From: a virus
Taxonomy: Duplodnaviria > Heunggongvirae > Uroviricota > Caudoviricetes
IMG/VR virus record: IMGVR_UViG_2565956726_000008
DNA: 64,000 nucleotides
Reading direction: 5' to 3' (one strand)
The position numbers were made by a program, and so were the translations under genes. Positions 1-64,000 of this stretch are shown here, piece after piece. Positions within the stretch are counted from its first letter, which is position 1, and each line of letters begins with the position of its first letter. The notes below the pieces were generated by a model that made no database searches, was not told the DNA's origin, and worked only from the letters and a program-made list of their open reading frames with translations.

Positions 1-98
1 CGCCAAGTGAACAGGCAGCGCCAGATCCGATCATCGCATACTGCCAGGAAGACGTAACCCTGGAAGCGGAAGATTTTATCCGCGTTCGCGTTGCTTAA
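1..98 (+). CDS. 3' end of an upstream phage head gene (partial; product unknown)
   Basis: Reading frame open from window start to TAA at 96-98 (...EDVTLEAEDFIRVRVA*), followed by RBS and the capsid gene; start codon lies outside the window. Confidence 0.35.
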   Translation, partial: PSEQAAPDPIIAYCQEDVTLEAEDFIRVRVA

Positions 99-115
99 TT
101 TAAAAGGGGAAAAAC

Positions 116-1180
116 ATGTACTTTACAAAAGAAAACCTTGCCACCAACGCCCGTATGCAGGGCCATTGGAAAGAACTGTGGGCGCAACGCAATATCTTCA
201 ACGAGCAGCACAACGCCATGATTGCAGCAAATCAGGCAAATATGACCGCTGAAATGTTGACCTGTAACGCCGTCGGCGGCTTCGCAAAAGAATTCTGGAA
301 AGAAATCGATAACCAGATTATCGAACTGAACACCGAAGAAATCGGTATTGAGATCGTAAACGACCTGATGGGTGTGCAAACCGTGCTGCCAGTCGGTAAA
401 ACGCTGAAAATGTACAACGTATCCGGTGACATCAATGATGAAGTTGTGATGTCTATGGATGGTCAAGCGCCACACGGCTTTGATCACACCGAATACGATA
501 GCGATGGCGACCCGATCCCGATGTTCGCGGCTGGTTACGGTGTTAACTGGCGTCTCGCTCAGGGCTTGAATACTGTAGGCATCGACCTTGCCCTGGATAG
601 TCAGCGCCTGAAACTGAAAAAATTCAACAAAGCACGCGTCCAGTTCTACCTGAATGGTAACGATCGCATCGTGGTTGATGGTCATAAAGCTATGGGTATT
701 AAAAACCACAAAAGCACCCAGCAGCTTAAACTAAAAACCGTCGCAAAAGTCGACCTGACTACTGCGGTTTTCGACAAGATCATTGACTTCTTCACCGTTG
801 GTGAGTTCGGCAAGCTGGCTCGCGCCAACTTCGTAGCTAAATACGACGTCATGTGGGTATCGCCTGAGATCATGGCTAACCTGGCCCGTCCACACATCGT
901 CAATGGTGCTGTAGTCGGTAGCGTGCTGAGCGTCATTATGCCGTTCGCTCCGGTTGGTGAGATTCGCCAGAGCTATGCATTGTCCGGCAACGAGTTCATT
1001 GCTTATCAGCGCAGCCGTAGCGTAATTACCCCGCTGGTTGGTATGACTACTGGTGTTGTACCGTTACCGCGCATGATGCCGACTGATAACTACAACTTCC
1101 GCATCATGTCCGCTGAGGGTCTGCAAATCACCCGTGACATGGAAGGTCGTTCAGGAGTGGTCTACGGCAGCAATACCTGA
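116..1180 (+). CDS. phage major capsid protein (prophage A), putative
   Basis: 354-aa ORF with RBS, first complete gene of a head-to-tail structural operon, followed by a strong terminator hairpin as expected for a highly expressed coat gene. Family not identified from memory. Confidence 0.55.
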   Translation: MYFTKENLATNARMQGHWKELWAQRNIFNEQHNAMIAANQANMTAEMLTCNAVGGFAKEFWKEIDNQIIELNTEEIGIEIVNDLMGVQTVLPVGKTLKMYNVSGDINDEVVMSMDGQAPHGFDHTEYDSDGDPIPMFAAGYGVNWRLAQGLNTVGIDLALDSQRLKLKKFNKARVQFYLNGNDRIVVDGHKAMGIKNHKSTQQLKLKTVAKVDLTTAVFDKIIDFFTVGEFGKLARANFVAKYDVMWVSPEIMANLARPHIVNGAVVGSVLSVIMPFAPVGEIRQSYALSGNEFIAYQRSRSVITPLVGMTTGVVPLPRMMPTDNYNFRIMSAEGLQITRDMEGRSGVVYGSNT

Positions 1181-1197
1181 TTGATATGTTTCTGTAG

Positions 1198-1229
1198 CTC
1201 CCCGGCGCAATGCCGGGGATTTTTTTTGT
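1198..1229 (+). terminator. rho-independent terminator after capsid gene
   Basis: GC hairpin ccccggc-gcaat-gccgggg followed by a run of 8 T. Confidence 0.6.
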
Positions 1230-1245
1230 ATGTGGAGAAAACAAA

Positions 1246-1632
1246 ATGGTTACCACACAACAGGCGCGGGAATATCTCGAAAGCCAGGGGATTGAAATAC
1301 CAGACGTGGTTTTATCTTTGCTGGTGGAGCAGGCAAATAGCGTTAATGAATGCCTTGATGCCAATTATCCGTCCTCCACTGCAACATTGATTCAGCTTTA
1401 TCTCATTGGCCTGTTAGGACTCAGCCAGGCTGATAAATACGTTTCCTCGCAGACTGGTCCGAACGGTGCAAGCCAGTCTTACCGCTATGTCGATTTTAAT
1501 AAGCGATGGAAGGCGGCCTATTCGTTGCTTTACTCACTGGACAAACACCATTGTACAGCCGAACTAATTCCACCAGATCCAGAAAACACCGTGCACGCCG
1601 GGCTGTGGATTGGTAAGAGCAGGAGGATGTGA
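1246..1632 (+). CDS. head-tail connector protein (gp6-like), putative
   Basis: 128 aa from internal ATG with RBS (the listed ORF 1210 start lies inside the terminator). N-terminus MVTTQQAREYLESQGIEIPDVVLSLLVEQANSV resembles gp6-type connector/DNA-packaging proteins; position right after capsid gene. Confidence 0.5.
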   Translation: MVTTQQAREYLESQGIEIPDVVLSLLVEQANSVNECLDANYPSSTATLIQLYLIGLLGLSQADKYVSSQTGPNGASQSYRYVDFNKRWKAAYSLLYSLDKHHCTAELIPPDPENTVHAGLWIGKSRRM

Positions 1633-1634
1633 CA

Positions 1635-1820
1635 ATGTGGAACGACCTGACATTACCAAATCCAGTATTGCCGAAACCATTTACCCGCGTGTGGGTTAAA
1701 ACGGATAGCGGACGCCAGGTGGCGGCCTACCTCAATGATGCTGGCTTATGGGTAATTCTTTGCCCGCGCGTGGCGAAAACTCATCCAAAGGTCATTAGCT
1801 GGAGTTACGGCTATGAGTAA
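1635..1820 (+). CDS. hypothetical phage neck-region protein
   Basis: 61-aa ORF whose start overlaps the stop of the previous gene and whose 3' end overlaps the next gene start (translational coupling within the structural operon). Confidence 0.35.
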   Translation: MWNDLTLPNPVLPKPFTRVWVKTDSGRQVAAYLNDAGLWVILCPRVAKTHPKVISWSYGYE

Positions 1821-2181
1821 GATTGCGCGATTCAGTTACAAGGCATTAGCCACCATCTACCCCGTAACGCATGACGACTGGACAAACGCCGACGTATACG
1901 GCGCACCATACCTGATTAACTGCGCATGGGAGCGCACCGACGGCACTGCAACAGACACAAACGGTAATGAGGTTAGCAATACAATAACCGTATTTACCGA
2001 ACTGCTTCATAATATGCAGCCAGTGCAGCGCCCGAAAAACGGCTGGATGATTGCCACTGGCGACACCACTAATATTTCCGACCCGCTGGTGGCTGGGGCC
2101 AACGTTATTACCGGGATCGTTGAATGGGATATGAGCATGTTTAACGACACGCCGGATTATAAGATCGTGACAGGGGGTTAA
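1813..2181 (+). CDS. head closure / head-tail adaptor protein, putative
   Basis: 122-aa ORF, start overlaps previous stop, canonical position in neck gene block. Confidence 0.4.
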   Translation: MSKIARFSYKALATIYPVTHDDWTNADVYGAPYLINCAWERTDGTATDTNGNEVSNTITVFTELLHNMQPVQRPKNGWMIATGDTTNISDPLVAGANVITGIVEWDMSMFNDTPDYKIVTGG

Positions 2182-2183
2182 TC

Positions 2184-2648
2184 ATGCCTATCAAGGGGGT
2201 TAAACGCGTCCGTGAGAGATTAAAGCAGGAACTAAAGGAAATCACCGATAAAAAGACGCACGAAGTTTTATGGCGCGTCGGTATGCTGGCTGGTGGCTTC
2301 GCGGCTAATATGACGCCAGTCGATACGGGCTTCTTAATTAACAGTCAGTTCCAGTACATAGGGAACACGGCGGACGGTATGCAATTACGCCTGGGATATA
2401 CGGCCCGCTACGCTGAATGGGTGCACAATATGCCGGGTACATTAAAAGGCCAGCCGCGCGAAGATTTCGGCAAAACGAATAACCTTTCAGATTTCGGACC
2501 GAAACAGGTAATTAGTTTTGGTGGTGGTACTGGAAAGGGTAATTATTGGGATCCAAATGCGGAGCCTGGATTCTTGCGTAAGGCATTCGAAGATCCTAAC
2601 CACGCCGATGATATTTATAAAGAAATTGTAGAAGGTTACAAAGTATGA
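2184..2648 (+). CDS. HK97 gp10-like neck / tail-completion protein
   Basis: 154-aa ORF; motif ANMTPVDTGFLINSQF resembles the PVDTG-L-S signature of HK97 gp10-family proteins; position. Confidence 0.5.
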   Translation: MPIKGVKRVRERLKQELKEITDKKTHEVLWRVGMLAGGFAANMTPVDTGFLINSQFQYIGNTADGMQLRLGYTARYAEWVHNMPGTLKGQPREDFGKTNNLSDFGPKQVISFGGGTGKGNYWDPNAEPGFLRKAFEDPNHADDIYKEIVEGYKV

Positions 2649-3031
2649 AACGCAGCGAAGTTTACGACGAAATAAGGGATTGGATTCAATCCCACGGATA
2701 CGATGAAGGCTATATTTTGCAGGCCCGTTTCTGGAATGAGCGAAGTAATTCGAATAATGACAGATACATCGTGATCCAGCAAAACGGCGGCGCGGCTGGT
2801 GAGGAAGCAATAACCCGTGATTATTTCCGCATCCTGGTTATTTCAGCGCGTAATGATGCAAATATCAGTGAGGTGGAAGACCTTGCCGATGCCATCCGTC
2901 AAAGTATGTTAACAGAATATAAAACTGATAAAATTACACACATGAAGCCAGTTGGCGCTATTCCTGCAATACAGACAAGAGAAGGGCGCTTTATTTTTAC
3001 CGTAGCCTTTCAAACCATCATATCAAGATAA
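2645..3031 (+). CDS. tail terminator-like protein, putative
   Basis: 128-aa ORF overlapping previous stop (ATGA), directly upstream of the tail tube gene. Confidence 0.35.
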   Translation: MKRSEVYDEIRDWIQSHGYDEGYILQARFWNERSNSNNDRYIVIQQNGGAAGEEAITRDYFRILVISARNDANISEVEDLADAIRQSMLTEYKTDKITHMKPVGAIPAIQTREGRFIFTVAFQTIISR

Positions 3032-3044
3032 GAGGTAAATTAAC

Positions 3045-3521
3045 ATGTCTCAGACTTGCGAAAAAGGCACGTTTACAGGCCGTGACGTTGCTGTATTCTT
3101 CGCTATCGCTTGTCCAAATGCGAAGCCGGAAGTTGGAGCGTACAAAGCGTTAGGCATGATGCGTGGTAAAACACTTTCCGTTGAATGGGAAACCGCTGAC
3201 GCCACCGCCGATAAATCAGCCGATTACACGAAAGAATCAATGGTTACTTACAAATCCGTTTCTTTCTCCGGCGACGGTGTGTCCCGCACTGAAGAAATCC
3301 ATAATCAGAAAGCGCTGAAACGCCACGTAATTACGCCAGGTGAAACCACCGGATCACAACCTTATGTATGGCTGAAGATCGTTTCTCCTGTAGACGTAAC
3401 TGAAGGCCCATTCCTTTGCACTTCCTTTAAAGAAGAAGATCCGCATGATGATGTTTCCACCTGGTCTATTGAGTGCGAAAGCGCTGGCAAGGTAACGGTA
3501 GGCGACGTTCCGCCAGCATAA
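3045..3521 (+). CDS. major tail (tube) protein, putative
   Basis: 158-aa ORF with RBS, followed by its own terminator hairpin; position between neck genes and chaperone/tape-measure genes. Confidence 0.5.
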   Translation: MSQTCEKGTFTGRDVAVFFAIACPNAKPEVGAYKALGMMRGKTLSVEWETADATADKSADYTKESMVTYKSVSFSGDGVSRTEEIHNQKALKRHVITPGETTGSQPYVWLKIVSPVDVTEGPFLCTSFKEEDPHDDVSTWSIECESAGKVTVGDVPPA

Positions 3522-3538
3522 CAGCCAATATTAACAAT

Positions 3539-3563
3539 CGGGGCCATTTGGCCCCTTTTCTTT
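3539..3563 (+). terminator. rho-independent terminator after tail tube gene
   Basis: Hairpin cggggccatttggcccc followed by TTTTCTTTT. Confidence 0.5.
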
Positions 3564-3567
3564 TAAG

Positions 3568-4254
3568 GTGAATACTATGATCCATGTTCGTACAGGACAA
3601 TTTGCTGCCGTGGTGAACGGTAAGCGCTATGAGTTTAATCCTTGCTTTGCTGCGATGGCTAAAATCGGCAACGATAGTGAGCTTGTCGAATATTTCGCAC
3701 TTATCCACGGCGGCAAATATCCATCACGATTGCCAGCAGATCCAGACCTCCGCAATCGCATTATGGCGCGGTGTTATGGTGAGATAGTACAAACGTCAAT
3801 GCGCATCCTGAAATGTTGCTCAGACGACGAAATAGCCCCGTTATTGGGTGAATGTAGGTCAACTTCTTCCGGCAAGTTACGACTAAAACCCGGACTGATG
3901 CCGACCAGTGACGTTATCACGCTGGCACAACATTGCATGTACCACGGTTTAATCGGTGACGGGCCAGAAGAAGACGCCGGAGAGATCCGGGAAGGGGAAT
4001 ATAAGCCGACTTTTAACGTGCTGGAATTCGTTTATTCTGCCGTAGCTCACCTGGGATTATCTGAATCAGAAGCGTGGAATATGACAATGACCGGATATAG
4101 GGCCGCTGTACGCGCTAAAACGCCGCCAGAAGCAAGAAACAAACAAAAACGCCCAAATGTATTGCTGGATAAAAAGGCTTATGACGATGGAATGAATGGT
4201 GCTATGGAGATACTAAAAAGAATGAAAAATCGCGAGCAAGAAAAAACCCGGTAG
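3568..4254 (+). CDS. tail assembly chaperone-like protein (G/GT position), putative
   Basis: 228-aa ORF (alternative start MIHV at 3577) between tail tube and tape measure genes; no frameshift signal recognised here, so assignment is positional only. Confidence 0.3.
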   Translation: MNTMIHVRTGQFAAVVNGKRYEFNPCFAAMAKIGNDSELVEYFALIHGGKYPSRLPADPDLRNRIMARCYGEIVQTSMRILKCCSDDEIAPLLGECRSTSSGKLRLKPGLMPTSDVITLAQHCMYHGLIGDGPEEDAGEIREGEYKPTFNVLEFVYSAVAHLGLSESEAWNMTMTGYRAAVRAKTPPEARNKQKRPNVLLDKKAYDDGMNGAMEILKRMKNREQEKTR

Positions 4255-4269
4255 ATCCGGGCGTTTTTG
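4241..4269. terminator. bidirectional terminator between convergent genes
   Basis: aaaaaa-cccgg-tagat-ccggg-cgttttt: short hairpin flanked by an A-run and a T-run, lying between the + strand chaperone gene and the - strand cassette. Confidence 0.45.
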
Positions 4270-4279
4270 TTAAGTTCGC

Positions 4280-4600
4280 TTATGCTATTTTTTCGTAAAG
4301 CACATTCATCTGGGTGCGAATCACTGTTAATATATTGATTGCTGCGTTCTTATTAATGCGTTTATTCGCTACTATTTTTGTTTTCCCATCAATAACAACC
4401 AGATCTGCGTGCAATACATGGTTGAAGTTGACAATGTAATAATACTGTTTATCGCCAACATGTTGAACATATGCACCATTTAGATTTCCTTTATACCCAC
4501 AATCACGCTCTGCGACACCGAAGTCAAATTCGCGGTTCATCTTGCGATTATATGCTACTTGTTTATGTTCCCATTTTCTCATCCATTCATCGCGTTTCAT
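4280..4600 (-). CDS. hypothetical protein (moron cassette 1, distal gene)
   Basis: 106-aa minus-strand ORF 9 nt downstream of the lipoprotein gene, antisense to the tail operon; no family recognised. Confidence 0.45.
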   Translation of the reverse strand: MKRDEWMRKWEHKQVAYNRKMNREFDFGVAERDCGYKGNLNGAYVQHVGDKQYYYIVNFNHVLHADLVVIDGKTKIVANKRINKNAAINILTVIRTQMNVLYEKIA

Positions 4601-4609
4601 GTTTCACCC

Positions 4610-5269
4610 TTAATTCCAGTTGCAAGCGTTTTTCACTTTGTCGATGTGGTTATAAAGACCATCAATGTTAAACACTGCTTTCTCAATGTCGCCAGCTTCC
4701 GGCACTGCTTCAATGATAAATTGTTTTTCGTTAACCAGTTTTTTAATCATTGGGATGGCTTTTTTGCCGTCCCATAATCCAAGAGCTTTATAATTAGTTG
4801 ACCGCCACCACTCAGTAGCTACAGCTTTGTGATCGCCGATCCGGTAGTTAATATAAGTAGTGTCCCCAGCGTCAGTTACATGGTTTGACCATGCTACGAA
4901 CATTTTTGTTTTATTACCCTGGCAAGCGATTGTTAATACAGGTTTGTTTTCATCCCGTGCTTTCAGTGTAGGGAAAGCATCAAGACTTCCGCTGAAATGT
5001 TCTGCTTTCACGAAAAGGAACACGTTTTTTGTGTCCTGCATATCATCTTTTCTTTCGACCACAAGCCACTGTTTACCAGCTTTTTCTTTTGCTAACTGTG
5101 CCTCATATGCGGCTTGTTTTGCTTGTTGTTCTGCAAGCCATTTAGCATTTTTCTCTGCTAATGCTTGTTGTTCTTGAGTGGTCACTATAGGCGCTTTTTC
5201 ATTATCCTCATTGCAACCAACCAGACCCAATACCGCCGCAATCATTGCCACTTTTGCTAACCGTTTCAT
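4610..5269 (-). CDS. lipoprotein (moron cassette 1), function unknown
   Basis: 219-aa ORF; N-terminus MKRLAKVAMIAAVLGLVGC has a signal peptide and lipobox (LVGC); GGTGGG Shine-Dalgarno upstream. Confidence 0.6.
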   Translation of the reverse strand: MKRLAKVAMIAAVLGLVGCNEDNEKAPIVTTQEQQALAEKNAKWLAEQQAKQAAYEAQLAKEKAGKQWLVVERKDDMQDTKNVFLFVKAEHFSGSLDAFPTLKARDENKPVLTIACQGNKTKMFVAWSNHVTDAGDTTYINYRIGDHKAVATEWWRSTNYKALGLWDGKKAIPMIKKLVNEKQFIIEAVPEAGDIEKAVFNIDGLYNHIDKVKNACNWN

Positions 5270-5315
5270 AACCCACCACGCTAACTTGATTTACTGACCA
5301 TTCCCTTTGGCTTCT

Positions 5316-5357
5316 TTATACAAAATGGAGTCGTTGAAGTAAAGCCATTTTGTATAA
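5316..5357. promoter_or_regulatory. 13-bp perfect inverted repeat in divergent intergenic region
   Basis: ttatacaaaatgg (5316-5328) and ccattttgtataa (5345-5357) are exact reverse complements, between the divergent lipoprotein gene and tape measure gene; TATAAA -10-like element at 5353-5358. Confidence 0.35.
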
Positions 5358-5396
5358 AATAGATACACAGATCACATTTTTGCATGAGGTTAAATC

Positions 5397-7739
5397 ATGG
5401 ATACCAGTGTAGGTACAATTTATTACGAAGTTGATGCGAAAACTAGTCAACTTCTCGTTGCACAACGACAGGCAGACCAGGCCTTTGGGCGTATAGAGCG
5501 CGGCGCAAAACAGGCTGACCGCCAGGTAAACACCCTGAAAACATCCATCAAGGCACTGACCAGGGTTATCCATTTGCTAATTGCTGCGGAGGCCGTGCGT
5601 CAATTCATGGATATGGCGGAGCAAGCAAAAATGCTTCGCGTAAAAATCAAAATGCTTACGGGCGATGCGGAGTCCGCCGGACGGGTTTTTGATGGCCTGA
5701 AAGCAATATCAAAAGAAACAGGCCAAAGCATGAAGGATACCGGGGATCTGTGGCAAGGCTTAGCTATCTCACTGAAGAACACGTCCGCCACTGAAGGGCA
5801 ATTGCTTAACCTGGTAGGTACGATTCAGAAAATGGGGGCATTAGGCGGCGCGTCAGCGGAACAGATGTCTAACTCAATGCGTCAATTCCGTCAGTCTATC
5901 GACGGCGGTGTTCTTCGTGCCGAAGAATTTAACAGCCTGCTTGAAAATACGCCGACCATCGTACAAACAATGGCCCGCCATATGGGATTATCAATGGGCC
6001 AGTTCCGCGCCGAAATGCTGGACGGCAAGATCACGGCTGAAAGGATGGTTAACGCAATACAGGCGGCTACGCAGGAAACAAACGATAAGTTTGCTCAGTT
6101 GCCGCGCACATCCGGCATGGCTATCAATGAGCTTAAAGTAGAAATTATGGGCCTTGTTGAGCAGTTGGATGATCTTTTTGGCGTGTCAGATGGCGTTGTT
6201 TCAGCTATCGACTTGATCACGAAAGGCGTTAAAGGGCTTGGCGATGGCGCTAAATTCGCTAAAACCTGCTTCGACACACTCAAAACGGCTGGTAGCGAAT
6301 TTATCGACATGTTTGATGATGTGGCTGTTAAGGCTGGAGAGGTGGCAGAGAAGATCATCGCAATGGTGACGCCAATCAAGGCGCTAATGGATGGCTATAA
6401 ATGGATGAAGGAGGTAGTAGGAGAGCAAACCGACGAATATAACAGCAACTACGAGAAGAAATACGGGAAGACCGTTGGCAAGGTCATGCAACTACAGGAT
6501 GATCTGACCGCAGCAATCCAGGCTACAGAAGAAGCAAGGAAAAATGAACAGAATGCTGCCAATGACGGAGCGATTACCGGATTCGACAAGCCAGTAGACA
6601 AGCCGAAAAAACAGAAAAAAGAGAAGAAATCGGAAGCTGATCGGCTTGGTGACAAAGGTATAAGCGTTTCTGATCAGTACAACAAAGACGCCGCCGCCAT
6701 GCGCAAAGCGTTGGAGAACGGCAAGGCCATTGATGCTGCATTTGCCCAGGGTAAAATCACGCTCCTTGAGTACCGCGCCGCGCAAAAAGGGATCGGCAAG
6801 GAACTGAAAGAAGAATTAGCACAAATTCCGGTAGATGAATTGCGTGATAAATGGTCACAAATAGTAAGCCCGATGGATCAGCTAAAAGGCGAAGTTGACC
6901 CCATCCAGCAGGCGCAAAATGAATGGGCCATCCGTAAGCAAATGCTTATAGACCTGGGCGCTACTGAAGCGCAACAGAAACAGGAATTGTTAGCCTATGA
7001 GCAACAGATCCGCGATCTGAAATGGGAACAATGGCAGGCGCAAAGCGACACAAACGGCCTTATCGGTGATTGTGTTAATGGCCTTAAAGGCGGAATGAGT
7101 AATGCGCTTGTTGGCCTGTTAAACGGCACTCAATCATTGAGTGATGTTTTTGCTAACTTAGGAAGCAATATACTCGGCAATATCGGTAACAGACTCTCAG
7201 ACATAGCTGCAAACTGGATAGCAGATCAGATCATGATGGAGACACAAAGCAAGGCCACGCAAACAAGTACAACAGCAAGCGCGGTAGCAGCTCAGGGAAG
7301 CATTGCTGCGGCGGCGGCCCCAGCAGCGGCGGCAACTGCGGCGTCAACTGGCGGTAGCTGGGCGGCGGCTGGTTCGGCGGCGCTCACTGCGATCATGTCG
7401 CTGGCTACGTCAATTTTCGGCGGCGGTCGCTTTAATGGTGGTAGCGTCATTGGTGGTAATATGTACCGCGTAGGGGAACACAACAGGCCGGAGCTATTCC
7501 AGACATCTAACGGCAATCAATATATGATCCCTGGCGAGAACGGCAGAGTTATTCCGGGCCGTGATATTGGCGGCGGTGGCGGTATTAGTATGCCTGTCAG
7601 TATCAGCATTCAGACCACGAACGGATTCAGCGACGAAGACAGCCGCAGACTTGAATTAACAATGGAACGTGTAGCCATGAAAATGATAACAAGGGAATCT
7701 CAAAGACCAGGCGGAATGTTGCAACCTCGCCGCAAATAA
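5397..7739 (+). CDS. tail tape measure protein (prophage A)
   Basis: 780-aa ORF, long predicted coiled-coil N-terminal part, Ala/Gly-rich C-terminal segment (AAAAPAAAATAASTGGSWAAAGSAALTA), position upstream of M-L-K-I-J. Confidence 0.8.
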   Translation: MDTSVGTIYYEVDAKTSQLLVAQRQADQAFGRIERGAKQADRQVNTLKTSIKALTRVIHLLIAAEAVRQFMDMAEQAKMLRVKIKMLTGDAESAGRVFDGLKAISKETGQSMKDTGDLWQGLAISLKNTSATEGQLLNLVGTIQKMGALGGASAEQMSNSMRQFRQSIDGGVLRAEEFNSLLENTPTIVQTMARHMGLSMGQFRAEMLDGKITAERMVNAIQAATQETNDKFAQLPRTSGMAINELKVEIMGLVEQLDDLFGVSDGVVSAIDLITKGVKGLGDGAKFAKTCFDTLKTAGSEFIDMFDDVAVKAGEVAEKIIAMVTPIKALMDGYKWMKEVVGEQTDEYNSNYEKKYGKTVGKVMQLQDDLTAAIQATEEARKNEQNAANDGAITGFDKPVDKPKKQKKEKKSEADRLGDKGISVSDQYNKDAAAMRKALENGKAIDAAFAQGKITLLEYRAAQKGIGKELKEELAQIPVDELRDKWSQIVSPMDQLKGEVDPIQQAQNEWAIRKQMLIDLGATEAQQKQELLAYEQQIRDLKWEQWQAQSDTNGLIGDCVNGLKGGMSNALVGLLNGTQSLSDVFANLGSNILGNIGNRLSDIAANWIADQIMMETQSKATQTSTTASAVAAQGSIAAAAAPAAAATAASTGGSWAAAGSAALTAIMSLATSIFGGGRFNGGSVIGGNMYRVGEHNRPELFQTSNGNQYMIPGENGRVIPGRDIGGGGGISMPVSISIQTTNGFSDEDSRRLELTMERVAMKMITRESQRPGGMLQPRRK

Positions 7740-7745
7740 ACTAAA

Positions 7746-7775
7746 TCCCGGTGCAATGCCGGGGTTATTTTTCGT
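7746..7775 (+). terminator. rho-independent terminator after tape measure gene
   Basis: cccggtgcaatgccgggg hairpin followed by TTATTTTT; near-identical hairpin sequence to the terminator at 1198-1229. Confidence 0.55.
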
Positions 7776-7825
7776 ATTTATAAACGACCATTCCGCGCGA
7801 TATATCCCCTTTCGAATATCTCGAC

Positions 7826-8080
7826 TCACTTATGAGTGCCTTTCACGCCACATAACTTGTTATAGGCATGGTGCTCAACAATTAACCAAACCTTCAAATC
7901 TTCGCTAAACAGCCTCCAATCAAGATTGATATCCATTTTGTATCCGTAACCGTCGCGTAACTTTTTGGGGTAAACTTCTTTTCTCAGAAAGGCTTTAAGT
8001 AATTCCTTACCTTTCTTGATGATCCGGTCCTGTGCGTTTTTCTGTGCTTTCAGATTTCTGTCAATCGCTACCAGTTTCAT
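7826..8080 (-). CDS. hypothetical protein, possible RelE/YoeB-like toxin (moron cassette 2, distal gene)
   Basis: 84-aa minus-strand ORF; loose resemblance to YoeB/RelE-type toxins (QDRIIKKGKELLK; DWRLFSEDLKVWLIVEHHAY). Assignment is weak. Confidence 0.35.
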   Translation of the reverse strand: MKLVAIDRNLKAQKNAQDRIIKKGKELLKAFLRKEVYPKKLRDGYGYKMDINLDWRLFSEDLKVWLIVEHHAYNKLCGVKGTHK

Positions 8081-8097
8081 AACTCACCCCATCATCC

Positions 8098-8253
8098 TTA
8101 GTTAAGTGCCTTCAGGAAGAAGTCCCGGTATTCATCTTCTTTCGCATTCATCATGAATTGACCGTATTTGAATGCGTCGTCGAAACCCTTAACGATTGCT
8201 ATTTCCACTTGTTCGAATGCGTTATTTAGCATTACTACTACATAGCGTTTCAT
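8098..8253 (-). CDS. small hypothetical protein (moron cassette 2, proximal gene; candidate antitoxin)
   Basis: 51-aa ORF not in the provided track (below 60 aa); ATG at 8251-8253 preceded by GGAGG at correct spacing; stop 17 nt upstream of the 84-aa gene start. Confidence 0.4.
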   Translation of the reverse strand: MKRYVVVMLNNAFEQVEIAIVKGFDDAFKYGQFMMNAKEDEYRDFFLKALN

Positions 8254-8420
8254 TTTGGGCCTCCTTCGTTGGTACTACTTTCTTCTTGCTTTCTATATAC
8301 ATCTTGTTGCGTGCTATGTGAAGCCATTTTGTAAACTAGCTATAATCATTGTGACAATGATCTTATTTTTCGCGTAGAAGCGCGTAAAGATATATACAAA
8401 ATGTAACTTGTGGGGGTTTT

Positions 8421-8774
8421 ATGCCGGAAGTGTTCAGATGGACGCCGCAAAGAAGCTACAGCGTGACCAGGAAGCCAGACGTATCTGTTGTTAAGCTGGG
8501 CGATGGTTATGAGCAAAGACAGGTAAAAGGTATCAATCCATTGCTTGATAGCTACACCCTGGTGTTTAAAGGCAGTAGCGCCGGATGTGGTGATGGTGGA
8601 AACGTAGCAATCCAGGCGGAAGCATTCTTGAGGGCGCGCGGCGCGGTCGAGGCTTTTTACTGGTCGCCGTCAATGGATAACGTGCAAAGGCTTTTTGTCT
8701 GTCGGCAATGGAGCATGACTAAAGACGGGCCTTTGTACACGCTAAACGCAACGTTTGAGCAAGTTGTTGGCTAA
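8421..8774 (+). CDS. minor tail protein M (lambda gpM homolog, divergent)
   Basis: 117 aa; shares lambda M hallmarks (FRWTP..., KLGDGYEQR, C-terminal FEQVVG). Confidence 0.8.
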   Translation: MPEVFRWTPQRSYSVTRKPDVSVVKLGDGYEQRQVKGINPLLDSYTLVFKGSSAGCGDGGNVAIQAEAFLRARGAVEAFYWSPSMDNVQRLFVCRQWSMTKDGPLYTLNATFEQVVG

Positions 8775-8971
8775 TGGGGGTTGTTATGTACGGGACTTGT
8801 GTAGTTGACAAAACTTACGCTTTTACATTGTTTGACGACTATGAGATCAACGACCTTACTGTAAAAGCTGACAACGGCGATATATGGTATCTTCACGACG
8901 TTGGTGATGGGTACGTTGGGTGTAGATCCCGGGAAGGGAAGGAGGTTTTATTTTTGGTTGATGGCGTATAA
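8774..8971 (+). CDS. hypothetical protein translationally coupled to M
   Basis: 65-aa ORF starting in TAATG overlap with M stop; no lambda counterpart between M and L. Confidence 0.4.
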   Translation: MGVVMYGTCVVDKTYAFTLFDDYEINDLTVKADNGDIWYLHDVGDGYVGCRSREGKEVLFLVDGV

Positions 8972-8975
8972 ACAC

Positions 8976-9003
8976 GACCCCGCGCGAAGCGGGGTTATTT
9001 TTA
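8976..9003 (+). terminator. rho-independent terminator
   Basis: ccccgcgcgaagcgggg hairpin followed by TTATTTTTATT. Confidence 0.5.
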
Positions 9004-9127
9004 TTCTATTTCCATTAATGCTATATTTTCTGCTATCGTTTTCCAGTCCAGATCTACAGCATGAACGCCAAATACTATCAACCCCATTATTATTAGCGCC
9101 AAAACTTCTATTTTTATAATCAGTCAC

Positions 9128-9376
9128 CTATAAGTTATCACGCAGATAATTAACGCCCTTATCAGTGACGAATGAATGGTTAACCTGGTTTTCATCCGTC
9201 ATGATGATGAATAACTTTTCATGTAGGTATTTCGCTTTCGGGTACAGCGTTAAACAGACCTGGTACAGTATCCCGCGCTCAATCAGCAAATCAATAAATT
9301 CGTGTTCATGATAACCGATGAGGCGGGCGGCCTGTTTCAACGTGTACACATAATCACCGTGATTGCGCCGCCCCAT
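9128..9376 (-). CDS. hypothetical protein with HTH-like segment (moron cassette 3, gene 3)
   Basis: 82-aa minus-strand ORF; YTLKQAARLIGYHEHEFIDLLIERGIL resembles MerR/excisionase-type helix-turn-helix. Confidence 0.45.
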   Translation of the reverse strand: MGRRNHGDYVYTLKQAARLIGYHEHEFIDLLIERGILYQVCLTLYPKAKYLHEKLFIIMTDENQVNHSFVTDKGVNYLRDNL

Positions 9377-9385
9377 GTTGCCGCC

Positions 9386-9733
9386 TTATTTATCGAATGC
9401 TGAAAGGTTATCGATACAGAAATCTTTCGCCGCTTTTTCGTATTCGCGTTTTGCTTCTGGATCGTCAGCCGGGAAACCTTTTGCGTGTATTTCACCAGGG
9501 CAAGACTGGTCCATAGAATCTGCATAATAAGCAGTGAAGCTACCATTAATATCTTTCGGGTTCATATCTTCCACCTCATCAACTATCTGTACCGGATTAG
9601 CAGCATATTTCACTGGATGGCCTAAACTACATTCAAGAATCCTGCCTTCTTCCAGGGCTACTTCTTCGCTATCAAATAATCCGAAACACTCCTTGCTACC
9701 ACTTAACCACACATCAAGACTGTATTTTTTCAT
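9386..9733 (-). CDS. hypothetical protein (moron cassette 3, gene 2)
   Basis: 116 aa from internal ATG (MKKYSLDVWLSG...); the 149-aa listed ORF would overlap the upstream gene extensively. N-terminus appears paralogous to gene 1. Confidence 0.45.
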   Translation of the reverse strand: MKKYSLDVWLSGSKECFGLFDSEEVALEEGRILECSLGHPVKYAANPVQIVDEVEDMNPKDINGSFTAYYADSMDQSCPGEIHAKGFPADDPEAKREYEKAAKDFCIDNLSAFDK

Positions 9734-9902
9734 TTTTGTTAGCCTCATATTTGACAGGTTCGATCTGGTATCCCAAAAGGCGGTCATCCTCAGCAAGTAA
9801 AAGCGCGTCAACCAATGCTTCACCCTCGTCGTCATACAGGGCGATAACCTTTTCCCTACCGTCTGTCATGAATACCGTCAACTTCCATAGCTTTTCAGTC
9901 AT
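9714..9902 (-). CDS. hypothetical small protein (moron cassette 3, gene 1)
   Basis: 62 aa from internal ATG (MTEKLWKLTVFMTDGREKVIALYDDEGEALVDA...); overlaps gene 2 by 20 nt. Confidence 0.4.
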   Translation of the reverse strand: MTEKLWKLTVFMTDGREKVIALYDDEGEALVDALLLAEDDRLLGYQIEPVKYEANKNEKIQS

Positions 9903-10031
9903 AACGCACCTCCGCGCCATTTTGTTAACTATGCTTCCGTTTGAGTAAAATATACATATTGTAAAAACCGCGATCAATCCATTTTGGTATGATTTAGCGT
10001 GACGCAGATCACAGAATGACAAGGTGAGAAA

Positions 10032-10736
10032 ATGCGCAATATTCCGAGAGAAATGATTATTGATTCCGTCGATGCCGGAGTCGGCGCGGTAATTGACTTG
10101 TTTGAATTAGACCTCACGCCCCTGGGTGGCGAGGTTATCCGCTTCCATTCCGGCGTGAATGGCTATTACGGCCCGGTTATCTGGAAGGGGGTGGCTTACA
10201 ACAGCTACCCTATCGAGGCCACTGGCTTCGAAATGAAAAACGAGGGTGTCTATTCACGCCCGCAAATGGTTGTAGCCAACATTGGCGGCCTAATCACCGG
10301 GATGAATAACGATTTCAACGACCTGCGAGGAATGAAAGTTACACGCCGCCAGGTGGAAGTAAAATACCTGGACGCCATCAACTTCCCCAACGGCAACCCG
10401 GATGCAGATCCGTCTATCGAGGCGGTGTCTTTTTACGTCGTTGAGGCGATGAGCGAAGAAACAGCCGACCAGGTGCAATATGAGCTGTCAACGCCAATTG
10501 ATGCTGACAAGGCGGTTATCCCAGGGCGCACAATCCTTGCTGACGTTTGCCAATGGCAATATCGCGGCGACGGTTGCGGATACAGTGGCGGCCCTGTAGC
10601 TACTGATAAAGACGAATCGACCAGCGATCCAAAGCTGGATAAATGCAGCCACCGCCTGAGCGGTTGCCGTTTACGTTTCCCGCGCCCGAATCCGTTACCA
10701 ATTTCATGTTTCCCAGGATCGAGCAAGGTGGGTTGA
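10032..10736 (+). CDS. minor tail protein L (lambda gpL homolog, divergent)
   Basis: 234 aa; alignable with lambda L (e.g. WQYRGDGCGYSGGPVA vs lambda WTYRGDECGYSGPAVA). Confidence 0.85.
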   Translation: MRNIPREMIIDSVDAGVGAVIDLFELDLTPLGGEVIRFHSGVNGYYGPVIWKGVAYNSYPIEATGFEMKNEGVYSRPQMVVANIGGLITGMNNDFNDLRGMKVTRRQVEVKYLDAINFPNGNPDADPSIEAVSFYVVEAMSEETADQVQYELSTPIDADKAVIPGRTILADVCQWQYRGDGCGYSGGPVATDKDESTSDPKLDKCSHRLSGCRLRFPRPNPLPISCFPGSSKVG

Positions 10737-10738
10737 TT

Positions 10739-11470
10739 ATGGCACTTGAAGATAAAATGATTCGCTATGCAGCAGCCCACCCGCGCGAGGAAGTGTGCGG
10801 GCTGGTGATAGATAACGATTATTTTTACCCGTGCGCTAACGTGTCTGAAACGCCGCACAACAGCTTTAAAATCTCGCCTGACGATTATATCAAAGCTGAC
10901 GAATTGGGCGTTATAACAGCCGTTTTCCACTCTCACGTTGAAGATATTCCGGTATTGTCGGCACGGGATCGACAACAGCAGGTTATTTCCGGCCTGCCGT
11001 GGTTTTTATGTTCCGGTGGCAGGGTTAGAAAATTCCGCCCGGTAGCGCACCTGTTAGGCCGAAAATTTGAGCACGGGAAAACAGACTGCTACGCGCTTTT
11101 CCGCGACGCATATCACCTTTGTGGCGTGGATCTACCGGACTTCGAGCGCCTTGATGGCTGGTGGCTGCGTGGGGAAAACCTGTACATAAAAAACCTGCCA
11201 TTGAACGGGTTTTTCATGGTTGATGCGCAAAGCATTCAGCCTGGTGACGTGATTATTCGCCAGCCGTTCAAGGGTGCTGACCCATGTCACGCGATGATTT
11301 ACCTGGGCGATAACACTGTTTTGCATCATGACAATGCCGGACTGCTAAGCCGCCGCGAGCAAATGCGGCCCGCGTATGTTCGACAAACGCATTCAATATG
11401 GAGATCTGACAAATGCTCAAATTTAGATTTACGGGCAATCTTCGAAGATATTACGGCAAAGTGTGTTTAA
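10739..11470 (+). CDS. tail assembly protein K (lambda gpK homolog; NlpC/P60 and JAB/MPN-like)
   Basis: 243 aa from MALEDKMIRYAAAHP; conserved HSH and C...H motifs as in lambda K; start 3 nt after L stop. Confidence 0.8.
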   Translation: MALEDKMIRYAAAHPREEVCGLVIDNDYFYPCANVSETPHNSFKISPDDYIKADELGVITAVFHSHVEDIPVLSARDRQQQVISGLPWFLCSGGRVRKFRPVAHLLGRKFEHGKTDCYALFRDAYHLCGVDLPDFERLDGWWLRGENLYIKNLPLNGFFMVDAQSIQPGDVIIRQPFKGADPCHAMIYLGDNTVLHHDNAGLLSRREQMRPAYVRQTHSIWRSDKCSNLDLRAIFEDITAKCV

Positions 11471-11943
11471 ACGTTGATACGCCAGCACAAGGACTTAGCC
11501 TATTGACCGCGCAGAATCAGGAGTTCAAGAAGGCTTTTTTAAATACACCTTTGCGGTTACGGATTGCCGGGAAAGATTATAACGAAAAGACGGCCCCGGC
11601 AGCGGTTAATAGTAAATACCCTGACGGAACTACCGTCATTATTGCGCCAGTAGTTGAAGGCGGTATTGCTGGGATTGGTGTTGTAGGCTGGATCCTGATT
11701 GGTGTTTCGGTGGTTAGCGTTGCGTTCTCAATCTTTATGTCCCGCAACATGAAGATAAAAACATCGGCAGAAAGCGCACAAGATAACACCATAACGAACA
11801 ACACCTACACCAGCATTGAAAACAAGGTGGGCCAGGGTAGACCAGTGCCAATACTATTAGGTGAAATGAAAATAGGTTCAAACGTCGGATCGTTAGGCAT
11901 AGACACAAGCAACAATAGAGACGCCTTAGACGTTGTAAGTTAA
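11413..11943 (+). CDS. tail assembly protein I (lambda gpI homolog, divergent)
   Basis: 176 aa overlapping the 3' end of K as in lambda; C-terminus LLGEMKIGSNVGSLGIDTS resembles lambda I LYGEMRVGSRVVSQEIST. Confidence 0.7.
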   Translation: MLKFRFTGNLRRYYGKVCLNVDTPAQGLSLLTAQNQEFKKAFLNTPLRLRIAGKDYNEKTAPAAVNSKYPDGTTVIIAPVVEGGIAGIGVVGWILIGVSVVSVAFSIFMSRNMKIKTSAESAQDNTITNNTYTSIENKVGQGRPVPILLGEMKIGSNVGSLGIDTSNNRDALDVVS

Positions 11944-11956
11944 CAGGAGAAAAACC

Positions 11957-14900
11957 ATGAGTAGCGGCGGCGGCAAAGCCAAAACACCAACATTATTGAA
12001 CGATAACCTGTATCACAAACAGTTTTATCGTGTTTTAGATATTCTCAGCGAAGGGCCGATATACGGTCCGGTAAACCAGAAAGCGCCATTGAATGACGTG
12101 ATGCTTAATGACACTCCTGTTACTGACGCAAACGGGAATACATCAATTCCGGGGATTAGTATAGCCTGGCGCAACGGCACGGCTGACCAATCGCCGATTA
12201 ATGGTTTTAACGCCATTGAGTCAACCGTTATTGTCAACGCAAAGGTAACTCACGACACACCAATAATCAGGACTGTTTCAGATCCAAACGTTACCCGCGT
12301 CAGGTTGAATCTTGGTGTTGATGCTCTCGTTCAGTCAGATGAAAAGGGCAATCAATATAATACATCCGTCATGTTGATGGTTGATGTTAAACCGTCATCA
12401 TCTTCTACGTGGTCGCTGATTAAAGACATACACATTGGCCCTGGTAAACAAAGCGGTGAATACCTGGAAGCTCACATCATTAAAGCGCCGGATGAAAAAC
12501 CGTTTGATATTCGCGTTCGTCGCATAACACCAGACAGCAACGGCGATCTATTGCGGAATGATACGCGGTGGAGTAGTTACAGCGAAATAATAGATGATAA
12601 TCTGTCTTATCCTCATACCGCTGTAGCTGGCGCCGTAATTGACCATGATCAGTATACTGATACGCCTACCCGCACCTATCACCTTCGCGGCCTGATTGTT
12701 GATGTGCCTGACAACTACAACCCTGAAACGCGCACATATTCAGGTTTATGGCTTGGTGGATTTAAAAAGGCGTATACCAATAACCCTGCATGGCTTTTCC
12801 GGTATCTGGTTAAAAACGAGCGCTTTGGACTTGCTCGACATGCTGGTTACATTGATGTTGATGATGGCGCTTTGTACGTGCTTTCTCAATACTGCGATCA
12901 GTTGGTTGATGATGGCTATGGTGGCCTTGAACCTCGCATGACGCTTAACGCTTACATTACGGAGCAAATGAGCGCCCGCGACCTACTGGATAACATCGCA
13001 GGTATGTTCCGTGGTATCGCGTTATGGGACGGACAACGTCTTACCGTGATGATTGATGCGCCACAAGATCCAATCGCCACCATCACAAATGCAAACGTCG
13101 TTGATGGCGCGTTTACTCGTTCAAGTATCGCACGCGCAGAATGCTACAACGCCGTGATCGTATCCTGGACTGACCCTGAAAACGGCTGGGAGCAATCAAA
13201 AGAATATGTCGCAGATGATAAACTAATCGCCCGTGATGGTTATAACGAAACCACGTTGGAGGCGTTCGGTTGCACTTCACGCGGGCAAGCGCACCGCGCT
13301 GGTAAATGGCTGATCGAAACAGCGAAACGCGAGCCGTCAAAATTCACATTTAAAATGGCCCGTGACGCCATTCACTTTACGCCGGGGGATATAATCGAGA
13401 TCCTCGATAATAATCGCGCAGGCGCTCGTTTAGGCGGTCGCATCGTGGCGAACAATGGCAGAGCGATCACGGTCGACAAGGTTGATTCTGAATATATCGC
13501 GGCTGGCGACACCATCAGCTTACTTGATAGCGATGGTAAATTTAAAAAACACCAGATCATCGGAGTTAACGGGAACATTATCACCCTTGCAGCCGCCCCG
13601 GCGTGGATTCGTAACGGCACTGTTTTTGCTGTATCAACCAACGCAGCAAAACCCGTTTTATGTCGAATCACCAGTGTAGCAGAAACAGAAAATAACAGCG
13701 TATACACCATCGAGGCCGCACAGCATGATCCACATAAGCAGGCCGTAGTCGATAATGGCGCAATCTTCGAGATCAATAACGACACGCTTAATCACTTCCG
13801 CGTGCCGAACATTGAAAATCTGAAGGTGTTAAACGTTGGATCTGAAACGGTTCAATGTCGCGCAACATGGGAAACACAGACGACAACGCGTCGCCTGACC
13901 TTTGAGATTCGCGTGTATAACGCCGAAGGCGCTGTAGTTAAAAGCTACGAAACCACGAATTACAGTTATGATTTTTATGGCATTGATGCTGGCAACTACT
14001 CATTAGGCATTCGTGGCAGAAATGACACGGGCATGAAGGGTGCGGAAAGCATTGTCGATCTGGTTATTGGCGCACCAGCGGCCCCAGTTGGCGTTAATTG
14101 GGTTCCCGGTGTATTCCAGGCTACAGTTTACCCGATCAGCAGAACAACGCTCACCACTGATACCAGTTACGAGTTTTATTACTCAGGTGAAACGCAGATC
14201 ACTGATCCGGCATCAATAACCACTAAAGCACAATATACCGGGCGTGGTCATCAGTGGACGTTTGGCGGCATGAATACAGGTCACACATATTACGTTTATG
14301 TGCGCGCGCGTAACGCTTTTGGTGTGTCTGACTTTGTGGAAGCGTCAGGTAAGCCAACAGAAAACTTTGATGAAATTACCGATTACGTCACCAAAGACGT
14401 AATGAATTCCAAACAATTTAAAGAAATGGTTGGTGACATTAAAGATCTAGGCGACCGCACTGATCTTATCGAAAGCGCTACGAATGACCTTAAAACTGCT
14501 ACTGACAACCTCAAAACTGCAACTGATAATCTGACCAACATAACTGACGATTTAAGGACTGAAACTGACAACCTAACCATAGAAACAGGATCAATAAAAG
14601 CTGATACTGATACGCTCAAAAAAGAAACGGAAGATCTTTATAAAAAAGTTAAGGAAAACGCCGATGATATTGGACAGCATGAGTCGAGAATCGACTCGCT
14701 GGAGGTGTCTAGCGAAAAAGTTGGCAGCGAACTGGCGCAAGCAAAAGCAAGTCTGCAAAACGCCTCACTTGCTCTTATTAATAACTCGCTTGCACAGACT
14801 AACACTCGCGTAACTCTTACCGCTCAGTACAAGAAAGGCAGGACAGAGACGAAAGCGGAAATTGACCGCATTGACAACGTTATCGCTGAAGAGAAAAAAG

Positions 14901-16819
14901 CGACAGCGGAATCACTGGAAACCATCACGGCAGAAATGAATGTGATGGACACAAACCTTAAAGGTCAGATCTCTAATGTGCAACGCGCAGTAGCTGACGA
15001 GGCCAGCGCCCGCGCTGAAGCTATTAACGGTGTAAATGCCTCAATAAGCAATCTTGACAAGAAAACTGACGCCAGCGTAAACCGTCTTGATCAGGCAATT
15101 GCAGACGAAACAAGTGCGCGTACTCAGGCTATCAGCGACGTGAACGCAAGTATCTCAACACTTGACAAGAAAACTGACGCCAGCGTTAAGCGCCTCGATA
15201 ATGCAATATCAGATGAAACGCAGGCAAGAAGCGACGCAATAACAGTGGTTAAAGCTGATTTAACAACGCTTGAAAATAACACAAATGCCAGTGTTAGCCG
15301 TCTTGATCAAGCTATCGCTGATGAATCAAGCGCACGTGCTCAGGCGATATCAGGTATCAGCGCGACGCTTGGCGGCGTTAAAAGTGAGGTTGATAAAAAC
15401 AGCGACGAGATAGATCAGGCGAAAGCAAGTCTGCAAAACGCATCTCTGGCGCTTATTAATAACTCAATGGCGCAAAGCAAGATGAGCACTGTTATTGAGG
15501 CGAAATACAGGAAAGGACAAACAAAAACAAAAGCGGAAATAGCAAGGGTAGACACAGCAATCGCAGATGAGGCGAGCGCACGCGCAGAAGCTATTAGCGG
15601 GGTTAATGCGTCAATTTCCACGCTCGATAGCAAGGTGACAAGCAACGTAACCAGGATGGATAAAGCGATCGCAGATGAGAAGAATGCACGCACTGACGCA
15701 ATCAGCAGCCTTAACTCATCGCTTACCAGTACGATTAATTCGAAAGTATCCGAAGTGTCAACTGCACTTTCTACGCATGAAACATCAAGCGCGGAAAAAT
15801 TTGGCCAGATCTCGGCATCTTTCGACGATGTAAACTCAAGCATCACGGAATGGTCACAGGCTATGGCAACGGCAGACGAGGCATTGTCAACCAGAATCGA
15901 CCAGTTGAAAGTAACTATTAACGGAAACACAACGGCGATAGAAACGACATCAAAAGCACTGACTGACTTCAAAGGTAACGTTGATGCGTCATATTCAATT
16001 AAGATTGCCACTGATAAAAACGGTATGAAATACGCTACAGGAATGTCGCTCGGCCTTACTGGTAGCGGGACTAACGTTCAATCGCAGTGTATTTTCCTCG
16101 TTGACCGTTTCGTGCTTATGACTGCGGCAGGTGGCTCCTATCAGACCCCGTTCTATGTTACTAACGGTGCTTGCTACATCCGTGATGCGTGGATCAGAGA
16201 CGCATCAATCACTACCGCGAAGATTGCGCAGCAAATTCAGTCAACCAACTATAAAGCTGGTTCGGCTGGCTGGATGCTAAATAAAAACGGCAATGCGGAG
16301 TTCAACAACGTCACTGTACGCGGTACGGTGTACGCAACATCTGGTAAATTCACTGGTGAGATTCAGGCCACAAGCGGGAAGTTTAAAGGTACAGTAGAGG
16401 CAAAGTCATTTGTCGGTGACGTTGCTAACATGGGGGTTGGTCCAGATCGAGTGCTTGGGCATAACGGAAGTTATAGCGCAACCATCACATATAAAGACAG
16501 CACGGATAATGCATTGACGAAATCAGTTATGCTTATGGCGACTATTTCATTAATGTCTGGTGAATATAGATCCACTTATAACGTAACGTTTAGTTGCGGA
16601 GATAAAAACAAAACAATTTCATATTACGTGCCTTATGGTGGATGCACATTAACAGTGCAATGCGCTTTTTCTGGTTTAAAAGCATCAGATATTATCGGGA
16701 AAATATATTGTCCTCAAACATCATCATCTGAAGGATACGCATATTGTACCGCGTTGTATTCTCCAACAATGATAGTAGCAAGAGGCACCGGATCATTTAG
16801 AACATCAACGACAGCATAA
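11957..16819 (+). CDS. host specificity / central tail fibre protein J (lambda gpJ homolog with extended repeat-rich fibre region)
   Basis: 1620 aa; N-terminal 1100 aa alignable with lambda J; followed by about 450 aa of coiled-coil-type repeats and a distinct C-terminal domain not resembling the lambda J LamB-binding end. Confidence 0.85.
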   Translation: MSSGGGKAKTPTLLNDNLYHKQFYRVLDILSEGPIYGPVNQKAPLNDVMLNDTPVTDANGNTSIPGISIAWRNGTADQSPINGFNAIESTVIVNAKVTHDTPIIRTVSDPNVTRVRLNLGVDALVQSDEKGNQYNTSVMLMVDVKPSSSSTWSLIKDIHIGPGKQSGEYLEAHIIKAPDEKPFDIRVRRITPDSNGDLLRNDTRWSSYSEIIDDNLSYPHTAVAGAVIDHDQYTDTPTRTYHLRGLIVDVPDNYNPETRTYSGLWLGGFKKAYTNNPAWLFRYLVKNERFGLARHAGYIDVDDGALYVLSQYCDQLVDDGYGGLEPRMTLNAYITEQMSARDLLDNIAGMFRGIALWDGQRLTVMIDAPQDPIATITNANVVDGAFTRSSIARAECYNAVIVSWTDPENGWEQSKEYVADDKLIARDGYNETTLEAFGCTSRGQAHRAGKWLIETAKREPSKFTFKMARDAIHFTPGDIIEILDNNRAGARLGGRIVANNGRAITVDKVDSEYIAAGDTISLLDSDGKFKKHQIIGVNGNIITLAAAPAWIRNGTVFAVSTNAAKPVLCRITSVAETENNSVYTIEAAQHDPHKQAVVDNGAIFEINNDTLNHFRVPNIENLKVLNVGSETVQCRATWETQTTTRRLTFEIRVYNAEGAVVKSYETTNYSYDFYGIDAGNYSLGIRGRNDTGMKGAESIVDLVIGAPAAPVGVNWVPGVFQATVYPISRTTLTTDTSYEFYYSGETQITDPASITTKAQYTGRGHQWTFGGMNTGHTYYVYVRARNAFGVSDFVEASGKPTENFDEITDYVTKDVMNSKQFKEMVGDIKDLGDRTDLIESATNDLKTATDNLKTATDNLTNITDDLRTETDNLTIETGSIKADTDTLKKETEDLYKKVKENADDIGQHESRIDSLEVSSEKVGSELAQAKASLQNASLALINNSLAQTNTRVTLTAQYKKGRTETKAEIDRIDNVIAEEKKATAESLETITAEMNVMDTNLKGQISNVQRAVADEASARAEAINGVNASISNLDKKTDASVNRLDQAIADETSARTQAISDVNASISTLDKKTDASVKRLDNAISDETQARSDAITVVKADLTTLENNTNASVSRLDQAIADESSARAQAISGISATLGGVKSEVDKNSDEIDQAKASLQNASLALINNSMAQSKMSTVIEAKYRKGQTKTKAEIARVDTAIADEASARAEAISGVNASISTLDSKVTSNVTRMDKAIADEKNARTDAISSLNSSLTSTINSKVSEVSTALSTHETSSAEKFGQISASFDDVNSSITEWSQAMATADEALSTRIDQLKVTINGNTTAIETTSKALTDFKGNVDASYSIKIATDKNGMKYATGMSLGLTGSGTNVQSQCIFLVDRFVLMTAAGGSYQTPFYVTNGACYIRDAWIRDASITTAKIAQQIQSTNYKAGSAGWMLNKNGNAEFNNVTVRGTVYATSGKFTGEIQATSGKFKGTVEAKSFVGDVANMGVGPDRVLGHNGSYSATITYKDSTDNALTKSVMLMATISLMSGEYRSTYNVTFSCGDKNKTISYYVPYGGCTLTVQCAFSGLKASDIIGKIYCPQTSSSEGYAYCTALYSPTMIVARGTGSFRTSTTA
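14455..14640 (+). repeat. tandem 21-bp (7-codon) repeats inside J
   Basis: Encodes ATNDLKTATDNLKTATDNLTNITDDLRTETDNLTIETGSIKADTDTLKKETEDL; repeated gctactgacaacctcaaaact-type units. Confidence 0.5.
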
Positions 16820-16822
16820 AAA

Positions 16823-16850
16823 ACGGGGCATAAGCCCCGTTTTTTTTTAT
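16823..16850. terminator. bidirectional terminator after J
   Basis: aaaaaacggggcataagccccgttttttttt: hairpin flanked by A-run and T-run between convergent genes. Confidence 0.6.
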
Positions 16851-16859
16851 GCATTGTTT

Positions 16860-17105
16860 TTATTTTTTACACCCATCATTTACACCAGAAAAATGGATAG
16901 GTAAATTACATTCACTGTCAATAATTTTACCTTGTAGTTGTTTTTCTTTCCATGAGTCAGTATTGAAATAACTCGAACGTTGGTTATCAAGGCCAGTATC
17001 ACCATATTGAGCAGTGCCAGCATCACTCTTATCTGTCGAATTTACAGAAGCAAAAGCACCAAAAGACAGAGCTGATAAGATGCAAGCAACAATTAGTTTT
17101 TTCAT
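16860..17105 (-). CDS. small secreted cysteine-containing protein (moron, lom/bor position)
   Basis: 81 aa from MKKLIVACILSALSFGAFA (signal peptide); three Cys in the last 20 residues; minus strand between J and the tail fibre gene. Confidence 0.5.
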   Translation of the reverse strand: MKKLIVACILSALSFGAFASVNSTDKSDAGTAQYGDTGLDNQRSSYFNTDSWKEKQLQGKIIDSECNLPIHFSGVNDGCKK

Positions 17106-17302
17106 TGTATTCACCTTACTGTTTGTTTTACTGTCATTTGTTGTTCGTGATGATCCACCCATCCGATGAGCAAATCACCGCAGAAGCTATCATTTCGTAT
17201 GTTGATATAGATCAAAAAATACACTATGTATAAGCCCAAAGTGTAACACAGATCACAAAATGGTAGAATTGTTTAGTTAATTAACAAAACGGAGTTATTG
17301 CG

Positions 17303-19099
17303 ATGATTTACACAACAGGCACTATAGCTGTTAGCGGAAACACAGTTACCGGGGCAGGGACTGAATTCAACGCCGCATTATCTCTGATCAGAGTGGGTTG
17401 CACTCTTATTGCCATTAGCGATCCGGTGCAGATTTTTTCAATCACAAAGGTAAAAAGCGCAACAAGTTTGTCGGTAACTCCTGCGGCAAGTCCGGCTATT
17501 CCGGCTGGAACTAAATTTAGCATCCTGCTTTCAGATTCGATCTCTGTGGATGGTCTTGCTCAGGATGTTGCCGAAACACTGCGTTACTACCAGGGCAAAG
17601 AATCAGAAATAGCTGACGCTGTGGAGTTTTTCAGCGACAACAAAGATGTGATTTCAGCATCAAAATTAGCATTAGCATCAGCTACCACTGCAACCAATGC
17701 GGCAACAACAGCGACAAGCGCCGCCGATTCAGCCAAGACATACAGAGACGAAGCCCACGAATACGCCAATCAGACCGCACAGCCTTACGCGTATGTTTTG
17801 CAACCGCTGCCGGACGTATGGATACCGTTTAACGATTCTCTCGATATGATCACGGGCTACGGCCCTGGTACTAAAAAAGTAACCATTAATGGGGAAGAAA
17901 AAACAATATCATCAGATAAAGTTGTTTCTTTCTCACGCGCAAGCACTGCTACTTACATTAACAAATCAGGTGTTTTAACTGTGGCTGGTATTAATGAGCC
18001 ACGTTTTGAACGCGAAGGATTACTGATTGAGGGGACGCGCACAAACCTGTTAATAAACAGTACAGACCCTTCGAAGTGGAATAAGTCAACTTCACTGGAC
18101 GTTACAGAAACAGGCACAGATAGTTTTGGGTTTAATTATGGCCGGTTTGTCGTACAGGATTCGATTGTTGGTACAAGTAAAGCGCATACCATTATCGGAC
18201 TGTATTCGAGTGCCGGAGGGGTTGATACTTCAGGGGACGAAAAGCATGTAACTATATCCTGTCGGGTAAAAAGTGAAGTTGATAATATCGCCGTTCGTAT
18301 TTTATTTGAACATTATGATGGGGAGGTAAGGACATCAATAGGAGCAGCAAACCTGAACCTTACCACCCGCATAATTAGCAAGACAGGTCAGACAAGCCGT
18401 GTTACAGCAAGGTCTGTTAAGGATGATGCAACTGGCTGGATATTTTTTGAGGCTACATTAAAAGCAGATACAACAGAAAATACGGTTGGTGGTTTCGTCC
18501 AGTATTCTCCGGATACAGGTCAGATGGTGGCATCAGGGGATTGTCTCGATGTAACCACTCCACAGATTGAGGCTGGTGCAGGCGCATCATCTTTTATTGT
18601 TACGGGGTCGGCACCAGCAACGCGGGCAAGCGATATGGTGACAGTCCCAATCAAGAATAACCTTTATAATCTTCCTTTTACGGTTCTTTGTGAGGTACAT
18701 AAGAACTGGTATAAAACGCCAAATGCAGCGCCGCGTGTTTTTGATACCGGCGGTCATCAAACCGGAGCGGCGATCGTAATGGGGTTTGGTTCATCAGGTG
18801 GGTACGACGGTTTTCCGTATTGTGATATAGGTGGTTCAAACCGACGAATAAATGAAAATGCCGGGCTGGAAAAAATACTTATTGGTATGCGGGTAAAGTC
18901 CGAACGGTCCACATGTGTAGTCAGTAACGGTAAGTTAAGCAGCGAAACAAAAACAACCTGGACTTATATTCAAAGCTCCGCAACTATTCGTATCGGTGGT
19001 CAGACAACGACAGGACAACGTCATTTATTTGGTCATGTTAGAAATTTTCGAGTATGGCATAAGGCATTAACTGATGCGCAATTAAGCGAAATTGTTTAA
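17303..19099 (+). CDS. tail fibre protein with LamG-like (jelly-roll) C-terminal domain, putative
   Basis: 598 aa; Ala/Thr-rich shaft segment (ASATTATNAATTATSAADSAKT); C-terminal NFRVWHKALTDAQLSEI resembles LamG-type domains in phage fibre proteins. Confidence 0.55.
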   Translation: MIYTTGTIAVSGNTVTGAGTEFNAALSLIRVGCTLIAISDPVQIFSITKVKSATSLSVTPAASPAIPAGTKFSILLSDSISVDGLAQDVAETLRYYQGKESEIADAVEFFSDNKDVISASKLALASATTATNAATTATSAADSAKTYRDEAHEYANQTAQPYAYVLQPLPDVWIPFNDSLDMITGYGPGTKKVTINGEEKTISSDKVVSFSRASTATYINKSGVLTVAGINEPRFEREGLLIEGTRTNLLINSTDPSKWNKSTSLDVTETGTDSFGFNYGRFVVQDSIVGTSKAHTIIGLYSSAGGVDTSGDEKHVTISCRVKSEVDNIAVRILFEHYDGEVRTSIGAANLNLTTRIISKTGQTSRVTARSVKDDATGWIFFEATLKADTTENTVGGFVQYSPDTGQMVASGDCLDVTTPQIEAGAGASSFIVTGSAPATRASDMVTVPIKNNLYNLPFTVLCEVHKNWYKTPNAAPRVFDTGGHQTGAAIVMGFGSSGGYDGFPYCDIGGSNRRINENAGLEKILIGMRVKSERSTCVVSNGKLSSETKTTWTYIQSSATIRIGGQTTTGQRHLFGHVRNFRVWHKALTDAQLSEIV

Positions 19100-19109
19100 G
19101 GTGGTTAAC

Positions 19110-19376
19110 ATGAAAGACGTTAGCTTGCAATTTACTGACAAACAGCAATACAACGACATTGTGATTAATAGCGGCTGGCTGGATGCCAATTGGTCAACCG
19201 TGTTTATTGATGATATCGGTTTTGTCCTTGTATTCGACGATCCAGAAAGCGAGACACCTGTACTTATTGGGAAAAAAGGTTATTACGTCAACGTGCGTAT
19301 AACTGGTGACGATGTTGATATTTCTCAGCTTGAGCCTTTCATCGTTCCAGATCCAGGCGTCCGCGCATGGGCTTAA
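19110..19376 (+). CDS. hypothetical protein downstream of tail fibre (possible fibre assembly/accessory)
   Basis: 88 aa from ATG at 19110 with AAGGTGG RBS, starting 11 nt after the fibre gene stop. Confidence 0.4.
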   Translation: MKDVSLQFTDKQQYNDIVINSGWLDANWSTVFIDDIGFVLVFDDPESETPVLIGKKGYYVNVRITGDDVDISQLEPFIVPDPGVRAWA

Positions 19377-19418
19377 TGATGCGGCAGTGATAGCATGGTG
19401 ATGTTGAAAGCATCGCCG

Positions 19419-19450
19419 AGAAACGAGGCTAACGCCTCGTTTCTTTTTGT
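19419..19450 (+). terminator. rho-independent terminator at end of prophage A late operon
   Basis: gaaacgaggctaacgcctcgtttc hairpin followed by TTTTTGT. Confidence 0.6.
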
Positions 19451-19823
19451 GTACCAAATAGTGACCAAATATCAAAAACTAAAATCAAAAACAACATAAC
19501 ATTATGTTTTATAAATGATTATTCGTTACACTAATCATTCCAGACAGGACTGGTGAGTAAGTCCAGGGTATTGAAGTTGTGCGTAATCATTGAGATCCCG
19601 TTATTTTTATCAATTTTTGTTGCTATCCGATCGCAAAAAAGCCACGTCATATGATCAGATAATTCTGATAATGATAGACGCTATTTAACACTTCACACGG
19701 TTTGTATATGGAAAAGCATTTTGCTTTTTGTATTCAATTTAGACAGAATTTTATTAATCATTTCAGGGTAATGGGGTGATGAGATGTTGCGTAACAGGGC
19801 CAGAAGGCTAGACTACAAAATAA

Positions 19824-20828
<1,005 letters not shown>

Positions 20829-20997
20829 CAAAAGCAATTTTTCCGGCTATCTGTATACAAAAACGCCGCAAAGTTTGAGCGAAGTCAATAAACTCTCTAC
20901 CCATTCAGGGCAATATCTCTCTTGCAGGTGAATGCAACGTCAAGCGATGGGCGTTGCGCTCCATATTGTCTTACTTCCTTTTTTGAATTACTGCATA

Positions 20998-21025
20998 GCA
21001 CAATTGATTCGTACGACGCCGACTT
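20998..21025 (+). terminator. rho-independent terminator downstream of zntB
   Basis: gccgactttgatgagtcggc hairpin followed by 8 T. Confidence 0.5.
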
Positions 21026-21102
21026 TGATGAGTCGGCTTTTTTTTGCCTGTTATTTATCAGCGTCTACCCTTTAAGAGTCCACCCAATGACCGGAGGGAA
21101 AT

Positions 21103-21276
21103 ATGACGACACTTATTTATTTGCAAATTCCTGTCCCTGAACCGATTCCTGGCGATCCTGTTCCAGTGCCCGATCCGATCCCTCGCCCGCAACCCATGCC
21201 TGACCCACCACCCGATGAAGAACCGATTAAATTGTCGCATCGTGAGCGTAGATCTGCGAGGATACGCGCCTGCTAA
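21103..21276 (+). CDS. proline-rich small ORF (57 aa) upstream of dbpA
   Basis: Not in the provided track (below 60 aa). ATG at 21103 preceded by GGAGGG; product MTTLIYLQIPVPEPIPGDPVPVPDPIPRPQPMPDPPPDEEPIKLSHRERRSARIRAC. Confidence 0.35.
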   Translation: MTTLIYLQIPVPEPIPGDPVPVPDPIPRPQPMPDPPPDEEPIKLSHRERRSARIRAC

Positions 21277-21305
21277 CTTTGCGTCGATGACCACGAGAAT
21301 AGATT

Positions 21306-22679
21306 GTGACCGCTTTTTCTACCCTGAATGTTTTGCCTCCCGCCCAACTCACGAACCTTAATGAGTTGGGTTATTTAACCATGACGCCGGTGCAGGCCGC
21401 CGCGCTTCCGGCGATCCTTGCCGGAAAAGATGTTCGCGTGCAGGCGAAAACCGGCAGCGGCAAAACGGCGGCTTTTGGCCTCGGCTTGTTACAGCAAATT
21501 GATGCGTCGCTATTTCAAACCCAGGCTTTAGTGCTGTGTCCTACGCGTGAACTGGCGGATCAGGTGGCAGGTGAATTGCGTCGGCTGGCGCGTTTTCTAC
21601 CAAATACCAAAATTTTGACGTTGTGCGGTGGTCAACCGTTCGGTATGCAGCGTGATTCGTTGCAACATGCGCCGCATATTATCGTGGCAACGCCGGGCCG
21701 TTTGTTGGATCATCTGCAAAAAGGCACGGTATCACTGGATGCGTTGAATACGCTGGTGATGGATGAGGCCGACCGCATGCTGGATATGGGATTTAGCGAC
21801 GCCATTGATGATGTCATCCGTTTTGCGCCAGCATCTCGACAGACGCTTCTGTTTTCGGCAACCTGGCCGGAAGCCATCGCCGCAATCAGCGGACGAGTGC
21901 AACGCGATCCTTTAGCGATTGAAATTGACTCAACAGATGCTCTGCCACCTATTGAACAACAATTTTATGAGACATCCAGCAAAGGCAAAATTCCGTTGTT
22001 GCAACGGTTATTAAGTTTACATCAGCCATCCTCTTGCGTGGTGTTTTGCAATACCAAAAAAGATTGCCAGGCTGTCTGCGACGCGCTGAATGAAGTAGGG
22101 CAAAGTGCATTGTCGTTACACGGCGATCTGGAGCAACGTGATCGCGATCAGACCCTGGTACGTTTTGCTAACGGTAGCGCCCGTGTACTGGTTGCGACTG
22201 ATGTTGCTGCGCGAGGTCTGGATATTAAATCGCTTGAGCTGGTGGTGAACTTTGAGCTGGCGTGGGATCCTGAAGTTCATGTACATCGCATCGGTCGTAC
22301 AGCGCGTGCAGGAAATAGCGGTCTGGCGATCAGTTTCTGTGCCCCGGAAGAAGCACAGCGGGCCAATATCATTTCTGACATGTTGCAGATAAAACTTAAC
22401 TGGCAAACGCCGCCAGTTAATAGTTCCATTGTGCCGCTGGAAGCCGAAATGGCAACGTTATGTATCGATGGCGGGAAAAAAGCCAAAATGCGCCCGGGTG
22501 ATGTATTAGGTGCGCTGACAGGAGATATCGGGCTTGATGGCGCAGATATTGGCAAAATCGCCGTGCATCCGGCGCATGTCTATGTCGCGGTGCGTCAGGC
22601 TGTTGCTCATAAAGCATGGAAACAGTTACAGGGCGGGAAGATTAAAGGAAAAACGTGCCGGGTGCGGTTATTAAAATAA
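21306..22679 (+). CDS. dbpA: ATP-dependent RNA helicase DbpA (DEAD-box)
   Basis: 457 aa, GTG start; Q-motif, Walker A (AKTGSGKT), DEAD, SAT and HRIGRTAR motifs; matches recollection of E. coli DbpA. Confidence 0.93.
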   Translation: MTAFSTLNVLPPAQLTNLNELGYLTMTPVQAAALPAILAGKDVRVQAKTGSGKTAAFGLGLLQQIDASLFQTQALVLCPTRELADQVAGELRRLARFLPNTKILTLCGGQPFGMQRDSLQHAPHIIVATPGRLLDHLQKGTVSLDALNTLVMDEADRMLDMGFSDAIDDVIRFAPASRQTLLFSATWPEAIAAISGRVQRDPLAIEIDSTDALPPIEQQFYETSSKGKIPLLQRLLSLHQPSSCVVFCNTKKDCQAVCDALNEVGQSALSLHGDLEQRDRDQTLVRFANGSARVLVATDVAARGLDIKSLELVVNFELAWDPEVHVHRIGRTARAGNSGLAISFCAPEEAQRANIISDMLQIKLNWQTPPVNSSIVPLEAEMATLCIDGGKKAKMRPGDVLGALTGDIGLDGADIGKIAVHPAHVYVAVRQAVAHKAWKQLQGGKIKGKTCRVRLLK

Positions 22680-22727
22680 TGAAATGTTGAATCGCAGGGT
22701 GCAAGAGTAAACATCTTATTCGGGATT

Positions 22728-22799
22728 GCCGGATGCGACGCTGGCCGCGTCTTATCCGGCCTCCATAAGAGTAGCCCGATAAGCTTGCGCATCGGGCGC
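22728..22799. repeat. REP (repetitive extragenic palindromic) element pair
   Basis: gccggatgcgacgctggccgcgtcttatccggcc and gcccgataagcttgcgcatcgggcgc in the convergent dbpA/ttcA intergenic region; classic E. coli REP consensus. Confidence 0.6.
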
Positions 22800-22807
22800 T
22801 ATCCGGG

Positions 22808-23743
22808 TTATTTCACTTCAACCACATTCAGTCGTAACTCATCCAACTGATTTTCATCTTCTTCAGGCTGCCAACCCGCCGGTTGTAGAGGGAGCTCTTC
22901 GCGATCAAACGCCAGATCACCCCCGTTAACCACTTCAGAACCGTGGGTAATGCCTTTGAAATCGAACAGGTTGGTATCGCACAGATGCGACGGCACCACA
23001 TTCTGCATCGCGCTGAACATCGTCTCGATACGCCCTGGATAACGTTTATCCCAGTCACGCAACATGTCAGCAATCACCTGACGTTGCAGGTTAGGCTGTG
23101 AACCGCACAGATTGCACGGAATAATCGGGAATGCTTTTGCATCGGCAAAGCGCTGAATATCTTTCTCGCGGCAGTAGGCCAGCGGACGAATCACAATATG
23201 TTTGCCATCATCGCTCATCAGTTTCGGAGGCATACCTTTCATCTTGCCGCCGTAGAACATATTTAAGAACAACGTTTGCAGGATATCGTCACGATGGTGA
23301 CCCAGCGCGATCTTCGTCGCTCCCAGTTCCGTTGCGGTACGGTAAAGAATTCCGCGACGAAGACGAGAACACAGTGAGCAAGTGGTTTTGCCCTCCGGAA
23401 TCTTCTCTTTCACGATACCGTAAGTGTTCTCTTCCACAATCTTGTACTCAACGCCCAGCTTTTCAAGATACTCGGGCAGAACGTGTTCCGGGAAGCCCGG
23501 TTGTTTTTGATCGAGGTTGACAGCCACCAGCGAAAAATTGATTGGCGCGCTTTGCTGCAAATTGCGCAGAATTTCCAGCATGGTATAGCTGTCTTTACCC
23601 CCGGAGAGGCAAACCATGATGCGATCGCCTTCTTCAATCATATTGAAGTCAGCAATGGCTTCGCCCACGTTACGACGCAGACGTTTTTGTAATTTGTTCA
23701 GGTTGTATTGTTCTTTCTTTGTAATTTGTTGATTTTCTTGCAT
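22808..23743 (-). CDS. ttcA: tRNA 2-thiocytidine biosynthesis protein TtcA
   Basis: 311 aa; PP-loop SGGKDS motif and CxxC pairs; matches recollection of E. coli TtcA (YdaO). Confidence 0.93.
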
Positions 23744-23794
23744 TATTTCAGTTCTCTGGTACTAAATGGGGCAAATTGGGGGCAAACTTTGCAA

Positions 23795-25030
23795 CTACGA
23801 TAACCGCGCATTCAACATGGCTATCTGTTCGTCGTTCATGTCATCAATCCACATACCGTAAATTTCATACACCATCTGCGCAGTTTCATGCCCCATTTGG
23901 CTGGCTATAAATGCCGGGTTCGCTCCTGCCGTCAACAGCCAGCAGGCAAAAGTATGCCGCGTATGGTACGGATTACGGCGGCGAATACCAGCACGTTTTA
24001 CTGCTGCATTCCACCTTGCCCCCAAACTGCTTACCGAGTAATAAGGTTTTTGTTTTCCGTTACACACCCTGGGCATGAAAACAAAATGCAGTTTTTGCTT
24101 TTCGGTTCTGCCGTACTCCCGATGATAAAAGGTGATTTCGCTTTTGCGATGATGCCCGGTCAGTTTGTATTGCTCCTTCAGTGCTTCAAGAGCAGGCTGC
24201 AGTAGTGTTACTGTTCGGATCCCGGCATTTGTTTTTGGGGGACCGAACATATCAAGTATCGTCAGGTTTCTTCTGACATTCACTATTCCCTTTTCGAGAT
24301 CCACATCCTCCCACGCCAGAGCTGCCAGTTCCCCGTGACGAAGTCCTGAGTAAACGGCAAATTTCCACAAGTTCTGGCTCTGTCCTTTTTCACTTTCCAT
24401 TAATGCATTGAATTCTGTTTTAGATAACGGATCAGGCTTTATTCTGTTTCGCTGTAATTTTTTTACTCCTTCAAATGGTTTGGTTGATATAAATCCCGAC
24501 TGATACGCAAAACGCAACAGCGAACAGAGCAGGGCGATATAGTTATCAACTGTGCGCACGGTTCTTCCTTTTTTGTTGGATCTTGGATTATCCAGGTAAA
24601 GCGTTTCTCCATGCAGCAGTTCATTCCGGTAGTTTAAGATATCGCTATAACGAATATGTGATATCGGGGTACTTTCACAAATTATTATTCTGAGTGTTTT
24701 TAATTGTGATTTCGTTTTCTTCATTGTGTTTGTTGTTAACTCTGTCTCTTTAATTTTTGTCCAGATATCACAAAGCTCTCCGAACGTTTTTATGACTCTC
24801 GTTGTCACCATTTTTGCCCCAGTGCTGGACTGGGGAAAACGTCTTAAATACTCAAATTCACCGGAGTTTATTTCATGAACTATCAGCGCTCTTAAATTTC
24901 CGGCCTTTTTAATATTACTGTTTGTAATCTCCCAGCCTTTTAATGTTTCCCGACATCGTTTTCCTCGAAACATGAACCAGATGCGAATGTATCTACCTCT
25001 AATCTCGACACCTGTTGGTAATTTAGACAT
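23795..25030 (-). CDS. intR: prophage integrase (tyrosine recombinase), Rac-type
   Basis: 411 aa; C-terminal catalytic region with R...HTRHT...Y residues; located next to ttcA as in K-12 Rac. Confidence 0.9.
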   Translation of the reverse strand: MSKLPTGVEIRGRYIRIWFMFRGKRCRETLKGWEITNSNIKKAGNLRALIVHEINSGEFEYLRRFPQSSTGAKMVTTRVIKTFGELCDIWTKIKETELTTNTMKKTKSQLKTLRIIICESTPISHIRYSDILNYRNELLHGETLYLDNPRSNKKGRTVRTVDNYIALLCSLLRFAYQSGFISTKPFEGVKKLQRNRIKPDPLSKTEFNALMESEKGQSQNLWKFAVYSGLRHGELAALAWEDVDLEKGIVNVRRNLTILDMFGPPKTNAGIRTVTLLQPALEALKEQYKLTGHHRKSEITFYHREYGRTEKQKLHFVFMPRVCNGKQKPYYSVSSLGARWNAAVKRAGIRRRNPYHTRHTFACWLLTAGANPAFIASQMGHETAQMVYEIYGMWIDDMNDEQIAMLNARLS

Positions 25031-25031
25031 A

Positions 25032-25247
25032 TCATGAGTCTTTGATAAACTGATTTATCTTTGGATAGTTGTACCAGATAATCCCTCGTTTGCTGTCTGG
25101 CTTACCTAAAGGAGATACTCGTTTGAAGTGGAAGCCCTCCACCCAACAGTTCTGGCGGTATGCTTCAATTTGTCTGGCCCCCAGACCAGTGCGAAGCATC
25201 AGGCCGTATTCAACCATCCACTCTTCATTAAAGATTACTTGTGCCAT
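25032..25247 (-). CDS. xisR: excisionase-like protein
   Basis: 71 aa from [10 protein letters not shown], directly upstream of int with 1-nt spacing; xis position. Confidence 0.65.
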
Positions 25248-25325
25248 CGCATCACCTCTGGCAGGCGCCAATGTTAGACTGAAATTGACGCCCGATGTTG
25301 ATTATTAATAATCAGCTATGAAGTT

Positions 25326-25535
25326 TTAATTTGAATACAATGCAATTCTCGAGGACTGAAGTTTCTCGCAATTAAAATTTATCAGTTTTACTTTCTGCTC
25401 TCTGGAAACGCCTGCTTCTTTTTTACCTGAGAGCATTTTTTCGCATTCTGATTTCGTTAGTTTAGATTTTGAATATCTTGTCCAGTTAGTAGGAGTGCCA
25501 CCTTCCTTTTCAATAGTGGCGGTAATTTTATACAT
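25326..25535 (-). CDS. ydaC: Rac prophage protein YdaC-like
   Basis: 69 aa from MYKITATIEKEGG; position between xis and ralR as in Rac. Confidence 0.65.
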   Translation of the reverse strand: MYKITATIEKEGGTPTNWTRYSKSKLTKSECEKMLSGKKEAGVSREQKVKLINFNCEKLQSSRIALYSN

Positions 25536-25719
25536 GAACACCTCCATTATTATTTCCAGTGGTTCGTTTATTCCATCTTTCGAGTGCTTCTTTTTCACTT
25601 CCACCATAACCGGTTCGGGATTCGCATCCGTTACACTTCGCTCGGTAATATCCTGAAATGGCTTTCACCGTTACTGATGGACAACCACAAAATGGACATG
25701 GTTTAACATTGTCATATCT
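25528..25719 (-). CDS. ralR: restriction alleviation protein Lar/RalR
   Basis: 63 aa from MRYDNVKPCPFCGCPSV; CxxC...CxxC zinc-ribbon; matches recollection of K-12 RalR. Confidence 0.8.
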   Translation of the reverse strand, partial: RYDNVKPCPFCGCPSVTVKAISGYYRAKCNGCESRTGYGGSEKEALERWNKRTTGNNNGGVHV

Positions 25720-25778
25720 CATAATTTTTCTCATAAAAAATATTTCAAGTTGGCGGTGCATTACACCGCCAGGCTGAA

Positions 25779-26588
25779 TTATTCCTCTGAATTATCGATT
25801 ACACTGTATTCCCCGGTTAATACAGAGGAATCTGCAGGATCGATTGTCAGTGGTTCCTTTTCATCCATTGATACTGCACGCTGGATCTCAATTGATACGG
25901 GCAGATATTTGAACAGGCGACGAATAGCCGTTTTCTTTGCCATTTCTTCCCAGTGAGTTACCCACGGCCCGTTATTACCAGCTTTACTCAGGCTGCGCAC
26001 CAGCTCAATCTGTTTGCGCGTCATAACTTCAAACTGAGTACCTCCGTCTTTCAGTCTTGCGACAGCATAGACGTGGGTAACCGGGGCATCTTCGTTTTCT
26101 CCCGGGCGGTGTATTAACTTTTCATCAAGGCCAAATTCGAAGCTAAACTCGTCACCTTCACGGACAACACGGGCTGACAGGCTGGCGATTTGACCAGAAC
26201 GGCGAGCCAGATCAATCATGCCGCGATAGCCAATGATTAGCTGAACGTTCTTTTTACCGCTCTTTTCGTTTTTATTACCAAAAGGCAGTAAATATGCATG
26301 ACCGAGGGCGCTACCTGGCTCAAGTCCGAGCTGTGAACACTGTACGATCGCACTGACAAAACTCATAGTGTCACAGTTTCCTAACGCCGGAACTTTACGA
26401 ATTTCTGTAGTGGCGATACGGATCATACGTTCAGCCGTCATATGGCGTGGAAGAGCTGCTGCCAGTTGCTCTTTCATTGATGGCTGGTTAATAAAACTAA
26501 TCACGTCGCTATTTTTAACTGCTGCTGGTGCACGGTTTCCCTGAGTTTTTTGCAGATCGGCTTTTGCGATTGGTGGTTGCTTAGTCAT
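25779..26588 (-). CDS. recT: recombinase RecT (single-strand annealing protein)
   Basis: 269 aa from [12 protein letters not shown]; matches recollection of E. coli RecT. Confidence 0.9.
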
Positions 26589-29181
26589 TTGCATATTCCT
26601 TAGCCCAGCGGGGCAGTGATAATGTCTTAATAGCTGGCCATTCATCGGTATTCAGGCAGTCAGACAGGGTTCGCAGATTGCGGTGATATTCCTGTTGACC
26701 TGCCAGTTTTGCTTCTTCGCCCATCATGAAAATTTCAACCGGATAACGTCCGCATTCAATAGTTGTGCTGGCAACCAGAAAAACGAAAGTTGGCTGCACT
26801 CCAAACAGTGCTTCATAACCGTCACTGTAGAATGCATCCTGAACGTGATAGCGGTAGTCGTAATAAGCGGTTTTGAATCGTTGAATATCCGCCGTAGTTT
26901 TCACGTCCATGATCCAGTGAAATTCAGGGATAATTTTGTCCGGACGGCACCGACACAAAATTCCTGTTTCAGGATCTTCCCAGTAAATTGATGATTCAGC
27001 GTGTCCGGCGCTTTCAACAAGCCATTGCCCCAGCGGCAAAGCCATAACGCTTTGATACATGAGTTCAATTTTCCGGCCTTCTTCCGCAGTGATAACCGTT
27101 TTTCCTGTGCTTGCGCATTCCATCAGAAACGCTTTCTCTTCTTCTTTTCCGGCGTTTGTACGGCGGTTAAATTCAGGTGCTACGATAAAGCGGTTACTGA
27201 ATTCTTCCGGTTCAAGTACCCGGCAGTGGAAAGCAGTTCCTAAATCGAGCGTTTTTGTCTTTGTGGTGTCCACGGGGGCATTTTTACGCCACAAATATAG
27301 TGCCGGAGTATCAGCAATGTCATCGAGCTGAGACTTACTGATACCGGGACCCGCGTGGTAATTCTCATTCGAAATTCCGTAATAAATACCTGGCTCTATG
27401 TCTTCTACGATTACGGGATCTGCGACTTCGCCAGTTTCATCACTGCAATCGTGATGCGGATCGCTGCCAGCATTCTCATTGTGCGGATGTTCAGCGCCTT
27501 CCATTTCCTCCGGATCATTTTCCTTAGCTTCAACCTGACTCTCTTCATCGAATGTTTCCTGGTATGTTGCGTCGCCCATCACCGCACCACAGTCAGGGCA
27601 GTTATCCCCGCCAGTCTGGCCGCAGGCATTGCAGGCTATTTCCGGTTCCTGTTGCACTACTGGCTCAGGTTGATTCATATCTGGGCTGGTTTTTTCCGTT
27701 TCTGGCTGGTTCTGGTACACACAATCGCGAGTCTGGATCCCCTTTACCCATTTCGGATCGTTCGGGTCGCTAATTCCGTCAACAAATTCACCACGTGATG
27801 CAGCAAGCAATTTATCGGCATCGACAGGATTTTTTGATGGAATGTTTTTCCGGGCTTCATGGAGTTCTGCCCGCAGTTCCTGATATTTCGCATCAACAGA
27901 ATTTACCTGTGACTGAGCATCCAGCGGCTGCGTGTCCTGATGATGTTCAGTTGCGTCCGGTTCCATTGTTTCAGCCTCTCCCTGTTCAACTGCCGTTGTT
28001 CCAGATGGTTGCGGTTTTTCTTCATCATCCTGTTTTCCTTCTTCTGTTACTCGCTGCGGCATCGGGGCAGAGGAGCGACTGCAGGCAATATCCACGATTT
28101 CCGGATCAGGGTTGGCATGATCGGTTTCAGTCAGTACTTTGTTCAGATATTCAGTGACGTGCGCGGGGATGACCTCGATCCCAATTGGTGCTTCTTTTAC
28201 GGACGCAACCACGATGGCGCGGGAATAATCCAGCCCGCCAGGCATGGTGATGAATTTGTCGCGGAAAACAGAAAAGGGCGGTTTATTTTCAGCGATAATT
28301 TCCTCAATGCGTTTAGCGTGTGCCGGATGAAGGTTATAGATGTCCAGATCCATTGAACGGGCCAGTACGCCAGTGGCTACGTCGCGCGCCAGTGACGTCA
28401 GATCGTGTACGAAACCTTCGCCGCGATCGGTGAGGTTTCCGCCGCCAGCATTAGCACCGGAAGCCGTGCGAGTGATGTGTGAAACACGATTACCCTTCAT
28501 CCACTCTTTTGTCAGCAGTCCTCGATCGGTGTAGTCAGCGTTCAGGTATGCTTCGAAAAAAGCAGTTATCAGTCCCAGGTTTGAATTACCAGGATTAGGG
28601 AAAACTTTGTCAGTGTCACGAACCAGTTTGTGGAGTTCGCGAATTTCCAGCGGGTCGAGCAGGCTGGTTTTGTGGGAAACAGCCAGGGCAGTAACAGCCG
28701 GTAGTTCTTCAGCCCGAGCAATGTGTAATGCCTGGAGTCCGTCGCGTGAAACGTGCGTTACCGGTTTTTCGCTGCCGTGTTGAGCAAGCCAACGAATGGG
28801 CAGTTCCTGGCCAGAAATTGGGAGTAGCATATTCTCCTCAATCTCAGTCATGTCTTCGCCGTTGACGTTGGTATTGCCTTGATAATGAGCGTTGTCTGGT
28901 GCTGCTCCCGGTTTTAGTTCCCATGTCATGGAGTCTTTGCTGAGTTGATAGCGTTCACTCCAGGTAAAATCGATCTCACCTTCAGCGGGCAGGTCATTAA
29001 CGACAGGAAAATTCGTGGCAACAGCTTTAAAATAGCTGCTCAGTTTTTTACCTGACTTAACGATCAGGTAGTCCAGAGTGGCACAGGTCGATTCAAAATC
29101 GTTGCTTGCCCACAGGACGACGTCAGGTTCACCGGATGATTTTTTCGCTTTCCGTAACAGGAAGAGTGGTTTTGTGCTCAT
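26581..29181 (-). CDS. recE: exonuclease VIII RecE
   Basis: 866 aa, same length as K-12 RecE; overlaps recT start by 8 nt as in Rac. Confidence 0.9.
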
Positions 29182-29282
29182 TGTTTTTTAACCTCAACTC
29201 AGATTAAAATTCGTTTTGTTCAGTGAATGATCTTGCCGGATACACACTGTTCATAGCCTGCGCCATACGCAGGCTATTTCTT

Positions 29283-29558
29283 TCAGATTTCACCTTTTAA
29301 TTTCATTGCAATTAGAGTTGCCAGAAATTCGGCTTTTTTTTCTGCGGGCAGATTCTTTCCGATATGCACCAGGCACATTTTTTTGACACCTTCATCAAGT
29401 GTTTTTACGTTGCCTGATGGACCATCGATATCAACCACAGTGAATGGGGTTTCTTTATTTTCTGTTTTAATTACGTAGCCAATGCGCTTTCCTTCCAGAT
29501 TCACCTCGTGAACAATGTCATCGGTAGTTACAACAGTGGCTTCATAATTGGTAATCAT
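29283..29558 (-). CDS. racC: Rac prophage protein RacC
   Basis: 91 aa from MITNYEATVV; matches recollection of K-12 RacC. Confidence 0.8.
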   Translation of the reverse strand: MITNYEATVVTTDDIVHEVNLEGKRIGYVIKTENKETPFTVVDIDGPSGNVKTLDEGVKKMCLVHIGKNLPAEKKAEFLATLIAMKLKGEI

Positions 29559-29632
29559 GTTTTTCTCCTTAATTAAGGTTGAGCGAATACCTGCCATTTC
29601 TGGCATAAATTCAGTTTCGAATAGTCAATTAA

Positions 29633-29809
29633 TTAAAGTTCATGTGCCATCTGGTCTTTTTCGGCACAAGCTTCACTGCAATATTTTCTCGGTTCGTCTT
29701 TTGATAAAATCCCGTGCATGAAGTGAAGCATTCTTTCAATAGCTTTGCTTTCTTCAACGTCTTTTTTGCAAAGGTGGTAAGCACATTTTATTTTCTTAGT
29801 CATCACCAT
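29633..29809 (-). CDS. ydaE: small zinc-ribbon-like protein YdaE
   Basis: 58-aa ORF absent from the provided track: [58 protein letters not shown]; sits between racC and kilR as in Rac. Confidence 0.6.
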
Positions 29810-30024
29810 GACTCCGCCTTTACAGGTAAACCATCACAACCGAGGAAGACTTTAATCATGCGGTCAGTAATGCATGTTTTTGTGGTCAGGTTACGAATAT
29901 ATAGTTTTCGCTTTTTAATATTGTTTGCCGAGGCAATATATGTCCGGCCTTCATGAAGAACATAATCGCCAGGAGTCACACACTGACGTGGTATTTCATC
30001 AGTTCCGAAGTGATGTGCAATCAT
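29803..30024 (-). CDS. kilR: cell-division inhibitor KilR (FtsZ inhibitor)
   Basis: 73 aa from [14 protein letters not shown]; matches recollection of K-12 KilR. Confidence 0.8.
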
Positions 30025-30465
30025 AATTATCTCCATTTTTACAAATGAATTTTGTTGATGCGGTGCCTGGTGCCTCCAGGTGACTGCAACCAGTTAACAA
30101 TTACAGTCGGCTTTCCCACCCAAACCAATAAGGACTAACATGACTTTTAACTGTGCCACGTGCGCTTAGCCGCATTCACCGCATCACAAAATTCACTTTA
30201 AAAAGGGCGGACATCAGCCGAACTTCAAGAAAAAAACTGATGCCGCCAGGACTACACACAGCAATGTCGTTATTTACAACCGGAGGCGCACTCCCACCAT
30301 TTAAATTTAACAGACAAGACCGACTCTTTATGGATATCGGAAATGCGCCTTCGTGTTGTGCCCGGTTTTATTTCACCACCTCCGGGCTTCGGTGGTCTCG
30401 GCTATACCCCTACAGCGAGAGCTTGTGTTAACATTTCAATACCCTTACAGTTGAGAGTTATTGAT

Positions 30466-30954
30466 ATGTTGGATGTATTTACTCCATTGTTGAAACTTTT
30501 TGCTAACGAGCCACTCGAAAGACTTATGTATACGATTATCATTTTTGGTCTCACTCTCTGGCTGATACCGAAAGAGTTTGCTGTCGCATTCAATGCTTAT
30601 ACTGAAATACCCTGGCTCTTTCAGATTATCGTTTTTGCCTTTTCTTTCGTGGTCGCTATTTCCTTCTCAAGATTGCGAGCACATATTCAAAAGCATTATT
30701 CATTGCTACCAGAGCAACGAGTATTGCTTCGTTTATCTGAGAAAGAAATCGCTGTATTTAAAGATTTCCTTAAAACAGGAAATCTTATTATCACTTCTCC
30801 TTGCCGTAACCCGGTTATGAAAAAATTAGAACGGAAGGGCATCATTCAACATCAGAGTGATAGCGCAAACTGTTCTTATTATCTCGTCACCGAAAAATAC
30901 TCCCACTTTATGAAGTTATTCTGGAACAGCAGGAGCAGGCGTTTTAATCGTTAG
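30466..30954 (+). CDS. sieB: superinfection exclusion protein SieB
   Basis: 162 aa from MLDVFTPLLKLFANEP with two TM helices; matches recollection of Rac SieB. Confidence 0.8.
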   Translation: MLDVFTPLLKLFANEPLERLMYTIIIFGLTLWLIPKEFAVAFNAYTEIPWLFQIIVFAFSFVVAISFSRLRAHIQKHYSLLPEQRVLLRLSEKEIAVFKDFLKTGNLIITSPCRNPVMKKLERKGIIQHQSDSANCSYYLVTEKYSHFMKLFWNSRSRRFNR

Positions 30955-31106
30955 CTTACTGTGTGCTTCTCCAACCATCGTCGTGCGCCAGCTTCGGTTT
31001 TAAACGTTTTGCTTTTGGTATACGTCATGGCAGTGAACGTTCCATCCTGGTTGGGGAACACGCCGCACACCAGGGATTCGTTATTGCCGAGGTCGATTTT
31101 TTGCAT
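30951..31106 (-). CDS. ydaG: small Rac protein YdaG
   Basis: 51-aa ORF absent from the provided track: MQKIDLGNNESLVCGVFPNQDGTFTAMTYTKSKTFKTEAGARRWLEKHTVS. Confidence 0.55.
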   Translation of the reverse strand: MQKIDLGNNESLVCGVFPNQDGTFTAMTYTKSKTFKTEAGARRWLEKHTVS

Positions 31107-31116
31107 TTTTCGCACC

Positions 31117-31251
31117 TCACATCTTGTTGTTGCGGATAGAGGCTTCTGCCTGCCAGAGATCCCAGTCGTTGCTGCGTAGAGCCTGTACAGCCTGGCTGTA
31201 AGTGATATCGCAACAATCCATCAAATACTGAACTACTTCGTAATGCACCAT
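31117..31251 (-). CDS. ydaF: small Rac protein YdaF-like
   Basis: 44 aa from MVHYEVVQYLMDCCDITYSQ with AAGGGGAGA Shine-Dalgarno; the listed 60-aa form (to 31299) is the alternative. Confidence 0.45.
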   Translation of the reverse strand: MVHYEVVQYLMDCCDITYSQAVQALRSNDWDLWQAEASIRNNKM

Positions 31252-31541
31252 CTTATCTCTCCCCTTAACGCCGGGTGGCGGAACTGAAACCTGCTGCACT
31301 GCAAAATCTGAACCCTGCCGTCATGTTCATACGCCTCGGGCTGGCTACTTAACCCCTGACCACTGCCTGGTAACTCGAAGTATTGCCCTGCGTTCTGTGG
31401 GGCGGGGTGGGTTGGTAGGTATATGATGTACTTTGTGTTCATTGATGTAAAGTACTTTAAGTACATTTTGTGTGTAAAAAAATGAGATGGGATAAAGTGA
31501 AGCACAAACCCGGAGGGGGGAGCTACCGGATTTATGCTGGT

Positions 31542-31961
31542 TTAAGAGGCTTTTTGTTTTTTCTTTCGTGCTAACTCTTCGTAAATTGCATTGTACTTCT
31601 GTTTTTTCTCCTCAAGAGTTTTTAAAAGTTCATCTGTCTCACTGTCAGGGAGCTCGTCCAGAAGGTCAATGATGATTTTTTGTCTTGGATTTAACTCCTG
31701 ATAGAAACGTACCTGTCCACTTTCTTCTGTATCCTCTCCCAAAAGATAGGTTGGTGTTGTTCCAATGAGTGTTGCTAATTCCCTTAATTTCTCTCGGCGA
31801 GGAATTGTTTCGCCATTAAACCATTTGCTAACCGCTTTTGGTGTTAATTTCATTCGACGGGCAATTTCTGCCTGCCTTCCATGTTGTTCATAACCAGCGT
31901 TTTCACAGGCTAGCGCAAGCCTACTGGCGAACTCTTTACGCGCTTTATCTTCATGAACCAT
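31542..31961 (-). CDS. racR: prophage repressor RacR (XRE-family HTH)
   Basis: 139 aa; HTH region QAEIARRMKLTPKAVSKWFNGETIP; divergent from the ydaS operon. Confidence 0.8.
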   Translation of the reverse strand: MVHEDKARKEFASRLALACENAGYEQHGRQAEIARRMKLTPKAVSKWFNGETIPRREKLRELATLIGTTPTYLLGEDTEESGQVRFYQELNPRQKIIIDLLDELPDSETDELLKTLEEKKQKYNAIYEELARKKKQKAS

Positions 31962-32040
31962 AAGTTCAATGATATTCGCTCTTGAATGTACTGTCAGTTC
32001 TGTTATAGCATGTACTCAAAGTTCACATTGTGAGGGTGAT
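31962..32040. promoter_or_regulatory. divergent racR / ydaS promoter-operator region
   Basis: 79-bp intergenic region between divergently transcribed repressor and cro-like genes, with repeated tgtact half-sites (atgtactgtcag, agcatgtactcaaag). Confidence 0.4.
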
Positions 32041-32295
32041 ATGAACCAGAAAACACTTGAAGATGTAATCAAAACTGTTCGCGTTTCTGTTGTGGCCGAC
32101 GTTTGTGGTGTCAGCCAAAGAGCAATCTACAAATGGATGGATAACGGAAAATTGCCTCGCACAGAATATACCGGCGAAACAAATTACGCTGAAAAAATCG
32201 CTCATGCATCAAACGGATTATTTTCTGCCGATGTAATTTTAACTATTGGCAGAAATAAAACTACTACGAAAAAGCTGATGGGAGTTGATTCATGA
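32041..32295 (+). CDS. ydaS: Cro-like HTH protein YdaS
   Basis: 84 aa from MNQKTLEDVIKTVRVSVVADVCGVSQRAIYKWM. Confidence 0.75.
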   Translation: MNQKTLEDVIKTVRVSVVADVCGVSQRAIYKWMDNGKLPRTEYTGETNYAEKIAHASNGLFSADVILTIGRNKTTTKKLMGVDS

Positions 32296-32714
32296 AAATC
32301 AAGCATGAGCACATCGAGTCAGTGTTGTTAGCCCTGGCAGCCGAAAAAGGGCAGGCATGGGTAGCCAATGCCATTACTGAAGAATATCTGCGCCAGGGGG
32401 GCGGCGAATTGCCCCTGGTACCAGGCAAGGACTGGAATAATCAGCAGAACATCTATCACCGTTGGTTAAAAGGTGAAACGGAAGCGCAAAGGGAAAAAAT
32501 TCAGAAACTGATCCCTGCAATTCTGGCAATCCTTCCGCGCGAGCTGCGTCACCGACTCTGCATCTTCGATACCCTGGAACGCCGTGCATTACTGGCGGCG
32601 CAGGAAGCGTTAAGTACGGCAATTGATGCGCATGATGATGCAGTCCAGGCCGTTTACCGGAAAGCGCATTTCAGCGGCGGCGGGTCTTCCGACGATTCTG
32701 TCATTGTTCATTAA
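32292..32714 (+). CDS. ydaT: Rac prophage protein YdaT
   Basis: 140 aa; ATGA overlap with ydaS stop. Confidence 0.8.
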   Translation: MKIKHEHIESVLLALAAEKGQAWVANAITEEYLRQGGGELPLVPGKDWNNQQNIYHRWLKGETEAQREKIQKLIPAILAILPRELRHRLCIFDTLERRALLAAQEALSTAIDAHDDAVQAVYRKAHFSGGGSSDDSVIVH

Positions 32715-32726
32715 GCAAAAGTTTCC

Positions 32727-33584
32727 ATGCTGTTTGTGCTTATTCTAAGCAACCGGGCAGCATCATACGGGGCAATTATGGCCGCATTACCATACATGCA
32801 ACTGTACATAGCTGATTACCTGGCTGACACCATGCATTTGTCAGCAGAGGAGCATGGTGCGTATTTGTTGCTGATGTTCAATTACTGGCAAACAGGAAAG
32901 CCAATACCTAAAAACAGGCTGGCAAAAATTGCCCGTCTGACTAACGAGCGATGGGCTGATGTTGAACCATCCTTGCAGGAGTTTTTTTGCGATAACGGCG
33001 AGGAATGGGTGCATCTTCGGATTGAGGAAGATCTGGCATCAGTCAGGGAAAAATTAACCAAAAAATCAGCCGCAGGAAAAGCATCTGTTCAGGCCAGAAG
33101 AAGCAGAAAGGAAGCAGATGTTCAAACAAAACAAGAGAGAAATTTAACAGGTGTTCAAACAGATGTTGAAGTGGTGTTTGAACATGATGTCAACACAAAG
33201 GCAACTAATAAAGATACAGATAAAGATCTAAAAACAGATCCCCCCCTAAATCCCCCCCGGGGGAATCGAGGTGTCAAAAAGTTTGACCCTCTGGATATTG
33301 CTTTGCCGAACTGGATTTCTGTCTCGCTTTGGCGTGAGTGGGTTGAATTTCGCCAGGCATTGCGAAAACCGATTCGAACGGAGCAGGGCGCTAACGGGGC
33401 GATACGGGAGCTGGAAAAATTCCGCCAGCAGGGTTTTTCACCTGAGCAGGTGATTCGACACAGCATCGCCAATGAATACCAGGGCTTGTTCGCGCCGAAA
33501 GGTGTTCGACCTGAGACGTTACTCCGACAGGTTAACACCGTCTCGTTACCGGATAGTGCGATCCCGCCAGGCTTCAGGGGGTAA
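32727..33584 (+). CDS. ydaU: replication-associated protein YdaU (DUF1376-like)
   Basis: 285 aa; position upstream of the DnaC-like gene, analogous to lambda O. Confidence 0.75.
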   Translation: MLFVLILSNRAASYGAIMAALPYMQLYIADYLADTMHLSAEEHGAYLLLMFNYWQTGKPIPKNRLAKIARLTNERWADVEPSLQEFFCDNGEEWVHLRIEEDLASVREKLTKKSAAGKASVQARRSRKEADVQTKQERNLTGVQTDVEVVFEHDVNTKATNKDTDKDLKTDPPLNPPRGNRGVKKFDPLDIALPNWISVSLWREWVEFRQALRKPIRTEQGANGAIRELEKFRQQGFSPEQVIRHSIANEYQGLFAPKGVRPETLLRQVNTVSLPDSAIPPGFRG

Positions 33585-33590
33585 CTGACC

Positions 33591-34337
33591 ATGAAAAATA
33601 TTGCGACAGGCGATGTTCTTGAACGTATCCGCAGACTGGCCCCGTCACATGTAACCGCGCCATTCAAGACGGTAGCGGAGTGGCGCGAGTGGCAACTTTC
33701 CGAAGGCCAGAAACGTTGTGAGGAGATCAACCGTCAGAATCGTCAGTTGCGGGTGGAAAAAATTCTGAATCGCTCTGGCATCCAGCCATTGCACCGCAAA
33801 TGCTCGTTTTCGAATTACCAGGTGCAGAACGAAGGGCAGCGATACGCGTTGAGTCAGGCGAAATCCATCGCTGATGAACTGATGACCGGGTGTACAAATT
33901 TTGCGTTCAGCGGAAAACCTGGTACCGGGAAGAACCACTTAGCGGCAGCTATCGGGAATCGCCTGCTGAAAGACGGTCAGACAGTGATTGTGGTTACCGT
34001 GGCTGATGTTATGAGTGCCCTGCACGCCAGCTATGACGATGGGCAGTCAGGCGAAAAATTTTTGCGGGAACTGTGCGAAGTGGATCTGCTGGTTCTTGAT
34101 GAAATTGGCATTCAGCGCGAGACGAAAAACGAGCAGGTGGTACTGCACCAGATTGTTGATCGCCGGACAGCGTCGATGCGCAGCGTGGGGATGCTGACAA
34201 ACCTGAACTATGAGGCCATGAAAACATTGCTCGGCGAGCGGATTATGGATCGCATGACCATGAACGGCGGGCGATGGGTGAATTTTAACTGGGAGAGCTG
34301 GCGTCCGAATGTCGTCCAGCCAGGAATTGCGAAGTAA
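33591..34337 (+). CDS. ydaV: DnaC-like helicase loader (IstB-type AAA+ ATPase) YdaV
   Basis: 248 aa; Walker [12 protein letters not shown] and Walker B LLVLDEIG. Confidence 0.85.
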
Positions 34338-34359
34338 TTTTTACCGGGAGAAAAATTTA

Positions 34360-35121
34360 ATGGAGACTGTTTTTGACGCACTGAAAGCAATGGGAAAAGC
34401 CACATCCATAGAACTTGCTGCGCGACTTGATATCAGTCGTGAAGAAGTGCTGAACGAACTATGGGAACTGAAAAAGGCTGGTTTTGTTGATAAAAGCGCG
34501 TACACCTGGCGTGTGGCTGATAACAACGTTCAGCAGGAACAGCCAGCGCAGGCAGAACTGCCGGAAGAAATCACCACAGCAACAGTAGCGAAAATCTCAG
34601 AGTGCGATTTAACCGCGACGATTGAACAACGAGGACCACAAACGGCTGATGAGCTGGCTACATTGTTTGGTACCACATCACGCAAAGTGGCTTCAACGCT
34701 GGCAATGGCAATCAGCAAAGGTCGTCTGATTCGCGTAAATCAGGGCGGTAAATTTCGTTACTGCATACCGGGCGATAATTTACCAGCAGAGCCGAAAGCA
34801 GCATCGGTAGCGGAAACTGATGGTAAGGCCTTTCCTCAGACCGCAGGTGTTGCGTTACCAGTACAGGAGGCTGCAACACAGGAAGATATTAAAACAGAAA
34901 CTGTGGCGGACATTGTGCAGTCGCTGCCATCGTTTACTGAAACGCGAGCGGATGACCTGGTTTTACCATCACTGCATATGGCAAACCGCGAACTGCGTCG
35001 GGCGAAAAATCATGTCCAGAAGTGGGAGCGTGTCTGCGCCGCGCTGCGTGAGTTGAACAAGCACAGGGATATTGTACGACAGATTACTGATTCTTCCCGC
35101 CATGTTGCATCGGAAAAGTGA
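34360..35121 (+). CDS. ydaW: YdaW-like prophage protein (full length)
   Basis: 253 aa from [14 protein letters not shown] (listed ORF begins at 34309, overlapping ydaV). Confidence 0.55.
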
Positions 35122-35136
35122 TTGCCGGAGGCACCT

Positions 35137-35559
35137 ATGGCAAAAGTATTTACACCAGAAGAGCGAGAAAAAATTAAAGGACAGGTTGTTGAACTTGTAC
35201 CTCTGAGCGGTCGCGAGACGTTACGGCAACTGGAAGCCAAGACAGGTGAGACAAGATATCTGATGAGTGTTCTCGCCAGTGAGCTGGTTGCCAGTGGCGA
35301 TGTATACAACTCTGGTTACGGGTTATTCCCGTCTGAACAGGCGCGTAAAGACTGGCAAAACGCCCGCAAAAAACTATCGAGGGCAAAGGTGAAGAAACCT
35401 GCTGTAGTTGATCCGGACCTTATCTGGTCATTACCAGACGGAGAAATACGCCGCTATGACAGGCGTCTGAATATAATCTGTCGCGAGTGCCGGAAGAGCG
35501 AAGTCATGCAGCGTGTACTGGCGTTCTATCAGGGTAATTTTCAGGATGTGCTGTTGTGA
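35137..35559 (+). CDS. hypothetical prophage protein
   Basis: 140 aa from MAKVFTPEEREKIKG; CxxC near C-terminus (ICRECRK). Confidence 0.45.
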   Translation: MAKVFTPEEREKIKGQVVELVPLSGRETLRQLEAKTGETRYLMSVLASELVASGDVYNSGYGLFPSEQARKDWQNARKKLSRAKVKKPAVVDPDLIWSLPDGEIRRYDRRLNIICRECRKSEVMQRVLAFYQGNFQDVLL

Positions 35560-35720
35560 GCCAAATTAACAATCAGGGAACTGCGTGAACTGAAAGAGAA
35601 ATCATAATCCAAATCTGAATAATTAAATTTAGCACTGTAAATAAAATTTAATCCTTAACCGGAGGGGGGGGCTGCACCCTCAAAATATTAGGAGGCGGCC
35701 CGAAAGGGCGGTAATGAAAA

Positions 35721-36224
35721 ATGACTGAATTAACCAAAAAGCAATTAATCGAAGAAGCTAAATTAAAAATAGCGATTGAGAAATGCCACCCCAATTCAGG
35801 GATGGCACGGGTAGAGGGCGAATTATTCAAAATTGCTCTGGCATCGCTGGAAGCAGAGCCAGTTGGTGATTTTTATGAATACAAACCGGATGACTGGTAT
35901 CAGCGTTCGGCTGGAGATAAAGCGCCAAAATGGACGCCACCCTATGCCGTTTTTCCAGCGCCCGTAGTGCCGGAAGAAATGGATTTGCTTACATGCCATC
36001 TCGATGGTGTAACTGAAACATATGCTGAGGGATGGAACGCTTGCCGCGCTGCCCTGCTTCAGGGCAAAGGGGAGCCCGGGAAACAAGTTCGCGAATTGAC
36101 AATGCTGGTTAAACAATTGGTTAGTCAACTGAAGAAACCGAAACCGGGCTGCAAATTGCCGGATAAAGTGATGGACTACCTGGAGCGAAGCGGACTTATA
36201 AGCGTGGAGGATGTTTTACGATGA
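35721..36224 (+). CDS. hypothetical prophage protein
   Basis: 167-aa ORF with AGGAGG RBS. Confidence 0.5.
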   Translation: MTELTKKQLIEEAKLKIAIEKCHPNSGMARVEGELFKIALASLEAEPVGDFYEYKPDDWYQRSAGDKAPKWTPPYAVFPAPVVPEEMDLLTCHLDGVTETYAEGWNACRAALLQGKGEPGKQVRELTMLVKQLVSQLKKPKPGCKLPDKVMDYLERSGLISVEDVLR

Positions 36225-36304
36225 CCTGGCCTGAAGCATTCACAACGGTAGGAATTGCGATGGCGGTGGCGCTGGTGGTGTATTCGATTTGCCGCTGGGG
36301 TTGA
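36221..36304 (+). CDS. small hydrophobic peptide (27 aa), translationally coupled
   Basis: ATGA overlap with preceding stop; MTWPEAFTTVGIAMAVALVVYSICRWG is a single predicted TM helix. Not in the provided track. Confidence 0.3.
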   Translation: MTWPEAFTTVGIAMAVALVVYSICRWG

Positions 36305-36317
36305 TAATACTAAATAA

Positions 36318-36336
36318 CCAGCCCTTATGGGGCTGG
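36318..36336. terminator. hairpin between convergent genes (possible terminator)
   Basis: ccagccc-ttat-ggggctgg stem-loop; only a weak U-run on either strand. Confidence 0.3.
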
Positions 36337-36344
36337 CTAATCAT

Positions 36345-37118
36345 TTAGAACTGTTCATTGCCATCGAGGTTAGGTAGCATAATTTTTTCAATCAAGGCGA
36401 GAGCCTTTTTGTCCCGGTCAGCGAAGTATTTCGGGGCATATTGCGGCAACCAAATATTGTTAAAATGTTCTTTGAAATCTGCTAAATATTCATTTGGGTA
36501 CAGCCTTGCAGGGTATACGCGACCATCGGGATATTCATGGTCATAGGTAGGGAATGTTTTGGGTTCTACGTTTCTATTATCTCTTAACCATTGTGAAAAT
36601 ACTCTTCCTTGTGAAATGTCAGGAACCATTTTTTCTGGGAGTGTGTACCCTGCTTGTTCAAGAGGTGCAACCAAGTTGAATGTCAGTTCATTAAGAATAG
36701 AAAAGTGCGTGTGAGGAATTCTACTACGATTAACCATGTACCGTTTTAAATGTACAGGCATTTCTGCTGTAGTTCTTTCCCCTGACATCCATTCACGAAC
36801 CCATCTTGAAACCTGGACTGCAAATTTGGGCGATAGCCACTGCGCTAGATTAATAGCGATGTCAGGATGCACCCATGTCCCTTGGTTTTCAGGTCTTCCA
36901 CCTTTAAATGATTGAATTAACTCCGATATGGGAATTCCCATATCGCGTGATAATTCGTCAAAAAACTCTTGAGTAGTTTTGAGTCTAGTGTAATCAGAGA
37001 GCAGTTTGCCCGCAGTTCTACACATTGATGTGGCGTTTATGTAACCATCTTTGGCACGTAAATGTATTATTTCGCCGTCAATTTCACGAGAAATCAAAGA
37101 TAATTGAAAGGATGTCAT
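36345..37118 (-). CDS. KilA-N domain protein with uncharacterised C-terminal domain
   Basis: 257 aa; N-terminal about 100 aa (EIDGEIIHLRAKDGYINATSMCRTAGKLLSDYTRL...WVHPDIAINLAQWL) matches the KilA-N DNA-binding fold pattern. Confidence 0.55.
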   Translation of the reverse strand: MTSFQLSLISREIDGEIIHLRAKDGYINATSMCRTAGKLLSDYTRLKTTQEFFDELSRDMGIPISELIQSFKGGRPENQGTWVHPDIAINLAQWLSPKFAVQVSRWVREWMSGERTTAEMPVHLKRYMVNRSRIPHTHFSILNELTFNLVAPLEQAGYTLPEKMVPDISQGRVFSQWLRDNRNVEPKTFPTYDHEYPDGRVYPARLYPNEYLADFKEHFNNIWLPQYAPKYFADRDKKALALIEKIMLPNLDGNEQF

Positions 37119-37640
37119 TGAAAATTCCTCAAGTTGGAGAGTTCTGGAACATTAAGGCGAGGTGGCAGTAATGCACCATCTGTAATCTTTTGATACTGAC
37201 GTAATCGGGCCTGATGTGCAACGCCTTGCAAGTATGTAACTCATTGAAAACGATCATTTTTATCTATTGACATCAAATGGCAAACTGTCATTGTGCGGCT
37301 ATGGCAAGTGGCAAATGCTTATAAATCATATGGATATAAATAGTACAGAAAGAGTTGTTTTCTCTAGGATATGAGTATACGCCCAATGCTGATTGGTTGA
37401 ATTTTGTTCTTGTTTTAAAGGGTAAGAGTTTAAAGTGTTGGCAGTGATGTATTGGATAGTTAGAATTGCTGTGGGTGCTTGAGGCTATCTGCCTCGGGCA
37501 TGAACACCAAAGGTAGATAGAGAAAAGCCCCAGTTAACATTACGCGTCCTGCAAGACGTTTAACATTAATCTGAGGCCATATCTATGCGACACATAGAGA
37601 TTAGCCTCTTACGGACCGAAAGGTCAAGGAGAAGCAGGCT

Positions 37641-37766
37641 ATGAAGCAGCAAAAGGCGATGTTAATCGCCCTGATCGTCATCTGTTTAACCGTCATAGTG
37701 ACGGCACTGGTAACGAGGAAAGACCTCTGCGAGGTACGAATCCGAACTGGCAGACGGAGGCTCTGA
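37641..37766 (+). CDS. Hok/Gef-family toxin homolog with divergent, truncated C-terminus (possible pseudogene)
   Basis: 41-aa ORF MKQQKAMLIALIVICLTVIVTALVTRKDLCEVRIRTGRRRL; first 37 residues match HokD/RelF-type toxins as I recall them, then the frame departs from the canonical ...TGQTEVAVFTAYE... end. Confidence 0.55.
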   Translation: MKQQKAMLIALIVICLTVIVTALVTRKDLCEVRIRTGRRRL

Positions 37767-37848
37767 TTCGTAGACTACTAATCTGAGTAAAAGACCCAGC
37801 GGGGAAAGAACCACGCCGGGACTAGTTAATAAGATATTTATAGCGTGG

Positions 37849-38190
37849 CTATTCTTTTTTTGCGGTATAGACTTTTTCGCCTGAGAAGTCTGGAGCTACC
37901 CAAAAGTTAATATTAAACTGAGCATCATCGCTTAGTTCAACACGGTGCCAGTATTGTGGTGGGCTTGTTGCAAAAGCGCCAGCATTAATGACTACTTTTA
38001 TCTCCGGTTCAGTAGCATTCTCATCAGCAAAACCATAATATGTTACAGTACCTTCCATCACGCATAACTGTCCAAAAACACCTGCTGCTGTATTATGATG
38101 TGTTAATAACGCTGAAGGTACGTTCTCTTTTGTGAAGAACGGAGTTGAGCGTTTGATTACCCAGTCTTTAGGAATTCTCTTGTGTGTCAT
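37849..38190 (-). CDS. YeaR-like cupin (DUF1971-type)
   Basis: 113 aa from MTHKRIPKDWVIKRSTPFF; alignable with my recollection of E. coli YeaR (RSTPF..., NIDFFVAP-type end). Confidence 0.5.
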   Translation of the reverse strand: MTHKRIPKDWVIKRSTPFFTKENVPSALLTHHNTAAGVFGQLCVMEGTVTYYGFADENATEPEIKVVINAGAFATSPPQYWHRVELSDDAQFNINFWVAPDFSGEKVYTAKKE

Positions 38191-38558
38191 AACCACCTCC
38201 CATAAAACATGCATTATAAATGCACCTTTTTGAGGGTTATGTCAAGCTGTTATGAAACACATAATTGATATGTTGATTAGAGGAGAAGATAGAATCAATA
38301 TGGTTGTTTTTCGTATAACTATTTGTTTTACTTTTAGTTTGTGCATTCTGTGTGTTAGGAATAACTTATTAAAGTTTAACTAAAAAATCTCGATATAGTC
38401 CGCATAGATTACTGTTACTGAATCTTATTGTGTGCATTAGTTGTGTTCTGAAATTTCAATTTAATTACTTATGATATATTTTTAACGATAAATGTTTTCC
38501 GGGTGAAAGACAGTGGGGGATGAGATAAGCAATATATCATTAATCTTGATTATTTCCA

Positions 38559-38618
38559 GGATGCCTTTACTGTGCATATAAATAAATCATATACGCATCA
38601 AATAATGTAAAGGCATCC
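38559..38618 (+). promoter_or_regulatory. 12-bp perfect inverted repeat followed by a T-run (hairpin / terminator-like)
   Basis: ggatgcctttac (38559-38570) and gtaaaggcatcc (38607-38618), 36-nt spacer, followed by TTTT. Confidence 0.35.
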
Positions 38619-39057
38619 TTTTAGATATATCTTATCAAATGTTAATGATTTGAGTGGGAAACATGATTCCAGAAACTAATCATGCGGCTACTTTATAAAA
38701 ATAATGCCCATATAAAACAGCCAGCGAAAAGGATTACGGATAAAAAAGGAGCGAGATGTGCATAGTTGTTATTTTCCATGTTTAACCACCTTAAATAATT
38801 GATGATGACGGGATGTGCATCTGTAATGCTTTTGTTGAAATGTTATGATAAAAAAGAACTTTTTCATAACATTAAAATGTAATTTATCTAATCGTTTTTA
38901 ATAATAAGTGTTGTATTTCTATCCTTGTATCAGCTATTTGATATGTAGTGTTTGTTCATGTTATGTGGAGCTTTACACCATAGCCAGTTTATTTATACTT
39001 TATTCGTCAGCCTGAACAACTGGCATCTGCTGCACTGCGCCATCGAGAGATTGAGAA

Positions 39058-39657
39058 ATGGCGCATATACAACTGGTCAAACAAACCTCTTCTGGACTAC
39101 TTCTCCCGGCGACGCCGGAGAGTTGCGATTTTTTGCATCAAATCAAAATAGGCGAGTGGATACACGCAGACTTTAAGCGTGTGCGTAACTACGCATTCCA
39201 CAAGCGTTTTTTCAAACTCCTGCAACTGGGATTCGATTACTGGACTCCGGTCGGTGGGGCGATCACGCCTCGCGAACGAAAGCTGGTTTCAGGATTCGTT
39301 GATTACCTATGTGAATCAGTAGGCCGGGAACATACGCCAGCTCTGAGCGAAGCCGCAGAGCAATATCTGAATACAGTTGCGACACGCAGAACCCGGGATA
39401 CGGCATTGCTAAAGTCGTTTGAGGCTTTCCGCGAGTGGGTAACCATTCAGGCCGGATTTTACACCGAGCATCTTTATCCTGATGGTAGCCATGGGCGTCG
39501 GGCGAAATCCATCGCTTTTGCGAATATGGACGAAACCGAGTTTCAGCAGGTTTATAAATCTGTTCTGAATGTGCTGTGGAACTGGATTCTGTTCCGTAAA
39601 TTTTCCTCTCCGGAACAAGTCGAAAATGTGACCGCGCAGCTGCTGGAGTTTGCGTAA
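39058..39657 (+). CDS. DUF1367-like prophage protein
   Basis: 199-aa ORF, first gene of the operon leading to Q; family recalled from lambdoid nin/Q regions, identity not verified. Confidence 0.5.
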   Translation: MAHIQLVKQTSSGLLLPATPESCDFLHQIKIGEWIHADFKRVRNYAFHKRFFKLLQLGFDYWTPVGGAITPRERKLVSGFVDYLCESVGREHTPALSEAAEQYLNTVATRRTRDTALLKSFEAFREWVTIQAGFYTEHLYPDGSHGRRAKSIAFANMDETEFQQVYKSVLNVLWNWILFRKFSSPEQVENVTAQLLEFA

Positions 39658-39947
39658 TGGTGGATTTACGTAAAGCGGCGCGGGGGCAGATGTGCACCGT
39701 CAGAATTCCTGGCTACTGCAATCACGATCCGGAAACGTCTGTGCTGGCGCATTACCGACTGGCGGGAACGTGCGGAACAGCGACAAAACCACACGATATG
39801 CAGGCGGCGATTGCCTGTAGCTCATGCCACGATCTAATCGACGGGCGGGTAAAAACCAGCGATTACACCAAAGAAGAATTACGCCTGATGCATGCAGAAG
39901 GTGTTTTTCGCACACAAGAAATCTGGAGAAAGGAGGGATATTTGTGA
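39657..39947 (+). CDS. YbcO-like putative nuclease (DUF1364)
   Basis: 96 aa; MVDLRKAARGQMCTVRIPGYCNHDPETSVLAHYRL...IACSSCHD closely resembles my recollection of DLP12 YbcO. Confidence 0.6.
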   Translation: MVDLRKAARGQMCTVRIPGYCNHDPETSVLAHYRLAGTCGTATKPHDMQAAIACSSCHDLIDGRVKTSDYTKEELRLMHAEGVFRTQEIWRKEGYL

Positions 39948-40486
39948 TTTACCCAACGAATACAGGAAAAAGCGGAGAACACCTTCGTCTCGCCACGCTG
40001 GAAAGTGTCTGGATTCAGGGCAAACTGCGTATGTGGGGGCGCTGGTCGTATATTGGCGGTGGCAGGTCAGGAAATATGTTCAATCAGTTGTTGGCATCCA
40101 AAAAATTGACGAAAACAGCCATCAATGAAGCCCTGCGCAGAATGAAAAAAGCGGGAATAGAGAAAGCTGAGCTGGAAGCGTTTTTGCGAGAGATGATCAA
40201 CGGCAAGCAAAAGAGCTGGCTGGCGCATTGTACTGATGCAGAGGCGTTATGTATTGATCGAGTCATAAGTGAGGTGCTGGCAGAGCATCCTGGATTGATT
40301 AGTGTCCTCCGGCAACGGTATGAAGGACGGGGGATGACTAAGCGCAAAATGGCTGAATTGCTAAATGATGCACATCCTGAGTGGTGTTTTAGCACATGCG
40401 AAAAGCGAATTGCTAATTGGTTGGCTGTTGCTGAGTATGCCCTATATATTCCCATGCGAGAATCATTTGCTCAAAAAATAGCTTGA
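39944..40486 (+). CDS. late-gene antiterminator Q-like protein, putative
   Basis: About 180 aa from GTG at 39944 (listed ORF starts earlier at 39824); last gene before the terminator and lysis cassette. Assignment is mainly positional. Confidence 0.4.
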   Translation: MIYPTNTGKSGEHLRLATLESVWIQGKLRMWGRWSYIGGGRSGNMFNQLLASKKLTKTAINEALRRMKKAGIEKAELEAFLREMINGKQKSWLAHCTDAEALCIDRVISEVLAEHPGLISVLRQRYEGRGMTKRKMAELLNDAHPEWCFSTCEKRIANWLAVAEYALYIPMRESFAQKIA

Positions 40487-40570
40487 TTTTTTACGCATAA
40501 ACTGCTTCAATTCCGGTATGCTTCGCAAAGCTGTATCGCGAGGCGAACCAAGCGCATGAACTTTACCAGA

Positions 40571-40598
40571 ACCCGCCATTGAGCGGGTTTTGTTGTTT
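40571..40598 (+). terminator. rho-independent terminator downstream of Q-like gene
   Basis: acccgc-cattga-gcgggt hairpin followed by TTTTGTTGTTT. Confidence 0.5.
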
Positions 40599-40707
40599 CT
40601 GGTACTGGTGAACCTGATGTTTCATTTCTGGAGCGCGATTCCTGGCGGAATACCTAGAATCGAGACATTCTGGTAAAATTGTTTTCAGTACAGGATGTGG
40701 AGGTGAG

Positions 40708-41277
40708 ATGAGAGAACTACCTAAAGATTATTTTTTAGGAGTAGATGATGAGCTCGTCGATTATCTTGAAAAACAAGGGGAAGAGACGATACGAGAGATT
40801 CATCTTTCTAACAAAACCAATGTTGAGAATGGATACAAACTTCTGAACATTCAGATTGTTGGAATTGGTTCATCTTTTTTATTGCTGACACAGAAAACTA
40901 ATTTCGATTTTCTCACCGCCGGAATTACCACATTTACATTACTATGGACATGGTGCGCCATTTACTTGGTATGTACTGGTTTATCTGTGAAGGTTAGGGG
41001 CCTGATCAATGCCCCTCCTGATCATATATATCATGAAAAATATAAGGATATGGAGCCCTCGAGCTTTAAAATATTCGCTGATGCAGGATATTTAGGACCT
41101 GATAAGTTATTGCCGCTTATACGAAGGTATCGCCTTGTTGACTTGAGTGATACAGCAAGAGAGTTACTGTTGGAAAATGAGAAAATCCGCACGAGTCTCG
41201 ATAAAGCAAGGATGTATACCATCCTTGCTCCGGTAGCGGCGATGTTTATCTCGGCTGTTTTTTTATATGTTCAATGA
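40708..41277 (+). CDS. predicted membrane protein (moron between Q and lysis genes), function unknown
   Basis: 189 aa; GGAGGTGAG RBS; hydrophobic helices (GIGSSFLLLTQ, FTLLWTWCAIYLVCTGL, ILAPVAAMFISAVFLYV); no family recognised. Confidence 0.5.
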   Translation: MRELPKDYFLGVDDELVDYLEKQGEETIREIHLSNKTNVENGYKLLNIQIVGIGSSFLLLTQKTNFDFLTAGITTFTLLWTWCAIYLVCTGLSVKVRGLINAPPDHIYHEKYKDMEPSSFKIFADAGYLGPDKLLPLIRRYRLVDLSDTARELLLENEKIRTSLDKARMYTILAPVAAMFISAVFLYVQ

Positions 41278-41407
41278 CTGAGTCGGCAGAATCTCCAACA
41301 AAAACACGACGTGTAGCAAAGTCTGTAGTACTTTGTGTTGGAGTTGGTTTTGGTGCCACGGGTTGCTGAGGTTTATTTTCACCTTGTGGTTTGTTTTTTT
41401 CAGACAT
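41246..41407 (-). CDS. small hypothetical protein (53 aa), convergent with the membrane-protein gene
   Basis: ATG at 41405-41407 with AAAGAGGA Shine-Dalgarno; low-complexity Pro/Gln-rich product MSEKNKPQGENKPQQPVAPKPTPTQSTTDFATRRVFVGDSADSVIEHIKKQPR; overlaps 3' end of 40708-41277 by 32 nt. Confidence 0.3.
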   Translation of the reverse strand: MSEKNKPQGENKPQQPVAPKPTPTQSTTDFATRRVFVGDSADSVIEHIKKQPR

Positions 41408-41500
41408 AAAAATCCTCTTTGTTTGAATTGTTACTTTTGGCGATTTAACGATATCAAACACGAGTATATACCGCCAGAAGCTTAATCTGGCACTCCATCT

Positions 41501-41527
41501 GGCCCCGGCATGTCCCGGGGCTTTTTC
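41501..41527 (+). terminator. rho-independent terminator upstream of holin (tR'-like)
   Basis: ggccccggcatgtcccgggg hairpin followed by CTTTTT, about 90 nt before the holin start. Confidence 0.5.
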
Positions 41528-41615
41528 GTTGTTAGGCTCTGGAAACATCCTCGACTTCTTGTTAGCAAGCCTGAGAGCCTGAATCTTACACTTAGCACCA
41601 TCCGAACTCTCGGAG

Positions 41616-41966
41616 GTGAGGCTTATGAAAATGCACAATGCCCCTCATTCCTGGCCTGACTTACTGGAACTCTTACAAAGTTGGTGGCGTGGAGATACGC
41701 CGCTGGGTGCAGTGGTTATGTCAATTATTATGGCTGGTTTGCGCATTGCCTATTTTGGCGGTGGCGGCGGCTGGAAACGAAAAACGCTTGAGATTCTGCT
41801 TTGTGGTGCTCTGACGCTGACCTTTGCATCCGCGCTTGAGTATGTCGGATGGCCTAAATCACTTTCTGTTGCCATTGGTGGTGGGGTGGGGCTGATTGGT
41901 GTTGATGCTATTCGTGGTGCGGCAATGAGGGTCATCGGTAACAAGTTCGGTGCCCATAAGGAGTAA
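41616..41966 (+). CDS. holin (lambda S-like, with dual-start motif)
   Basis: 116 aa; N-terminus MRLMKMHNAP offers alternative Met starts as in lambda S107/S105; hydrophobic helices; directly upstream of endolysin R. Confidence 0.6.
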   Translation: MRLMKMHNAPHSWPDLLELLQSWWRGDTPLGAVVMSIIMAGLRIAYFGGGGGWKRKTLEILLCGALTLTFASALEYVGWPKSLSVAIGGGVGLIGVDAIRGAAMRVIGNKFGAHKE

Positions 41967-41969
41967 TTA

Positions 41970-42446
41970 ATGCAGACACTTAATTCCCAGCGTAAAGCTT
42001 TCCTTGATATGGTGGCATGGTCAGAAGGAACAGATAACGGACGGCAGAAAACCAGAAATCACGGTTATGATGTTATTGTCGGTGGCGAACTGTTCACTGA
42101 TTACTCCGATCACCCCCGCAAACTTGTCACGCTAAATCCGAAACTCAAATCAACAGCCGCTGGACGTTACCAGCTTCTTTCACGCTGGTGGGATGCCTAC
42201 CGCAAGCAACTTGGCCTGAAAGATTTTTCTCCAGAAAGTCAGGATGCTGTAGCGCTGCAGCAGATTAAAGAGCGTGGCGCTTTGCCGATGATTGATCGCG
42301 GTGATATCCGTCAGGCTATCGACCGTTGCAGCAATATATGGGCTTCACTGCCGGGCGCTGGTTATGGTCAGTTCGAGCATAAGGCTGACAGTCTGATTGC
42401 AAAATTCAAAGAAGCTGGCGGAACGGTCAGAGAGATTGAGGTATGA
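41970..42446 (+). CDS. R: endolysin R (lytic transglycosylase)
   Basis: 158 aa; near-identical to lambda R as I recall it ([45 protein letters not shown]...). Confidence 0.93.
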
Positions 42447-42907
42447 GCAGAGTAACCGCGATTATCTCCGCTCTGGTTATCTGCATCGTCGTCTGCCTGT
42501 CATGGGGTGTTAATCATTACCGTGATAACGCCATCGCCTACAAAGAACAGCGCGACAAAAATGCCAGAGAACTGAAGCTGGCGAACGCGGCAATTACTGA
42601 CATGCAGATGCGTCAGCGTGATGTTGCTGCGCTCGATGCAAAATACACGAAGGAGTTAGCTGATGCGAAAGCTGAAAATGATGCTCTGCGTGATGATGTT
42701 GCCGCTGGTCGTCGTCGGTTGCACATCAAAGCAGTCTGTCAGTCAGTGCGTGAAGCCACCACCGCCTCCGGCGTGGATAATGCAGCCTCCCCCCGACTGG
42801 CAGACACCGCTGAACGGGATTATTTCACCCTCCGGGAACGACTGGTAATGATGCAGGCCCAACTTGAAGGTGCTCAGCAATACATAACCGAGCAGTGTTT
42901 AAAGTAA
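42443..42907 (+). CDS. Rz: i-spanin Rz
   Basis: 154 aa; N-terminal TM helix then coiled coil; near-identical to lambda Rz as I recall it. Confidence 0.9.
42663..42848 (+). CDS. Rz1: o-spanin Rz1 (embedded in Rz, +1 frame)
   Basis: 61-aa ORF inside Rz; lipoprotein signal [15 protein letters not shown] and proline-rich [15 protein letters not shown] as in lambda Rz1. Confidence 0.85.
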
Positions 42908-43044
42908 AATCTTAACTACAATATGATTCATTTTGATGATTGTTTCATAAGGAACAGTGAAGTAAGATCTAAGAGGAGTTAAATTTTATACAGTATAATC
43001 ATAATATTGCAGCAAGGTGGTTATAATTGAAAGAATATTTAGAT

Positions 43045-44502
43045 ATGAATACATCTCATGTAAGAGTTGTTACTCATATGTGTGGGTTCCTGGTTTGGCT
43101 CTATAGTCTTTCAATGTTGCCACCAATGGTTGTAGCATTGTTTTATAAAGAAAAAAGCCTGTTCGTTTTCTTTATAACTTTCGTTATATTTTTTTGCATT
43201 GGTGGCGGAGCGTGGTATACAACTAAGAAATCTGGCATTCAATTACGTACCCGTGATGGGTTTATTATAATTGTAATGTTTTGGATTTTGTTTTCTGTTA
43301 TTAGTGCATTCCCTTTATGGATTGACTCAGAACTTAATTTAACGTTCATTGATGCTCTGTTTGAAGGGGTTTCTGGAATAACAACAACAGGAGCAACTGT
43401 AATTGATGATGTTAGTTCATTACCTCGGGCATATTTGTACTATCGGTCACAGTTAAATTTTATAGGTGGTTTAGGAGTTATTGTTCTGGCGGTTGCTGTA
43501 TTGCCATTATTGGGTATTGGTGGTGCAAAGCTTTATCAGTCAGAAATGCCGGGGCCATTTAAGGATGACAAACTCACTCCCCGCCTGGCCGATACGTCAC
43601 GGACACTGTGGATAACTTATTCTTTATTAGGTATTGCTTGTATTGTCTGTTATAGACTTGCAGGAATGCCTTTGTTTGATGCTATTTGTCACGGGATTTC
43701 CACAGTTTCGCTTGGTGGTTTCTCAACTCATAGCGAGAGTATCGGATATTTTAATAACTATTTGGTTGAGCTGGTGGCTGGTTCTTTTTCCCTGCTATCG
43801 GCTTTCAACTTCACTCTTTGGTATATTGTTATTAGCAGGAAAACGATAAAACCTTTAATCAGAGATATTGAACTTCGTTTCTTTCTGTTAATAGCCTTAG
43901 GGGTGATCATTGTTACCTCTTTCCAGGTCTGGCATATAGGTATGTATGACTTGCATGGAAGTTTTATTCATTCGTTTTTTCTTGCCAGCTCCATGCTCAC
44001 TGATAATGGTTTAGCTACGCAGGATTATGCAAGTTGGCCCACGCACACGATAGTGTTTTTGCTGTTGTCAAGTTTCTTTGGGGGATGTATAGGTTCAACT
44101 TGTGGTGGAATTAAGTCACTTCGATTTCTTATACTTTTCAAACAAAGCAAACACGAGATAAATCAGCTTTCTCATCCCAGAGCGTTGTTGAGTGTAAATG
44201 TAGGAGGGAAGATAGTTACAGATCGTGTAATGAGGTCTGTATGGAGTTTCTTTTTTCTTTATACTCTCTTCACGGTGTTTTTTATACTGGTGTTAAATGG
44301 TATGGGATATGATTTTCTTACATCATTTGCAACAGTGGCTGCATGTATTAATAATATGGGATTAGGTTTTGGGGCTACTGCATCGTCATTCGGAGTGCTT
44401 AATGACATTGCAAAATGTTTAATGTGCATAGCTATGATTCTTGGTCGCCTTGAAATTTATCCTGTTATTATATTGTTTTCAGGTTTTTTTTGGCGCTCCT
44501 AA
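43045..44502 (+). CDS. trkG: Trk system potassium uptake protein TrkG
   Basis: 485 aa from MNTSHVRVVTHMCGFLVW; matches recollection of K-12 Rac trkG; AT-rich, multi-TM. Confidence 0.9.
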   Translation: MNTSHVRVVTHMCGFLVWLYSLSMLPPMVVALFYKEKSLFVFFITFVIFFCIGGGAWYTTKKSGIQLRTRDGFIIIVMFWILFSVISAFPLWIDSELNLTFIDALFEGVSGITTTGATVIDDVSSLPRAYLYYRSQLNFIGGLGVIVLAVAVLPLLGIGGAKLYQSEMPGPFKDDKLTPRLADTSRTLWITYSLLGIACIVCYRLAGMPLFDAICHGISTVSLGGFSTHSESIGYFNNYLVELVAGSFSLLSAFNFTLWYIVISRKTIKPLIRDIELRFFLLIALGVIIVTSFQVWHIGMYDLHGSFIHSFFLASSMLTDNGLATQDYASWPTHTIVFLLLSSFFGGCIGSTCGGIKSLRFLILFKQSKHEINQLSHPRALLSVNVGGKIVTDRVMRSVWSFFFLYTLFTVFFILVLNGMGYDFLTSFATVAACINNMGLGFGATASSFGVLNDIAKCLMCIAMILGRLEIYPVIILFSGFFWRS

Positions 44503-44639
44503 TATATGGCTGATTTATAATTGTGAGTTTAATATTATGTTGACTCACTCATTGATCCAATACCTAACTTTACCAGCAACACCTCCGTCCCCAGTAGCAC
44601 TGGCTGCTGGGGTGCGTTTTATTCATAAAGCAAGGCTGT

Positions 44640-45431
44640 ATGAGCGAGAAATTAAAGATAGTCTATCGCCCATTACAAGAATTGTCACCGTATGCGCACA
44701 ACGCCAGGACGCACAGTACTGAGCAGGTGGCACAACTGGTAGAAAGTATTAAGCAATTCGGCTGGACTAATCCGGTGCTGATTGACGAAAAGGGCGAAAT
44801 TATTGCGGGTCACGGTCGTGTTATGGCGGCTGAAATGCTCAAAATGGATTCTGTTCCGGTCATTGTTCTGTCTGGCCTGACGGATGAGCAGAAAAAGGCG
44901 TACCGCCTGGCAGATAATCGCCTGCCGATGAATGCTGGCTGGGATGAAGATCTGTTGCGGATGGAGCTGTCGGACCTAATCAATGCTGATTTTGATGTCT
45001 CCCTGACAGGCTTCATCCCGACAGAAATTGATGAACTGTTGACGGATGTTTTGCCCGGTACAGGAAATGAGGAGGAGCCGTATACGACGAAAATTGATAC
45101 GCCTGTTTATGAGCCGTCGGGCGGTAAACCGGATATCAGTGAACTGTACGACGATACGAAAACTCAGGAGCTGATCAGCCGGATACGTTCGGCGTCCCTT
45201 GAGCCTGATATTGAGAAATTCCTCCTGTGTGCGGCAGAACGTCACACGGTGTTTAATTTCAGCAGAATTGCGGACTATTACGCTCACGCCCCCTCTGAAA
45301 TTCAGTGTTTTTTCGAGGAGTCGGCGCTGGTGATCATTGATTATCAGCAGGCTATTGAAAATGGATTTGTCCGGATGACGCAGCGCATGGTGGAGATCAT
45401 GCATGGTGGTGAGGAGGAGGAATATGCGTGA
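44640..45431 (+). CDS. ParB-like nuclease domain protein (YnaK-like, full length)
   Basis: 263 aa; N-terminal ParB/Srx-like region (LKIVYRPLQELSPYAHNARTHS...ILIDEKGEIIAGHGRVMAA). Confidence 0.6.
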   Translation: MSEKLKIVYRPLQELSPYAHNARTHSTEQVAQLVESIKQFGWTNPVLIDEKGEIIAGHGRVMAAEMLKMDSVPVIVLSGLTDEQKKAYRLADNRLPMNAGWDEDLLRMELSDLINADFDVSLTGFIPTEIDELLTDVLPGTGNEEEPYTTKIDTPVYEPSGGKPDISELYDDTKTQELISRIRSASLEPDIEKFLLCAAERHTVFNFSRIADYYAHAPSEIQCFFEESALVIIDYQQAIENGFVRMTQRMVEIMHGGEEEEYA

Positions 45432-46356
45432 TGATTTTTGCGCCTTTATTCTGACTCACGGGCGACCGGACAAAGTTCTGACTTACCGGACGTTGCGTCG
45501 TGCTGGCTATACCGGGAAAATTTTTATCGTTGTTGATGATGAAGATAAGACACGGCATCAGTACATGGCTGAATTTGGTGAACAGGTGCTGGTGTTTTCC
45601 AAAGCCGATATCGCCAGTCGTTTTGACGAAGCCGATAATTTCTGTGACCGCCGCTCAATTTTTTACGCCCGTAATGCCTGTTTCGACCTGGCAAAACTGG
45701 TCGGGTGTAAATACTTCATTCAGCTCGATGATGATTATCACGAGTTCCAGTTTCGGGTGGATCGCAACTATGACCAGGCCTATTTTCCGATAAGGAAACT
45801 GGATGCGATCCTTTCTGAAATGCTGGCGTACTACGAATCAATACCTGCTCTTTCCATCGCTATGTCGCAGGGCGGGGATTTTCTTGGTGACAATGGCGGC
45901 CATGCTTCGTGGGTGAAACGCAAGGCAATGAACAGCTTTATCTGTTCGGTTGATCGACCGTTCTCATTCATGGGGCGCATTAACGAGGATGTGAATACGT
46001 ACACGAATCTCGGTCGCTGTGGTGAATTGTTTATGACGATCGGTGCTGTCCAGTTAGGGCAGAAACAGACGCAGAAAAACAGCGGCGGAATGACCGAGCT
46101 GTATCTGGATTCCGGAACCTACGTTAAAAGTTTTTACTCCGTCATGTATGCGCCGTCGTGCGTAAAAATCTCACTGATGGGTGCCAGCCATAAACGCATT
46201 CACCATCAGGTCACCTGGAACAACGCTGCAGTAAAAATCCTTCACGAAAAATACAGGAAGAAGACACCCTGCATATCAATGGGGGTGACAAATGATTCCG
46301 TATTCGAAAGTCGAGTCTCTGGCAGCGTGCCGGATGACTGCACAACAAATCGCTGA
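45424..46356 (+). CDS. GT-A-like (glycosyltransferase-fold) protein, putative; YdaY-position
   Basis: 310 aa from MRDDFCAFILTHGRPDKV; N-terminal region and DxD-like QLDDDY motif resemble GT-A glycosyltransferases; tentative. Confidence 0.4.
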   Translation: MRDDFCAFILTHGRPDKVLTYRTLRRAGYTGKIFIVVDDEDKTRHQYMAEFGEQVLVFSKADIASRFDEADNFCDRRSIFYARNACFDLAKLVGCKYFIQLDDDYHEFQFRVDRNYDQAYFPIRKLDAILSEMLAYYESIPALSIAMSQGGDFLGDNGGHASWVKRKAMNSFICSVDRPFSFMGRINEDVNTYTNLGRCGELFMTIGAVQLGQKQTQKNSGGMTELYLDSGTYVKSFYSVMYAPSCVKISLMGASHKRIHHQVTWNNAAVKILHEKYRKKTPCISMGVTNDSVFESRVSGSVPDDCTTNR

Positions 46357-46543
46357 CGTTCTGGATGTTGATCTGAACCGACTGAAAGAAAATCGGGAAG
46401 CAATGACAGATTTTTATGCGGCCATCCGTAAGGGCAGAGCGAAAGGTGAAGCCGAGTTACGAGCGGCATTGTTTAAGCTTGCCAGAAAAGGGGATGCCTT
46501 TGCTCTGCGCGAACTACTCAGGGTGGATAAAAATCAGGACTAA
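46334..46543 (+). CDS. small HTH-like protein upstream of terminase, putative
   Basis: 69 aa from MTAQQIADVLDVDLNRLKENREAM (listed ORF starts 46292); overlaps the end of the preceding gene. Confidence 0.35.
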   Translation: MTAQQIADVLDVDLNRLKENREAMTDFYAAIRKGRAKGEAELRAALFKLARKGDAFALRELLRVDKNQD

Positions 46544-46546
46544 CTG

Positions 46547-47641
46547 ATGAGCAGACCGGACTGGGGGGCGTTGCAGCAGGAGTATATTGCTGAATACACC
46601 CGCTCCGGTATATCTCCGGTGGCATGGTGTGAAGCAAGGGGACTGAATTACGCAACAGCCCGTCGTTACATCAAAAAAACTCCGAAAAATGCGCAGACAG
46701 AAATGTGCAAAACTGCGCAAAAAAGTGCGCAGAAAAAATCTGCGCAGACTGCACAAAAGCGGAACGAAAAATCTCAGGAAAAAAAGCCAGTATTCGATGC
46801 GGGCCTGAATGAGGGCGACGCGGAGGAATTTTCGTTCTGTCCCGATGAATTCGGCATTTCTGACCAGCAGGCTAAGTTTGCGATGCTTGTTGCTCAGGGT
46901 AAAAAGCCGACAGAGGCGTACCGACTAGCCGGTTATGAGGGGCAAGGTGCGACAGCTAATAGCAACGCCAGTCGTATGCTTAGAAATGCCAGGGTTTTTC
47001 GCGCTATCAGCTACTTCCGCAATCAGTACCAGAAACGCTATACCGCAGACCTGGATTTACTAGTGAGTCAGTTGATGGCCATTGTCCTGGCCGACCCCAA
47101 TCAGCTTGCACAATTTCGCCGTGTTAACTGCCGTTATTGCTGGGGCGAGAATCATCTCTACCAGTGGCGCGATATAGCAGAATTCGACAAGGCAGCGGCG
47201 CAGGCTTCCAGAGATGGCAAACCCGAACCGGAATATGGAGGCCTCGGCTTTGTTGATAACGCCATACCCAATCCGGACTGCCCGAAGTGCTGCGGTGAGG
47301 GAACGGGACAGCTTTATATGGCTGATACCACTCTGCTTGATGGGGATGCGCGGCAATTATATGCAGGGGCAAAATTCGGAAAATTCGGCGTTGAGATCCT
47401 GCTGGAGGATAAGGCTGCCGCCCGGCGTGAATTGTTGCGTTTGCTTTCTGCTGGCGGGGCTTTATGTGCAGATAAGCGGCTACAGGAACTGGAAATTGAA
47501 CGGCGCAGAATGGAAAACCAGAAGCTGCGCAAAGAGATCGAAACGGTGGAAGATAATGAACATCCCCAGCCTGTGGCGATCAATATTAATGTGGTTGATG
47601 CCAGAGTAAGGAGTGATGAAGATGATCTCTCCGACGCTTAA
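46547..47641 (+). CDS. terminase small subunit with Cys-rich insertion
   Basis: 364 aa; AKFAMLVAQGKKPTEAYRLAGYEGQGATANSNASRMLRN is a typical small-terminase HTH segment; additional CxxC...CxxCC cluster; contains a DNA repeat array at 46685-46765. Confidence 0.6.
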   Translation: MSRPDWGALQQEYIAEYTRSGISPVAWCEARGLNYATARRYIKKTPKNAQTEMCKTAQKSAQKKSAQTAQKRNEKSQEKKPVFDAGLNEGDAEEFSFCPDEFGISDQQAKFAMLVAQGKKPTEAYRLAGYEGQGATANSNASRMLRNARVFRAISYFRNQYQKRYTADLDLLVSQLMAIVLADPNQLAQFRRVNCRYCWGENHLYQWRDIAEFDKAAAQASRDGKPEPEYGGLGFVDNAIPNPDCPKCCGEGTGQLYMADTTLLDGDARQLYAGAKFGKFGVEILLEDKAAARRELLRLLSAGGALCADKRLQELEIERRRMENQKLRKEIETVEDNEHPQPVAININVVDARVRSDEDDLSDA

Positions 47642-48923
47642 TGTGCCTCAGGCGCGATTTCTTTCAATGCCCCATAAATTTAAAGCCTATATTGCTGGTT
47701 TTGGCTCGGGCAAAACATGGGTTGGGTGTGGCGGCATATGCAAGGGGATTTGGGAGCATCCAGGTATAAATCAGGGATATTTTGCGCCAACGTATCCCCA
47801 AATTCGCGATATTTTTTACCCTACAGTGGAAGAAGTTGCTGCTGACTGGGGATTGAACGTAAAAATTAATGAGGGAAATAAAGAGGTTCACTTTTATTAC
47901 GGACGCCAGTATCGGGGAACCACTATCTGCAGATCGATGGAGAAGCCACAAACGATCGTCGGTTTCAAAATTGGTAATGCGTTGGTGGATGAACTGGACA
48001 TTTTGCCGAAGGAAAAAGCCAGAACGGCGTGGCGCAAGATAATTGCACGTATGCGTTATAAGATTGATGGACTTCGCAACGGTATTGACGTTACAACCAC
48101 GCCGGAAGGATTCAAATTTGTCTACGAGCAGTTTGTTAAAGCCGTGCGTGAAAAAACAGAGCTGGCCTCACTGTATGGTCTGGTGCAGGCATCTACTTTC
48201 GATAATGAAAAGAACCTGCCAGCAGATTACATTCCTTCGCTTCTTGAATCATACCCTCCAGAGCTGATTAAAGCCTATCTTCGAGGACAGTTTACTAACC
48301 TGACAAGTGGTACTGTTTACCATCAGTTTGACCGGAAACTGAATAATTGCGAAGAAGTGGAGCAGCCAGGGGAGCCGATTTATATTGGGATGGATTTTAA
48401 CGTTGGAAAGATGGCGGGAATCGTCCATGTGCTGCGTTTGGGGCTTCCATGTGCGGTAACTGAAATCATCAATGCCTACGATACGCCGGATATGATCCGC
48501 ATCATTAAAGAACGCTTCTGGCTGTATGATGGGAATGATTACCGGAAAGTGAGGGAAATTTATATTTATCCAGATGCTTCCGGGGATTCCAGAAAATCAA
48601 GTAACGCAAGTACGACGGATATAGCCCAGCTTAAGCAGGCTGGTTTTAACGTTGTGGTGAACAGCTCGAACCCGCCAGTAAAAGATCGCGTTAACTCAAT
48701 GAATGCAATGTTCTGCAATGCCAATGGTGAGCGTCGCTATAAAGTTAATGTGAAGCGTTGCCCGTTATATGCCGAATCTCTGGAGCAACAGGTCTGGGAT
48801 GAGAAGGGGGAGCCTGATAAAAAATCTGGCAATGATCACCCGAATGATGCCGGAGGTTATTTCATCGTTAAGCAATTCCCTATTGTCAAACCGACCGGAA
48901 GAGTCACATCACTTCGGATTTAA
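47613..48923 (+). CDS. terminase large subunit
   Basis: 436 aa; Walker A (GFGSGKT) and C-terminal nuclease-type acidic motifs; follows small subunit. Confidence 0.8.
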   Translation: MMKMISPTLNVPQARFLSMPHKFKAYIAGFGSGKTWVGCGGICKGIWEHPGINQGYFAPTYPQIRDIFYPTVEEVAADWGLNVKINEGNKEVHFYYGRQYRGTTICRSMEKPQTIVGFKIGNALVDELDILPKEKARTAWRKIIARMRYKIDGLRNGIDVTTTPEGFKFVYEQFVKAVREKTELASLYGLVQASTFDNEKNLPADYIPSLLESYPPELIKAYLRGQFTNLTSGTVYHQFDRKLNNCEEVEQPGEPIYIGMDFNVGKMAGIVHVLRLGLPCAVTEIINAYDTPDMIRIIKERFWLYDGNDYRKVREIYIYPDASGDSRKSSNASTTDIAQLKQAGFNVVVNSSNPPVKDRVNSMNAMFCNANGERRYKVNVKRCPLYAESLEQQVWDEKGEPDKKSGNDHPNDAGGYFIVKQFPIVKPTGRVTSLRI

Positions 48924-48925
48924 TT

Positions 48926-50332
48926 ATGGCTGATATATCAACACCCAACCTCGACTATAACGATATGCTGGAGGCGTGGGATATTAACGACGCACTGATG
49001 GGCGGTACGCTTGAAATGCGCAGGCAGGGGGAAAATTATCTCCCAAAATGGCCTAACGAAGATGAAGACGCTTATAAAAAACGCCTGTCTGTGGCTACGC
49101 TACTTCCTGTGTATGAAGAAAGCATCAAGCAAAATATTGGGCGCATATTTGCAGAGCCGACAGTATTGAGTGAGGAAACGCCGGCAAAAATCAGGGAATA
49201 TGCAGAAAATATCGACATGGAGGGGAGCCGACTGGATGTGTGGGCGCAGCAATTTTTCAGCCTCGCATTTCAGTATGGTGTGGCACATGCGCTGGTGGAC
49301 TATCCACGAACGGATATGAAAGAGATTCGGACAAAAGCCGATGAAAACGCGGCCGGTGGTCGTCCGTACGTTACGATGCTGAATCCACGCCAGGTTATTG
49401 GATGGAAATCGAAAGTTGAAAAAGGGAAAGTTGTTCTCACTGATTTGCGTATAAAAGAGGTCATCATTATTGATGGTGATGATTTCGGGCAGAAGAAGGT
49501 GGAGCAGATCCGCCATATTATGCCCCGTCGAGTTGAAATTTATCGACGTAGCGAAGGCACTAATGGCGAATCTGTCTGGACGCTTCATGAGTCATGGAAT
49601 ACCAGCCGTGATGATATTCCTCTGGTAACACTGTACACGAAGAAAACAGGATTTATGCGTGGTACACCGCCATTGCTTAATCTTGGCTTGCTGAATATCA
49701 AGCACTGGCAAAGCCAGAGCGAGCAGGACAATATTCTTCATGTTGCCCGCGTTCCATTGCTGGTGGCCTACGGGCTGGACAGGAATGAAGAACTGACGGT
49801 TGGTGCATCCACCGCTACGATTTTTGAGGACAGAACAAAAAATGGCCTCGAATATGTTGAACATAGTGGCGCAGCGATAGAATCTGGCGAAACATCACTT
49901 GAGAAGCTGGAAAATCAGATGCGTCATGCCGGCGCTAAACTTCTGCGTGCTGAAAATACATCCACCAAATCTGTTGATCAGACTAATGAAGAGCGAATGC
50001 AGGAAAACTCGCCGCTTTATACAATGGCGAACTCCCTCGAAGATGCCCTCGATAATATTCTCCAGATAATGGCGGAATGGATCGGAGAGAGTTGCGGTGG
50101 CAATGTGGATGTGCGCACTGAACTGGATGTATCTGCCCAGGTGTTTGACTCATCCTCCGCGCTGGCTGTTCAGTCATTGCGTCAGGGCGGTGATATACGT
50201 CAGATTGATGCGGTTCGGGTGTTGCAGGCGTTGAAATTTATCGATCAGGATTCCCGTCCAGAGGAAGTGATCGATGAATTAAAAAATCAGAGTGTAATGC
50301 TGATGGAAATCAATGATGCAAACCGTGAATGA
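48926..50332 (+). CDS. portal protein
   Basis: 468-aa ORF immediately after terminase large subunit; size and position. Confidence 0.7.
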   Translation: MADISTPNLDYNDMLEAWDINDALMGGTLEMRRQGENYLPKWPNEDEDAYKKRLSVATLLPVYEESIKQNIGRIFAEPTVLSEETPAKIREYAENIDMEGSRLDVWAQQFFSLAFQYGVAHALVDYPRTDMKEIRTKADENAAGGRPYVTMLNPRQVIGWKSKVEKGKVVLTDLRIKEVIIIDGDDFGQKKVEQIRHIMPRRVEIYRRSEGTNGESVWTLHESWNTSRDDIPLVTLYTKKTGFMRGTPPLLNLGLLNIKHWQSQSEQDNILHVARVPLLVAYGLDRNEELTVGASTATIFEDRTKNGLEYVEHSGAAIESGETSLEKLENQMRHAGAKLLRAENTSTKSVDQTNEERMQENSPLYTMANSLEDALDNILQIMAEWIGESCGGNVDVRTELDVSAQVFDSSSALAVQSLRQGGDIRQIDAVRVLQALKFIDQDSRPEEVIDELKNQSVMLMEINDANRE

Positions 50333-51428
50333 ACGGCTGCGTGATGAATCAATTGCTCATGCAGTCTGGATATCCCGCTATAGCACTGGCGTGGCTGCCA
50401 GAATGGTGAAAATACTGAATGACAGCGATGCGGAACTTACTGCTCGCCTGCTGATAGCACTGGACAGCCTCGATCCAGGTAGTTTTACCGTTAAGCGCCT
50501 GGAGTCACTTCTGGCGAGCGTCAGAGAGGTTAACCGCACTGCTATTAACAGCATGTTTACCAGTCTCTCCGGAGAGCTGAACGAGCTGGCAATTTATGAG
50601 GCTGGTTATCAGTTAAGTCTGTTTGATTCTATGCTACCTGATTTTGTTGCTGATGTTCACCCTCTGGTTGGTATCTCTCCTGATGCACTTTATGCCGCTG
50701 CAATGGCGCGACCATTCCAGGGACGACTGCTCAGTGAGTGGGCCTCAGATCTTGAAGCGGATCGGCTCAGACGCATAACAAATACAGTGCGTCAGGGTTT
50801 TTTGCTGGGGGATACCAATGAGCAGATCGCAAGAAAAATTCGGGGACATGTCAGTAAGGGATTTCAGGATGGTGCATTGCAGATGAGCCGGGCTAATGCG
50901 GCCAGCATTGCAAAAACAGCGGTTGGACATCTTGCTGCTACTGCCCGTGAGAGTTTTGCCAGCGCGAATAATGATTTGATTAAGGGTAAGCAATGGTTAT
51001 CAACGCTTGATAATCGTACTACGCCACAATGTCGAATCAGGGATCGCCTCAAATATACGCTGAATAATAAACCTGTAGGTCACAGCGTGCCTTATTTGCA
51101 GGGGCCGGGAAAAATTCATTTCTGCTGCCGCTCAACGGAAACGTTCATTCTGAAATCAGCGAAGGAACTGGGTATTGATGTTCGCGATATTTCCCCGGCT
51201 GAGCGGGCCAGCATGGATGGCGTGGTGGCCGGAGATACAACCTACAGGGAATGGTTTTTGCGTCAGCCTTACACCAGACAAAAACAGATTGTGGGGGAAA
51301 CCCGAGCAAAGCTGATTCGGGATGGTGGTATGTCGCCAGATGAATTTTACACCGATAAAGGCGAATGGCTGACGCTGAAGCAGCTCCGTGAGCGTGATGC
51401 ACAGGTATTCAGAAAAGCAGGGATTTAA
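50313..51428 (+). CDS. head morphogenesis protein (Mu F / SPP1 gp7-like)
   Basis: 371 aa overlapping portal 3' end; position and size typical of F-like minor head protein. Confidence 0.6.
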   Translation: MMQTVNERLRDESIAHAVWISRYSTGVAARMVKILNDSDAELTARLLIALDSLDPGSFTVKRLESLLASVREVNRTAINSMFTSLSGELNELAIYEAGYQLSLFDSMLPDFVADVHPLVGISPDALYAAAMARPFQGRLLSEWASDLEADRLRRITNTVRQGFLLGDTNEQIARKIRGHVSKGFQDGALQMSRANAASIAKTAVGHLAATARESFASANNDLIKGKQWLSTLDNRTTPQCRIRDRLKYTLNNKPVGHSVPYLQGPGKIHFCCRSTETFILKSAKELGIDVRDISPAERASMDGVVAGDTTYREWFLRQPYTRQKQIVGETRAKLIRDGGMSPDEFYTDKGEWLTLKQLRERDAQVFRKAGI

Positions 51429-51444
51429 ATAAATCATTTATTAC

Positions 51445-51475
51445 AACAGGCTACCTTCGGGTGGCCTTTTTTATT
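51445..51475 (+). terminator. hairpin/terminator after head morphogenesis gene
   Basis: aggctacc-ttcg-ggtggcct hairpin followed by TTTTTATT. Confidence 0.45.
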
Positions 51476-51532
51476 GCTGCGATCCGGATGGTGAGCAGCG
51501 TAACTGTCGGAAGACTTAAACCAGGTACTAAT

Positions 51533-52297
51533 ATGAAACTGAAAACGGTCGAGATTAACGGAAAACAATACGCAGAAATTGATACTGCTGGCCTGCCAGT
51601 TTATGTGCACGACGATGGTAAAGAAATTGGCTTCGATGCACCGCTGGCGACAAAAAAAATTACAGAGCTTAATGGCGAGGCAAAAAATCATCGCCTGGCT
51701 AAAGAAGCTGCAGAGGAAAAACTGGCTAAGTTTGCCGCTATCGAAGACCCGAAGAAGGCGATCGAGGCACTGGAAATGCTGTCAAAAATCGACCAGAAAA
51801 AGCTGCTCGATGCGGGACAGGTTGACCAGGTTAAGGCAGAAATTACGAAAAATTTTCAGCAGCAATTAGATGAAGAAAAGCAACGCTCTCAGATGCTGGA
51901 GAAGCAGCTTTACGATTCTATGATTGGCGGTAGTTTTGCGGGTTCAAAATATATTGCCGATAAAATTGCGATCCCGGCAGATTTATTACAAGCCCGCTTC
52001 GGGCAGGCATTCAAAGTGGAAGAAGGGAGGATCGTTGCTTATGACGCTTCCGGCAACAAAATTTATTCCCGCGCGAAGCCTGGCGAACTGGCGCAGTTTG
52101 ATGAGGCGCTGGAGTTCCTTGTCGAAAATTACCCTCAGAAAGACTACATCCTGAAAGCCAGTGGCAACAATGGCGGCGGCTCCCGTCCGACACAGCATGA
52201 TATTGGTCAGAAAACGATGAAACGCTCTGCTTTTGATGCACTGGATGTTGCAGGTAAGCAAAACGCATTGAAAGACGGTATCACAATCGTTGATTAA
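51533..52297 (+). CDS. scaffolding protein, putative
   Basis: 254 aa from MKLKTVEINGKQY; charged, helix-rich; immediately upstream of the capsid gene. Confidence 0.5.
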   Translation: MKLKTVEINGKQYAEIDTAGLPVYVHDDGKEIGFDAPLATKKITELNGEAKNHRLAKEAAEEKLAKFAAIEDPKKAIEALEMLSKIDQKKLLDAGQVDQVKAEITKNFQQQLDEEKQRSQMLEKQLYDSMIGGSFAGSKYIADKIAIPADLLQARFGQAFKVEEGRIVAYDASGNKIYSRAKPGELAQFDEALEFLVENYPQKDYILKASGNNGGGSRPTQHDIGQKTMKRSAFDALDVAGKQNALKDGITIVD

Positions 52298-52395
52298 CAC
52301 ATTTGTCAGCTTCCGGATGGGAGCTGGTGTCAGGGCTGGATAGCTCATTACTCCATCTATTCACAATTACGCAAATTTTTAAGGAATATTTAATT

Positions 52396-53535
52396 ATGGC
52401 TGGAAATACCCTGACCGGGTTGATCCCGACTATTTATACCGCCCTGGATGTTGTATCCCGTGAGCAGGTAGGTTTTATCCCTGCGGTAGCAAAAAACGCA
52501 AAAGCTGACGCCGCAGCAAAAGATCAGACGGTAACCGCGCCAGTTGCGCCTGAGGCGAAAACCGAAGATATCGTACCGGGGCCGTCAGCTCCGAATACCG
52601 GTGATCAAAATATTGGCACTGTTGATGTAAAAATTACTAAATCCAAAATGGCACCGGTTAAATGGAATGGTGAAGAACAACTGGCTCTTGGCCCTTCAGG
52701 GACTTACAACACCATTCTGGCTGATCAGTTCAAGCAGGCTTTTCGCGCCCTTGCAAACGAGGTTGAGGCTGATCTTGGTGCGTTGTATTTCGGTGCTTCC
52801 CGCGCCGTGGGAACCGCAGGGACAACGCCGTTTGGTGTTAAAGATGATCTTTCTGATGCTGCTCTGGCTCGTCAGGTTCTGGAGGATAACGGCGCACCGA
52901 CAACCGATCTGCAGATGGTGCTTGGCTCCACTGCCATTGCTAATTTGCGCGGAAAACAGTCTGTATTGTTTAAAGTGAATGAATCCGGCACTGAACAGCT
53001 ACTGCGTGAGGGCGTGTTGGGGCGTCTGGAGGGATTCAATATTCACAGTTCGGCAGGTGTGAAACGAGCGCCAAAGGTTGCTGCAACTGGTTATCTCGTG
53101 AATGGAGAGAAAAAAGAAGGCGATGTTCTTATTTCCATTGATACTGGTTCGGGGAGTATTTCTGCAGGTCAGATTGTTACGTTCGCTGGTGATCCGAATC
53201 AGTATGTTGTGGCAGCAGCGACCAGCAATCTGATTACTCTTGCAGCGCCCGGACTGCGTCAGGATCTGGCCGATGATACTGCCATCACAGTTGTTGGGGC
53301 CTTTACTGCAAATATGGCGTTTGATCGCAACGCGTTTCTGCTGGCATCCCGTACTCCGGCAATGCCGGAAGGTGGCGATAATGCTGATGATGTAATGAAT
53401 GTTACGGACCCGATTTCAGGGATTACGTTCCAGATTGCACTGTATCGTCAGTATCGCCAGGTGCGCTATGAAGTTGGACTGGCATGGGGTGTTTCATCAG
53501 TGAAGCCGGCACATGGTTGTCTGATTCTTGGTTAA
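52396..53535 (+). CDS. major capsid protein (prophage B)
   Basis: 379 aa from MAGNTLTGLIP with AAGGAA RBS; followed by strong terminator; position after scaffold. Confidence 0.65.
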   Translation: MAGNTLTGLIPTIYTALDVVSREQVGFIPAVAKNAKADAAAKDQTVTAPVAPEAKTEDIVPGPSAPNTGDQNIGTVDVKITKSKMAPVKWNGEEQLALGPSGTYNTILADQFKQAFRALANEVEADLGALYFGASRAVGTAGTTPFGVKDDLSDAALARQVLEDNGAPTTDLQMVLGSTAIANLRGKQSVLFKVNESGTEQLLREGVLGRLEGFNIHSSAGVKRAPKVAATGYLVNGEKKEGDVLISIDTGSGSISAGQIVTFAGDPNQYVVAAATSNLITLAAPGLRQDLADDTAITVVGAFTANMAFDRNAFLLASRTPAMPEGGDNADDVMNVTDPISGITFQIALYRQYRQVRYEVGLAWGVSSVKPAHGCLILG

Positions 53536-53545
53536 ACATTCAAAC

Positions 53546-53566
53546 GGGGCTTCGGCCCCATTTTTA
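53546..53566 (+). terminator. rho-independent terminator after capsid gene
   Basis: ggggc-ttcg-gcccc hairpin followed by ATTTTT. Confidence 0.6.
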
Positions 53567-53577
53567 ATGGGGGGCAT

Positions 53578-53754
53578 ATGGCCGGATTAACTAAAGAGCA
53601 AAGAGCACAGCGTGAAGCCGCACAAAAAACGCAAATTGAGTTAGTGGTTATGGTGACCGATTATCAGATGTTTCCCGGCGCACCAACTATCGCTAATGTT
53701 CATCCTGATGAAGTTGACAACTGGAAGGCTATGGGCTGGAAAACTCAGGAGTAA
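53578..53754 (+). CDS. small hypothetical head-region protein (58 aa)
   Basis: Not in provided track; MAGLTKEQRAQREAAQKTQIELVVMVTDYQMFPGAPTIANVHPDEVDNWKAMGWKTQE; stop 3 nt before next gene. Confidence 0.4.
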   Translation: MAGLTKEQRAQREAAQKTQIELVVMVTDYQMFPGAPTIANVHPDEVDNWKAMGWKTQE

Positions 53755-53757
53755 CAC

Positions 53758-54153
53758 ATGATCACTTACGTGACCTGTGATGACGTTGATAATGCGTTTG
53801 GGAACGCCTGGACGAGTGAGAACGCTAAAAATAAAGCTGTTTTAATGGCTAATGCCTGGCTTAATGGCTTCAACCTGAAAATTAACCCATCCCGTATTCC
53901 GGAAGAGGTAAAACTTGCGGGAGCATATGCAGCCAGAATTGCCTCATTCGGTAAGTTGTTTCAGCAGAAAAATGATTCTGGCGTTGTTATCAGTAAAGCC
54001 GTGTCGGCTGACGGGGTCAGTGTATCGAAATCATTTTCTGAGTTGCCAGCAAACAGCACTGCATTGCTTGAACCCGATTTACAGCTTGCGATAGCACTGC
54101 TGAAACAGTACGGACTTAGTCGCTCACAAGTCAGGGTTGTGAGGGGGGGATAA
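53758..54153 (+). CDS. head-tail connector protein, putative
   Basis: 131-aa ORF, first of four short overlapping neck genes. Confidence 0.4.
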   Translation: MITYVTCDDVDNAFGNAWTSENAKNKAVLMANAWLNGFNLKINPSRIPEEVKLAGAYAARIASFGKLFQQKNDSGVVISKAVSADGVSVSKSFSELPANSTALLEPDLQLAIALLKQYGLSRSQVRVVRGG

Positions 54154-54536
54154 TGGGGCTTCGTGAAGAGATTCAGTCAGAGGTTGCCGCTGCTTTTGAT
54201 GAGGATTTAGCGGACGCCGTGAGTGATTTTTCTGGTTCTTACGTTACGCACCGGCACTGGGATCCTGTGACGGAAACTGGCGGCGAATCCACCGCAATCT
54301 ATACCGGGCGAGGCGTGTTGACACGTTATAAGCTGGGCAGAATTGATGGGATTAATATTTTGCATGGTGACCTTAAATTAACCGCTCTGGTATGCGAGGT
54401 TACGGATAAACCAGCTGTCGACCATATTATTGAGATTTATGATCCTGTATCAAGGCAGTTACAACGATACGAGGTAATTACAGCAAGTGTAGATCCTTCC
54501 GCATCAGTTTACTCTATCCAGTTAAGGAGAGCGTAA
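54153..54536 (+). CDS. head closure protein, putative
   Basis: 127-aa ORF, start overlaps previous stop. Confidence 0.4.
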   Translation: MGLREEIQSEVAAAFDEDLADAVSDFSGSYVTHRHWDPVTETGGESTAIYTGRGVLTRYKLGRIDGINILHGDLKLTALVCEVTDKPAVDHIIEIYDPVSRQLQRYEVITASVDPSASVYSIQLRRA

Positions 54537-54917
54537 ATGGCAAAGGCATGGGATATAGAACCGTCAATATTTGCCGGGATGATTGAGGAAGATGTAGGGC
54601 TGAAGATTCGCTACATCGCTATTCAGATTCTTACTGCTATTGATATTGCTGCTCCGGTTGATACCGGACGTTTCAGAAATAACAACCTGGTGTCGTTACA
54701 GCATCCCGATTTTGGTATATCTGATAACGTGGATCCGAACGGTACGATTGCTGTTCAGCGTGGGATCGGGGTTATTTCGAAAGCTGCAAATTACGGGGTT
54801 ATTTATATCCAGAATAACCTTCCTTATGCAGAGGCTCTTGAAAACGGTCATTCACAACAAGCGCCAACTGGCGTGTATGCCAACGCTTTTCATGGTGTTT
54901 TACAGGCTTACAAATGA
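54537..54917 (+). CDS. HK97 gp10-like neck / tail-completion protein
   Basis: 126 aa; APVDTGRFRNNNLVS matches the gp10-family PVDTG motif. Confidence 0.5.
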   Translation: MAKAWDIEPSIFAGMIEEDVGLKIRYIAIQILTAIDIAAPVDTGRFRNNNLVSLQHPDFGISDNVDPNGTIAVQRGIGVISKAANYGVIYIQNNLPYAEALENGHSQQAPTGVYANAFHGVLQAYK

Positions 54918-55306
54918 AGTTTACTGAAATCAGAAATACGGTTATTTCCAGAATGACGGCACAGACGATTATTGATGGAAAAGACGTATTGTATCCGAAC
55001 GGGCCAACGTTCGATCCTTCCGGTAAGTTAATCTGGGCGCGGTTAAGTAATATTCCCGGGCAAGCTGGAGTTAATGAAATTGGCGCGGGGCCGGTTGTTT
55101 ATCGCACGGGGATAATCATTATTCAGTTATTTGTCCCCGCAGGTTCTGGTTCAAAACTCATTACTGAGACAGCCGATAAATTGCGGGAACTGTTTGAGTT
55201 TCAGGATGACGATCGTCTCAGTTACCAGGCTGTTTCCTCAATAGCCGTCGGCGAAAAGAATGGCTGGTTCCAGCTTAATCTTCAAATTCCATATCGCGCG
55301 CTCTAG
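54914..55306 (+). CDS. tail terminator-like protein, putative
   Basis: 130-aa ORF overlapping previous stop, directly before major tail gene. Confidence 0.4.
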   Translation: MKFTEIRNTVISRMTAQTIIDGKDVLYPNGPTFDPSGKLIWARLSNIPGQAGVNEIGAGPVVYRTGIIIIQLFVPAGSGSKLITETADKLRELFEFQDDDRLSYQAVSSIAVGEKNGWFQLNLQIPYRAL

Positions 55307-55332
55307 CGCAATTAATGACATAGGAGGCTCCT

Positions 55333-56295
55333 GTGAGTTCAGGTGCAAAGGTTATCTCGGCATTTATCCGGGAGACAGTTGCAGGCACTACGCCAGCAAG
55401 TGGTGACTGGAGTTTATTAAAACGCACAAGCTGGGGAGTAAAACCCACCCAGAATAAAGGCGAAAATAATGAGATTGGTGGCTCCCGGATGGCTCAGGGG
55501 GCGACGCCTGGCACTGTGGATGTCGGCGGTGATGTTGGTACCAAATTTCGCTGGGGTCAACATGATGATTTTCTTGCATCCTGTTTCGGCGCGGAATGGT
55601 CAGGCGATTCTCTGACAATGGGGAATGAGCGAATAACATTTTCTCTGGCGACCTATGCGTCCGATGTCGGAATTGCCTCTGTCGTCAGAGGAGCGCAGGT
55701 TGGCTCATGGAAAATGCAGATCCCTAACGACGGCGATATTACAGCGACCGTAACCTTTGCCGGGCTGGGCTGGGAATCAAAGGCCGATGATACGAATTTT
55801 ATCAAAGGCGAACCTGTGGATAGTGCAGGAAAGTTACGCTATTCGTTTAAGGCGGTTTCAGCAGTAAGCCTGAATGGTGTTGCCGGAGGTAACGGTTTTT
55901 GTATCGACAGTTTTGATATTCAGTTCGATAACAAACTCCAGACACAGCGTTGTATCGGGACTGGCTCGCCTTATGCAGGAGCAAATATTCCGACTACTTT
56001 TACACCGTCCGGTACGGTGACGCTTTCATGGTCTAAAGCCGCGTGGGAAATCTGGAGTAAAACACTGACTGGAGAAACAGTTCCGTTCAGCTTCACGCTT
56101 TCGAATGGAGAGGGGGCATACACTTTCAGTTTCCCGAAGGTTCAGGTGTCAGGTGAATGGCCTGATGGGGGTAATACTGACATTATCCAGGTTCAATTGA
56201 GCATTACCGCAGCAGATGAAGCACCTACGATAACCAGAAAAAAATGCTCCCCGACTGCCGTGATCGCAAAAGCCAGTGCTGATGCGATTAGTTGA
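55333..56295 (+). CDS. major tail protein
   Basis: 320-aa ORF (GTG start), upstream of chaperone/frameshift pair and tape measure. Confidence 0.55.
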   Translation: MSSGAKVISAFIRETVAGTTPASGDWSLLKRTSWGVKPTQNKGENNEIGGSRMAQGATPGTVDVGGDVGTKFRWGQHDDFLASCFGAEWSGDSLTMGNERITFSLATYASDVGIASVVRGAQVGSWKMQIPNDGDITATVTFAGLGWESKADDTNFIKGEPVDSAGKLRYSFKAVSAVSLNGVAGGNGFCIDSFDIQFDNKLQTQRCIGTGSPYAGANIPTTFTPSGTVTLSWSKAAWEIWSKTLTGETVPFSFTLSNGEGAYTFSFPKVQVSGEWPDGGNTDIIQVQLSITAADEAPTITRKKCSPTAVIAKASADAIS

Positions 56296-56343
56296 TTTTC
56301 CGTTATTCCCCCTGTGGTACTGCACTACAGGGGGACGCATTGA

Positions 56344-56805
56344 ATGAGGTTATGGATGTTTATTCTTAATCAGAAAATTATCATCGGTGGAGAACGCTGG
56401 TTTACGCCAATGAAGGACTTAAAACCTATAGACGGGTTAAAACTGTTGGTGGCAAGCAGCGATAACGATCAGTATCGCTCCCGTAATGCATTAATCCGTC
56501 GTCACATTGAGAAAATGGATGCCAGTTTGCACGTCGGAACGAAGGAGTTTGATATTTCAAAGGTTTCCGAGGTAGATTCTGTTGATGATTTACTCATTGA
56601 TAATGCTGCTCGTTATCTGCTGAAAGACTGGAAAGGGGTTGGTGAACTGGTTAATGGTGCTGAGGTTGCACTGGAATATACGCCAGAACGAGGGATCGCG
56701 CTGCTTAAGCAGAATCCAGAGTTGTACTGGCAGATCCTTGCAGAAGCAGCCAGCATCGCCCAGGGTAAAGAGCAGCAGAAGCAGGATACGATAAAAAAGC
56801 CATAG
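56344..56805 (+). CDS. tail assembly chaperone (G-like)
   Basis: 153-aa ORF ending just after an A_AAA_AAG slippery heptamer; followed by overlapping -1 frame ORF. Confidence 0.6.
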   Translation: MRLWMFILNQKIIIGGERWFTPMKDLKPIDGLKLLVASSDNDQYRSRNALIRRHIEKMDASLHVGTKEFDISKVSEVDSVDDLLIDNAARYLLKDWKGVGELVNGAEVALEYTPERGIALLKQNPELYWQILAEAASIAQGKEQQKQDTIKKP

Positions 56806-57113
56806 CCGCCCAGCGGTGGTTATCGGAGTTCGGGGGAGAAAGGGGGGAAAAGGCAAGATGGAAGCGAGAAAAACTCAGGTTGCCACCGATACCGGAACCA
56901 GAAATAGACCCGGTGCTTAAGGAATTGTTGTACGCCTATTCGGTAATATCCCGTGCCCGACGTTATGCTGGAATGACCGGGGTGCCTTTGCCTTTATCTC
57001 TGACAGAGATAAATGAATATTTAGCCACTCATCCGGTATTGATTGAGCGCGATGAGTTTGAAGCAGTGATCTTTGCACTGGATGACCAGTATTTTCAGGA
57101 GCAGTGTGTGTAG
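56344..57113 (+). CDS. tail assembly chaperone GT-type fusion via programmed -1 frameshift (predicted)
   Basis: -1 frame is open from 56769 to stop at 57113 and overlaps the G-frame slippery site at 56793-56799. Confidence 0.5.
56793..56799 (+). other. -1 ribosomal frameshift slippery heptamer A_AAA_AAG
   Basis: aaaaaag with AAA (56794-56796) and AAG (56797-56799) in the chaperone reading frame. Confidence 0.55.
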
Positions 57114-57276
57114 TTGTTAATTACGTACACTCTGTTACAGAGATGTGATGGTGTCTTTAATTAAATCGATGATGCTCCTGGAGAAAAGCATTGCGTGGCC
57201 TCGTAATCGCTATATCTACTATTATGTCGCCTGAAACCCACTTCGGTGGGCTTTTTGTTGTCTGGAGTTTTAATAA

Positions 57277-60200
57277 ATGGCAGAGCAAACCTCGCGTCTC
57301 GCAATAATTATTGATAGCACTGGAGCAAAAAATAATGCTGACAATCTGACCTCCTCATTAGTCAAAATGACGCAGGCCGGGGAAACTGCTGCAAATAGCG
57401 CAGGGAAAGTGACTAAGGCAACAGAAGATGAGAAGAACGCGCTCGCAAAATTAAAAGCAGCTATTGATCCAGTTGGTGCCGCAATTGATACTGTCGGTCG
57501 ACGCTATTCTGAATTAAAGAAATTTTTCGATAAAGGGCTTATTGATAAAGAAGAATATGAATTTCTTGTCCGTAAACTTAATGAAACCACAGAGGAATTG
57601 AGCGGGGTTGCGCAAGCGCAGAGAGAAGCCGAGAAGGCCGGAAAACTTGCTGCCGCCCAGCAGGAAGCGCAGACTCAGGCCTTTCAAAGAATGCTGGACA
57701 AGATCGACCCTCTGGCTGCGGCGCTAAGAAATCTTGAACAACAGCAGGATGAACTTAATGCTGCGTTTGCATCCGGGAAAATAAATGGTTCTCAGTTTGA
57801 GAATTATAGCCGAAAAATACAGGAAACACGGCGAGAGCTTACCGGAGAGGCTCAGGCAGAGCGAGAAGCAGCAAAAGCGCATGATGAACAGGTTGCTGCT
57901 TTGCAACGTCTGATTGCTCAACTTGACCCTGTCGGAACTGCTTTTAATCGTCTGGTAGAACAACAGAAACAGCTCAATGAAGCAAAAGCTAAGGGGATGC
58001 TCTCTCCTGAAATGTATGAGGAACTTTCTGGAAAACTTCGTGCTATGCGGAGTGAGCTTGAGGTTACTCAATCTCAATTAAGCAAAACCGGAATGTCGGC
58101 AAAACAAACGGCTTTTGCTATGCGCATGTTGCCTGCACAAATGACGGATATTGTTGTTGGGTTGTCCACTGGTCAGTCGCCTTTTATGGTGTTAATGCAG
58201 CAGGGCGGCCAGCTAAAAGATATGTTCGGTGGGATTGGCCCGGCGATCAAAGGTGTTGGTTCTTATGTGCTGGGATTAATTAATCCTTTTACCCTGGCCG
58301 CAGCAGCCGTTGGCGTCTTAGGGCTGGCTTACTATAAAGGCTCTCAGGAGCAGGACGAATTTAATAAGTCTCTTATTCTTACCGGAAATCAGTTGGGGAC
58401 AACCAGCGGGCAATTGGCCGATATAGTTCAACGTGCCGGGAATGCGGCTGATTCGACAACTGGCGCTGCGGCGGCAGTATTAAACCAGCTTGTGCGTTCG
58501 GGAAAGGTAGCGAGCAGTTCGCTGGAGCAAGTGACGACAGCGATAGTAAAAACGAGCGAAGTAACAGGAATATCAACCGAACAACTGGTTAATGACTTCA
58601 ATGAAATTGCAAAGGATCCTGTCAGTGCCATATCAAAACTTAATGATCAGTACCATTTTCTGACAATTGCGACTTATAACCAGATTAAGGCGCTACAGGA
58701 TGAAGGGAACCAGCAGGAGGCCGCCCGCATTGCGACAGAAGCATACTCATCCTCAATGATCCAGCGCACCAACCAGATTAAAGAAAATCTTGGTTATCTT
58801 GAGACTGCATGGAAAGCTGTCGCAGACTCCGCAAAATGGGCATGGGATTCCATGCTGGATATTGGCCGTGAGGCCTCCCTTGATCAAAAAATCTCAGATG
58901 TTCTCCGTCAAATTGATGAAATAGAAAAAAATACCCGACCCGGAGTTTTCGGGTTAGGTGGCATTGGAGATGGCGGAGCTCAAAATAAAAGGCTGGCACG
59001 ATTAAAGCAGCAATTGGGCGTACTTCAAGCAGAAAAAATTGCTCAGGACGTACTAAATTCATCAATAAACGATTACAACAAGCGACAACAGGAAGGAATT
59101 GAACTCAGACAGAGAGCAGATGCCTTTTCAAAACAATATCAGACCCGGGAGCAGCAGAGAGCTAGTGAACTTGCAAAACTGGAAAAACTAAAGAGTCAGT
59201 ATTCAAAGGAAGAATATAATAATCTTATCGCTCAAATAAATGAGCGTTATAAAGATCCAAAGCAACCAAAGGCGAAAGGTTATTCGGATGATGCTGCCCA
59301 ACGAATGATTGATCATCTGAATCAACAGAATGCGTTACTAAGTTCACAAACTGAATTAACCGTTAAATTAAGTTCCTCTGAACAGGAACTGGTTAAGTGG
59401 CGTCAGCAGATTGCCGACCTGGAGTCACGACCGTCATCGAAATTAACCAAGGATCAGAAATCGCTTCTCTTACACCGGGAAGAAATAACCGCGTTGATGG
59501 AGAAAAATGTTGCGATTGAAAAAAATAACAGGCTAATCAAGGAATCCGCCGAAATAGCTGCATGGCGTGATTCATTGCAGGCTTCGATTGATAATCGTCA
59601 ACAGGGGTATGATATTCAGATTGCTGGTTATGGGGTTGGCGATAAAAATCAGCAACGCCAGCAGGAATTACTGCGGATTGAACGTGAATATAACAATCAG
59701 CGTCTGCAACTTGAACGTGACTATGCAGATAAATCCCGTGGGATGTCAAATCATGTTTTTCAGGAGAAAATGCAGGCTCTGAATGATGCTCTGGAACGAG
59801 AAAAAGAAATTGTCAGACAGAAAAACGAGCAGCTCGATATTCAGGCAGGAGACTGGGTTAGTGGTGCCTCCCAGGGATTCAATAACTGGCTGGATGACAC
59901 TAAGGATATCAGTGAGCAGATAAAATCAACCACGACTCAGATGTTTGATGGAATGACCGATGCGCTGGGTGATTTTGTCACGACAGGCAAAGCAAATTTT
60001 CGTTCTTTCGCTACTTCCGTGATTTCGGATCTTAGTCGAATAGCATTAAAGGCTTCAATTACTGGGATTTTCGACAGCATTAGTAACAGTTCTTCTGGGG
60101 GGATTTTAGGAACTATCGGGAGTGCTATTAGTAAATTTATTCCGAATGCAAAGGGCGGTGTTTATGAGTCTCCGTCATTGAACACGTATTCGAACGGTAT

Positions 60201-60510
60201 TTATGATTCCCCGCAATTTTTTGCTTTTGCAAGAGGGGCTGGTGTTTTTGGTGAGGCTGGTCCGGAAGCCATTATGCCATTAACACGAACTTCCGATGGT
60301 TCTCTTGGTGTCAGAGCTGTTAATAGTAAAAGTGGTAATGGAGGCGGAGATATTACCTATGCCCCTGTATACCAAATCACTATTCAAAATGACGGCCAGA
60401 ATGGAGAGATTGGCCCTCAGGCAATAAAAGCACTTATGGGGATGGTTGATCAGCGGGTGCAGGGCAATCTGTTAAATATGCGACGTGATGGGGGAATGTT
60501 AAGTGGCTAA
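57277..60510 (+). CDS. tail tape measure protein (prophage B)
   Basis: 1077 aa, predicted coiled-coil-rich, immediately upstream of M. Confidence 0.85.
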
Positions 60511-60841
60511 TACGGAAGAATTTCACTGGTTACCAGAGGATGGAATGAAAACAGAAAATAAACCATCGATAAAAACTGTAAGATTTGGCGATGGTTATGA
60601 GCAACGAAGTCCAAATGGACTTAATCATTCTCTGCGCGTTTTCACCTGTGATTTCAAAGTTGAGGCGAATGAACGTGATTCATTTGAAAAATTTTTAGCC
60701 CGGCATGAAGGCTATAAATCTTTTTTTTGGCGCCCGCCGGGTATTAACAGAAAAATCAGAGTGGTGTGTCGAACGTGGTCAGCGACAGAACATATCACCT
60801 ATACCGATTTTTCGTGTCAGTTTGACGAAGTGGTGATCTGA
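60503..60841 (+). CDS. M: minor tail protein M
   Basis: 112 aa; [18 protein letters not shown]...WRPPG...QFDEVV close to lambda M as I recall it. Confidence 0.9.
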
Positions 60842-61539
60842 TGCAGGACATACAACAGGAAACACTGAATGAATGCATTCGTGCGGAGCAGTCGGCCAGC
60901 GTGGTGCTCTGGGAAATCGACCTGACCGAGGTAGGCGGGGATCGCTACTTTTTCTGTAATGAGCAGAACGAAAAAGGTGAGTCTGTCACCTGGCAGAGTC
61001 GGCAGTATCAGGCCTATCCCATTCAGGGGAGTGGATTTGAGATGAACGGCAAGGGCAGTGCTGCCCGTCCGACACTGGCGGTCTCTAACCTGCACGGCAT
61101 GATCACCGGGATGGCGGAAGATCTGCAGAGTCTGGTCGGCGGAACGGTGGTCCGGCGTAAGGTTTACGCCCGCTTTCTGGATGCGGTGAACTTCGTCAAC
61201 GGAAACAGCGAAGCCGATCCGGAGCAGGAGGTGATCAGCCGCTGGCGCATCGAGCAGTGCAGCGAACTGAGCGCGGTCAGTGCCTCTTTTGTACTGTCCA
61301 CGCCGACTGAAACGGATGGCGCTGTTTTTCCGGGACGTATCATGCTGGCCAACACCTGCACCTGGACCTATCGCGGCGATGAGTGCGGTTATAGCGGTCC
61401 GGCGGTCGCGGATGAATATGACCAGCCGACGTCCGATATCACGAAGGATAAATGCAGCAAATGCCTGAGTGGCTGTAAGTTTCGCAATAATGTCGGCAAC
61501 TTTGGCAGCTTCCTTTCCATTAACAAACTTTCGCAGTAA
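60841..61539 (+). CDS. L: minor tail protein L
   Basis: 232 aa, almost identical to lambda L as I recall it ([12 protein letters not shown]...FLSINKLSQ). Confidence 0.95.
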   Translation: MQDIQQETLNECIRAEQSASVVLWEIDLTEVGGDRYFFCNEQNEKGESVTWQSRQYQAYPIQGSGFEMNGKGSAARPTLAVSNLHGMITGMAEDLQSLVGGTVVRRKVYARFLDAVNFVNGNSEADPEQEVISRWRIEQCSELSAVSASFVLSTPTETDGAVFPGRIMLANTCTWTYRGDECGYSGPAVADEYDQPTSDITKDKCSKCLSGCKFRNNVGNFGSFLSINKLSQ

Positions 61540-61544
61540 ATCCC

Positions 61545-62288
61545 ATGACAGAGACAGAATCAGCGATTCTGGCGCACGCCCGGCGATGTGCGCCAGCGGA
61601 GTCGTGCGGCTTCGTGGTGAGAACGCCGGAGGAGGAAAGATATTTTCCCTGCGTGAATATCTCCGGTGAGCCGGAGGAGTATTTCCGGATGTCGCCGGAG
61701 GACTGGCTGAGTGCAGAAATGCAGGGAGAGATTGTGGCGCTGGTCCACAGCCACCCCGGTGGTCTGCCCTGGCTGAGTGAGGCCGACCGGCGGCTGCAGG
61801 TACAGAGTGATTTGCCGTGGTGGCTGGTCTGCCGGGGGGCGATTCATAAATTCCGCTGTGTGCCGCATCTCACCGGGCGGCGCTTTGAGCACGGGGTAAC
61901 GGACTGTTACACGCTGTTCCGGGACGCTTACCATCTGGCGGGAATTGAGATGCCGGATTTTCATCGCGGGGATGACTGGTGGCGTAACGGTCAGAATCTC
62001 TATCTGGATAATCTGGAGGCCACAGGGCTGTATCAGGTGCCGTTGTCAGCGGCGCAGCCGGGCGATGTGCTGCTGTGCTGTTTTGGTTCATCGGTGCCGA
62101 ATCATGCCGCCATTTACTGTGGTGACAGCGAGCTGCTGCACCATATTCCTGAACAACTGAGCAAACGAGAGAGGTACACCGACAAATGGCAGCGACGCAC
62201 ACACTCCCTCTGGCGTCACCGGGCATGGCACGCATCTGCCTTTACGGGGATTTACAACGATTTGGCCGCCGCATCGACCTTCGAGTGA
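61545..62288 (+). CDS. K: tail assembly protein K
   Basis: 247 aa, near-identical to lambda K as I recall it (MTETESAILAHARRCAPAESCGFVV...). Confidence 0.9.
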   Translation: MTETESAILAHARRCAPAESCGFVVRTPEEERYFPCVNISGEPEEYFRMSPEDWLSAEMQGEIVALVHSHPGGLPWLSEADRRLQVQSDLPWWLVCRGAIHKFRCVPHLTGRRFEHGVTDCYTLFRDAYHLAGIEMPDFHRGDDWWRNGQNLYLDNLEATGLYQVPLSAAQPGDVLLCCFGSSVPNHAAIYCGDSELLHHIPEQLSKRERYTDKWQRRTHSLWRHRAWHASAFTGIYNDLAAASTFE

Positions 62289-62827
62289 AAACGGGGTCCG
62301 AAGCCATCCGGGCGCTGGCCATGCAGATCCCGGCATTTCGTCAGAAACTGAGCGACGGCTGGTACCAGGTACGCATTGCCGGGCGTGATGCAGGTGAAAC
62401 CGAATTGTCTGCCCGTCTTAATGAGCCGCTGGAAAATGGTGCCGTGATCCATATCGTGCCGCGTCTGGCAGGAGCCAAAAGTGGCGGTGTGTTTCAGGCT
62501 GTGCTGGGGGCGGCTGTTATGGCGGTTGCTATATGGATGCCGGGGGTAGGAATTATGGCGAGTAATCTGCTGTTTTCTCTCGGTGCCAGTATGACGCTTG
62601 GCGGTGTTGCACAGATGCTGGCCCCTAAACCCAAAACCCCCCGCACACAGACAACGGATAACGGCAAACAGAACACCTATTTTTCTTCACTGGATAACAT
62701 GGTTGCCCAGGGCAATGTTCTGCCGGTTCTGTACGGTGAAATGCGCGTGGGGTCACGCGTGGTTTCTCAGGAGATCAGCACGGCAGACGAAGGGGATGGT
62801 GGTCAGGTTGTGGTGATTGGTCGCTGA
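62186..62827 (+). CDS. I: tail assembly protein I
   Basis: 213 aa, near-identical at both ends to lambda I as I recall it (MAATHTLPLASPGMARICLYGDLQRFGRR...GGQVVVIGR); overlaps K 3' end. Confidence 0.9.
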   Translation: MAATHTLPLASPGMARICLYGDLQRFGRRIDLRVKTGSEAIRALAMQIPAFRQKLSDGWYQVRIAGRDAGETELSARLNEPLENGAVIHIVPRLAGAKSGGVFQAVLGAAVMAVAIWMPGVGIMASNLLFSLGASMTLGGVAQMLAPKPKTPRTQTTDNGKQNTYFSSLDNMVAQGNVLPVLYGEMRVGSRVVSQEISTADEGDGGQVVVIGR

Positions 62828-62887
62828 TGCAAAATGTTTTATGTGAAACCGCCTCCGGGCGGTTTTATCGTTTATGGAGCATGACGA

Positions 62888-64000
62888 ATGGGTAAAGGCA
62901 GCAGTAAGGGGCATACCCCGCGCGAAGCGAAGGACAACCTGAAGTCCACGCAGCTGCTGAGTGTGATCGATGCCATCAGCGAAGGGCCGGTTGAAGGTCC
63001 GGTGGATGGATTAAAAAGCGTGCTGCTGAACAGTACGCCGGTGCTGGACAGTGAGGGGAATACCAATATATCCGGCGTCACGGTGGTGTTCCGGGCCGGT
63101 GAGCAGGAGCAGACACCGCCGGAGGGATTTGAATCCTCCGGCTCCGAGACGGTGCTGGGTACGGAAGTGAAGTACGACACGCCGATTACCCGGACCATCA
63201 CGTCGGCAAACATCGACCGTCTGCGCTTTACCTTCGGTGTGCAGGCACTGGTGGAAACCACCTCAAAGGGGGACCGGAATCCGTCGGAAGTCCGCCTGCT
63301 GGTTCAGATACAGCGTAATGGTGGCTGGGTGACGGAAAAAGACATCACCATTAAAGGCAAAACCACCTCACAGTATCTGGCCTCGGTGGTGGTGGGTGAC
63401 CTGCCGCCGCGTCCGTTCAATATCCGGATGCGCAGGATGACGCCGGACAGCACCACAGACCAGCTGCAGAACAAAACGCTCTGGTCGTCATACACCGAAA
63501 TCATCGATGTGAAACAGTGCTACCCGAACACGGCACTGGTCGGCGTACAGGTGGATTCGGAGCAGTTCGGCAGCCAGCAGGTGAGCCGTAATTATCATCT
63601 GCGCGGGCGTATTCTGCAGGTGCCGTCGAACTATAACCCGCAGACTCGGCAATACAGCGGTATCTGGGACGGAACGTTTAAGCCAGCATACAGCAATAAC
63701 ATGGCCTGGTGTCTGTGGGATATGCTGACCCATCCACGCTACGGCATGGGGAAACGTCTTGGTGCGGCGGATGTGGACAAATGGGCGCTGTATGTCATCG
63801 GCCAGTACTGCGACCAGTCAGTGCCGGACGGCTTTGGCGGCACGGAGCCGCGCATCACCTGTAATGCGTACCTGACCACACAGCGCAAGGCGTGGGATGT
63901 GCTCAGTGATTTCTGCTCGGCGATGCGCTGTATGCCGGTATGGAACGGGCAGACGCTGACGTTCGTGCAGGACCGACCGTCGGATAAGGTGTGGACCTAT
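62888..64000 (+). CDS. J: host specificity protein J (5' part; continues beyond window)
   Basis: ATG at 62888; MGKGSSKGHTPREAKDNLKSTQLLSVIDAISEGP... is near-identical to the lambda J N-terminus as I recall it; no stop before window end, so absent from the ORF track. Confidence 0.9.
   Translation, partial: MGKGSSKGHTPREAKDNLKSTQLLSVIDAISEGPVEGPVDGLKSVLLNSTPVLDSEGNTNISGVTVVFRAGEQEQTPPEGFESSGSETVLGTEVKYDTPITRTITSANIDRLRFTFGVQALVETTSKGDRNPSEVRLLVQIQRNGGWVTEKDITIKGKTTSQYLASVVVGDLPPRPFNIRMRRMTPDSTTDQLQNKTLWSSYTEIIDVKQCYPNTALVGVQVDSEQFGSQQVSRNYHLRGRILQVPSNYNPQTRQYSGIWDGTFKPAYSNNMAWCLWDMLTHPRYGMGKRLGAADVDKWALYVIGQYCDQSVPDGFGGTEPRITCNAYLTTQRKAWDVLSDFCSAMRCMPVWNGQTLTFVQDRPSDKVWTY

Follow-up and report, generated by a model that had tools for sequence, protein, structure and literature searches.

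Results

Organization of the locus

The locus lies in a stretch of 64,000 nucleotides from the IMG/VR virus record IMGVR_UViG_2565956726_000008, the whole of which is referred to below as the window. Two ORFs on the minus strand are located between two genes on the plus strand. The first (4610..5269) encodes a predicted lipoprotein of 219 aa from the VasI/TagO family (PF11319, phrog_1848). The second (4280..4600), which starts 9 nt beyond the lipoprotein stop codon on the same strand, encodes a 106-aa protein of an orphan family. The left border is formed by a DUF6246 protein gene (3568..4254, plus strand; PF19759, E 2e-54) that comes after the tail tube gene, and the right border by the tape measure protein gene (5397..7739, plus strand; PF20155 TMP_3, E 6e-49, and phrog_1538). 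An earlier account of this DNA (the original prediction) had placed both ORFs at exactly these positions, antisense between the same two genes, the first of which it called a tail chaperone gene; this label for the DUF6246/phrog_791 gene is positional only, and databases assign no function to its family. Each cassette ORF is preceded by an RBS-like sequence (GGTGG/GGGTG), and GC content across the cassette is 0.38-0.41, versus about 0.49 in the flanks. The lipoprotein gene has a dN/dS of 0.16-0.25, calculated pairwise against diverged homologues (54-95% identical pairs), and the 106-aa gene has a dN/dS of 0.26 against a 72%-identical copy. These values indicate that both ORFs evolve as proteins; both are genuine protein-coding genes.

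The DUF6246 gene and the cassette converge on a bidirectional intrinsic-terminator-like hairpin (4246..4262; CCCGG-loop-CCGGG, with an A-run and a T-run), which was called on both strands and has RNA fold z-scores of -3.0 and -2.6. A bidirectional terminator had been proposed at 4241-4269, and the GC-rich hairpin, with T-runs on both strands, bears this out. The divergent intergenic region on the other side of the cassette contains a perfect 14-nt inverted repeat, TTTATACAAAATGG-N16-CCATTTTGTATAAA (5315..5358), the arms of which (5315-5328 and 5345-5358) are 100% complementary and 16 nt apart (RNA z-scores of -3.0/-3.75). This region had been described as a palindromic promoter region (5316-5357). 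The palindrome is real, but the promoter could be confirmed only in part. A consensus sigma-70 scan of 5270-5396 called no promoter, but a promoter-like module overlapping the palindrome on the minus strand was read by eye (a -35-like TTTACT at 5343-5338, a 17-nt spacer and a -10-like TATAAA at 5320-5315; TTTACT-17-TATAAA is a 9/12 match). The same module, with equal spacing, precedes the neighbouring ParE-like cassette, and the palindrome region is kept in all configurations of the hotspot described below, even at loci where the identity of the tape measure protein has fallen to 31%. From the match and this conservation, we infer that the region may well act as a promoter. The earlier view of an independent antisense cassette is upheld by the low GC content, the terminator and the conserved upstream module.

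Two other roles for the palindrome were considered and rejected. A nut or antitermination role was discarded on the grounds that the nut sites of the mEpimmI phage group (see below) are in the early region. Recognition of the palindrome by the 106-aa protein was excluded because the palindrome is conserved at loci from which the 106-aa gene is absent. An Rfam search of 4000-5600 identified no RNA family.

A cargo hotspot in mEpimmI phages

The tape measure gene displays 80-85% nucleotide identity to those of mEp021, mEp010, mEp044, mEp554 and MagusPhagus, and the palindrome region is 91% identical to that of phage mEp013. On the basis of these sequence identities, we assign the window to an E. 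coli prophage of the mEpimmI coliphage group, which consists of Nus-dependent, non-lambdoid coliphages (PMC11893012). The slot bounded by the DUF6246 gene and the tape measure gene was compared across the window and 30 related prophage or phage loci. It proved to be a hotspot for cargo, in which at least six gene combinations were encountered. The combination of a VasI-like gene (219 aa) and the 106-aa gene was present at nine loci, window included. At 11 loci, the VasI-like gene (219 aa) was accompanied instead by a gene encoding an unrelated 124-aa lipoprotein with a weak BamE-like match. At four loci, a gene for a 160-aa secreted protein was followed by a version of the 106-aa gene (72% identical) and the gene for the 124-aa lipoprotein, and two loci had only a VasI-like gene encoding a protein of 203 aa (60% identical). 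In mEp013, the slot was occupied by genes for a protein of 59 aa, the N-terminal segment of which is hydrophobic, and for the 124-aa lipoprotein, and in mEp010 and mEp021, by a gene for a 138-aa secreted protein alone. One locus (L015) stops just beyond its VasI-like gene, and any second gene would lie outside the sequence.

In every combination, the product of the first gene has a signal peptide or an N-terminal hydrophobic segment. The slot configurations have in common the palindrome, the RBS and 8-10 initial codons (MKRLAKVA...), and the sequences part ways within the signal-peptide coding region. Given this shared upstream region and these shared early codons, followed by divergence, the slot appears to be a single regulatory and export “socket” that takes exchangeable, envelope-directed cargo.

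A moron, in the sense of Juhala and Hendrix and of the type of HK97 gene 15, is an additional segment of DNA separating two genes that are neighbours in related phages, with atypical GC content and its own terminator and promoter-like region. The site studied here has variable content at a fixed position in sister phages, an atypical GC content, and a predicted terminator and promoter-like region. The cassette is, therefore, an ordinary moron at a known moron position, and its lipoprotein belongs to a known, functionally obscure family already named in databases. The location of the two genes inside the tail gene cluster could be taken to indicate a function in the virion or in tail assembly. 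However, they are antisense to the operon and atypical in GC content, they are absent or replaced in the viable sister phages mEp013, mEp010 and mEp021, and the first product is a predicted lipoprotein with periplasmic features. A role of this kind is extremely improbable.

Phage tail genes flank the lipoprotein gene here and at 25/25 related loci with a close homologue. The gene was found in 19 of 5426 complete E. coli genomes, and M1/5 was the only one of these 19 also to contain this 106-aa gene. A scan of species-representative genomes yielded no relative of the close lipoprotein subfamily.

The 106-aa protein

The 106-aa protein is basic (pI 9.6) and has no signal peptide, in keeping with the cytoplasmic appearance initially attributed to it. 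In a set of 5.8 billion sequences, its family is confined to three protein clusters, and no match was found in Pfam, PHROG, NCBIfam, PADLOC or the PDB. Tai tail-assembly-inhibition systems were considered for this protein, in view of its position in the tail operon, and set aside; they are described upstream of the packaging module and have no link to this gene.

The two genes had been presented as a lipoprotein and its partner. Their spacing of 9 nt on one strand, behind one promoter-like region, and their co-occurrence at nine loci would be compatible with an obligate two-gene system of the sensor-effector, toxin-antitoxin or effector-immunity type. Their distribution tells another story: the lipoprotein gene is found with the gene for the unrelated 124-aa lipoprotein at 11 loci and by itself at two, and the 106-aa gene occurs without a VasI-like gene at four loci (L006-L009). 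Furthermore, the two products are predicted to reside in different compartments, and searches revealed no match to a toxin-antitoxin or defence system and no similarity to SDIC4A, encoded by the neighbour of a defence gene considered below. Given this combinatorial distribution, the lipoprotein gene is not obligately paired with the 106-aa gene, and the term partner is misleading. The latter gene is a genuine, separable module that is mobile in its own right, and an obligate two-gene system is largely refuted by the distribution; we consider such a system very unlikely.

Family and architecture of the lipoprotein

The 219-aa protein was not recognised in the original prediction, but it is a member of the VasI/TagO family. 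It matched the Pfam VasI family PF11319, the description of which reads “Type VI secretion system VasI, EvfG, VC_A0118”, with an E-value of 5.6e-16 and a score of 59.2 bits (GA 26.5), residues 55-218 being aligned with profile positions 25-184 of 184. It also matched phrog_1848 (E 1.8e-57), which has no assigned function in PHROG, and its name in RefSeq is TagO. A profile search of 1.84 billion representatives retrieved 1870 representatives of the VasI family.

Lipoproteins were defined by a signal peptide ending in a lipobox of the form [LVI][ASTVI][GAS]C. The N-terminus of the 219-aa protein, MKRLAKVAMIAAVLGLVGC, carries a canonical L-V-G-C lipobox (L16-V17-G18-C19) after a basic n-region and a hydrophobic core, and G15, L16, G18 and C19 are invariant in 12 close homologues. 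The first product of the cassette is therefore very probably a lipoprotein, as initially predicted from this same LVGC lipobox. The +2 residue, Asn here, varies among homologues (N, R, D, G or E), rendering sorting to the outer membrane uncertain. In a family alignment of 79 sequences, C116, C216, T121, R143 and W218 are invariant, and the C-terminus of the lipoprotein contains an ACNW motif (AC-x-W in the family). The invariant C116/C216 pair would fit a periplasmic disulfide bond.

Structure prediction had been suggested as a check on the original prediction. An AF2 model based on the 79-sequence alignment was confident (pLDDT 90) and consists of the signal peptide, a disordered linker, a long helix (~31-63, ~33 residues) and an IalB-like beta-sandwich (~66-219). 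It supersedes a model based on the 12 close homologues (pLDDT 69), for which the Foldseek-PDB matches were noise. Within the family, a lipobox is rare (5/108 full-length representatives), and the N-terminal RLxCYD motif present in 39/108 representatives is absent from this lipoprotein. Taken together, the rarity of the lipobox and the missing motif identify the protein as a predicted lipid-anchored, stalked variant of a mostly soluble or transmembrane-anchored family.

Sequence searches of the PDB with the lipoprotein, the VasI profile and the 106-aa protein returned nothing other than chance-level matches to YpeA (E 0.4), and matches in BFVD were to uncharacterised phage proteins only. PADLOC gave no result for either product of the cassette or for the 124-aa lipoprotein. 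A spanin was also considered and rejected: the weak Rz-like PHROG match (E 0.05) spans only the signal peptide and the helix, and any lysis cassette is far away.

The family assignment raises the question of a role in type VI secretion, in which a prophage-encoded VasI/TagO protein would modulate the T6SS of the host or, as a decoy or in the manner of an immunity protein, shield the periplasm of the lysogen from T6SS attack. The lipoprotein is a true member of PF11319 by sequence. In Vibrio cholerae, the sole source of functional data on chromosomal VasI, VCA0118 (VasI) is dispensable for Hcp/VgrG secretion, but is needed to kill amoebae and contributes to the killing of E. coli (PMC3166118), and tagO is present in the T6SS-2 clusters of E. 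coli (PMC10562709). However, the score of the lipoprotein against the T6SS-associated NCBIfam VasI equivalog model (TIGR03360) is 47 bits, below the cutoff of 124.2, and the surroundings of the gene are those of a phage tail operon and include no T6SS genes. The unusual N-terminus, with its lipobox and without RLxCYD, and the presence of unrelated secreted proteins in the same slot of sister phages also argue against such a role, which we judge to be unlikely.

Another possibility is a lysogenic-conversion factor for fitness or virulence, with no bearing on phage defence, like Bor and Lom of lambda or IalB of Bartonella; it would change adhesion, the interaction with host cells, or resistance to serum or stress. 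A sub-threshold Pfam match to IalB was obtained for a homologue from a P2-like phage, Zheng et al. suggested that VCA0118 might be an adhesin (PMC3166118), and the carriers are gut and clinical strains of E. coli. However, the mechanism of IalB is itself unknown, the sequence bears no sign of surface exposure, the lipoprotein being predicted to face the periplasm, and its swappable neighbours (the BamE-like lipoprotein and small membrane proteins) are more typical of entry-blocking cargo. There is, in our view, only a small chance that the lipoprotein acts in this way.

VasI-like genes in other temperate phages

VasI-like genes recur at lysogenic-conversion positions in unrelated temperate phages. 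In Brucella phage BiPBO1, the gene is located 8 nt downstream of the gene for a CI-type repressor (HTH plus S24), and in Labrenzia phage V1 it is two genes from cI. The P2-like Klebsiella phage 3LV2017 carries the gene just inside attR, and the P2-like E. coli phage 500465-2 carries it at the prophage end, by the host gene flk and after a zinc-ribbon/transmembrane gene. In Pasteurella phage Pmp14, it is found between the chaperone and tape measure genes.

Discussion

Superinfection exclusion is, in our analysis, the most plausible role for the lipoprotein. We tentatively propose that it is an envelope protein expressed from the prophage that shuts out superinfecting phages, a reading to which we give slightly less than an even chance. 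It is favoured because the slot is the moron slot of HK97 gp15 and because the mEpimmI group makes use of exclusion lipoproteins. Further points in its favour are the independent organisation of the cassette, the exchange of cargo at the hotspot, the lysogenic-conversion positions of VasI-like genes in unrelated temperate phages and the phage protection reported for SDIC4B (see below). The predicted location in the envelope is supported by the lipobox, the invariant cysteine pair and the confident model. The dN/dS of about 0.2 counts against exclusion, as it reflects ordinary purifying selection, with no obvious arms-race signature. A second point against is that the exclusion lipoproteins tested in the mEpimmI group are small proteins of the Cor position, related to this one only in the signal peptide.

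The mechanism that we envisage is as follows. In the lysogen, the cassette would be driven from its own promoter, against the late operon, and the transcript would end at the bidirectional terminator. The precursor would be exported by Sec and lipidated at Cys19; with Asn at +2, the +2 rule would probably direct it to the inner face of the outer membrane. The helix, of ~5 nm, would then position the beta-sandwich, stabilised by a C116-C216 disulfide bond, in the periplasm, where it might bind the periplasmic part of an envelope-spanning machine. The likeliest target would be the tail tip or the tape-measure conduit of the superinfecting phage, or a host factor required by that phage, and such binding would block DNA entry, resulting in superinfection exclusion. 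The basic 106-aa protein, presumably cytoplasmic, would be the product of a second, independent cargo gene.

A broader version of this proposal is that periplasmic domains with the VasI/TagO fold are general blockers or guards of envelope-piercing machines. Temperate phages would use them, in this case as a lipoprotein on a helical stalk, to prevent the tails of incoming phages from completing DNA entry, and the chromosomal TagO/VasI proteins would perform a mechanistically related task where the T6SS crosses the envelope. We consider this generalisation rather doubtful. If it were true, it would provide an orphan family of T6SS accessory proteins with a function, one tied to phage exclusion through SDIC4B, the cI-adjacent copies and the hotspot.

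Three aspects of these findings are mildly new: the predicted lipid-anchored, stalked VasI architecture; the exchange of cassettes at a conserved promoter-like/signal-peptide junction; and the recurrent lysogenic-conversion placement of VasI-like genes, from which a hypothesis amenable to testing can be drawn for an orphan family of T6SS accessory proteins. If the lipoprotein does exclude phages, PHROG 1848 and the VasI/TagO proteins carried by phages would acquire a function; the role of VasI/TagO is still given as unknown in a 2026 review of the T6SS literature (PMC13584744). The mEpimmI phages, reportedly as frequent in human faeces as lambdoid phages, would have a further exclusion determinant. 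If it has no effect on phages, the gene is merely another item of prophage cargo. The cargo combinations behind the one conserved junction, at least six in number, constitute a comparative system for envelope effects.

Comparison with known systems

The lipoprotein shares with VasI/TagO proteins a homologous domain, predicted export, the invariant cysteine pair, T121, R143 and the AC-x-W motif. It differs from them in being encoded outside a T6SS cluster, in scoring below the equivalog cutoff, and in having a predicted lipid anchor and a coiled helix in place of the usual signal peptide and RLxCYD. The resemblance to IalB (PDB 3dtd) is more distant, with 9% identity, and IalB has neither the lipid anchor nor the helix.

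SDIC4B, from Serratia defence islands, is a periplasmic protein that alone confers 10- to 200-fold protection against phages, its neighbour gene being dispensable; its VasI-like fold is a claim of the authors based on HHpred (bioRxiv 10.1101/2024.01.28.577318). We took its sequence from the plasmid table of the preprint and built a profile for its family (PF27224 family). In hhalign comparisons, the VasI profile matched the SDIC4B sequence with a probability of 0.3% and a 20-sequence SDIC4B profile with a probability of 0.9%. As no sequence relationship was detected, the precedent rests on the fold claim of the preprint. SDIC4B resembles the lipoprotein in being periplasmic, a location predicted for the latter, and in having two conserved cysteines, but it is not a lipoprotein, and it is encoded in a chromosomal defence island with BrxR. 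No BrxR is encoded near the cassette, and SDIC4A is not similar to the 106-aa protein.

In the mEpimmI group itself, the lipoproteins Lpp010 and Lpp021 have been shown by experiment to exclude phages; the article concerned makes no mention of VasI or TagO (PMC11893012). Like these proteins, Cor and Llp, the lipoprotein studied here is a prophage lipoprotein encoded in the structural region, and the original prediction had drawn a comparison with the Cor and Llp types, while noting that this protein is much larger. This comparison does not hold for the protein as a whole. Lpp010 is an 82-aa protein encoded at the Cor position, by the gene after gene J, and its alignment with the lipoprotein is limited to residues 1-26, the signal peptide. 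Exclusion lipoproteins of the Cor/Llp/Lpp010 type are outer-membrane proteins of ~60-80 aa, whereas the mature lipoprotein would have ~201 residues and a different fold. It is, thus, not Cor/Llp-like, and only its signal peptide resembles that of Lpp010.

A parallel in terms of position is gene 15 of HK97, the first moron to be described, which separates the chaperone gene from the tape measure gene and is expressed from the prophage (PMC3594210). Its product, gp15, stops the entry of DNA from superinfecting phages (Cumby et al. 2012, reviewed in PMC3594210). With its single transmembrane helix, HK97 gp15 is small, resembles YebO and resides in the inner membrane; its function has been tested, and it has no sequence or fold relationship to the lipoprotein. 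Nevertheless, the two genes occupy the same slot as independent units of atypical GC content, and both encode an envelope-located product, this location being predicted for the lipoprotein.

Additional antisense cassettes and a shared upstream module

Two further antisense cassettes are carried on the minus strand among the tail genes. The second cassette (window 7826-8253) separates the tape measure gene from the following tail gene, and encodes an 84-aa ParE-like toxin (PF24732, E 9e-12), the gene for which is preceded by a 51-aa ORF (phrog_29810). These two ORFs are probably a moron encoding a toxin-antitoxin pair. The third cassette (window 9128-9902) is located inside the tail operon, flanked on one side by tail genes (8421-8971) and on the other by a gpL-like gene at 10032, and contains an 82-aa KilAC/antirepressor-like protein (PF03374) together with one or two small ORFs (phrog_38567).

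The sequence TACAAAATGGCTTyACw-N17-TATAwA-GAA was found, with equal spacing, upstream of both the VasI-like lipoprotein cassette (5315-5358) and the ParE-like cassette (8323-8345), and its core, ACAAAATGGC, was also present immediately 5' of the RBS of the third cassette (9917-9930). A scan of the 64 kb allowing up to 2 mismatches identified only 3 matches, a number that is not, alone, strongly above chance. The module may represent a promoter or operator common to these morons.

Variation of the hotspot and of the VasI family

In some related loci, the hotspot between the DUF6246 and tape measure genes begins with a different gene (L006-L009, 4482-4964; L035, 2554-2970; L036, 2390-2806). The products of these alternative first genes are secreted, apparently helical proteins of 160 aa and 138 aa, with no family match, and they share with the lipoprotein the start MKRL(A/I)K(V/A)A, which places the recombination junction inside the signal-peptide coding sequence. 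In three related prophages (L024, L025 and L026), an insertion of about 133 bp in the cassette leader separates the palindrome from the RBS that precedes the lipoprotein gene; within this insertion there is a 29-codon ORF (MKNVNYRPNEHERYADFIEEMLKSLKNKN).

The VasI-like protein of P2-like phages contains three RLxCYD repeats, and its gene is preceded by a gene for a zinc-ribbon protein with transmembrane segments (L004, 4169-5399; L005, about 4530-5430; P0034). The zinc ribbon is fused to the VasI domain in one family representative. This gene order and the fusion together hint at a two-part, cytoplasm-to-periplasm architecture in other branches of the VasI family.

Prophage boundary and the gene following the tail tip gene

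Within the window, the mEpimmI-type prophage extends to about 19.4 kb and is followed by the host genes zntB, dbpA and ttcA (19845-25030 and onward). A second prophage, starting with an integrase gene (23795-25030, minus strand) adjoining ttcA, the Rac attachment region, extends to the end of the window (64000). In E. coli strain M1/5, only an integrase remnant is present at this place.

Directly after the J-like tail tip gene, a minus-strand gene (16860-17105) encodes an 81-aa secreted protein (MKKLIVACILSALSFGAFA...). The corresponding position in the mEpimmI-group coliphage mEp010 is occupied by the gene for Lpp010, an exclusion lipoprotein tested experimentally; unlike Lpp010, the 81-aa protein has no convincing lipobox, and its mature sequence is different.

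Follow-up and report, generated by a model that had tools for sequence, protein, structure and literature searches.

A conserved sequence element in predicted two-way promoter regions beside the accessory-gene slots of an mEp021-like prophage

INTRODUCTION

Why does one short AT-rich word, ccattttg or its complement, recur wherever a block of reverse-strand accessory genes interrupts the tail genes of a prophage? We address this question in IMG/VR record IMGVR_UViG_2565956726_000008, where the whole stretch of 64,000 nucleotides that was analysed is called the window. A sequence-only reading of this DNA had noted the word at four junctions together with a second motif, cacagatcaca, and had proposed that they are conserved promoter or operator modules, or recombination linkers.

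The prophage is an mEpimmI (mEp021-like) E. coli coliphage. Defined only in 2025, this family is reportedly common in the human gut, and the paper describing it makes no mention of late-region promoters, repeated motifs or transcription starts there, and searches of the literature for the motif string gave only eukaryotic, irrelevant matches. The junction module is real and family-specific, a probable regulatory signal that is fairly ordinary in kind and itself undescribed before. As predicted from its letters, the four junctions are most likely small two-way promoter regions in the backbone of an mEp021-type prophage.

RESULTS

Accessory-gene slots and their edges

Slot 1 encodes a VasI/TagO-like protein of 219 aa (4610..5269, minus strand) and a second ORF of 106 aa with unknown function (4280-4600). 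Slot 2 (7826..8253, minus strand) holds a putative antitoxin of 51 aa (8098-8253) and a ParE-like toxin of 84 aa (7826-8080), and slot 3 (9128..9902, minus strand) holds products of 62 aa (9714-9902), 115 aa (9386-9733) and 82 aa, the last with a KilAC/ANT domain (9128-9376). The cargo of slot 4 is a small secreted protein (16860..17106, minus strand), for which 17106 is the likely start and the ORF list extends to 17162. The same position in mEp021 and mEp010 is occupied by Lpp exclusion lipoproteins.

As the sequence-only reading had described, each cargo block (4/4) has a GC hairpin on one flank and an AT-rich junction on the other. The hairpins are two-way terminators at the left edges of slot 1 (4247..4261) and slot 3 (8976..8996), after the tape measure gene (CCGGTGCAATGCCGGGG, 7744..7766, with an identical stem at 1202) and, bordering slot 4 on the left, after the J gene (16824..16839). 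The further suggestion that three terminators have a common ccggNgcaatgccgggg stem did not hold, since only two copies exist, at 1202 and 7748, and that at 1202 follows the capsid gene, not a cargo slot.

What the slots hold varies widely, with lengths between 681 and 1692 bp. Slots 1-3 are occupied in all of ~30 genomes, slot 4 is empty in relatives L036 and L016, and in more distant phages the tape measure and M genes are adjacent, with slot 2 absent. Where genomes carry different cargo, their homology stops at 5298-5317, 9866-9916 and 17191-17261, and it resumes 0-25 nt beyond the motif. The homologous stretch takes in the promoter region and ends on the downstream side of the predicted leftward start, so that the predicted promoter does not travel with the insert. 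The sequence-only reading had raised the question whether the motif marks insertion boundaries; alignment with relatives speaks against this and shows that the junctions are conserved backbone and that the motif does not travel with cargo.

Recurrence of the motif

All strings quoted in the sequence-only reading are present, two of them with coordinates off by 1. The AT-rich strings lie at 5344-5360 (gccattttgtataaaat), 8323-8336 (gccattttgtaaac), 9978-9993 (tccattttggtatgat) and 17254-17263 (cacaaaatgg), and the second motif at 5365-5376 and 17246-17257 (acacagatcaca) and at 10004-10014 (gcagatcacag); a TATAAT at 8341-8346 and TGGTATGAT at 9985-9993 were also confirmed. ccattttg or its complement does occur at each junction, as ACAAAATGG/CCATTTTGT in 4/4, and CAGATCACA is found in 3/4. 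The latter has 3 copies in the 64 kb, all on the plus strand and all junctional (0.47 expected; 0/100 shuffles reach 3), and CCATTTTG has 15 occurrences against 5.06 expected. One 9-mer is common to all four junctions (4/4), and any such 8- or 9-mer appeared in 0/1000 composition-matched, dinucleotide-preserving junction shuffles, which correct for post hoc word choice. Sharing is thus far above the background of AT-rich DNA.

The extended form of the motif is a 14-nt element, CCATTTTG-TAWAMT, with ccattttg as its core. Matrix matches number 12 in the 20 kb of phage DNA, 9 of them scoring at least 14, and the remaining 44 kb of the window holds null-level matches only. In the mEp021 genome no non-coding word is more over-represented than the motif, of which there are ~16-18 copies in ~9 regulatory regions, and it stands at early promoters and other intergenic sites of both mEp021 and MagusPhagus. 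The motif is not specific to moron insertion points but genome-wide in this phage family.

Most regulatory regions hold 2-3 copies. Within single operons the copies lie in either orientation with no bias relative to transcription direction, and neither their orientation nor their spacing (25, 34, 37, 62 and 72 nt) follows a rule. The motif-N16-motif layout of J1 is repeated at MagusPhagus 40267/40310 with an unrelated spacer, and the mEp021 early promoter is identical to the E2b copy at 17/17 positions. The promoter module was rejected as a feature outside the family: of 130 IMG/VR matches, 107 were the three orthologous mEpimmI sites, and the others were scattered and at chance level; these remaining matches look promoter-like by construction. 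Small ORFs from an ATG within the motif showed no conservation upon inspection of the junction sequences and orthologs.

Predicted promoters around the motif

In each junction the motif would sit between two back-to-back sigma-70-type promoters. Rightward, it would supply the spacer end and the -10 (TAAAAT, TAAACT/TATAAT, TGG-TATGAT, TGG-TAGAAT) of a promoter that could restart tail-gene transcription past the preceding terminator. Leftward, the A-tract of ACAAAATGG would lie at ~-43 to -40, one base from the -35 (TTTACT, TTCACA, TTGATC) of a sigma-70 promoter that would drive the cargo genes, a position at which the RNA polymerase alpha subunit may contact it as a proximal UP subsite.

J1, between slot 1 and the tape measure gene (5397..7739, plus strand), contains the copies J1a (TTTATACAAAATGG, 5315..5328, plus strand) and J1b (CCATTTTGTATAAA, 5345..5358, plus strand), the left and right arms of an inverted repeat. 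This repeat is perfect, as first reported, and its length is 14 nt (5315-5328 / 5345-5358) rather than 13 bp; 16 nt separate the arms, and the structure may merely be two motif-bearing promoters back to back. On the minus strand J1a reads CCATTTTG-TATAAA, i.e. the spacer end and -10 of a predicted leftward cargo promoter with -35 TTTACT (5338..5343, minus strand; orthologs retain TT.A.T), a 17-nt spacer, -10 TATAAA (5320-5315) and a start near 5308. Rightward, J1b adjoins the -10 region (TATAAA 5353-5358 / TAAAAT 5355-5360) of the promoter predicted to serve the tape measure gene, and leftward it reads ACAAAATGG-C immediately 5' of the -35 hexamer. TATACAAAA in J1a is invariant in 21-26 orthologs, and so is CATTTTGTATA.AATAGA of J1b among orthologs.

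The J2 copy, CCATTTTG-TAAACT (8324..8337, plus strand), between slot 2 and the M-like minor tail gene, reads on the minus strand as ACAAAATGG-C directly 5' of the -35 TTCACA (8322-8317) of a predicted leftward promoter (8294..8322, minus strand) with a spacer of 17 nt and -10 TATATA (8299-8294). Its orthologs mostly keep tgtgaa, and their leftward -10 is TATATA or, in half of them, TATACA, which is without T at -7. The perfect TATAAT (8341..8346, plus strand), predicted as the rightward -10 for the minor tail gene, is invariant in ~29 orthologs. A second copy, J2b (TACAAAATGT, 8395..8404, plus strand), lies 17 nt upstream of the start codon of this gene. A nut site in J2 was considered and rejected: a small conserved hairpin is present and a convincing boxA is absent.

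At J3, between slot 3 and the L gene, both hexamers (gatcaa, aatata) of the predicted leftward promoter (9949..9977, minus strand; -35 TTGATC 9977-9972, 17-nt spacer, -10 TATATT 9954-9949) are invariant in 26 orthologs. Copy J3b, CCATTTTG-G-TATGAT (9979..9993, plus strand), would give an extended -10 (TGG-TATGAT) toward the L gene, and on the minus strand it reads CCAAAATGG-A immediately 5' of the -35 hexamer. Copy J3a (CCATTTTGTTAAC, 9917..9929, plus strand) stands in the leftward cargo 5' UTR, 3 nt from the ribosome-binding site. The J4 copy, ACAAAATGG (17255..17269, plus strand), between slot 4 and the tail fibre gene, overlaps a candidate extended -10 (TGG-TAGAAT) toward that gene, and a good -10 is retained here across four divergent sequence types, empty slots included. 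A degenerate J4 copy, TTAACAAAACGGAG (17281..17294, plus strand), contains the tail fibre gene ribosome-binding site and resembles mEp021 E2a.

The geometry of these sites is regular. The layout ACAAAATGG-N-(-35)-17-(-10) is found on the minus strand of J1, J2 and J3 and again in mEp021, at the early promoter lying upstream of its N-like gene (TACAAAATGG-A-TTGACT-17-TATATT). The mEp021 sites E1, E2 and PL carry CCRTTTTG-TAWACT after a 16-nt spacer, with E2 immediately upstream of nutR2 boxA. Across 21-29 orthologs the hexamers of the junction promoters are invariant and the spacers variable. Predicted leftward leaders (5' UTRs) measure 34-40 nt in J1-J3. The UP proximal subsite has the consensus AAAAAARNR at -46 to -38; TACAAAATG at these positions in J1(-), J2(-) and the mEp021 early promoter fits 7/9 positions of this consensus, and J3(-) has the similar ACCAAAATG there.

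Other features fit a promoter less well. A consensus promoter scan reported J3(-) TTGATC-17-TATATT as the sole one of these promoters, and promoter-like sites in 1-20 kb numbered 26 versus 35.8 in shuffles, i.e. not above. J1(-) and J2(-) have good -35 hexamers and a -10 without T at -7 (TATAAA/TATAAG/TATAGA in J1), and the rightward promoters have a good -10 (TATAAT, TGG-TATGAT, TGG-TAGAAT, TAAAAT) and mostly a poor -35, with the TG in J1 and J2 one base off the canonical extended -10 position. Several copies lie where a promoter makes no sense, for example J3a and J2b in 5' UTRs and one 3 nt before the helicase gene ribosome-binding site. Moreover, the sequence identity between sites (9-17 nt) exceeds the need of a generic UP element or -10. 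The phage also carries a Q-like antiterminator, so there is no obvious need for promoters inside the tail region.

Two further candidates for the nature of the motif were rejected. A Q-binding or late-promoter element was dropped because the motif is missing from the mEp021 region that separates the Q gene from the head genes. This motif-free stretch includes the likely late promoter upstream of the holin gene. The palindrome ATACA-N3-TGTAT, tried as the true unit, is weakly enriched (5 vs 1.84 expected; 4/100 shuffles reach 5) and perfect only in some orthologs.

CRP-type and FNR-type sites

The cacagatcaca motif is the strong half of a CRP-type palindrome (GTGA-N6-TCAC), a putative site. In J1 (5358..5379, centre 5368.5) AGATCACATTT makes a perfect right half-site and AGATA a poor left one; the site includes acacagatcaca, and in orthologs ATCACA is invariant and the centre variable. 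J2 has TGTGA-N6-TCTTA (8350..8365, centre 8357.5; TCTCA in most relatives), and its half-site and centre pattern in orthologs resembles that of J3. The J3 palindrome, CGTGA-cgcaga-TCACA (9998..10013, centre 10005.5), includes gcagatcacag; its central 4 nt occur in at least 8 versions among 26 orthologs, with CGTGA and ATCACA invariant throughout. The J4 palindrome, TGTAA-cacaga-TCACA (17242..17257, centre 17249.5), includes acacagatcaca again, and J4 carries in addition a perfect FNR-consensus palindrome, TTGAT-atag-ATCAA (17202..17215). Invariant half-sites with a variable centre are the general pattern of the CRP-type sites across 26 orthologs.

Compared with composition-matched shuffles, these sites have p values of ~0.001 (J4), ~0.0015 (J3), ~0.015 (J1) and ~0.03-0.05 (J2). 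With a reconstructed CRP matrix, J4 and J3 are the top two matches in the 64 kb against the consensus AAATGTGATCTAGATCACATTT, with scores in the range of known sites. The count of core pattern matches in the whole window is not above chance, and the argument for CRP rests on location, matrix score and conservation rather than on such counts. LexA, 434-type, DnaA, IHF, OmpR, sigma-32 and sigma-S sites were rejected, as the resemblances seen by eye were partial or out of register.

Measured from palindrome centre to -10, four cases span 47.5-51.5 nt and J2 has 58.5 nt; the values are 49.5 in lac and 58.5 in malT. The centre lies at ~+2 to +6 from the predicted rightward start (J1-J3) and at ~-60 to -70 from the predicted leftward start. 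So positioned, it could activate the cargo promoter in class I geometry, or block the tail promoter, or do both. J3, at -63.5, departs from the optimum, 2 nt from optimal phase.

DISCUSSION

The motif recurs at every junction, is conserved, keeps a regular geometry and belongs to the phage backbone, all of which can be read directly from the genomes. From the letters of the junctions we infer promoter activity, UP function and CRP binding. The sequence-only reading had offered conserved promoter or operator modules, and the evidence favours this part of it, with conserved -10/-35-like hexamers on either strand, each a fixed distance from the motif, and a CRP-type palindrome per junction. For the fuller reading, that the junctions are compact two-way regulatory regions with sigma-70 promoters, an UP-like A-tract and CRP-type sites, belief and doubt are about evenly balanced.

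A second reading is compatible with the promoter model and gives the motif itself another job. The 14-mer AGTWTACAAAATGG may be a binding site of a phage-encoded regulator (the CI-like Rep021, the Cro-like/MarR-like gp14 or another factor), which would wire early and tail-slot promoters into one circuit, e.g. by activating cargo from ~-41 and occluding the opposing tail promoters. We regard this as unlikely, though far from negligible. The early promoter regions on either side of the repressor gene each hold a copy (L005 11080, 11923), and the motif is the best match between these regions apart from boxA. The 17/17 identity, the 2-3 copies in most regulatory regions and the repeated motif-N16-motif layout also speak for a bound protein, as does conservation beyond the need of a -10 or UP element. 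The motif centre is at ~-41, where class II activators bind and where lambda CI sits at OR2. However, the site is asymmetric without a dyad, yet Rep021 is a lambda-CI-like dimer, and an operator for a CI-like repressor was rejected on this ground. The irregular spacing and orientation of the copies, the absent orientation bias relative to transcription and the mutated core positions in some J2 orthologs (CCATTTCG, CCATATTG, CCGTTTTG) also count against a regulator, and a candidate protein was not found. No conservation footprint for a repressor operator could be obtained because the mEp021 and MagusPhagus immunity regions are too similar.

More specifically, the 14-nt element might be a phage-regulator operator that links immunity or early control to the late region, with the four cassettes on and the opposing tail promoters off in the lysogen; we judge this improbable. 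A regulator would then act at ~-41 of each leftward promoter, and host CRP/FNR sites would add nutritional and anaerobic input. If this were true, the tail operon would be a set of regulated two-way switches, not one Q-driven transcript, and a gut coliphage family would offer a counterpart to genome-wide repressor sites.

There is a slim chance that the motifs are recombination linkers ('boundary sequences') which guide, or were left by, the exchange of cargo cassettes between phages. This part of the sequence-only reading finds support at one copy only, J3a at 9917, where five different cargo types meet the backbone exactly at the CCATTTTG edge; at J1 and J4 the breakpoints are scattered, 10-60 nt off the motif. 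Similarities of 15-24 nt among unrelated intergenic regions (e.g. the J4 fibre ribosome-binding region and mEp021 E2a), the variation of slot contents and a phage-encoded Erf-type annealing protein would suit such exchange, but the kilobases of conserved tail genes around the slots suffice for ordinary homologous exchange. In addition, the motif is present at non-variable sites such as early promoters, and linkers leave its fixed distance to the -35/-10 hexamers unexplained.

A hairpin or cruciform role for the J1 inverted repeat, for instance as a DNA structure or as a signal for RNA processing or termination, with the other copies as half-elements, is very doubtful. The perfect 14-nt repeat does fold well as RNA (-15.4 and -15.5 kcal/mol, z-scores -3.0 and -4.0), but it is not a selected hairpin, because compensatory change is seen in 0/14 pairs over 21 orthologs. 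Arm variation breaks pairing in 14/21 orthologs at one pair and in 3-4 at others, the stem is A/U-rich with no U-tract, 3500-18000 has no Rfam match with E up to 1, and no other junction has a comparable repeat. Finally, chance similarity of AT-rich intergenic DNA, or shared ancestry without function, is barely conceivable: the junctions have a GC content of 34-40% and repeats of short A/T words arise readily, but chance as the source of the sharing is refuted by the 0/1000 shuffles, by the absence of the motif from the other 44 kb of the window and by its invariance in orthologs that differ at neighbouring positions.

If the promoter model is true, the tail operon of mEpimmI phages is split into five transcription units by obligatory accessory-gene slots, each with a backbone-encoded two-way promoter that carries a common signature and CRP/FNR-type sites. 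The motif would then be a simple sequence handle to lysogen-expressed cargo (exclusion lipoproteins, toxin-antitoxin pairs, secreted proteins), and control of this cargo by host physiology would become predictable and testable. The slots may also be usable as ready-made 'expression slots' in phage engineering. The conceptual advance is modest because promoters, CRP sites and morons are all well known.

Among known systems, lac P1 and malT are sigma-70 promoters of the CRP-dependent class I type, which the alpha subunit contacts in an UP-like manner. The junctions resemble them in the 22-bp palindrome with conserved GTGA/TCAC halves and a free centre, in the distance of this centre from the -10 (~48-52 or 58.5 nt) and in the A-tract between palindrome and -35. 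The junction sites are putative, J1 with a single good half-site and J3 off-phase. Unlike in the class I promoters, the junction site overlaps the start of a predicted opposing promoter, and the J4 site occupies ~-26 relative to the rightward promoter.

Cluster A mycobacteriophages have stoperators, many asymmetric 13-bp repressor sites across the genome. Likewise, the element here is a short asymmetric motif with tens of copies per genome, in intergenic positions that include the late region and also early promoters. However, the 14-nt element has no single orientation relative to transcription and keeps a fixed register with promoter hexamers, and the phage's own repressor is a dimer of the lambda-CI type.

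PeSL elements of T4-type phages are a repeated early promoter and stem-loop flanking mobile ORFs, and lambdoid phages have 'boundary sequences'. The common point is repeated promoter and hairpin sequences beside variable cassettes, which could promote exchange. In contrast, J3a is the only copy at a breakpoint, the junction terminator stems are mostly unrelated to each other, and this phage, a temperate siphovirus, has predicted host-type promoters that point in both directions.

In the concept of Juhala and Hendrix, a moron is a gene inserted among the late genes of a lambdoid phage together with a promoter and a terminator of its own. The cargo blocks are similar in that reverse- or independently transcribed accessory genes lie between tail genes, bounded by a terminator and a predicted promoter region, and their products fit functions expressed in the lysogen (an exclusion lipoprotein at slot 4, a toxin-antitoxin pair, a secreted or lipoprotein-like product). 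They differ in that slots 1-3 are never empty in ~30 genomes, that the promoter region is conserved phage backbone and not part of the inserted gene, and that a single sequence module is common to four slots and stands at early promoters as well.

A motif shared by the four junctions and the phage family

From position 1 to ~20,000, the window contains the head-tail portion of a prophage with 80-87% identity to the Escherichia phages MagusPhagus, mEp021, mEp554, mEp010 and mEp044; together these make up the mEpimmI group, established in 2025 (PMC11893012). Morons, late-region promoters and repeated motifs are not mentioned in that paper. Among 5426 complete E. coli genomes, 35 contain the window prophage, and it is 97.8% identical to a prophage of E. 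coli M1/5. Annotated relatives have the layout of the window, with reverse-strand genes in four fixed slots: chaperone/tape measure (slot 1), tape measure/M-like gene (slot 2), gp70-like/L (slot 3) and J/tail fibre (slot 4). Each slot is followed by an AT-rich junction (J1-J4) preceding the next rightward tail gene.

Slot 1 of the window carries a VasI/TagO-like protein (4610-5269), of a type VI secretion-associated family that one would not usually expect among phage tail genes, and a 106-aa ORF of unknown function. In slot 2, a ParE-like toxin and its 51-aa upstream partner (7826-8253) are probably a toxin-antitoxin pair; they are the conserved part of the slot, kept in most family members, and extra genes come and go between them and the tape measure terminator. 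Slot 3 encodes three small proteins, one with a KilAC/ANT domain, and slot 4 a small secreted protein at the position of the Lpp lipoproteins, for which exclusion of superinfecting phages has been shown experimentally.

All strings quoted by the sequence-only reading are present in the window, two with coordinates off by one. The 64 kb contain three copies of the word CAGATCACA (0.47 expected), all of them on the + strand and inside junctions, CCATTTTG occurs 15 times (5.06 expected), and the 9-mer ACAAAATGG/CCATTTTGT is common to all four junctions. Post hoc word choice was corrected for by tallying any k-mer common to the four junctions in 1000 dinucleotide-preserving shuffles, none of which gave a shared 8- or 9-mer. 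With these counts the motif exceeds background, and chance is effectively excluded as its source.

Scanned with a weight matrix, the phage DNA (20 kb) gave 12 matches, nine scoring at least 14, and the remaining 44 kb gave null-level matches only. In mEp021, no words apart from coding repeats are commoner genome-wide than TACAAAATG and ACAAAATGG, with 11 copies each. Moreover, mEp021 and MagusPhagus each have ~16-18 strong matrix matches at orthologous positions: the two promoter regions on either side of the repressor gene, the DNA upstream of the helicase gene, the interval from the N-like gene to gp18, the regulatory site E2 adjoining nutR2, and J1 to J4; site E1 is matched in mEp021 only and a pair at 40267/40310 in MagusPhagus only. 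The extended form is CCATTTTG-TAWAMT, and an IMG/VR search with the motif and downstream promoter pattern returned 130 matches, 107 of them at three orthologous mEpimmI sites. Thus, the motif does occur at every moron insertion point, as first noticed, but it is phage-wide, reaching early promoter regions and other sites. It is a real, statistically robust, family-specific regulatory signature, previously undescribed; its elements are variations on known kinds.

The MagusPhagus pair (40267-40310, L086) is a second J1-type module, ACAAAACGG-N16-CCATTTTGT, among small ORFs between the Q-like and holin genes, with a spacer unrelated to that of J1. In mEp021 (L005 11167-11217), the true start of the repressor gene gp15 (MKTKWYDLAKQLMRAQGMSQ...) is probably 51 nt upstream of the annotated one, and the extended version can be aligned with lambda CI beginning at residue 15.

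Predicted divergent promoters

On the - strand, one architecture, motif-N-(-35)-17-(-10), is common to J1 (ACAAAATGG-C-TTTACT-17-TATAAA), J2 (ACAAAATGG-C-TTCACA-17-TATATA), J3 (CCAAAATGG-A-TTGATC-17-TATATT) and the early promoter that precedes the N-like gene of mEp021 (TACAAAATGG-A-TTGACT-17-TATATT). The alpha subunit binds the proximal UP subsite (consensus AAAAAARNR), and the motif A-tract, at -43 to -40 of the predicted leftward promoters, would occupy this same position. Predicted leftward leaders are 34-40 nt. On the + strand, the motif directly adjoins a -10-like hexamer in J1 (CCATTTTG-TATAAA / TAAAAT), J2 (CCATTTTG-TAAACT, then a perfect TATAAT), J3 (CCATTTTG-G-TATGAT) and J4 (AAAATGG-TAGAAT). 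Given these two arrangements, every junction resembles a pair of back-to-back promoters with predicted starts ~57-66 nt apart.

Sites PL, E1 and E2 of mEp021 read TTGNNN-16-(CCRTTYTG)TAWACT, and the nutR2 boxA and boxB directly follow E2, an arrangement suggestive of an internal promoter that supplies the nin/Q region. E1 (16516-16580) and E2 (20074-20165) are paralogous early-region modules of one layout: a CRP-type palindrome CGTGAT-N4-GATCACA, ~30 nt, and CCRTTTTG-TAWACT.

The inverted repeat at J1, first described as 13 bp, is indeed perfect, with arms of 14 nt and 16 nt between them. Its orthologs show no compensatory change and arm variation always breaks pairing, hence a hairpin is effectively excluded and the repeat represents two sites, putatively the back-to-back arrangement in its most symmetrical form. 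The proposal that three cargo terminators share a stem does not hold, as CCGGNGCAATGCCGGGG occurs only at 1202 and 7748. The identical stem CCGG(C/T)GCAATGCCGGGG (1202-1218 and 7748-7764), after the capsid and tape measure genes, is another duplicated regulatory module of the late region. Within the J2 region, the M-like tail gene has a small hairpin, CGCG-tagaag-CGCG (8371-8384), in its 5' leader; kept in ~29 orthologs with a varying loop, it is boxB-like, but lacks a convincing boxA.

With the M-like protein as query, 80 IMG/VR loci were collected, 31 of them in the family; in phages with an M protein ~68% identical, the junction is absent. In J2 (~29 unique sequences), TATAAT is invariant and tgtgaa nearly so, and the leftward spacer varies freely. 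Invariant in J1 (21-26 sequences) are TATACAAAA, CATTTTGTATA.AATAGA, ATCACA and the ribosome-binding site. Both leftward hexamers, CGTGA and ATCACA are invariant in J3 (26 sequences), where the 4 nt between CGTGA and ATCACA take at least eight forms. All four sequence types of J4 (22 sequences) have a good -10 (TGG-TAGAAT, TGG-TAAAAT, TTAAAAT, TGG-TATAAT).

Backbone and cargo

Pairwise comparison with eleven genomes of differing cargo showed homology resuming at 5298-5317 (J1), 9866-9916 (J3) and 17191-17261 (J4), a short distance downstream from where leftward transcription is predicted to start. The predicted promoter regions are thus phage backbone, with cargo swapped beyond them. Five cargo types join precisely at the motif edge at J3a alone, the copy at 9917 near the slot-3 cargo; at J1 and J4 the joins are scattered, 10-60 nt away from the motif.

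Slots 1-3 are occupied in all ~30 genomes (681-1692 bp), and slot 4 is empty in L036 (12275-12390) and L016, where the J stop codon, terminator, 89 bp and the fibre start codon follow each other. In these two related genomes the rightward -10 (TAAAAT) is retained, and both ACAAAATGG and the CRP half-site GATCACA are degenerate, a hint that these two elements serve the cargo side.

CRP-type and FNR-type sites

The second junction motif, AGATCACA, is the right half of the CRP-site consensus. A CRP matrix was assembled from classical sites and serves as a lead, not as a curated model. It gave its two top matches in the 64 kb at J4 (17.8 bits) and J3 (16.6), with J1 in fifth and J2 in eleventh place. 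When each junction was compared with its own composition-matched shuffles, p was 0.001 (J4), 0.0015 (J3), 0.015 (J1) and 0.03-0.05 (J2). The six best mEp021 matches genome-wide all lie in motif-bearing intergenic regions. In addition, J4 carries at 17202-17215 the one perfect FNR-consensus palindrome of the 64 kb, TTGATATAGATCAA. This palindrome is 41 bp to the left of the J4 CRP-type site, upstream of the slot holding exclusion lipoproteins in relatives, and its orthologs retain both halves around a variable central 4 nt.

J1-J4 also contain six GATC (Dam) sites in ~560 bp (roughly 2 expected), some of which fall within predicted -35 hexamers (J3 and J4, TTGATC), and the phage family itself encodes adenine methyltransferases.

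Discussion

The junctions are most likely divergent promoter modules that receive input from host CRP/FNR, in agreement with the conserved promoter or operator modules first proposed. Such modules would account for the fixed registers, conservation pattern, backbone location and CRP-type sites. However, several hexamers are imperfect and a generic promoter scan showed no enrichment; some motif copies lie in 5' untranslated regions or beside ribosome-binding sites, where no promoter fits; identity between copies exceeds the need of a -10 or UP element; and the phage has a Q-like antiterminator, with which it might not need internal tail promoters. Because of these weaknesses, a phage-encoded factor binding the 14-mer stays under consideration, although we regard it as unlikely, and the motif may have a linker role at J3a only.

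For the preferred divergent promoters, CRP-type site centres in J1-J3 are at about +2 to +6 relative to the predicted rightward starts. Counted from the predicted leftward starts, their positions are -60.5, -70.5 and -63.5, and those of mEp021 E1 and E2 about -59.5. These predicted positions are close to those of the class I CRP promoters lac (-61.5) and malT (-70.5).

Follow-up and report, generated by a model that had tools for sequence, protein, structure and literature searches.

A conserved minus-strand gene pair between the tape-measure and M genes of an mEp021-type Escherichia coli prophage, and its possible role as an effector-inhibitor cassette

Anatomy of the locus

The DNA analysed here, referred to throughout as the window, is a stretch of 64,000 nucleotides (IMG/VR virus record IMGVR_UViG_2565956726_000008). 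It belongs to the mEp021/"mEpimmI" group of E. coli prophages and is not lambda. Between the tape-measure gene and the gene for minor tail protein M it carries two small genes on the minus strand, in the following setting:

5397-7739, flanking gene: tape-measure gene (PF20155, phrog_1538)
7744-7766, both strands: G+C-rich hairpin, predicted intrinsic terminator
8080 to 7826, minus strand: 84-aa ORF, basic protein of PF24732 (ParE_like) and phrog_1525
8090-8083, minus strand: GGGGTGAG within the 17-nt spacer, the Shine-Dalgarno-like run of the 84-aa gene, weaker than that of the 51-aa gene
8253 to 8098, minus strand: 51-aa ORF (ATG 8253-8251, TAA 8100-8098), acidic protein, phrog_29810
8264-8260, minus strand: GGAGG Shine-Dalgarno sequence, 6 nt before the ATG of the 51-aa gene
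8254-8420, no strand assigned: divergent control region between the cassette and M, from an alignment of 38 distinct versions
8421-8774, flanking gene: minor tail protein M gene (PF05939)

A preliminary description of this DNA had reported the two minus-strand ORFs, a GGAGG ribosome-binding site, a 17-nt gap and a tape-measure terminator bordering the pair. The coordinates of both ORFs proved exact to the base, the ribosome-binding site and the gap (8097-8081) are present in the sequence, and the hairpin at 7744-7766 reads on both strands. This hairpin lies 5 nt past the tape-measure stop (7739) and about 60 nt past the 84-aa stop, and is common to the tape-measure transcript and the minus-strand cassette; the annotations of mEp021 and mEp554 mark the same element as a terminator. 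The Shine-Dalgarno sequence of the 51-aa gene is kept as AGGAGG or GGGGG in every aligned locus.

In phage lambda, gene H is directly followed by M. Every annotated relative of the window has both minus-strand genes between the tape measure and M, often followed by extra cargo; across 33 loci this cargo, located between the tape measure and the 84-aa gene, ranges from 0 to about 1.1 kb. At the H-M junction of all relatives, the cassette is the component of the cargo island that stays constant while the rest varies, and the 84-aa gene is its anchor. Its region shares 81-96% DNA identity with mEp021, mEp554, mEp010, mEp013, mEp044, mEp515 and MagusPhagus, and is matched in 32 of 5,426 complete E. 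coli chromosomes, 10 of them at ≥99% identity. Two adjacent, co-oriented small genes that end at one terminator, spaced 17-21 nt apart in 42 loci, have the layout of an operon. Their reverse orientation amid conserved genes, their own terminator and the variability of their neighbours across sibling phages are those of a moron. The paper on the mEpimmI group does not discuss the cassette genes (PMC11893012).

An HNH endonuclease gene lies between M and the 51-aa gene in GCA_054405015.1 (L124, 682-1155), and another follows gene I in mEp021 (L001, 8415 onward); HNH insertions at differing points of the tail cluster suggest homing-endonuclease traffic in this region.

Control region upstream of the cassette

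The M-proximal spacer of 167 bp is highly conserved in the 38 distinct versions aligned, including those from loci with a solo 84-aa gene. A direct repeat, TACGCG-N4-TACGCG (8371-8386; 10 nt apart), is invariant across versions, and a perfect palindrome with 7-bp arms, ATCATTGtcaCAATGAT (8345-8361), is confined to the window lineage and not conserved. This spacer, with its repeat and palindrome, lies upstream of the cassette and also serves gene M. The plus strand has the clearest promoter element, a perfect TATAAT (8341-8346) directed toward M. M and the tail genes downstream of it may be served by a promoter or regulator site of their own, past the tape-measure terminator. No convincing sigma-70 promoter match was found on the minus strand of the control region, a point in which the cassette differs from phage morons, and an Rfam search detected no RNA element.

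Other small genes near the cassette

Two further islands in the nearby part of the window are, like the cassette, on the minus strand. The first (4280-5269), between the tail chaperone region and the tape measure, encodes a predicted lipoprotein of 219 aa, with a signal peptide ending in LVGC and a match to VasI (PF11319, E=6e-16; phrog_1848), followed by a 106-aa ORF without a family. The second (9128-10022), between M and L, encodes proteins of 62 aa (phrog_29559) and 115 aa (phrog_38567) and an 82-aa antirepressor-like protein with a KilAC domain (PF03374). The 62-aa protein and the N-terminal part of the 115-aa protein share weak similarity (35% over 52 aa, E=2e-4). By BLASTP the 51-aa protein resembles neither of these two, which rules it out as a paralogue of the small proteins of the M-L island. 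A 65-aa ORF on the plus strand (8774-8971) immediately follows M; it is a conserved hypothetical gene in mEp021 (gp70), mEp554 and MagusPhagus, where a bidirectional terminator follows it, and lambda is not known to have a counterpart after M. With regard to the 219-aa gene, lipoproteins of the structural cluster mediate superinfection exclusion in the mEpimmI group, and the lipoprotein tested in mEp021 was gp81, encoded at another position (PMC11893012).

Selection on the two genes

In comparisons with mEp021, mEp554 and MagusPhagus, the 84-aa gene had a dN/dS of 0.09-0.13 and the 51-aa gene one of 0.00-0.07, at dS values from 0.8 to >2.5, which are near or past saturation. By this measure the 51-aa protein is the more conserved of the two; most type II toxin-antitoxin pairs show the opposite pattern, with a toxin more conserved than its antitoxin. 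Some gene callers give the 51-aa ORF N-terminal extensions, which are unconserved, whereas the 51-aa core is nearly invariant, and the ATG at 8253 is therefore the true start of the gene. Almost no weight can be given to the idea that one or both ORFs are annotation noise within a non-coding spacer between tail genes: both are very short, and the 51-aa ORF has no family beyond PHROGs and is called with differing starts in several records, but the selection analysis (dN/dS 0.00-0.13 at dS about 1 for both genes) effectively refutes it, both ORFs have a ribosome-binding site, the 51-aa core stays invariant while the called extensions vary, and the 84-aa family is spread over unrelated phages and integrative and conjugative elements (ICEs). 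Judged by their substitution patterns, both ORFs are real genes under strong purifying selection.

The 84-aa protein and the PF24732 family

With a pI of 9.9 and a net charge of +10, the 84-aa protein is very basic; it matches PF24732, the "ParE-like toxin domain", over model positions 2-67 of 67 with 45.3 bits and E=9e-12 (gathering cutoff, 24.4 bits). The same model is matched by 30 of 30 close and 22 of 22 distant relatives, and identical copies of the protein carry the RefSeq PGAP name "ParE family toxin-like protein". The toxin-like label is a pre-existing automated annotation and not a discovery made here. Its PHROG, phrog_1525, has no assigned function, a PADLOC search for defence systems gave no match, and a literature search found no experimental work on the PF24732 family.

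Searches with tblastn placed further members, at 27-39% identity, in several kinds of element, and all those tested were confirmed as PF24732. They include the virulent siphoviruses Sortsne, KMB41 and Kosakonia Kc237, the jumbo phages 121Q, PBECO4, K64-1 and RaK2, a Vibrio schitovirus, Serratia phage OS31 and ICE-like plasmids of Pantoea. When the Vibrio and Pantoea members served as seeds, viral scans gave no hits. An alignment of 22 PF24732 sequences has R56 and H70 in every member and is almost without variation at Y73 and N74. The 84-aa protein has the family core, W-R-L-(L/F)-S...W-x-L-x-x-H-x-x-Y-N, in common with the Sortsne-type, Kosakonia, jumbo, Vibrio and Serratia phages and with ICEs of Erwinia, Pectobacterium and Pantoea. 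The mEp021-group subfamily differs from the rest of the family in lacking the Asp-box-like S-x-D-x-G-x-x-W turn, in place of which it has SEDL-KVW, and it has a C-terminal GVKGxHK tail. It is also the only PF24732 subfamily seen with a 51-aa upstream partner or inside a tail operon.

The neighbourhoods of the distant members vary with the element. In ICEs of Erwinia, Pectobacterium, Pantoea, Brenneria and Mixta, the PF24732 gene is the immediate successor of a ParB-family and a DUF2857 gene, in many cases overlapping by 4 nt, and an STY4528-family gene comes next. It forms the fixed component X of a ParB-family/DUF2857/X/STY4528 block in enterobacterial ICEs and plasmids (L006 and L017-L028), and the frequent overlap of 4 nt in this block is with the DUF2857 gene. 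The PF24732 gene of Serratia OS31-type prophages shares 4 nt with a ParB-like gene, that of Sortsne-type phages overlaps a gene of 119-125 aa without known function, and that of jumbo phages stands alone. The genes of the virulent Sortsne-type, jumbo and Vibrio phages are surrounded by arrays of other small genes on their own strand and lack a conserved small partner, and no homologue of the 51-aa protein was found with any PF24732 relative elsewhere, whether in virulent or jumbo phages or in ICEs. ParB and DUF2857, the two families that precede PF24732 genes in the enterobacterial ICEs, are also those of the BisD/BisC operon of ICEclc, in which the ParB-like BisD and the DUF2857 protein BisC are the master activator of transfer competence (PMC7423338). 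Unlike this ICE setting, the window has no ParB- or DUF2857-like gene near the cassette, and the link between PF24732 and BisD/BisC function is only positional.

Comparison with RelE, ParE, YoeB and HigB toxins

The preliminary description had seen a loose RelE/YoeB-like pattern in the 84-aa protein; this pattern gained no significance by sequence, profile or fold search (HMMER, hhalign, PDB). None of the 22 PF24732 members cross-hit the models PF05016 (ParE_toxin), PF06769 (YoeB), PF15738 (YafQ) or PF09907 (HigB) at E<=10. In the other direction, canonical E. coli toxins did not match PF24732, though they cross-hit one another, and YoeB and RelE cross-hit the PF05016 model. The PF24732 profile, aligned by hhalign with YoeB, RelE, YafQ, HigB and a YoeB-family profile, gave probabilities of 0.2-1.3%; the YoeB-family profile was shallow, its homologue search having returned only sequences at least 82% identical. 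With canonical profiles this shallow, the missing homology lowers the probability of a superfamily relationship without excluding it. In sequence and profile searches of the PDB, neither protein, nor any of three alignments, retrieved a toxin or anything else relevant.

The preliminary description had proposed HHpred or structure prediction of both proteins as a check. The predicted order of elements in the 84-aa protein (helix, then three strands, then helix) is compatible with the RelE/YoeB/HigB fold, but the model is poor (pLDDT 65); the 51-aa protein was modelled as a lone helix that we distrust, and the profile hits were non-significant. The best hhalign registers, themselves non-significant, place R56 on the Arg of the HRLVY strand of YoeB and HxxYN on THKEYD of K-12 HigB. 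An invariant Arg and His with a near-invariant Tyr by the C-terminal strands looks nearer the catalytic sets of RelE/YoeB-type RNases than that of ParE. These registers hint at an RNase rather than a gyrase poison, which we treat as a lead and not as a result.

In layout, the cassette resembles the pairs yefM-yoeB, relBE and higBA: the toxin-like protein is of similar size (84 aa, as in YoeB) and strongly basic, and the two genes form an operon with the small acidic partner first. It departs from them in that the 84-aa protein has no statistically supported homology in either search direction, the 51-aa partner has no Phd/YefM, ribbon-helix-helix or helix-turn-helix domain, and the toxin-like gene occurs naturally without its partner.

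The 51-aa protein

With a pI of 5.1, the 51-aa protein is mildly acidic. When 1.84 billion (1.84e9) representative proteins were searched exhaustively with its profile, the only matches were five clusters, all of its own family, and it had none in Pfam, NCBIfam, PADLOC or the PDB. The protein is an ORFan limited to mEp021-type phages. Pfam, NCBIfam, PADLOC, PDB and hhalign comparisons gave no ribbon-helix-helix, helix-turn-helix, AbrB, Phd/YefM, ParD or other antitoxin or DNA-binding signal, and hhalign of its profile against RelB and DinJ was non-significant (probability 0.1-0.2%). A residue pattern like that of ribbon-helix-helix proteins can be read by eye and is a lead only. The AlphaFold2 model is a single helix of 50 residues, which we distrust given the run YVVVML...VEIAIV.

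Linkage, solo genes and decayed alleles

In all 42 viral contigs that carry it, the 51-aa gene lies between M and the tape measure, with the 84-aa gene 17-21 nt downstream. Since it never occurs without the 84-aa gene, and its relatives are confined to this phage group, its function is bound up with that gene. The dependence does not hold in reverse: 31 of the 33 contigs retrieved with the 84-aa protein carry the 51-aa gene, and the remaining two (L048 and L051) do not. An intact solo 84-aa gene is also present in the complete genome of E. coli UMNK88 (L123, NC_017641.1, 1659386-1659640). The type II rule that no intact toxin gene occurs without its antitoxin is broken by these three loci. The solo gene starts 168 nt from M, retains the conserved leader and has a GGGGG ribosome-binding site of its own, and all invariant residues are retained in the solo genes. 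Two solo lineages differ by seven synonymous and three non-synonymous changes; these counts are small but indicate that the solo genes are still constrained.

At least seven frameshifted alleles of the 84-aa gene were found. The two that were looked up both lie behind an intact 51-aa gene, and one of them occurs in two assemblies. All seven frameshifts break in a Lys-rich stretch around CCCCAAAAAG (7987-7996 region, codons ~32-48), which could be slippage-prone and possibly phase-variable, or could reflect homopolymer sequencing error. Frameshifted 84-aa genes behind an intact 51-aa gene present a decay pattern typical of toxin-antitoxin loci.

A single 51-aa allele pairs with 84-aa alleles of 100% to 67% identity. 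A recombination breakpoint is located near window position 8034, roughly 15 codons from the start of the 84-aa gene. The 84-aa protein is nearly invariant over residues 9-45, which fits a conserved contact surface. The setting of the cassette at a recombination hot spot is that of phage moron islands, and like the morons or prophage islands of lambda-like tail operons it is a short reversed insert with its own terminator and with cargo that varies among siblings. Unlike typical phage morons, which are sporadic, it is nearly universal in its own phage group. As to recurrence in other contexts, raised in the preliminary description, the pair with the 51-aa gene was found only at the M/tape-measure junction (42 loci), and relatives of the 84-aa gene do occur elsewhere, partnerless.

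Discussion

Our best explanation, held tentatively and at a little under even confidence, is that the cassette is a prophage moron in which a basic, toxin-like effector is combined with a lineage-specific, facultative acidic inhibitor, in a manner resembling a toxin-antitoxin pair. In this mEp021-type E. coli prophage, the cassette would be a self-contained accessory operon whose transcription begins in the M-proximal intergenic region, runs opposite to that of the tail operon and stops at the hairpin shared with the tape-measure gene. The 51-aa acidic partner would be made first, from the stronger ribosome-binding site. The 84-aa PF24732 protein would be the effector, presumably toxin-like and acting on nucleic acid or the ribosome, with the family-invariant Arg56 and His70 and the near-invariant Tyr73 and Asn74 as its probable working residues. 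During prophage residence, when the cassette is presumably expressed, the 51-aa protein would bind and restrain the effector. The pair would work like a type II toxin-antitoxin system, probably in prophage-borne defence or competition, with a partner that is facultative and no obligate addiction antidote. The anatomy of the locus, the complementary charges, the strong-then-weak order of ribosome-binding sites, the one-way dependence of the 51-aa gene and the frameshift decay of its neighbour are all consistent with an effector that has a small inhibitor of its own.

The mechanism implied in the preliminary description is this same effector-inhibitor model, and its match to a type II toxin-antitoxin pair stood for size, gene order, spacing and the basic/acidic character of the products, but not for the partner, which has no antitoxin signature, nor for the strict pairing, given the solo 84-aa genes. 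Homology to phage proteins outside toxin-antitoxin systems, named there as evidence to the contrary, is likewise found in part: distant PF24732 members lie in such contexts, yet Pfam and PGAP label the family ParE-like. The solo effectors, which are still constrained, and the partnerless relatives argue against an obligate type II addiction module. The missing antitoxin signature and the high conservation of the 51-aa protein point in the same direction and leave real room for a role other than that of a toxin.

Such a role is a substantial possibility, though on the improbable side. In that case the 84-aa protein would serve mobile elements in an accessory or regulatory capacity without being poisonous; it might, for instance, act as a modulator alongside ParB/BisD-type regulators, or take part in early takeover or in countering defences. 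The 51-aa protein would be a co-factor or an independent small protein sharing the operon. This would account for the PF24732 genes right after ParB-family and DUF2857 genes in enterobacterial ICEs (the BisD/BisC families, PMC7423338), the 4-nt overlap with a ParB-like gene in OS31-type prophages, the copies in Sortsne-type, jumbo (121Q, K64-1) and Vibrio phages that have no conserved small partner, the survival of the 84-aa gene alone in UMNK88, L048 and L051, and the absence of a significant link between its family and the canonical toxins. It is harder to reconcile with the placement of the family as ParE-like by the Pfam and PGAP curators, with the strict dependence of the 51-aa gene on the 84-aa gene, and with a basic/acidic, strong/weak layout that looks like inhibitor and effector. 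This phage also has no ParB- or BisC-like gene near the cassette, and the loss of the 84-aa gene to frameshifts where the 51-aa gene is kept suggests that the 84-aa product can be costly.

A broader proposal, which we consider unlikely but worth stating, is that PF24732 proteins are a widespread family of uncharacterised mobile-element effectors or modulators and not addiction toxins. They would be coupled translationally to ParB/BisD-BisC-type regulators in ICEs and temperate phages and unguarded in virulent and jumbo phages, and the mEp021 group would have evolved the 51-aa ORFan as an inhibitor for resident carriage. If so, the cassette would be a facultatively guarded effector and not a toxin-antitoxin pair, and the 51-aa protein a new family of small-protein inhibitors.

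A classical ParE module, with the 84-aa protein as a DNA gyrase poison, the 51-aa protein as a ParD-like antitoxin and stabilisation of the prophage by post-segregational killing, has only the family name "ParE_like" and the two-gene layout in its favour and is very improbable: none of the 22 members matches PF05016 at E<=10, though YoeB and RelE do cross-hit it, the Arg/His/Tyr set would be more like that of RelE/YoeB-type RNases than that of ParE, the 51-aa protein has no ribbon-helix-helix or ParD signal, solo 84-aa genes exist, and an integrated prophage gains little from post-segregational killing.

The pairing of a PF24732 gene with an ORFan, the solo and decayed genotypes and the association with ICE ParB genes are undescribed in the searchable literature. 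Should the pair work as an effector and its inhibitor, it would add a new family of small-protein inhibitors and, in PF24732/phrog_1525, a toxin-like effector family that is common on phages and ICEs. The intact pair, the effector alone (UMNK88) and the frameshifted effector with an intact partner form a natural series that tests whether "toxin-like" labels mean toxicity. The link of PF24732 to BisD/BisC-type ICE regulators could mean that a toxin fold has been put to regulatory use. For the phage in the window itself the consequence is modest: the pair is likely an accessory or defence cassette of a gut-prevalent E. coli prophage group.

Follow-up and report, generated by a model that had tools for sequence, protein, structure and literature searches.

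A predicted accessory operon encoding a stand-alone KilAC protein between the M and L tail genes of mEp021-like coliphages

Why should a group of small genes be encoded on the minus strand inside a phage tail module, and what might their products do? The question arises from a 64,000-nt stretch of DNA (the window), of which positions 1 to ~19,500 correspond in an alignment to the right arm of mEp021-type phages. The original prediction described three tightly packed minus-strand genes, here named P1, P2 and P3, between tail genes M and L, and took them for a cargo operon of the toxin-antitoxin, exclusion or abortive-infection type. All three reading frames were recovered where they had been placed, with the length of P2 corrected from 116 to 115 aa, and their position was confirmed by matches of the flanking genes to the Pfam families of M and L. 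A longer P2 frame of 149 aa (9386-9835) was rejected as it is not conserved in relatives, and the start beginning MKKYSL was used. A fourth small open reading frame, P4, located between P3 and the terminator, had been overlooked. The genes of the region are as follows.

8421-8774, M-like minor tail gene (PF05939, E=1e-27)
8774-8971, plus strand, s65, a small open reading frame after M
9001-9117, minus strand, P4, gene for a small single-pass membrane peptide, 38 codons here
9128-9376, minus strand, P3, 82 aa, a stand-alone KilAC (ANT, PF03374) domain protein
9386-9733, minus strand, P2, 115 aa
9714-9902, minus strand, P1, 62 aa, the first gene of the operon, with a Shine-Dalgarno sequence GGAGG at 9913-9909
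10032-10736, L tail gene (PF05100, E=9e-72)

The reading frames of P1 and P2 share 20 nt in the window. The cassette interrupts the junction between M and L, which are adjacent genes in lambda, and it differs from both in base composition, with a G+C content of 0.41-0.44 against 0.51 for M and 0.53 for L.

That the open reading frames are more than chance is evident from a comparison of 51 loci, which comprised the window, two phage records, E. coli chromosomes, one Logan contig and IMG/VR contigs. P2 and P3 are present in every locus and P1 in 49, and the gene order L, then P1-P2-P3, then s65 and M, then the ParE-like gene a51 is kept throughout. Selection estimates (Nei-Gojobori) gave a dN/dS of 0.24 for P1, 0.24 for P2 and 0.11 for P3, compared with 0.05 for L and 0.08 for M. 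Homologues of P4, 38-45 aa long (MKIEVLALI.MGLIVFGVHA.D.DW...), were found in 35 loci and were absent from the remaining 16, with a dN/dS of 0.11-0.15. Every open reading frame of the cassette is under purifying selection, and the cassette consists of four real coding genes. Around this common core the interval from L to M ranges between 1,200 and 1,895 nt in length. Seven loci carry an additional gene of 77-93 aa between P2 and P3, and ten carry an additional 67-aa gene downstream of P3. In two loci (L009 and L038) an unrelated 52-aa gene stands in place of P1, and in L009 the N-terminal half of P2 is likewise replaced, P3 being retained in both.

The region of the window is identical (100%) to that of E. 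coli M1/5; when 5,426 complete genomes of E. coli were searched, 35 had a match. It shows 82-88% nucleotide identity with phages mEp021, mEp010, mEp013, mEp044, mEp515, mEp554 and MagusPhagus. The orthologues in mEp021 are mEp021_74, _73 and _71, and other records of the mEpimmI group (MH706966, PP180001-5) have the same genes in the same place; in deposited records of mEp021-type phages they are labelled only as hypothetical or as a putative antirepressor. The mEpimmI group is described as non-lambdoid, Nus-dependent and mostly not UV-inducible, and these phages are reported to be as common as lambdoid phages in E. coli isolates from the human gut (PMC11893012). A search for the cassette as a unit away from M and L, in a plasmid collection and in other phage types, found none. 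Because synteny is maintained in all loci and the unit never occurs elsewhere, the cassette is an ancestral, fixed accessory region of mEp021-like coliphages and was not acquired by this prophage. This disagrees with its original description as cargo and with the idea that it might travel independently: comparative genomics found it in the same place in every relative, and neither on plasmids nor elsewhere was it found as a unit outside this phage lineage.

The original prediction had also remarked that the N-termini of the first two proteins look paralogous, and this view gained ground. P1 and the N-terminal half of P2 (P2-N) match each other by BLASTP (E=7e-5, 35% identity over 52 aa) and by profile-profile comparison (hhalign, E=0.0033), and both are predicted to adopt the same beta-beta-alpha-beta topology (pLDDT 81-90). 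In the AF2 model of P1 (pLDDT 81) the order of elements is E3-12, E17-23, H26-37 and E42-52, and residues 1-50 of P2 are modelled with a pLDDT of ~88. We consider the N-terminal paralogy of P1 and P2 to be moderately supported. P1 is acidic (net charge -6.5), belongs to phrog_29559, and has homologues in 20 clusters, each of which comes from E. coli or from phages of this species. Its most frequent length among the loci is 51 aa. The overlap with P2 is not conserved, because P1 of the mEp021 record is 51 aa long and ends 12 nt short of P2. No match to P1 or P2 was found in Pfam, NCBIfam or PADLOC, and Pfam scans carried out member by member across both families gave nothing consistent. The name 'transporter' attached to P1 in RefSeq was rejected, as no NCBIfam model lies behind it. 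Fold searches with P1 and P2 returned generic matches only, and the fold class of P1 and P2-N recurs, with low scores, in many very small proteins of phages, AcrIC8 and T7 Gp2 among them.

Both domains evolve fast. For P2-N, dN is 0.34 and dN/dS 0.27, compared with a dN of 0.03 for L, and the non-synonymous rate of P1 and P2-N is 6-10 times that of the flanking genes. P2-N falls into six allele types that are mosaic relative to the rest of the gene, and the allele types of P1 and P2-N recombine freely and are shuffled against a near-constant P3. The second half of P2 (P2-C) is of a different kind, and the gene can be divided as follows.

9566-9733, minus strand, P2-N domain, residues 1-56, a hypervariable P1 paralogue
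9571-9577, minus strand, internal Shine-Dalgarno sequence GAGGTGG, 5 nt 5' of the Met57 ATG (9565-9563)
9386-9565, minus strand, P2-C module, residues 57-115, 59 aa, acidic and nearly invariant, ...DSMDQSCPGEIHAKGFPADDPEAKREYEKAAKDFCIDNLSAFDK

Residues 70-115 are almost invariant, and dN/dS for P2-C in the family alignment is 0.10. The AF2 model has low confidence for residues 55-88 and predicts a helix at 92-113. Nearly every P2 allele has retained (G/A)AGGTGGA and the ATG after it amid variable surroundings; Met57 itself is nearly invariant and coincides with the start of stand-alone versions of P2-C. One such gene is found in E. coli MFDS1019527 (L009), where P1 and P2-N have been swapped for other small genes. 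Another lies on an unrelated 121-kb viral contig (L054) and is 80% identical; the genes in L009 and L054 encode 59-60 aa. A distant version occurs among small accessory genes of virulent Sashavirus-like phages (L004). On the 121-kb contig and in the Sashavirus-like phages P2-C is found without P3. Because the C-terminal module exists as a gene of its own that starts at the equivalent of Met57, P2 is, as judged by sequence comparison, a fusion of a fast-evolving P1-like domain and a portable, acidic module of 59 aa with its own ribosome-binding site. It is conceivable that P2-C may also be translated separately from the internal start.

A profile HMM of P2 searched against 1.84 billion representatives retrieved only the P2 family and the stand-alone C-modules, and among 185,579 species-representative genomes P2-C was absent, the only hits being two spurious fragments from Verrucomicrobia. 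The peptide sequences of the cassette had no match in published text. The full-length P2 profile gave a match to HepS, a HEPN protein (PDB 9oij), with E=0.11 over 'P.D.P...FCI.NL.AF'. It was rejected as chance; the match disappeared when a profile of P2-C only was used, and P2 lacks the Rx4-6H motif.

None of the three proteins had been recognised at first as a member of a described family. This does not hold for P3, which is a Pfam KilAC/ANT protein above threshold and already carries this designation in its RefSeq name, and all three are found in PHROG families, albeit families of unknown function, and are annotated in records of mEp021-type phages. P3 (phrog_5689) scores 29.4 bits against PF03374, for which the cut-off is 25.3, and residues 10-82 align to positions 23-105 of the 108 in the profile; its homologue clusters carry the same domain. 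The HTH-like segment noted earlier in this protein stands as a segment, and Pfam now assigns it to the beginning of the KilAC domain. Among the 51 loci P3 is 88-100% identical, and its dN of 0.035 is on a par with that of the tail proteins. Its nearest kin outside the lineage are the KilAC parts of full-length Rha/Ant proteins in phages of Vibrio, Cronobacter and Hafnia (32-38% identity).

Activities have been reported for three related proteins. CreP, a stand-alone KilAC protein of 103 aa, is bacteriostatic, causes filamentation and co-precipitates FtsZ (bioRxiv 10.1101/2024.01.05.574328). Phi11 Gp07 has a KilA-C part that inhibits growth, with filamentation (PMC5944126), and the KilAC domain of AriS from Listeria phage phi10403S suppresses the SOS response, probably via RecA (PMC9043618). 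CreP, encoded by the CreAP module of Acinetobacter baylyi, resembles P3 in design: each is made up of one KilAC domain and lacks a DNA-binding domain at its N-terminus. Of the motifs AKxLxL and TxKG, which are reported as conserved in CreP and in the KilA-C of phage P1 (bioRxiv 10.1101/2024.01.05.574328), the second is shared by our P3, where it reads TDKG, while AARLIG retains two of the four fixed positions of the first. The two proteins differ in that CreP is encoded within a CRISPR-Cas locus, where a CRISPR-like RNA represses it, whereas P3 is shorter (82 aa) and phage-borne, and an Rfam scan found no such RNA. AriS and phi11 Gp07, on the other hand, are two-domain regulators of the Ant type with an AntA/B or Bro-N domain, which P3 lacks, and their genes belong to the early or regulatory regions of phages of Firmicutes, whereas P3 is located inside a tail module.

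The three genes had been considered a compact reverse-strand operon with a promoter of its own, facing a terminator at 8976-9003, and the control elements found in the sequence are in agreement with this.

9998-10013 (10013-9998), CRP-like palindrome TGTGATCTGCGTCACG, one mismatch to the 16-mer consensus
9949-9977, minus strand, predicted sigma-70 promoter, TTGATC at 9977-9972, a spacer of 17 nt and TATATT at 9954-9949
8976-9005, bidirectional intrinsic terminator, common to the convergent M-s65 transcript and the cassette

A sigma-70 consensus is placed upstream of P1, and it is conserved among relatives: 34 distinct sequences have an invariant -10 hexamer and a nearly invariant -35 hexamer. 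The whole intergenic region between P1 and L (129 nt) has 0.10 differences per site, compared with 0.44-0.51 in the flanking genes when synonymous sites are counted. The palindrome is the sole exact TGTGA-N6-TCAC within the 64-kb window. Its half-sites are invariant across relatives, while the spacer is free to vary (0.30 per site). Its centre falls at about -63.5 relative to a start predicted 7 nt 3' of the -10 hexamer, the classical position being -61.5 (or -71.5, etc.). TGTGATCTGCGTCACG is therefore predicted to be the signature of a CRP site in a class I position. It is also possible that the palindrome is the operator of a phage-encoded regulator rather than a CRP site; similar palindromes occur in mEp021 at 12165 and at 16519-16534, which is a modest enrichment. 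The terminator is real as a sequence pattern. Its stem (8976-8996) has 8 pairs, of which 6 are G-C, and is followed by a T-run on the plus strand; the minus strand scores as well, with a weaker T-run, and a terminator is annotated on both strands in the mEp021 record.

What then is the cassette for? The account that we prefer, and to which we give slightly less than an even chance, is that it forms the conserved core of an accessory ('moron') operon that is transcribed independently, driven by host RNA polymerase, and encodes small proteins directed at the host. Morons are accessory transcription units inserted between late genes, for example lambda lom and bor or HK97 gp15. The cassette resembles them in being extra DNA of distinct G+C content between genes that are neighbours in lambda, in having, at the sequence level, a predicted promoter and a terminator of its own, and in that its content differs between relatives. 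It is unlike them in comprising four genes rather than one, in lying antisense to the late operon and in being fixed in the lineage rather than sporadic. Searches revealed no homology of the cassette proteins to structural proteins, and the orthologues in the mEp021 record bear no virion label.

In such an arrangement the operon, divergent from tail gene L and convergent to M-s65, would be transcribed by host RNA polymerase, probably together with cAMP-CRP, while late (tail) transcription from the opposite strand is silent, as it is in the lysogen and in the first moments of infection. The products may be small cytoplasmic binders of host proteins. By analogy P3 would act like other isolated KilAC domains, of which those of CreP and phi11 Gp07 block division and that of AriS damps SOS. 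P2-C, the most conserved stretch of which is predicted to be disordered, could be a separate peptide that binds a host factor, with P1 and P2-N as rapidly diversifying partner or specificity domains, and P4 would be a small inner-membrane peptide that is apparently being lost in this prophage. Four points count against this account. The predicted CRP site departs by one or two bases from the classical spacing; the activities known for KilAC are those of distant relatives (Listeria, Staphylococcus and Acinetobacter) and are mutually discordant (division block versus SOS inhibition); P3 falls short of CreP in length and has only part of the AKxLxL motif; and a constitutive growth inhibitor in a lysogen would need a means of control.

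It is tempting to speculate further that P2 represents an undescribed modular family of coliphage effectors, in which a hypervariable beta-beta-alpha-beta specificity domain, present a second time as P1, is joined to a portable peptide that temperate and virulent phages have in common and that is also translated alone and aimed at a conserved host or defence protein, and that together with P3 it places division or SOS in lysogens of these non-UV-inducible phages under cAMP-CRP control. We regard this larger scheme as quite improbable. If catabolite control governs expression of the cassette in lysogens and P3, like its relatives, acts on FtsZ or RecA, this would be a simple natural example of a prophage tuning division or SOS to nutrients. 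P2-C, which virulent phages have as well, would represent a small host-binding module of a new kind. If none of this is true, these are ordinary uncharacterised phage accessory genes. What sequence comparison supports most directly is a phage accessory operon that contains a stand-alone KilAC protein. The KilAC-like protein orthologous to P3 is already known as near-core in the mEpimmI pangenome (PMC11893012). New relative to that study and to the deposited annotations are the paralogy of P1 and P2, the fusion with its internal start, the portable P2-C, P4 and the CRP-like promoter.

A different target would be implied if P1, P2-N and P2-C were acidic inhibitors that serve counter-defence or host takeover at the onset of infection and have diversified in an arms race. 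The strong acidity and small size of the proteins are as expected for such inhibitors, and so are the accelerated non-synonymous evolution and mosaic alleles of P1 and P2-N; the presence of P2-C in strictly virulent Sashavirus-like phages and on the 121-kb viral contig points the same way, as does, with low scores, the fold class shared with AcrIC8 and T7 Gp2. However, none of the proteins has homology to known anti-defence proteins, and the CRP-type promoter and the position in the late region fit expression in the lysogen at least equally well. Moreover dN/dS is below 0.3 and there is therefore no direct signal of positive selection. We consider counter-defence rather unlikely.

The toxin-antitoxin or abortive-infection reading of the original prediction, in which P3 would be a bacteriostatic toxin and P1 and/or P2 acidic antidotes or sensors that release it upon infection by another phage, fared less well, and we now find it distinctly unlikely. 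It keeps some standing since bare KilAC proteins may be toxic, as the bacteriostatic, FtsZ-precipitating CreP and the growth-inhibitory KilA-C domain of phi11 Gp07 illustrate. P1 and P2 are also small, acidic and encoded upstream of P3, their genes overlap in the window, the combination of a hypervariable P2-N with an invariant C-terminal part resembles a sensor-effector layout, and a ParE-like pair is present in a neighbouring island. The only link of the cassette to known toxin families is nevertheless that of KilAC through the CreP literature, and PADLOC, Pfam and NCBIfam support no component as a toxin-antitoxin or defence protein. A type II system is expected to belong to a known family and to consist of a coupled pair that moves as a unit, and neither was found with these three resources and in the 51 loci. 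The overlap between P1 and P2 is not conserved, unrelated genes separate P2 from P3 in seven loci, and the types of P1 and P2-N are exchanged freely beside an almost invariant P3. Where P1 (in two loci) or P2-N (in one of them) is replaced, P3 is kept; conversely P2-C occurs without P3 on the 121-kb contig and in Sashavirus-like phages, and the unit is never mobile independently of this phage lineage. An Rfam scan around P4 for antisense or type I toxin RNAs found nothing.

It is very unlikely that the cassette is a switch of the phage itself, comparable to P22 immI, with P3 as a minimal antirepressor or transcription factor that is modulated by P1 and P2 and that, by way of CRP, couples induction or late gene expression to nutrient supply. 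The P22 ant operon is also found among late genes, and KilAC is a hallmark domain of antirepressors of the Ant type; we know, however, of no repressor interaction or operator for P3. It is conserved like a core gene and near-core in the pangenome, and these phages are mostly not UV-inducible (PMC11893012), so another route of induction is plausible for them. Against this, the KilAC domain of AriS acts on the SOS system of the host, and the palindrome has the form of a canonical CRP site and not that of a phage operator, even if mEp021 has a similar one at 16519-16534.

Superinfection exclusion, in which P4 and cytoplasmic partners would block entry of incoming phage DNA in the manner of other small membrane proteins with genes among those of the tail, has precedents in HK97 gp15 and T4 Imm and Sp, and could draw on the conservation of P4 as a single-pass membrane peptide under purifying selection in most loci and on its company with P2-C on the 121-kb contig, but is highly improbable: P4 is missing from 16 of the 51 loci and has lost its start codon in the window while P1-P3 are intact, so that P4 cannot supply the core function, and in mEpimmI phages exclusion has already been demonstrated for a lipoprotein encoded at another place in the genome (PMC11893012). 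On the 121-kb contig the P4 gene lies directly 3' of the stand-alone P2-C gene. At its start codon 28 loci have ATG, 7 have ATA and 1 has GTA; the window and its near-identical relatives have the change from ATG to ATA, which leaves a 33-aa open reading frame with a TTG start at 9001-9102.

A further minus-strand island is found in the tail module of the window at 7826-8253 (-), with the tape-measure gene on one side and M on the other. The features of this island, and of the ORF that follows M, are:

7744-7766, bidirectional terminator at the end of the island
7826-8080, minus strand, second gene of the island pair, 84-aa basic protein (pI 9.9), PF24732
8098-8253, minus strand, first gene of the island pair, 51-aa ORF, phrog_29810
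8774-8971, plus (tail-operon) strand, s65, 65-aa acidic ORF, phrog_3249

The 84-aa protein matches the ParE-like toxin domain PF24732 with 45.3 bits (cut-off 24.4), and the pair is kept in 46-48 of the 51 loci compared (the window and its relatives) with a dN/dS of 0.07-0.08. For a toxin-antitoxin role this ParE-like pair is a better candidate than the P1-P2-P3 cassette, the minus-strand genes between tail genes M and L. The start of s65 is placed on the M stop codon, and the ORF is found in all 51 loci (dN/dS 0.15); lambda, unlike the window, has no counterpart of it.

In relatives the M-L interval may hold optional genes (L007 1219-1500 and 798-1001; L008 921-1160; L033). One type, located between P2 and P3, encodes 77-93 aa, another follows P3 and encodes 67 aa, and L033 has an HNH-like fragment; no Pfam match was obtained for any of them. 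The C-terminal 59-aa module of P2 also occurs as a stand-alone gene, directly followed by a membrane peptide like P4 of the cassette, at 2971-3301 of a 121-kb viral contig (L054, IMGVR_UViG_3300045988_157310). The genes adjoining this pair match only PHROGs of unknown function, and no nucleotide match to the contig was found in phage or plasmid collections.

The predicted cassette promoter of the window (9985-9949 (-)) resembles an mEp021 promoter at 11925-11970 (L057), located 3' of the repressor gene and 5' of gp16-gp17. Common to the two are CAAAATGGATTGA, which includes the -35 hexamer, and GTATATT, which includes the -10 hexamer; the cassette promoter of mEp021 itself shows less similarity. 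Exact TGTGA-N6-TCAC palindromes are present in the mEp021 early region at 16519-16534, which is intergenic, and 12165-12179; with one mismatch allowed the first 20 kb hold 9 matches against 3.7 expected. Possible roles for these early-region palindromes are binding of CRP or service as operators for a regulator encoded by the phage.

Similarity to mEp021-type phages stops at about 19.5 kb in the window (about 19,539). The following 5.5 kb are 99% identical to part of the phage vB_EcoS-683R6 record, annotated there with an integrase, a zinc transport protein and host-like genes, and the window from about 19,539 onward is probably the prophage end and attachment-site neighbourhood.
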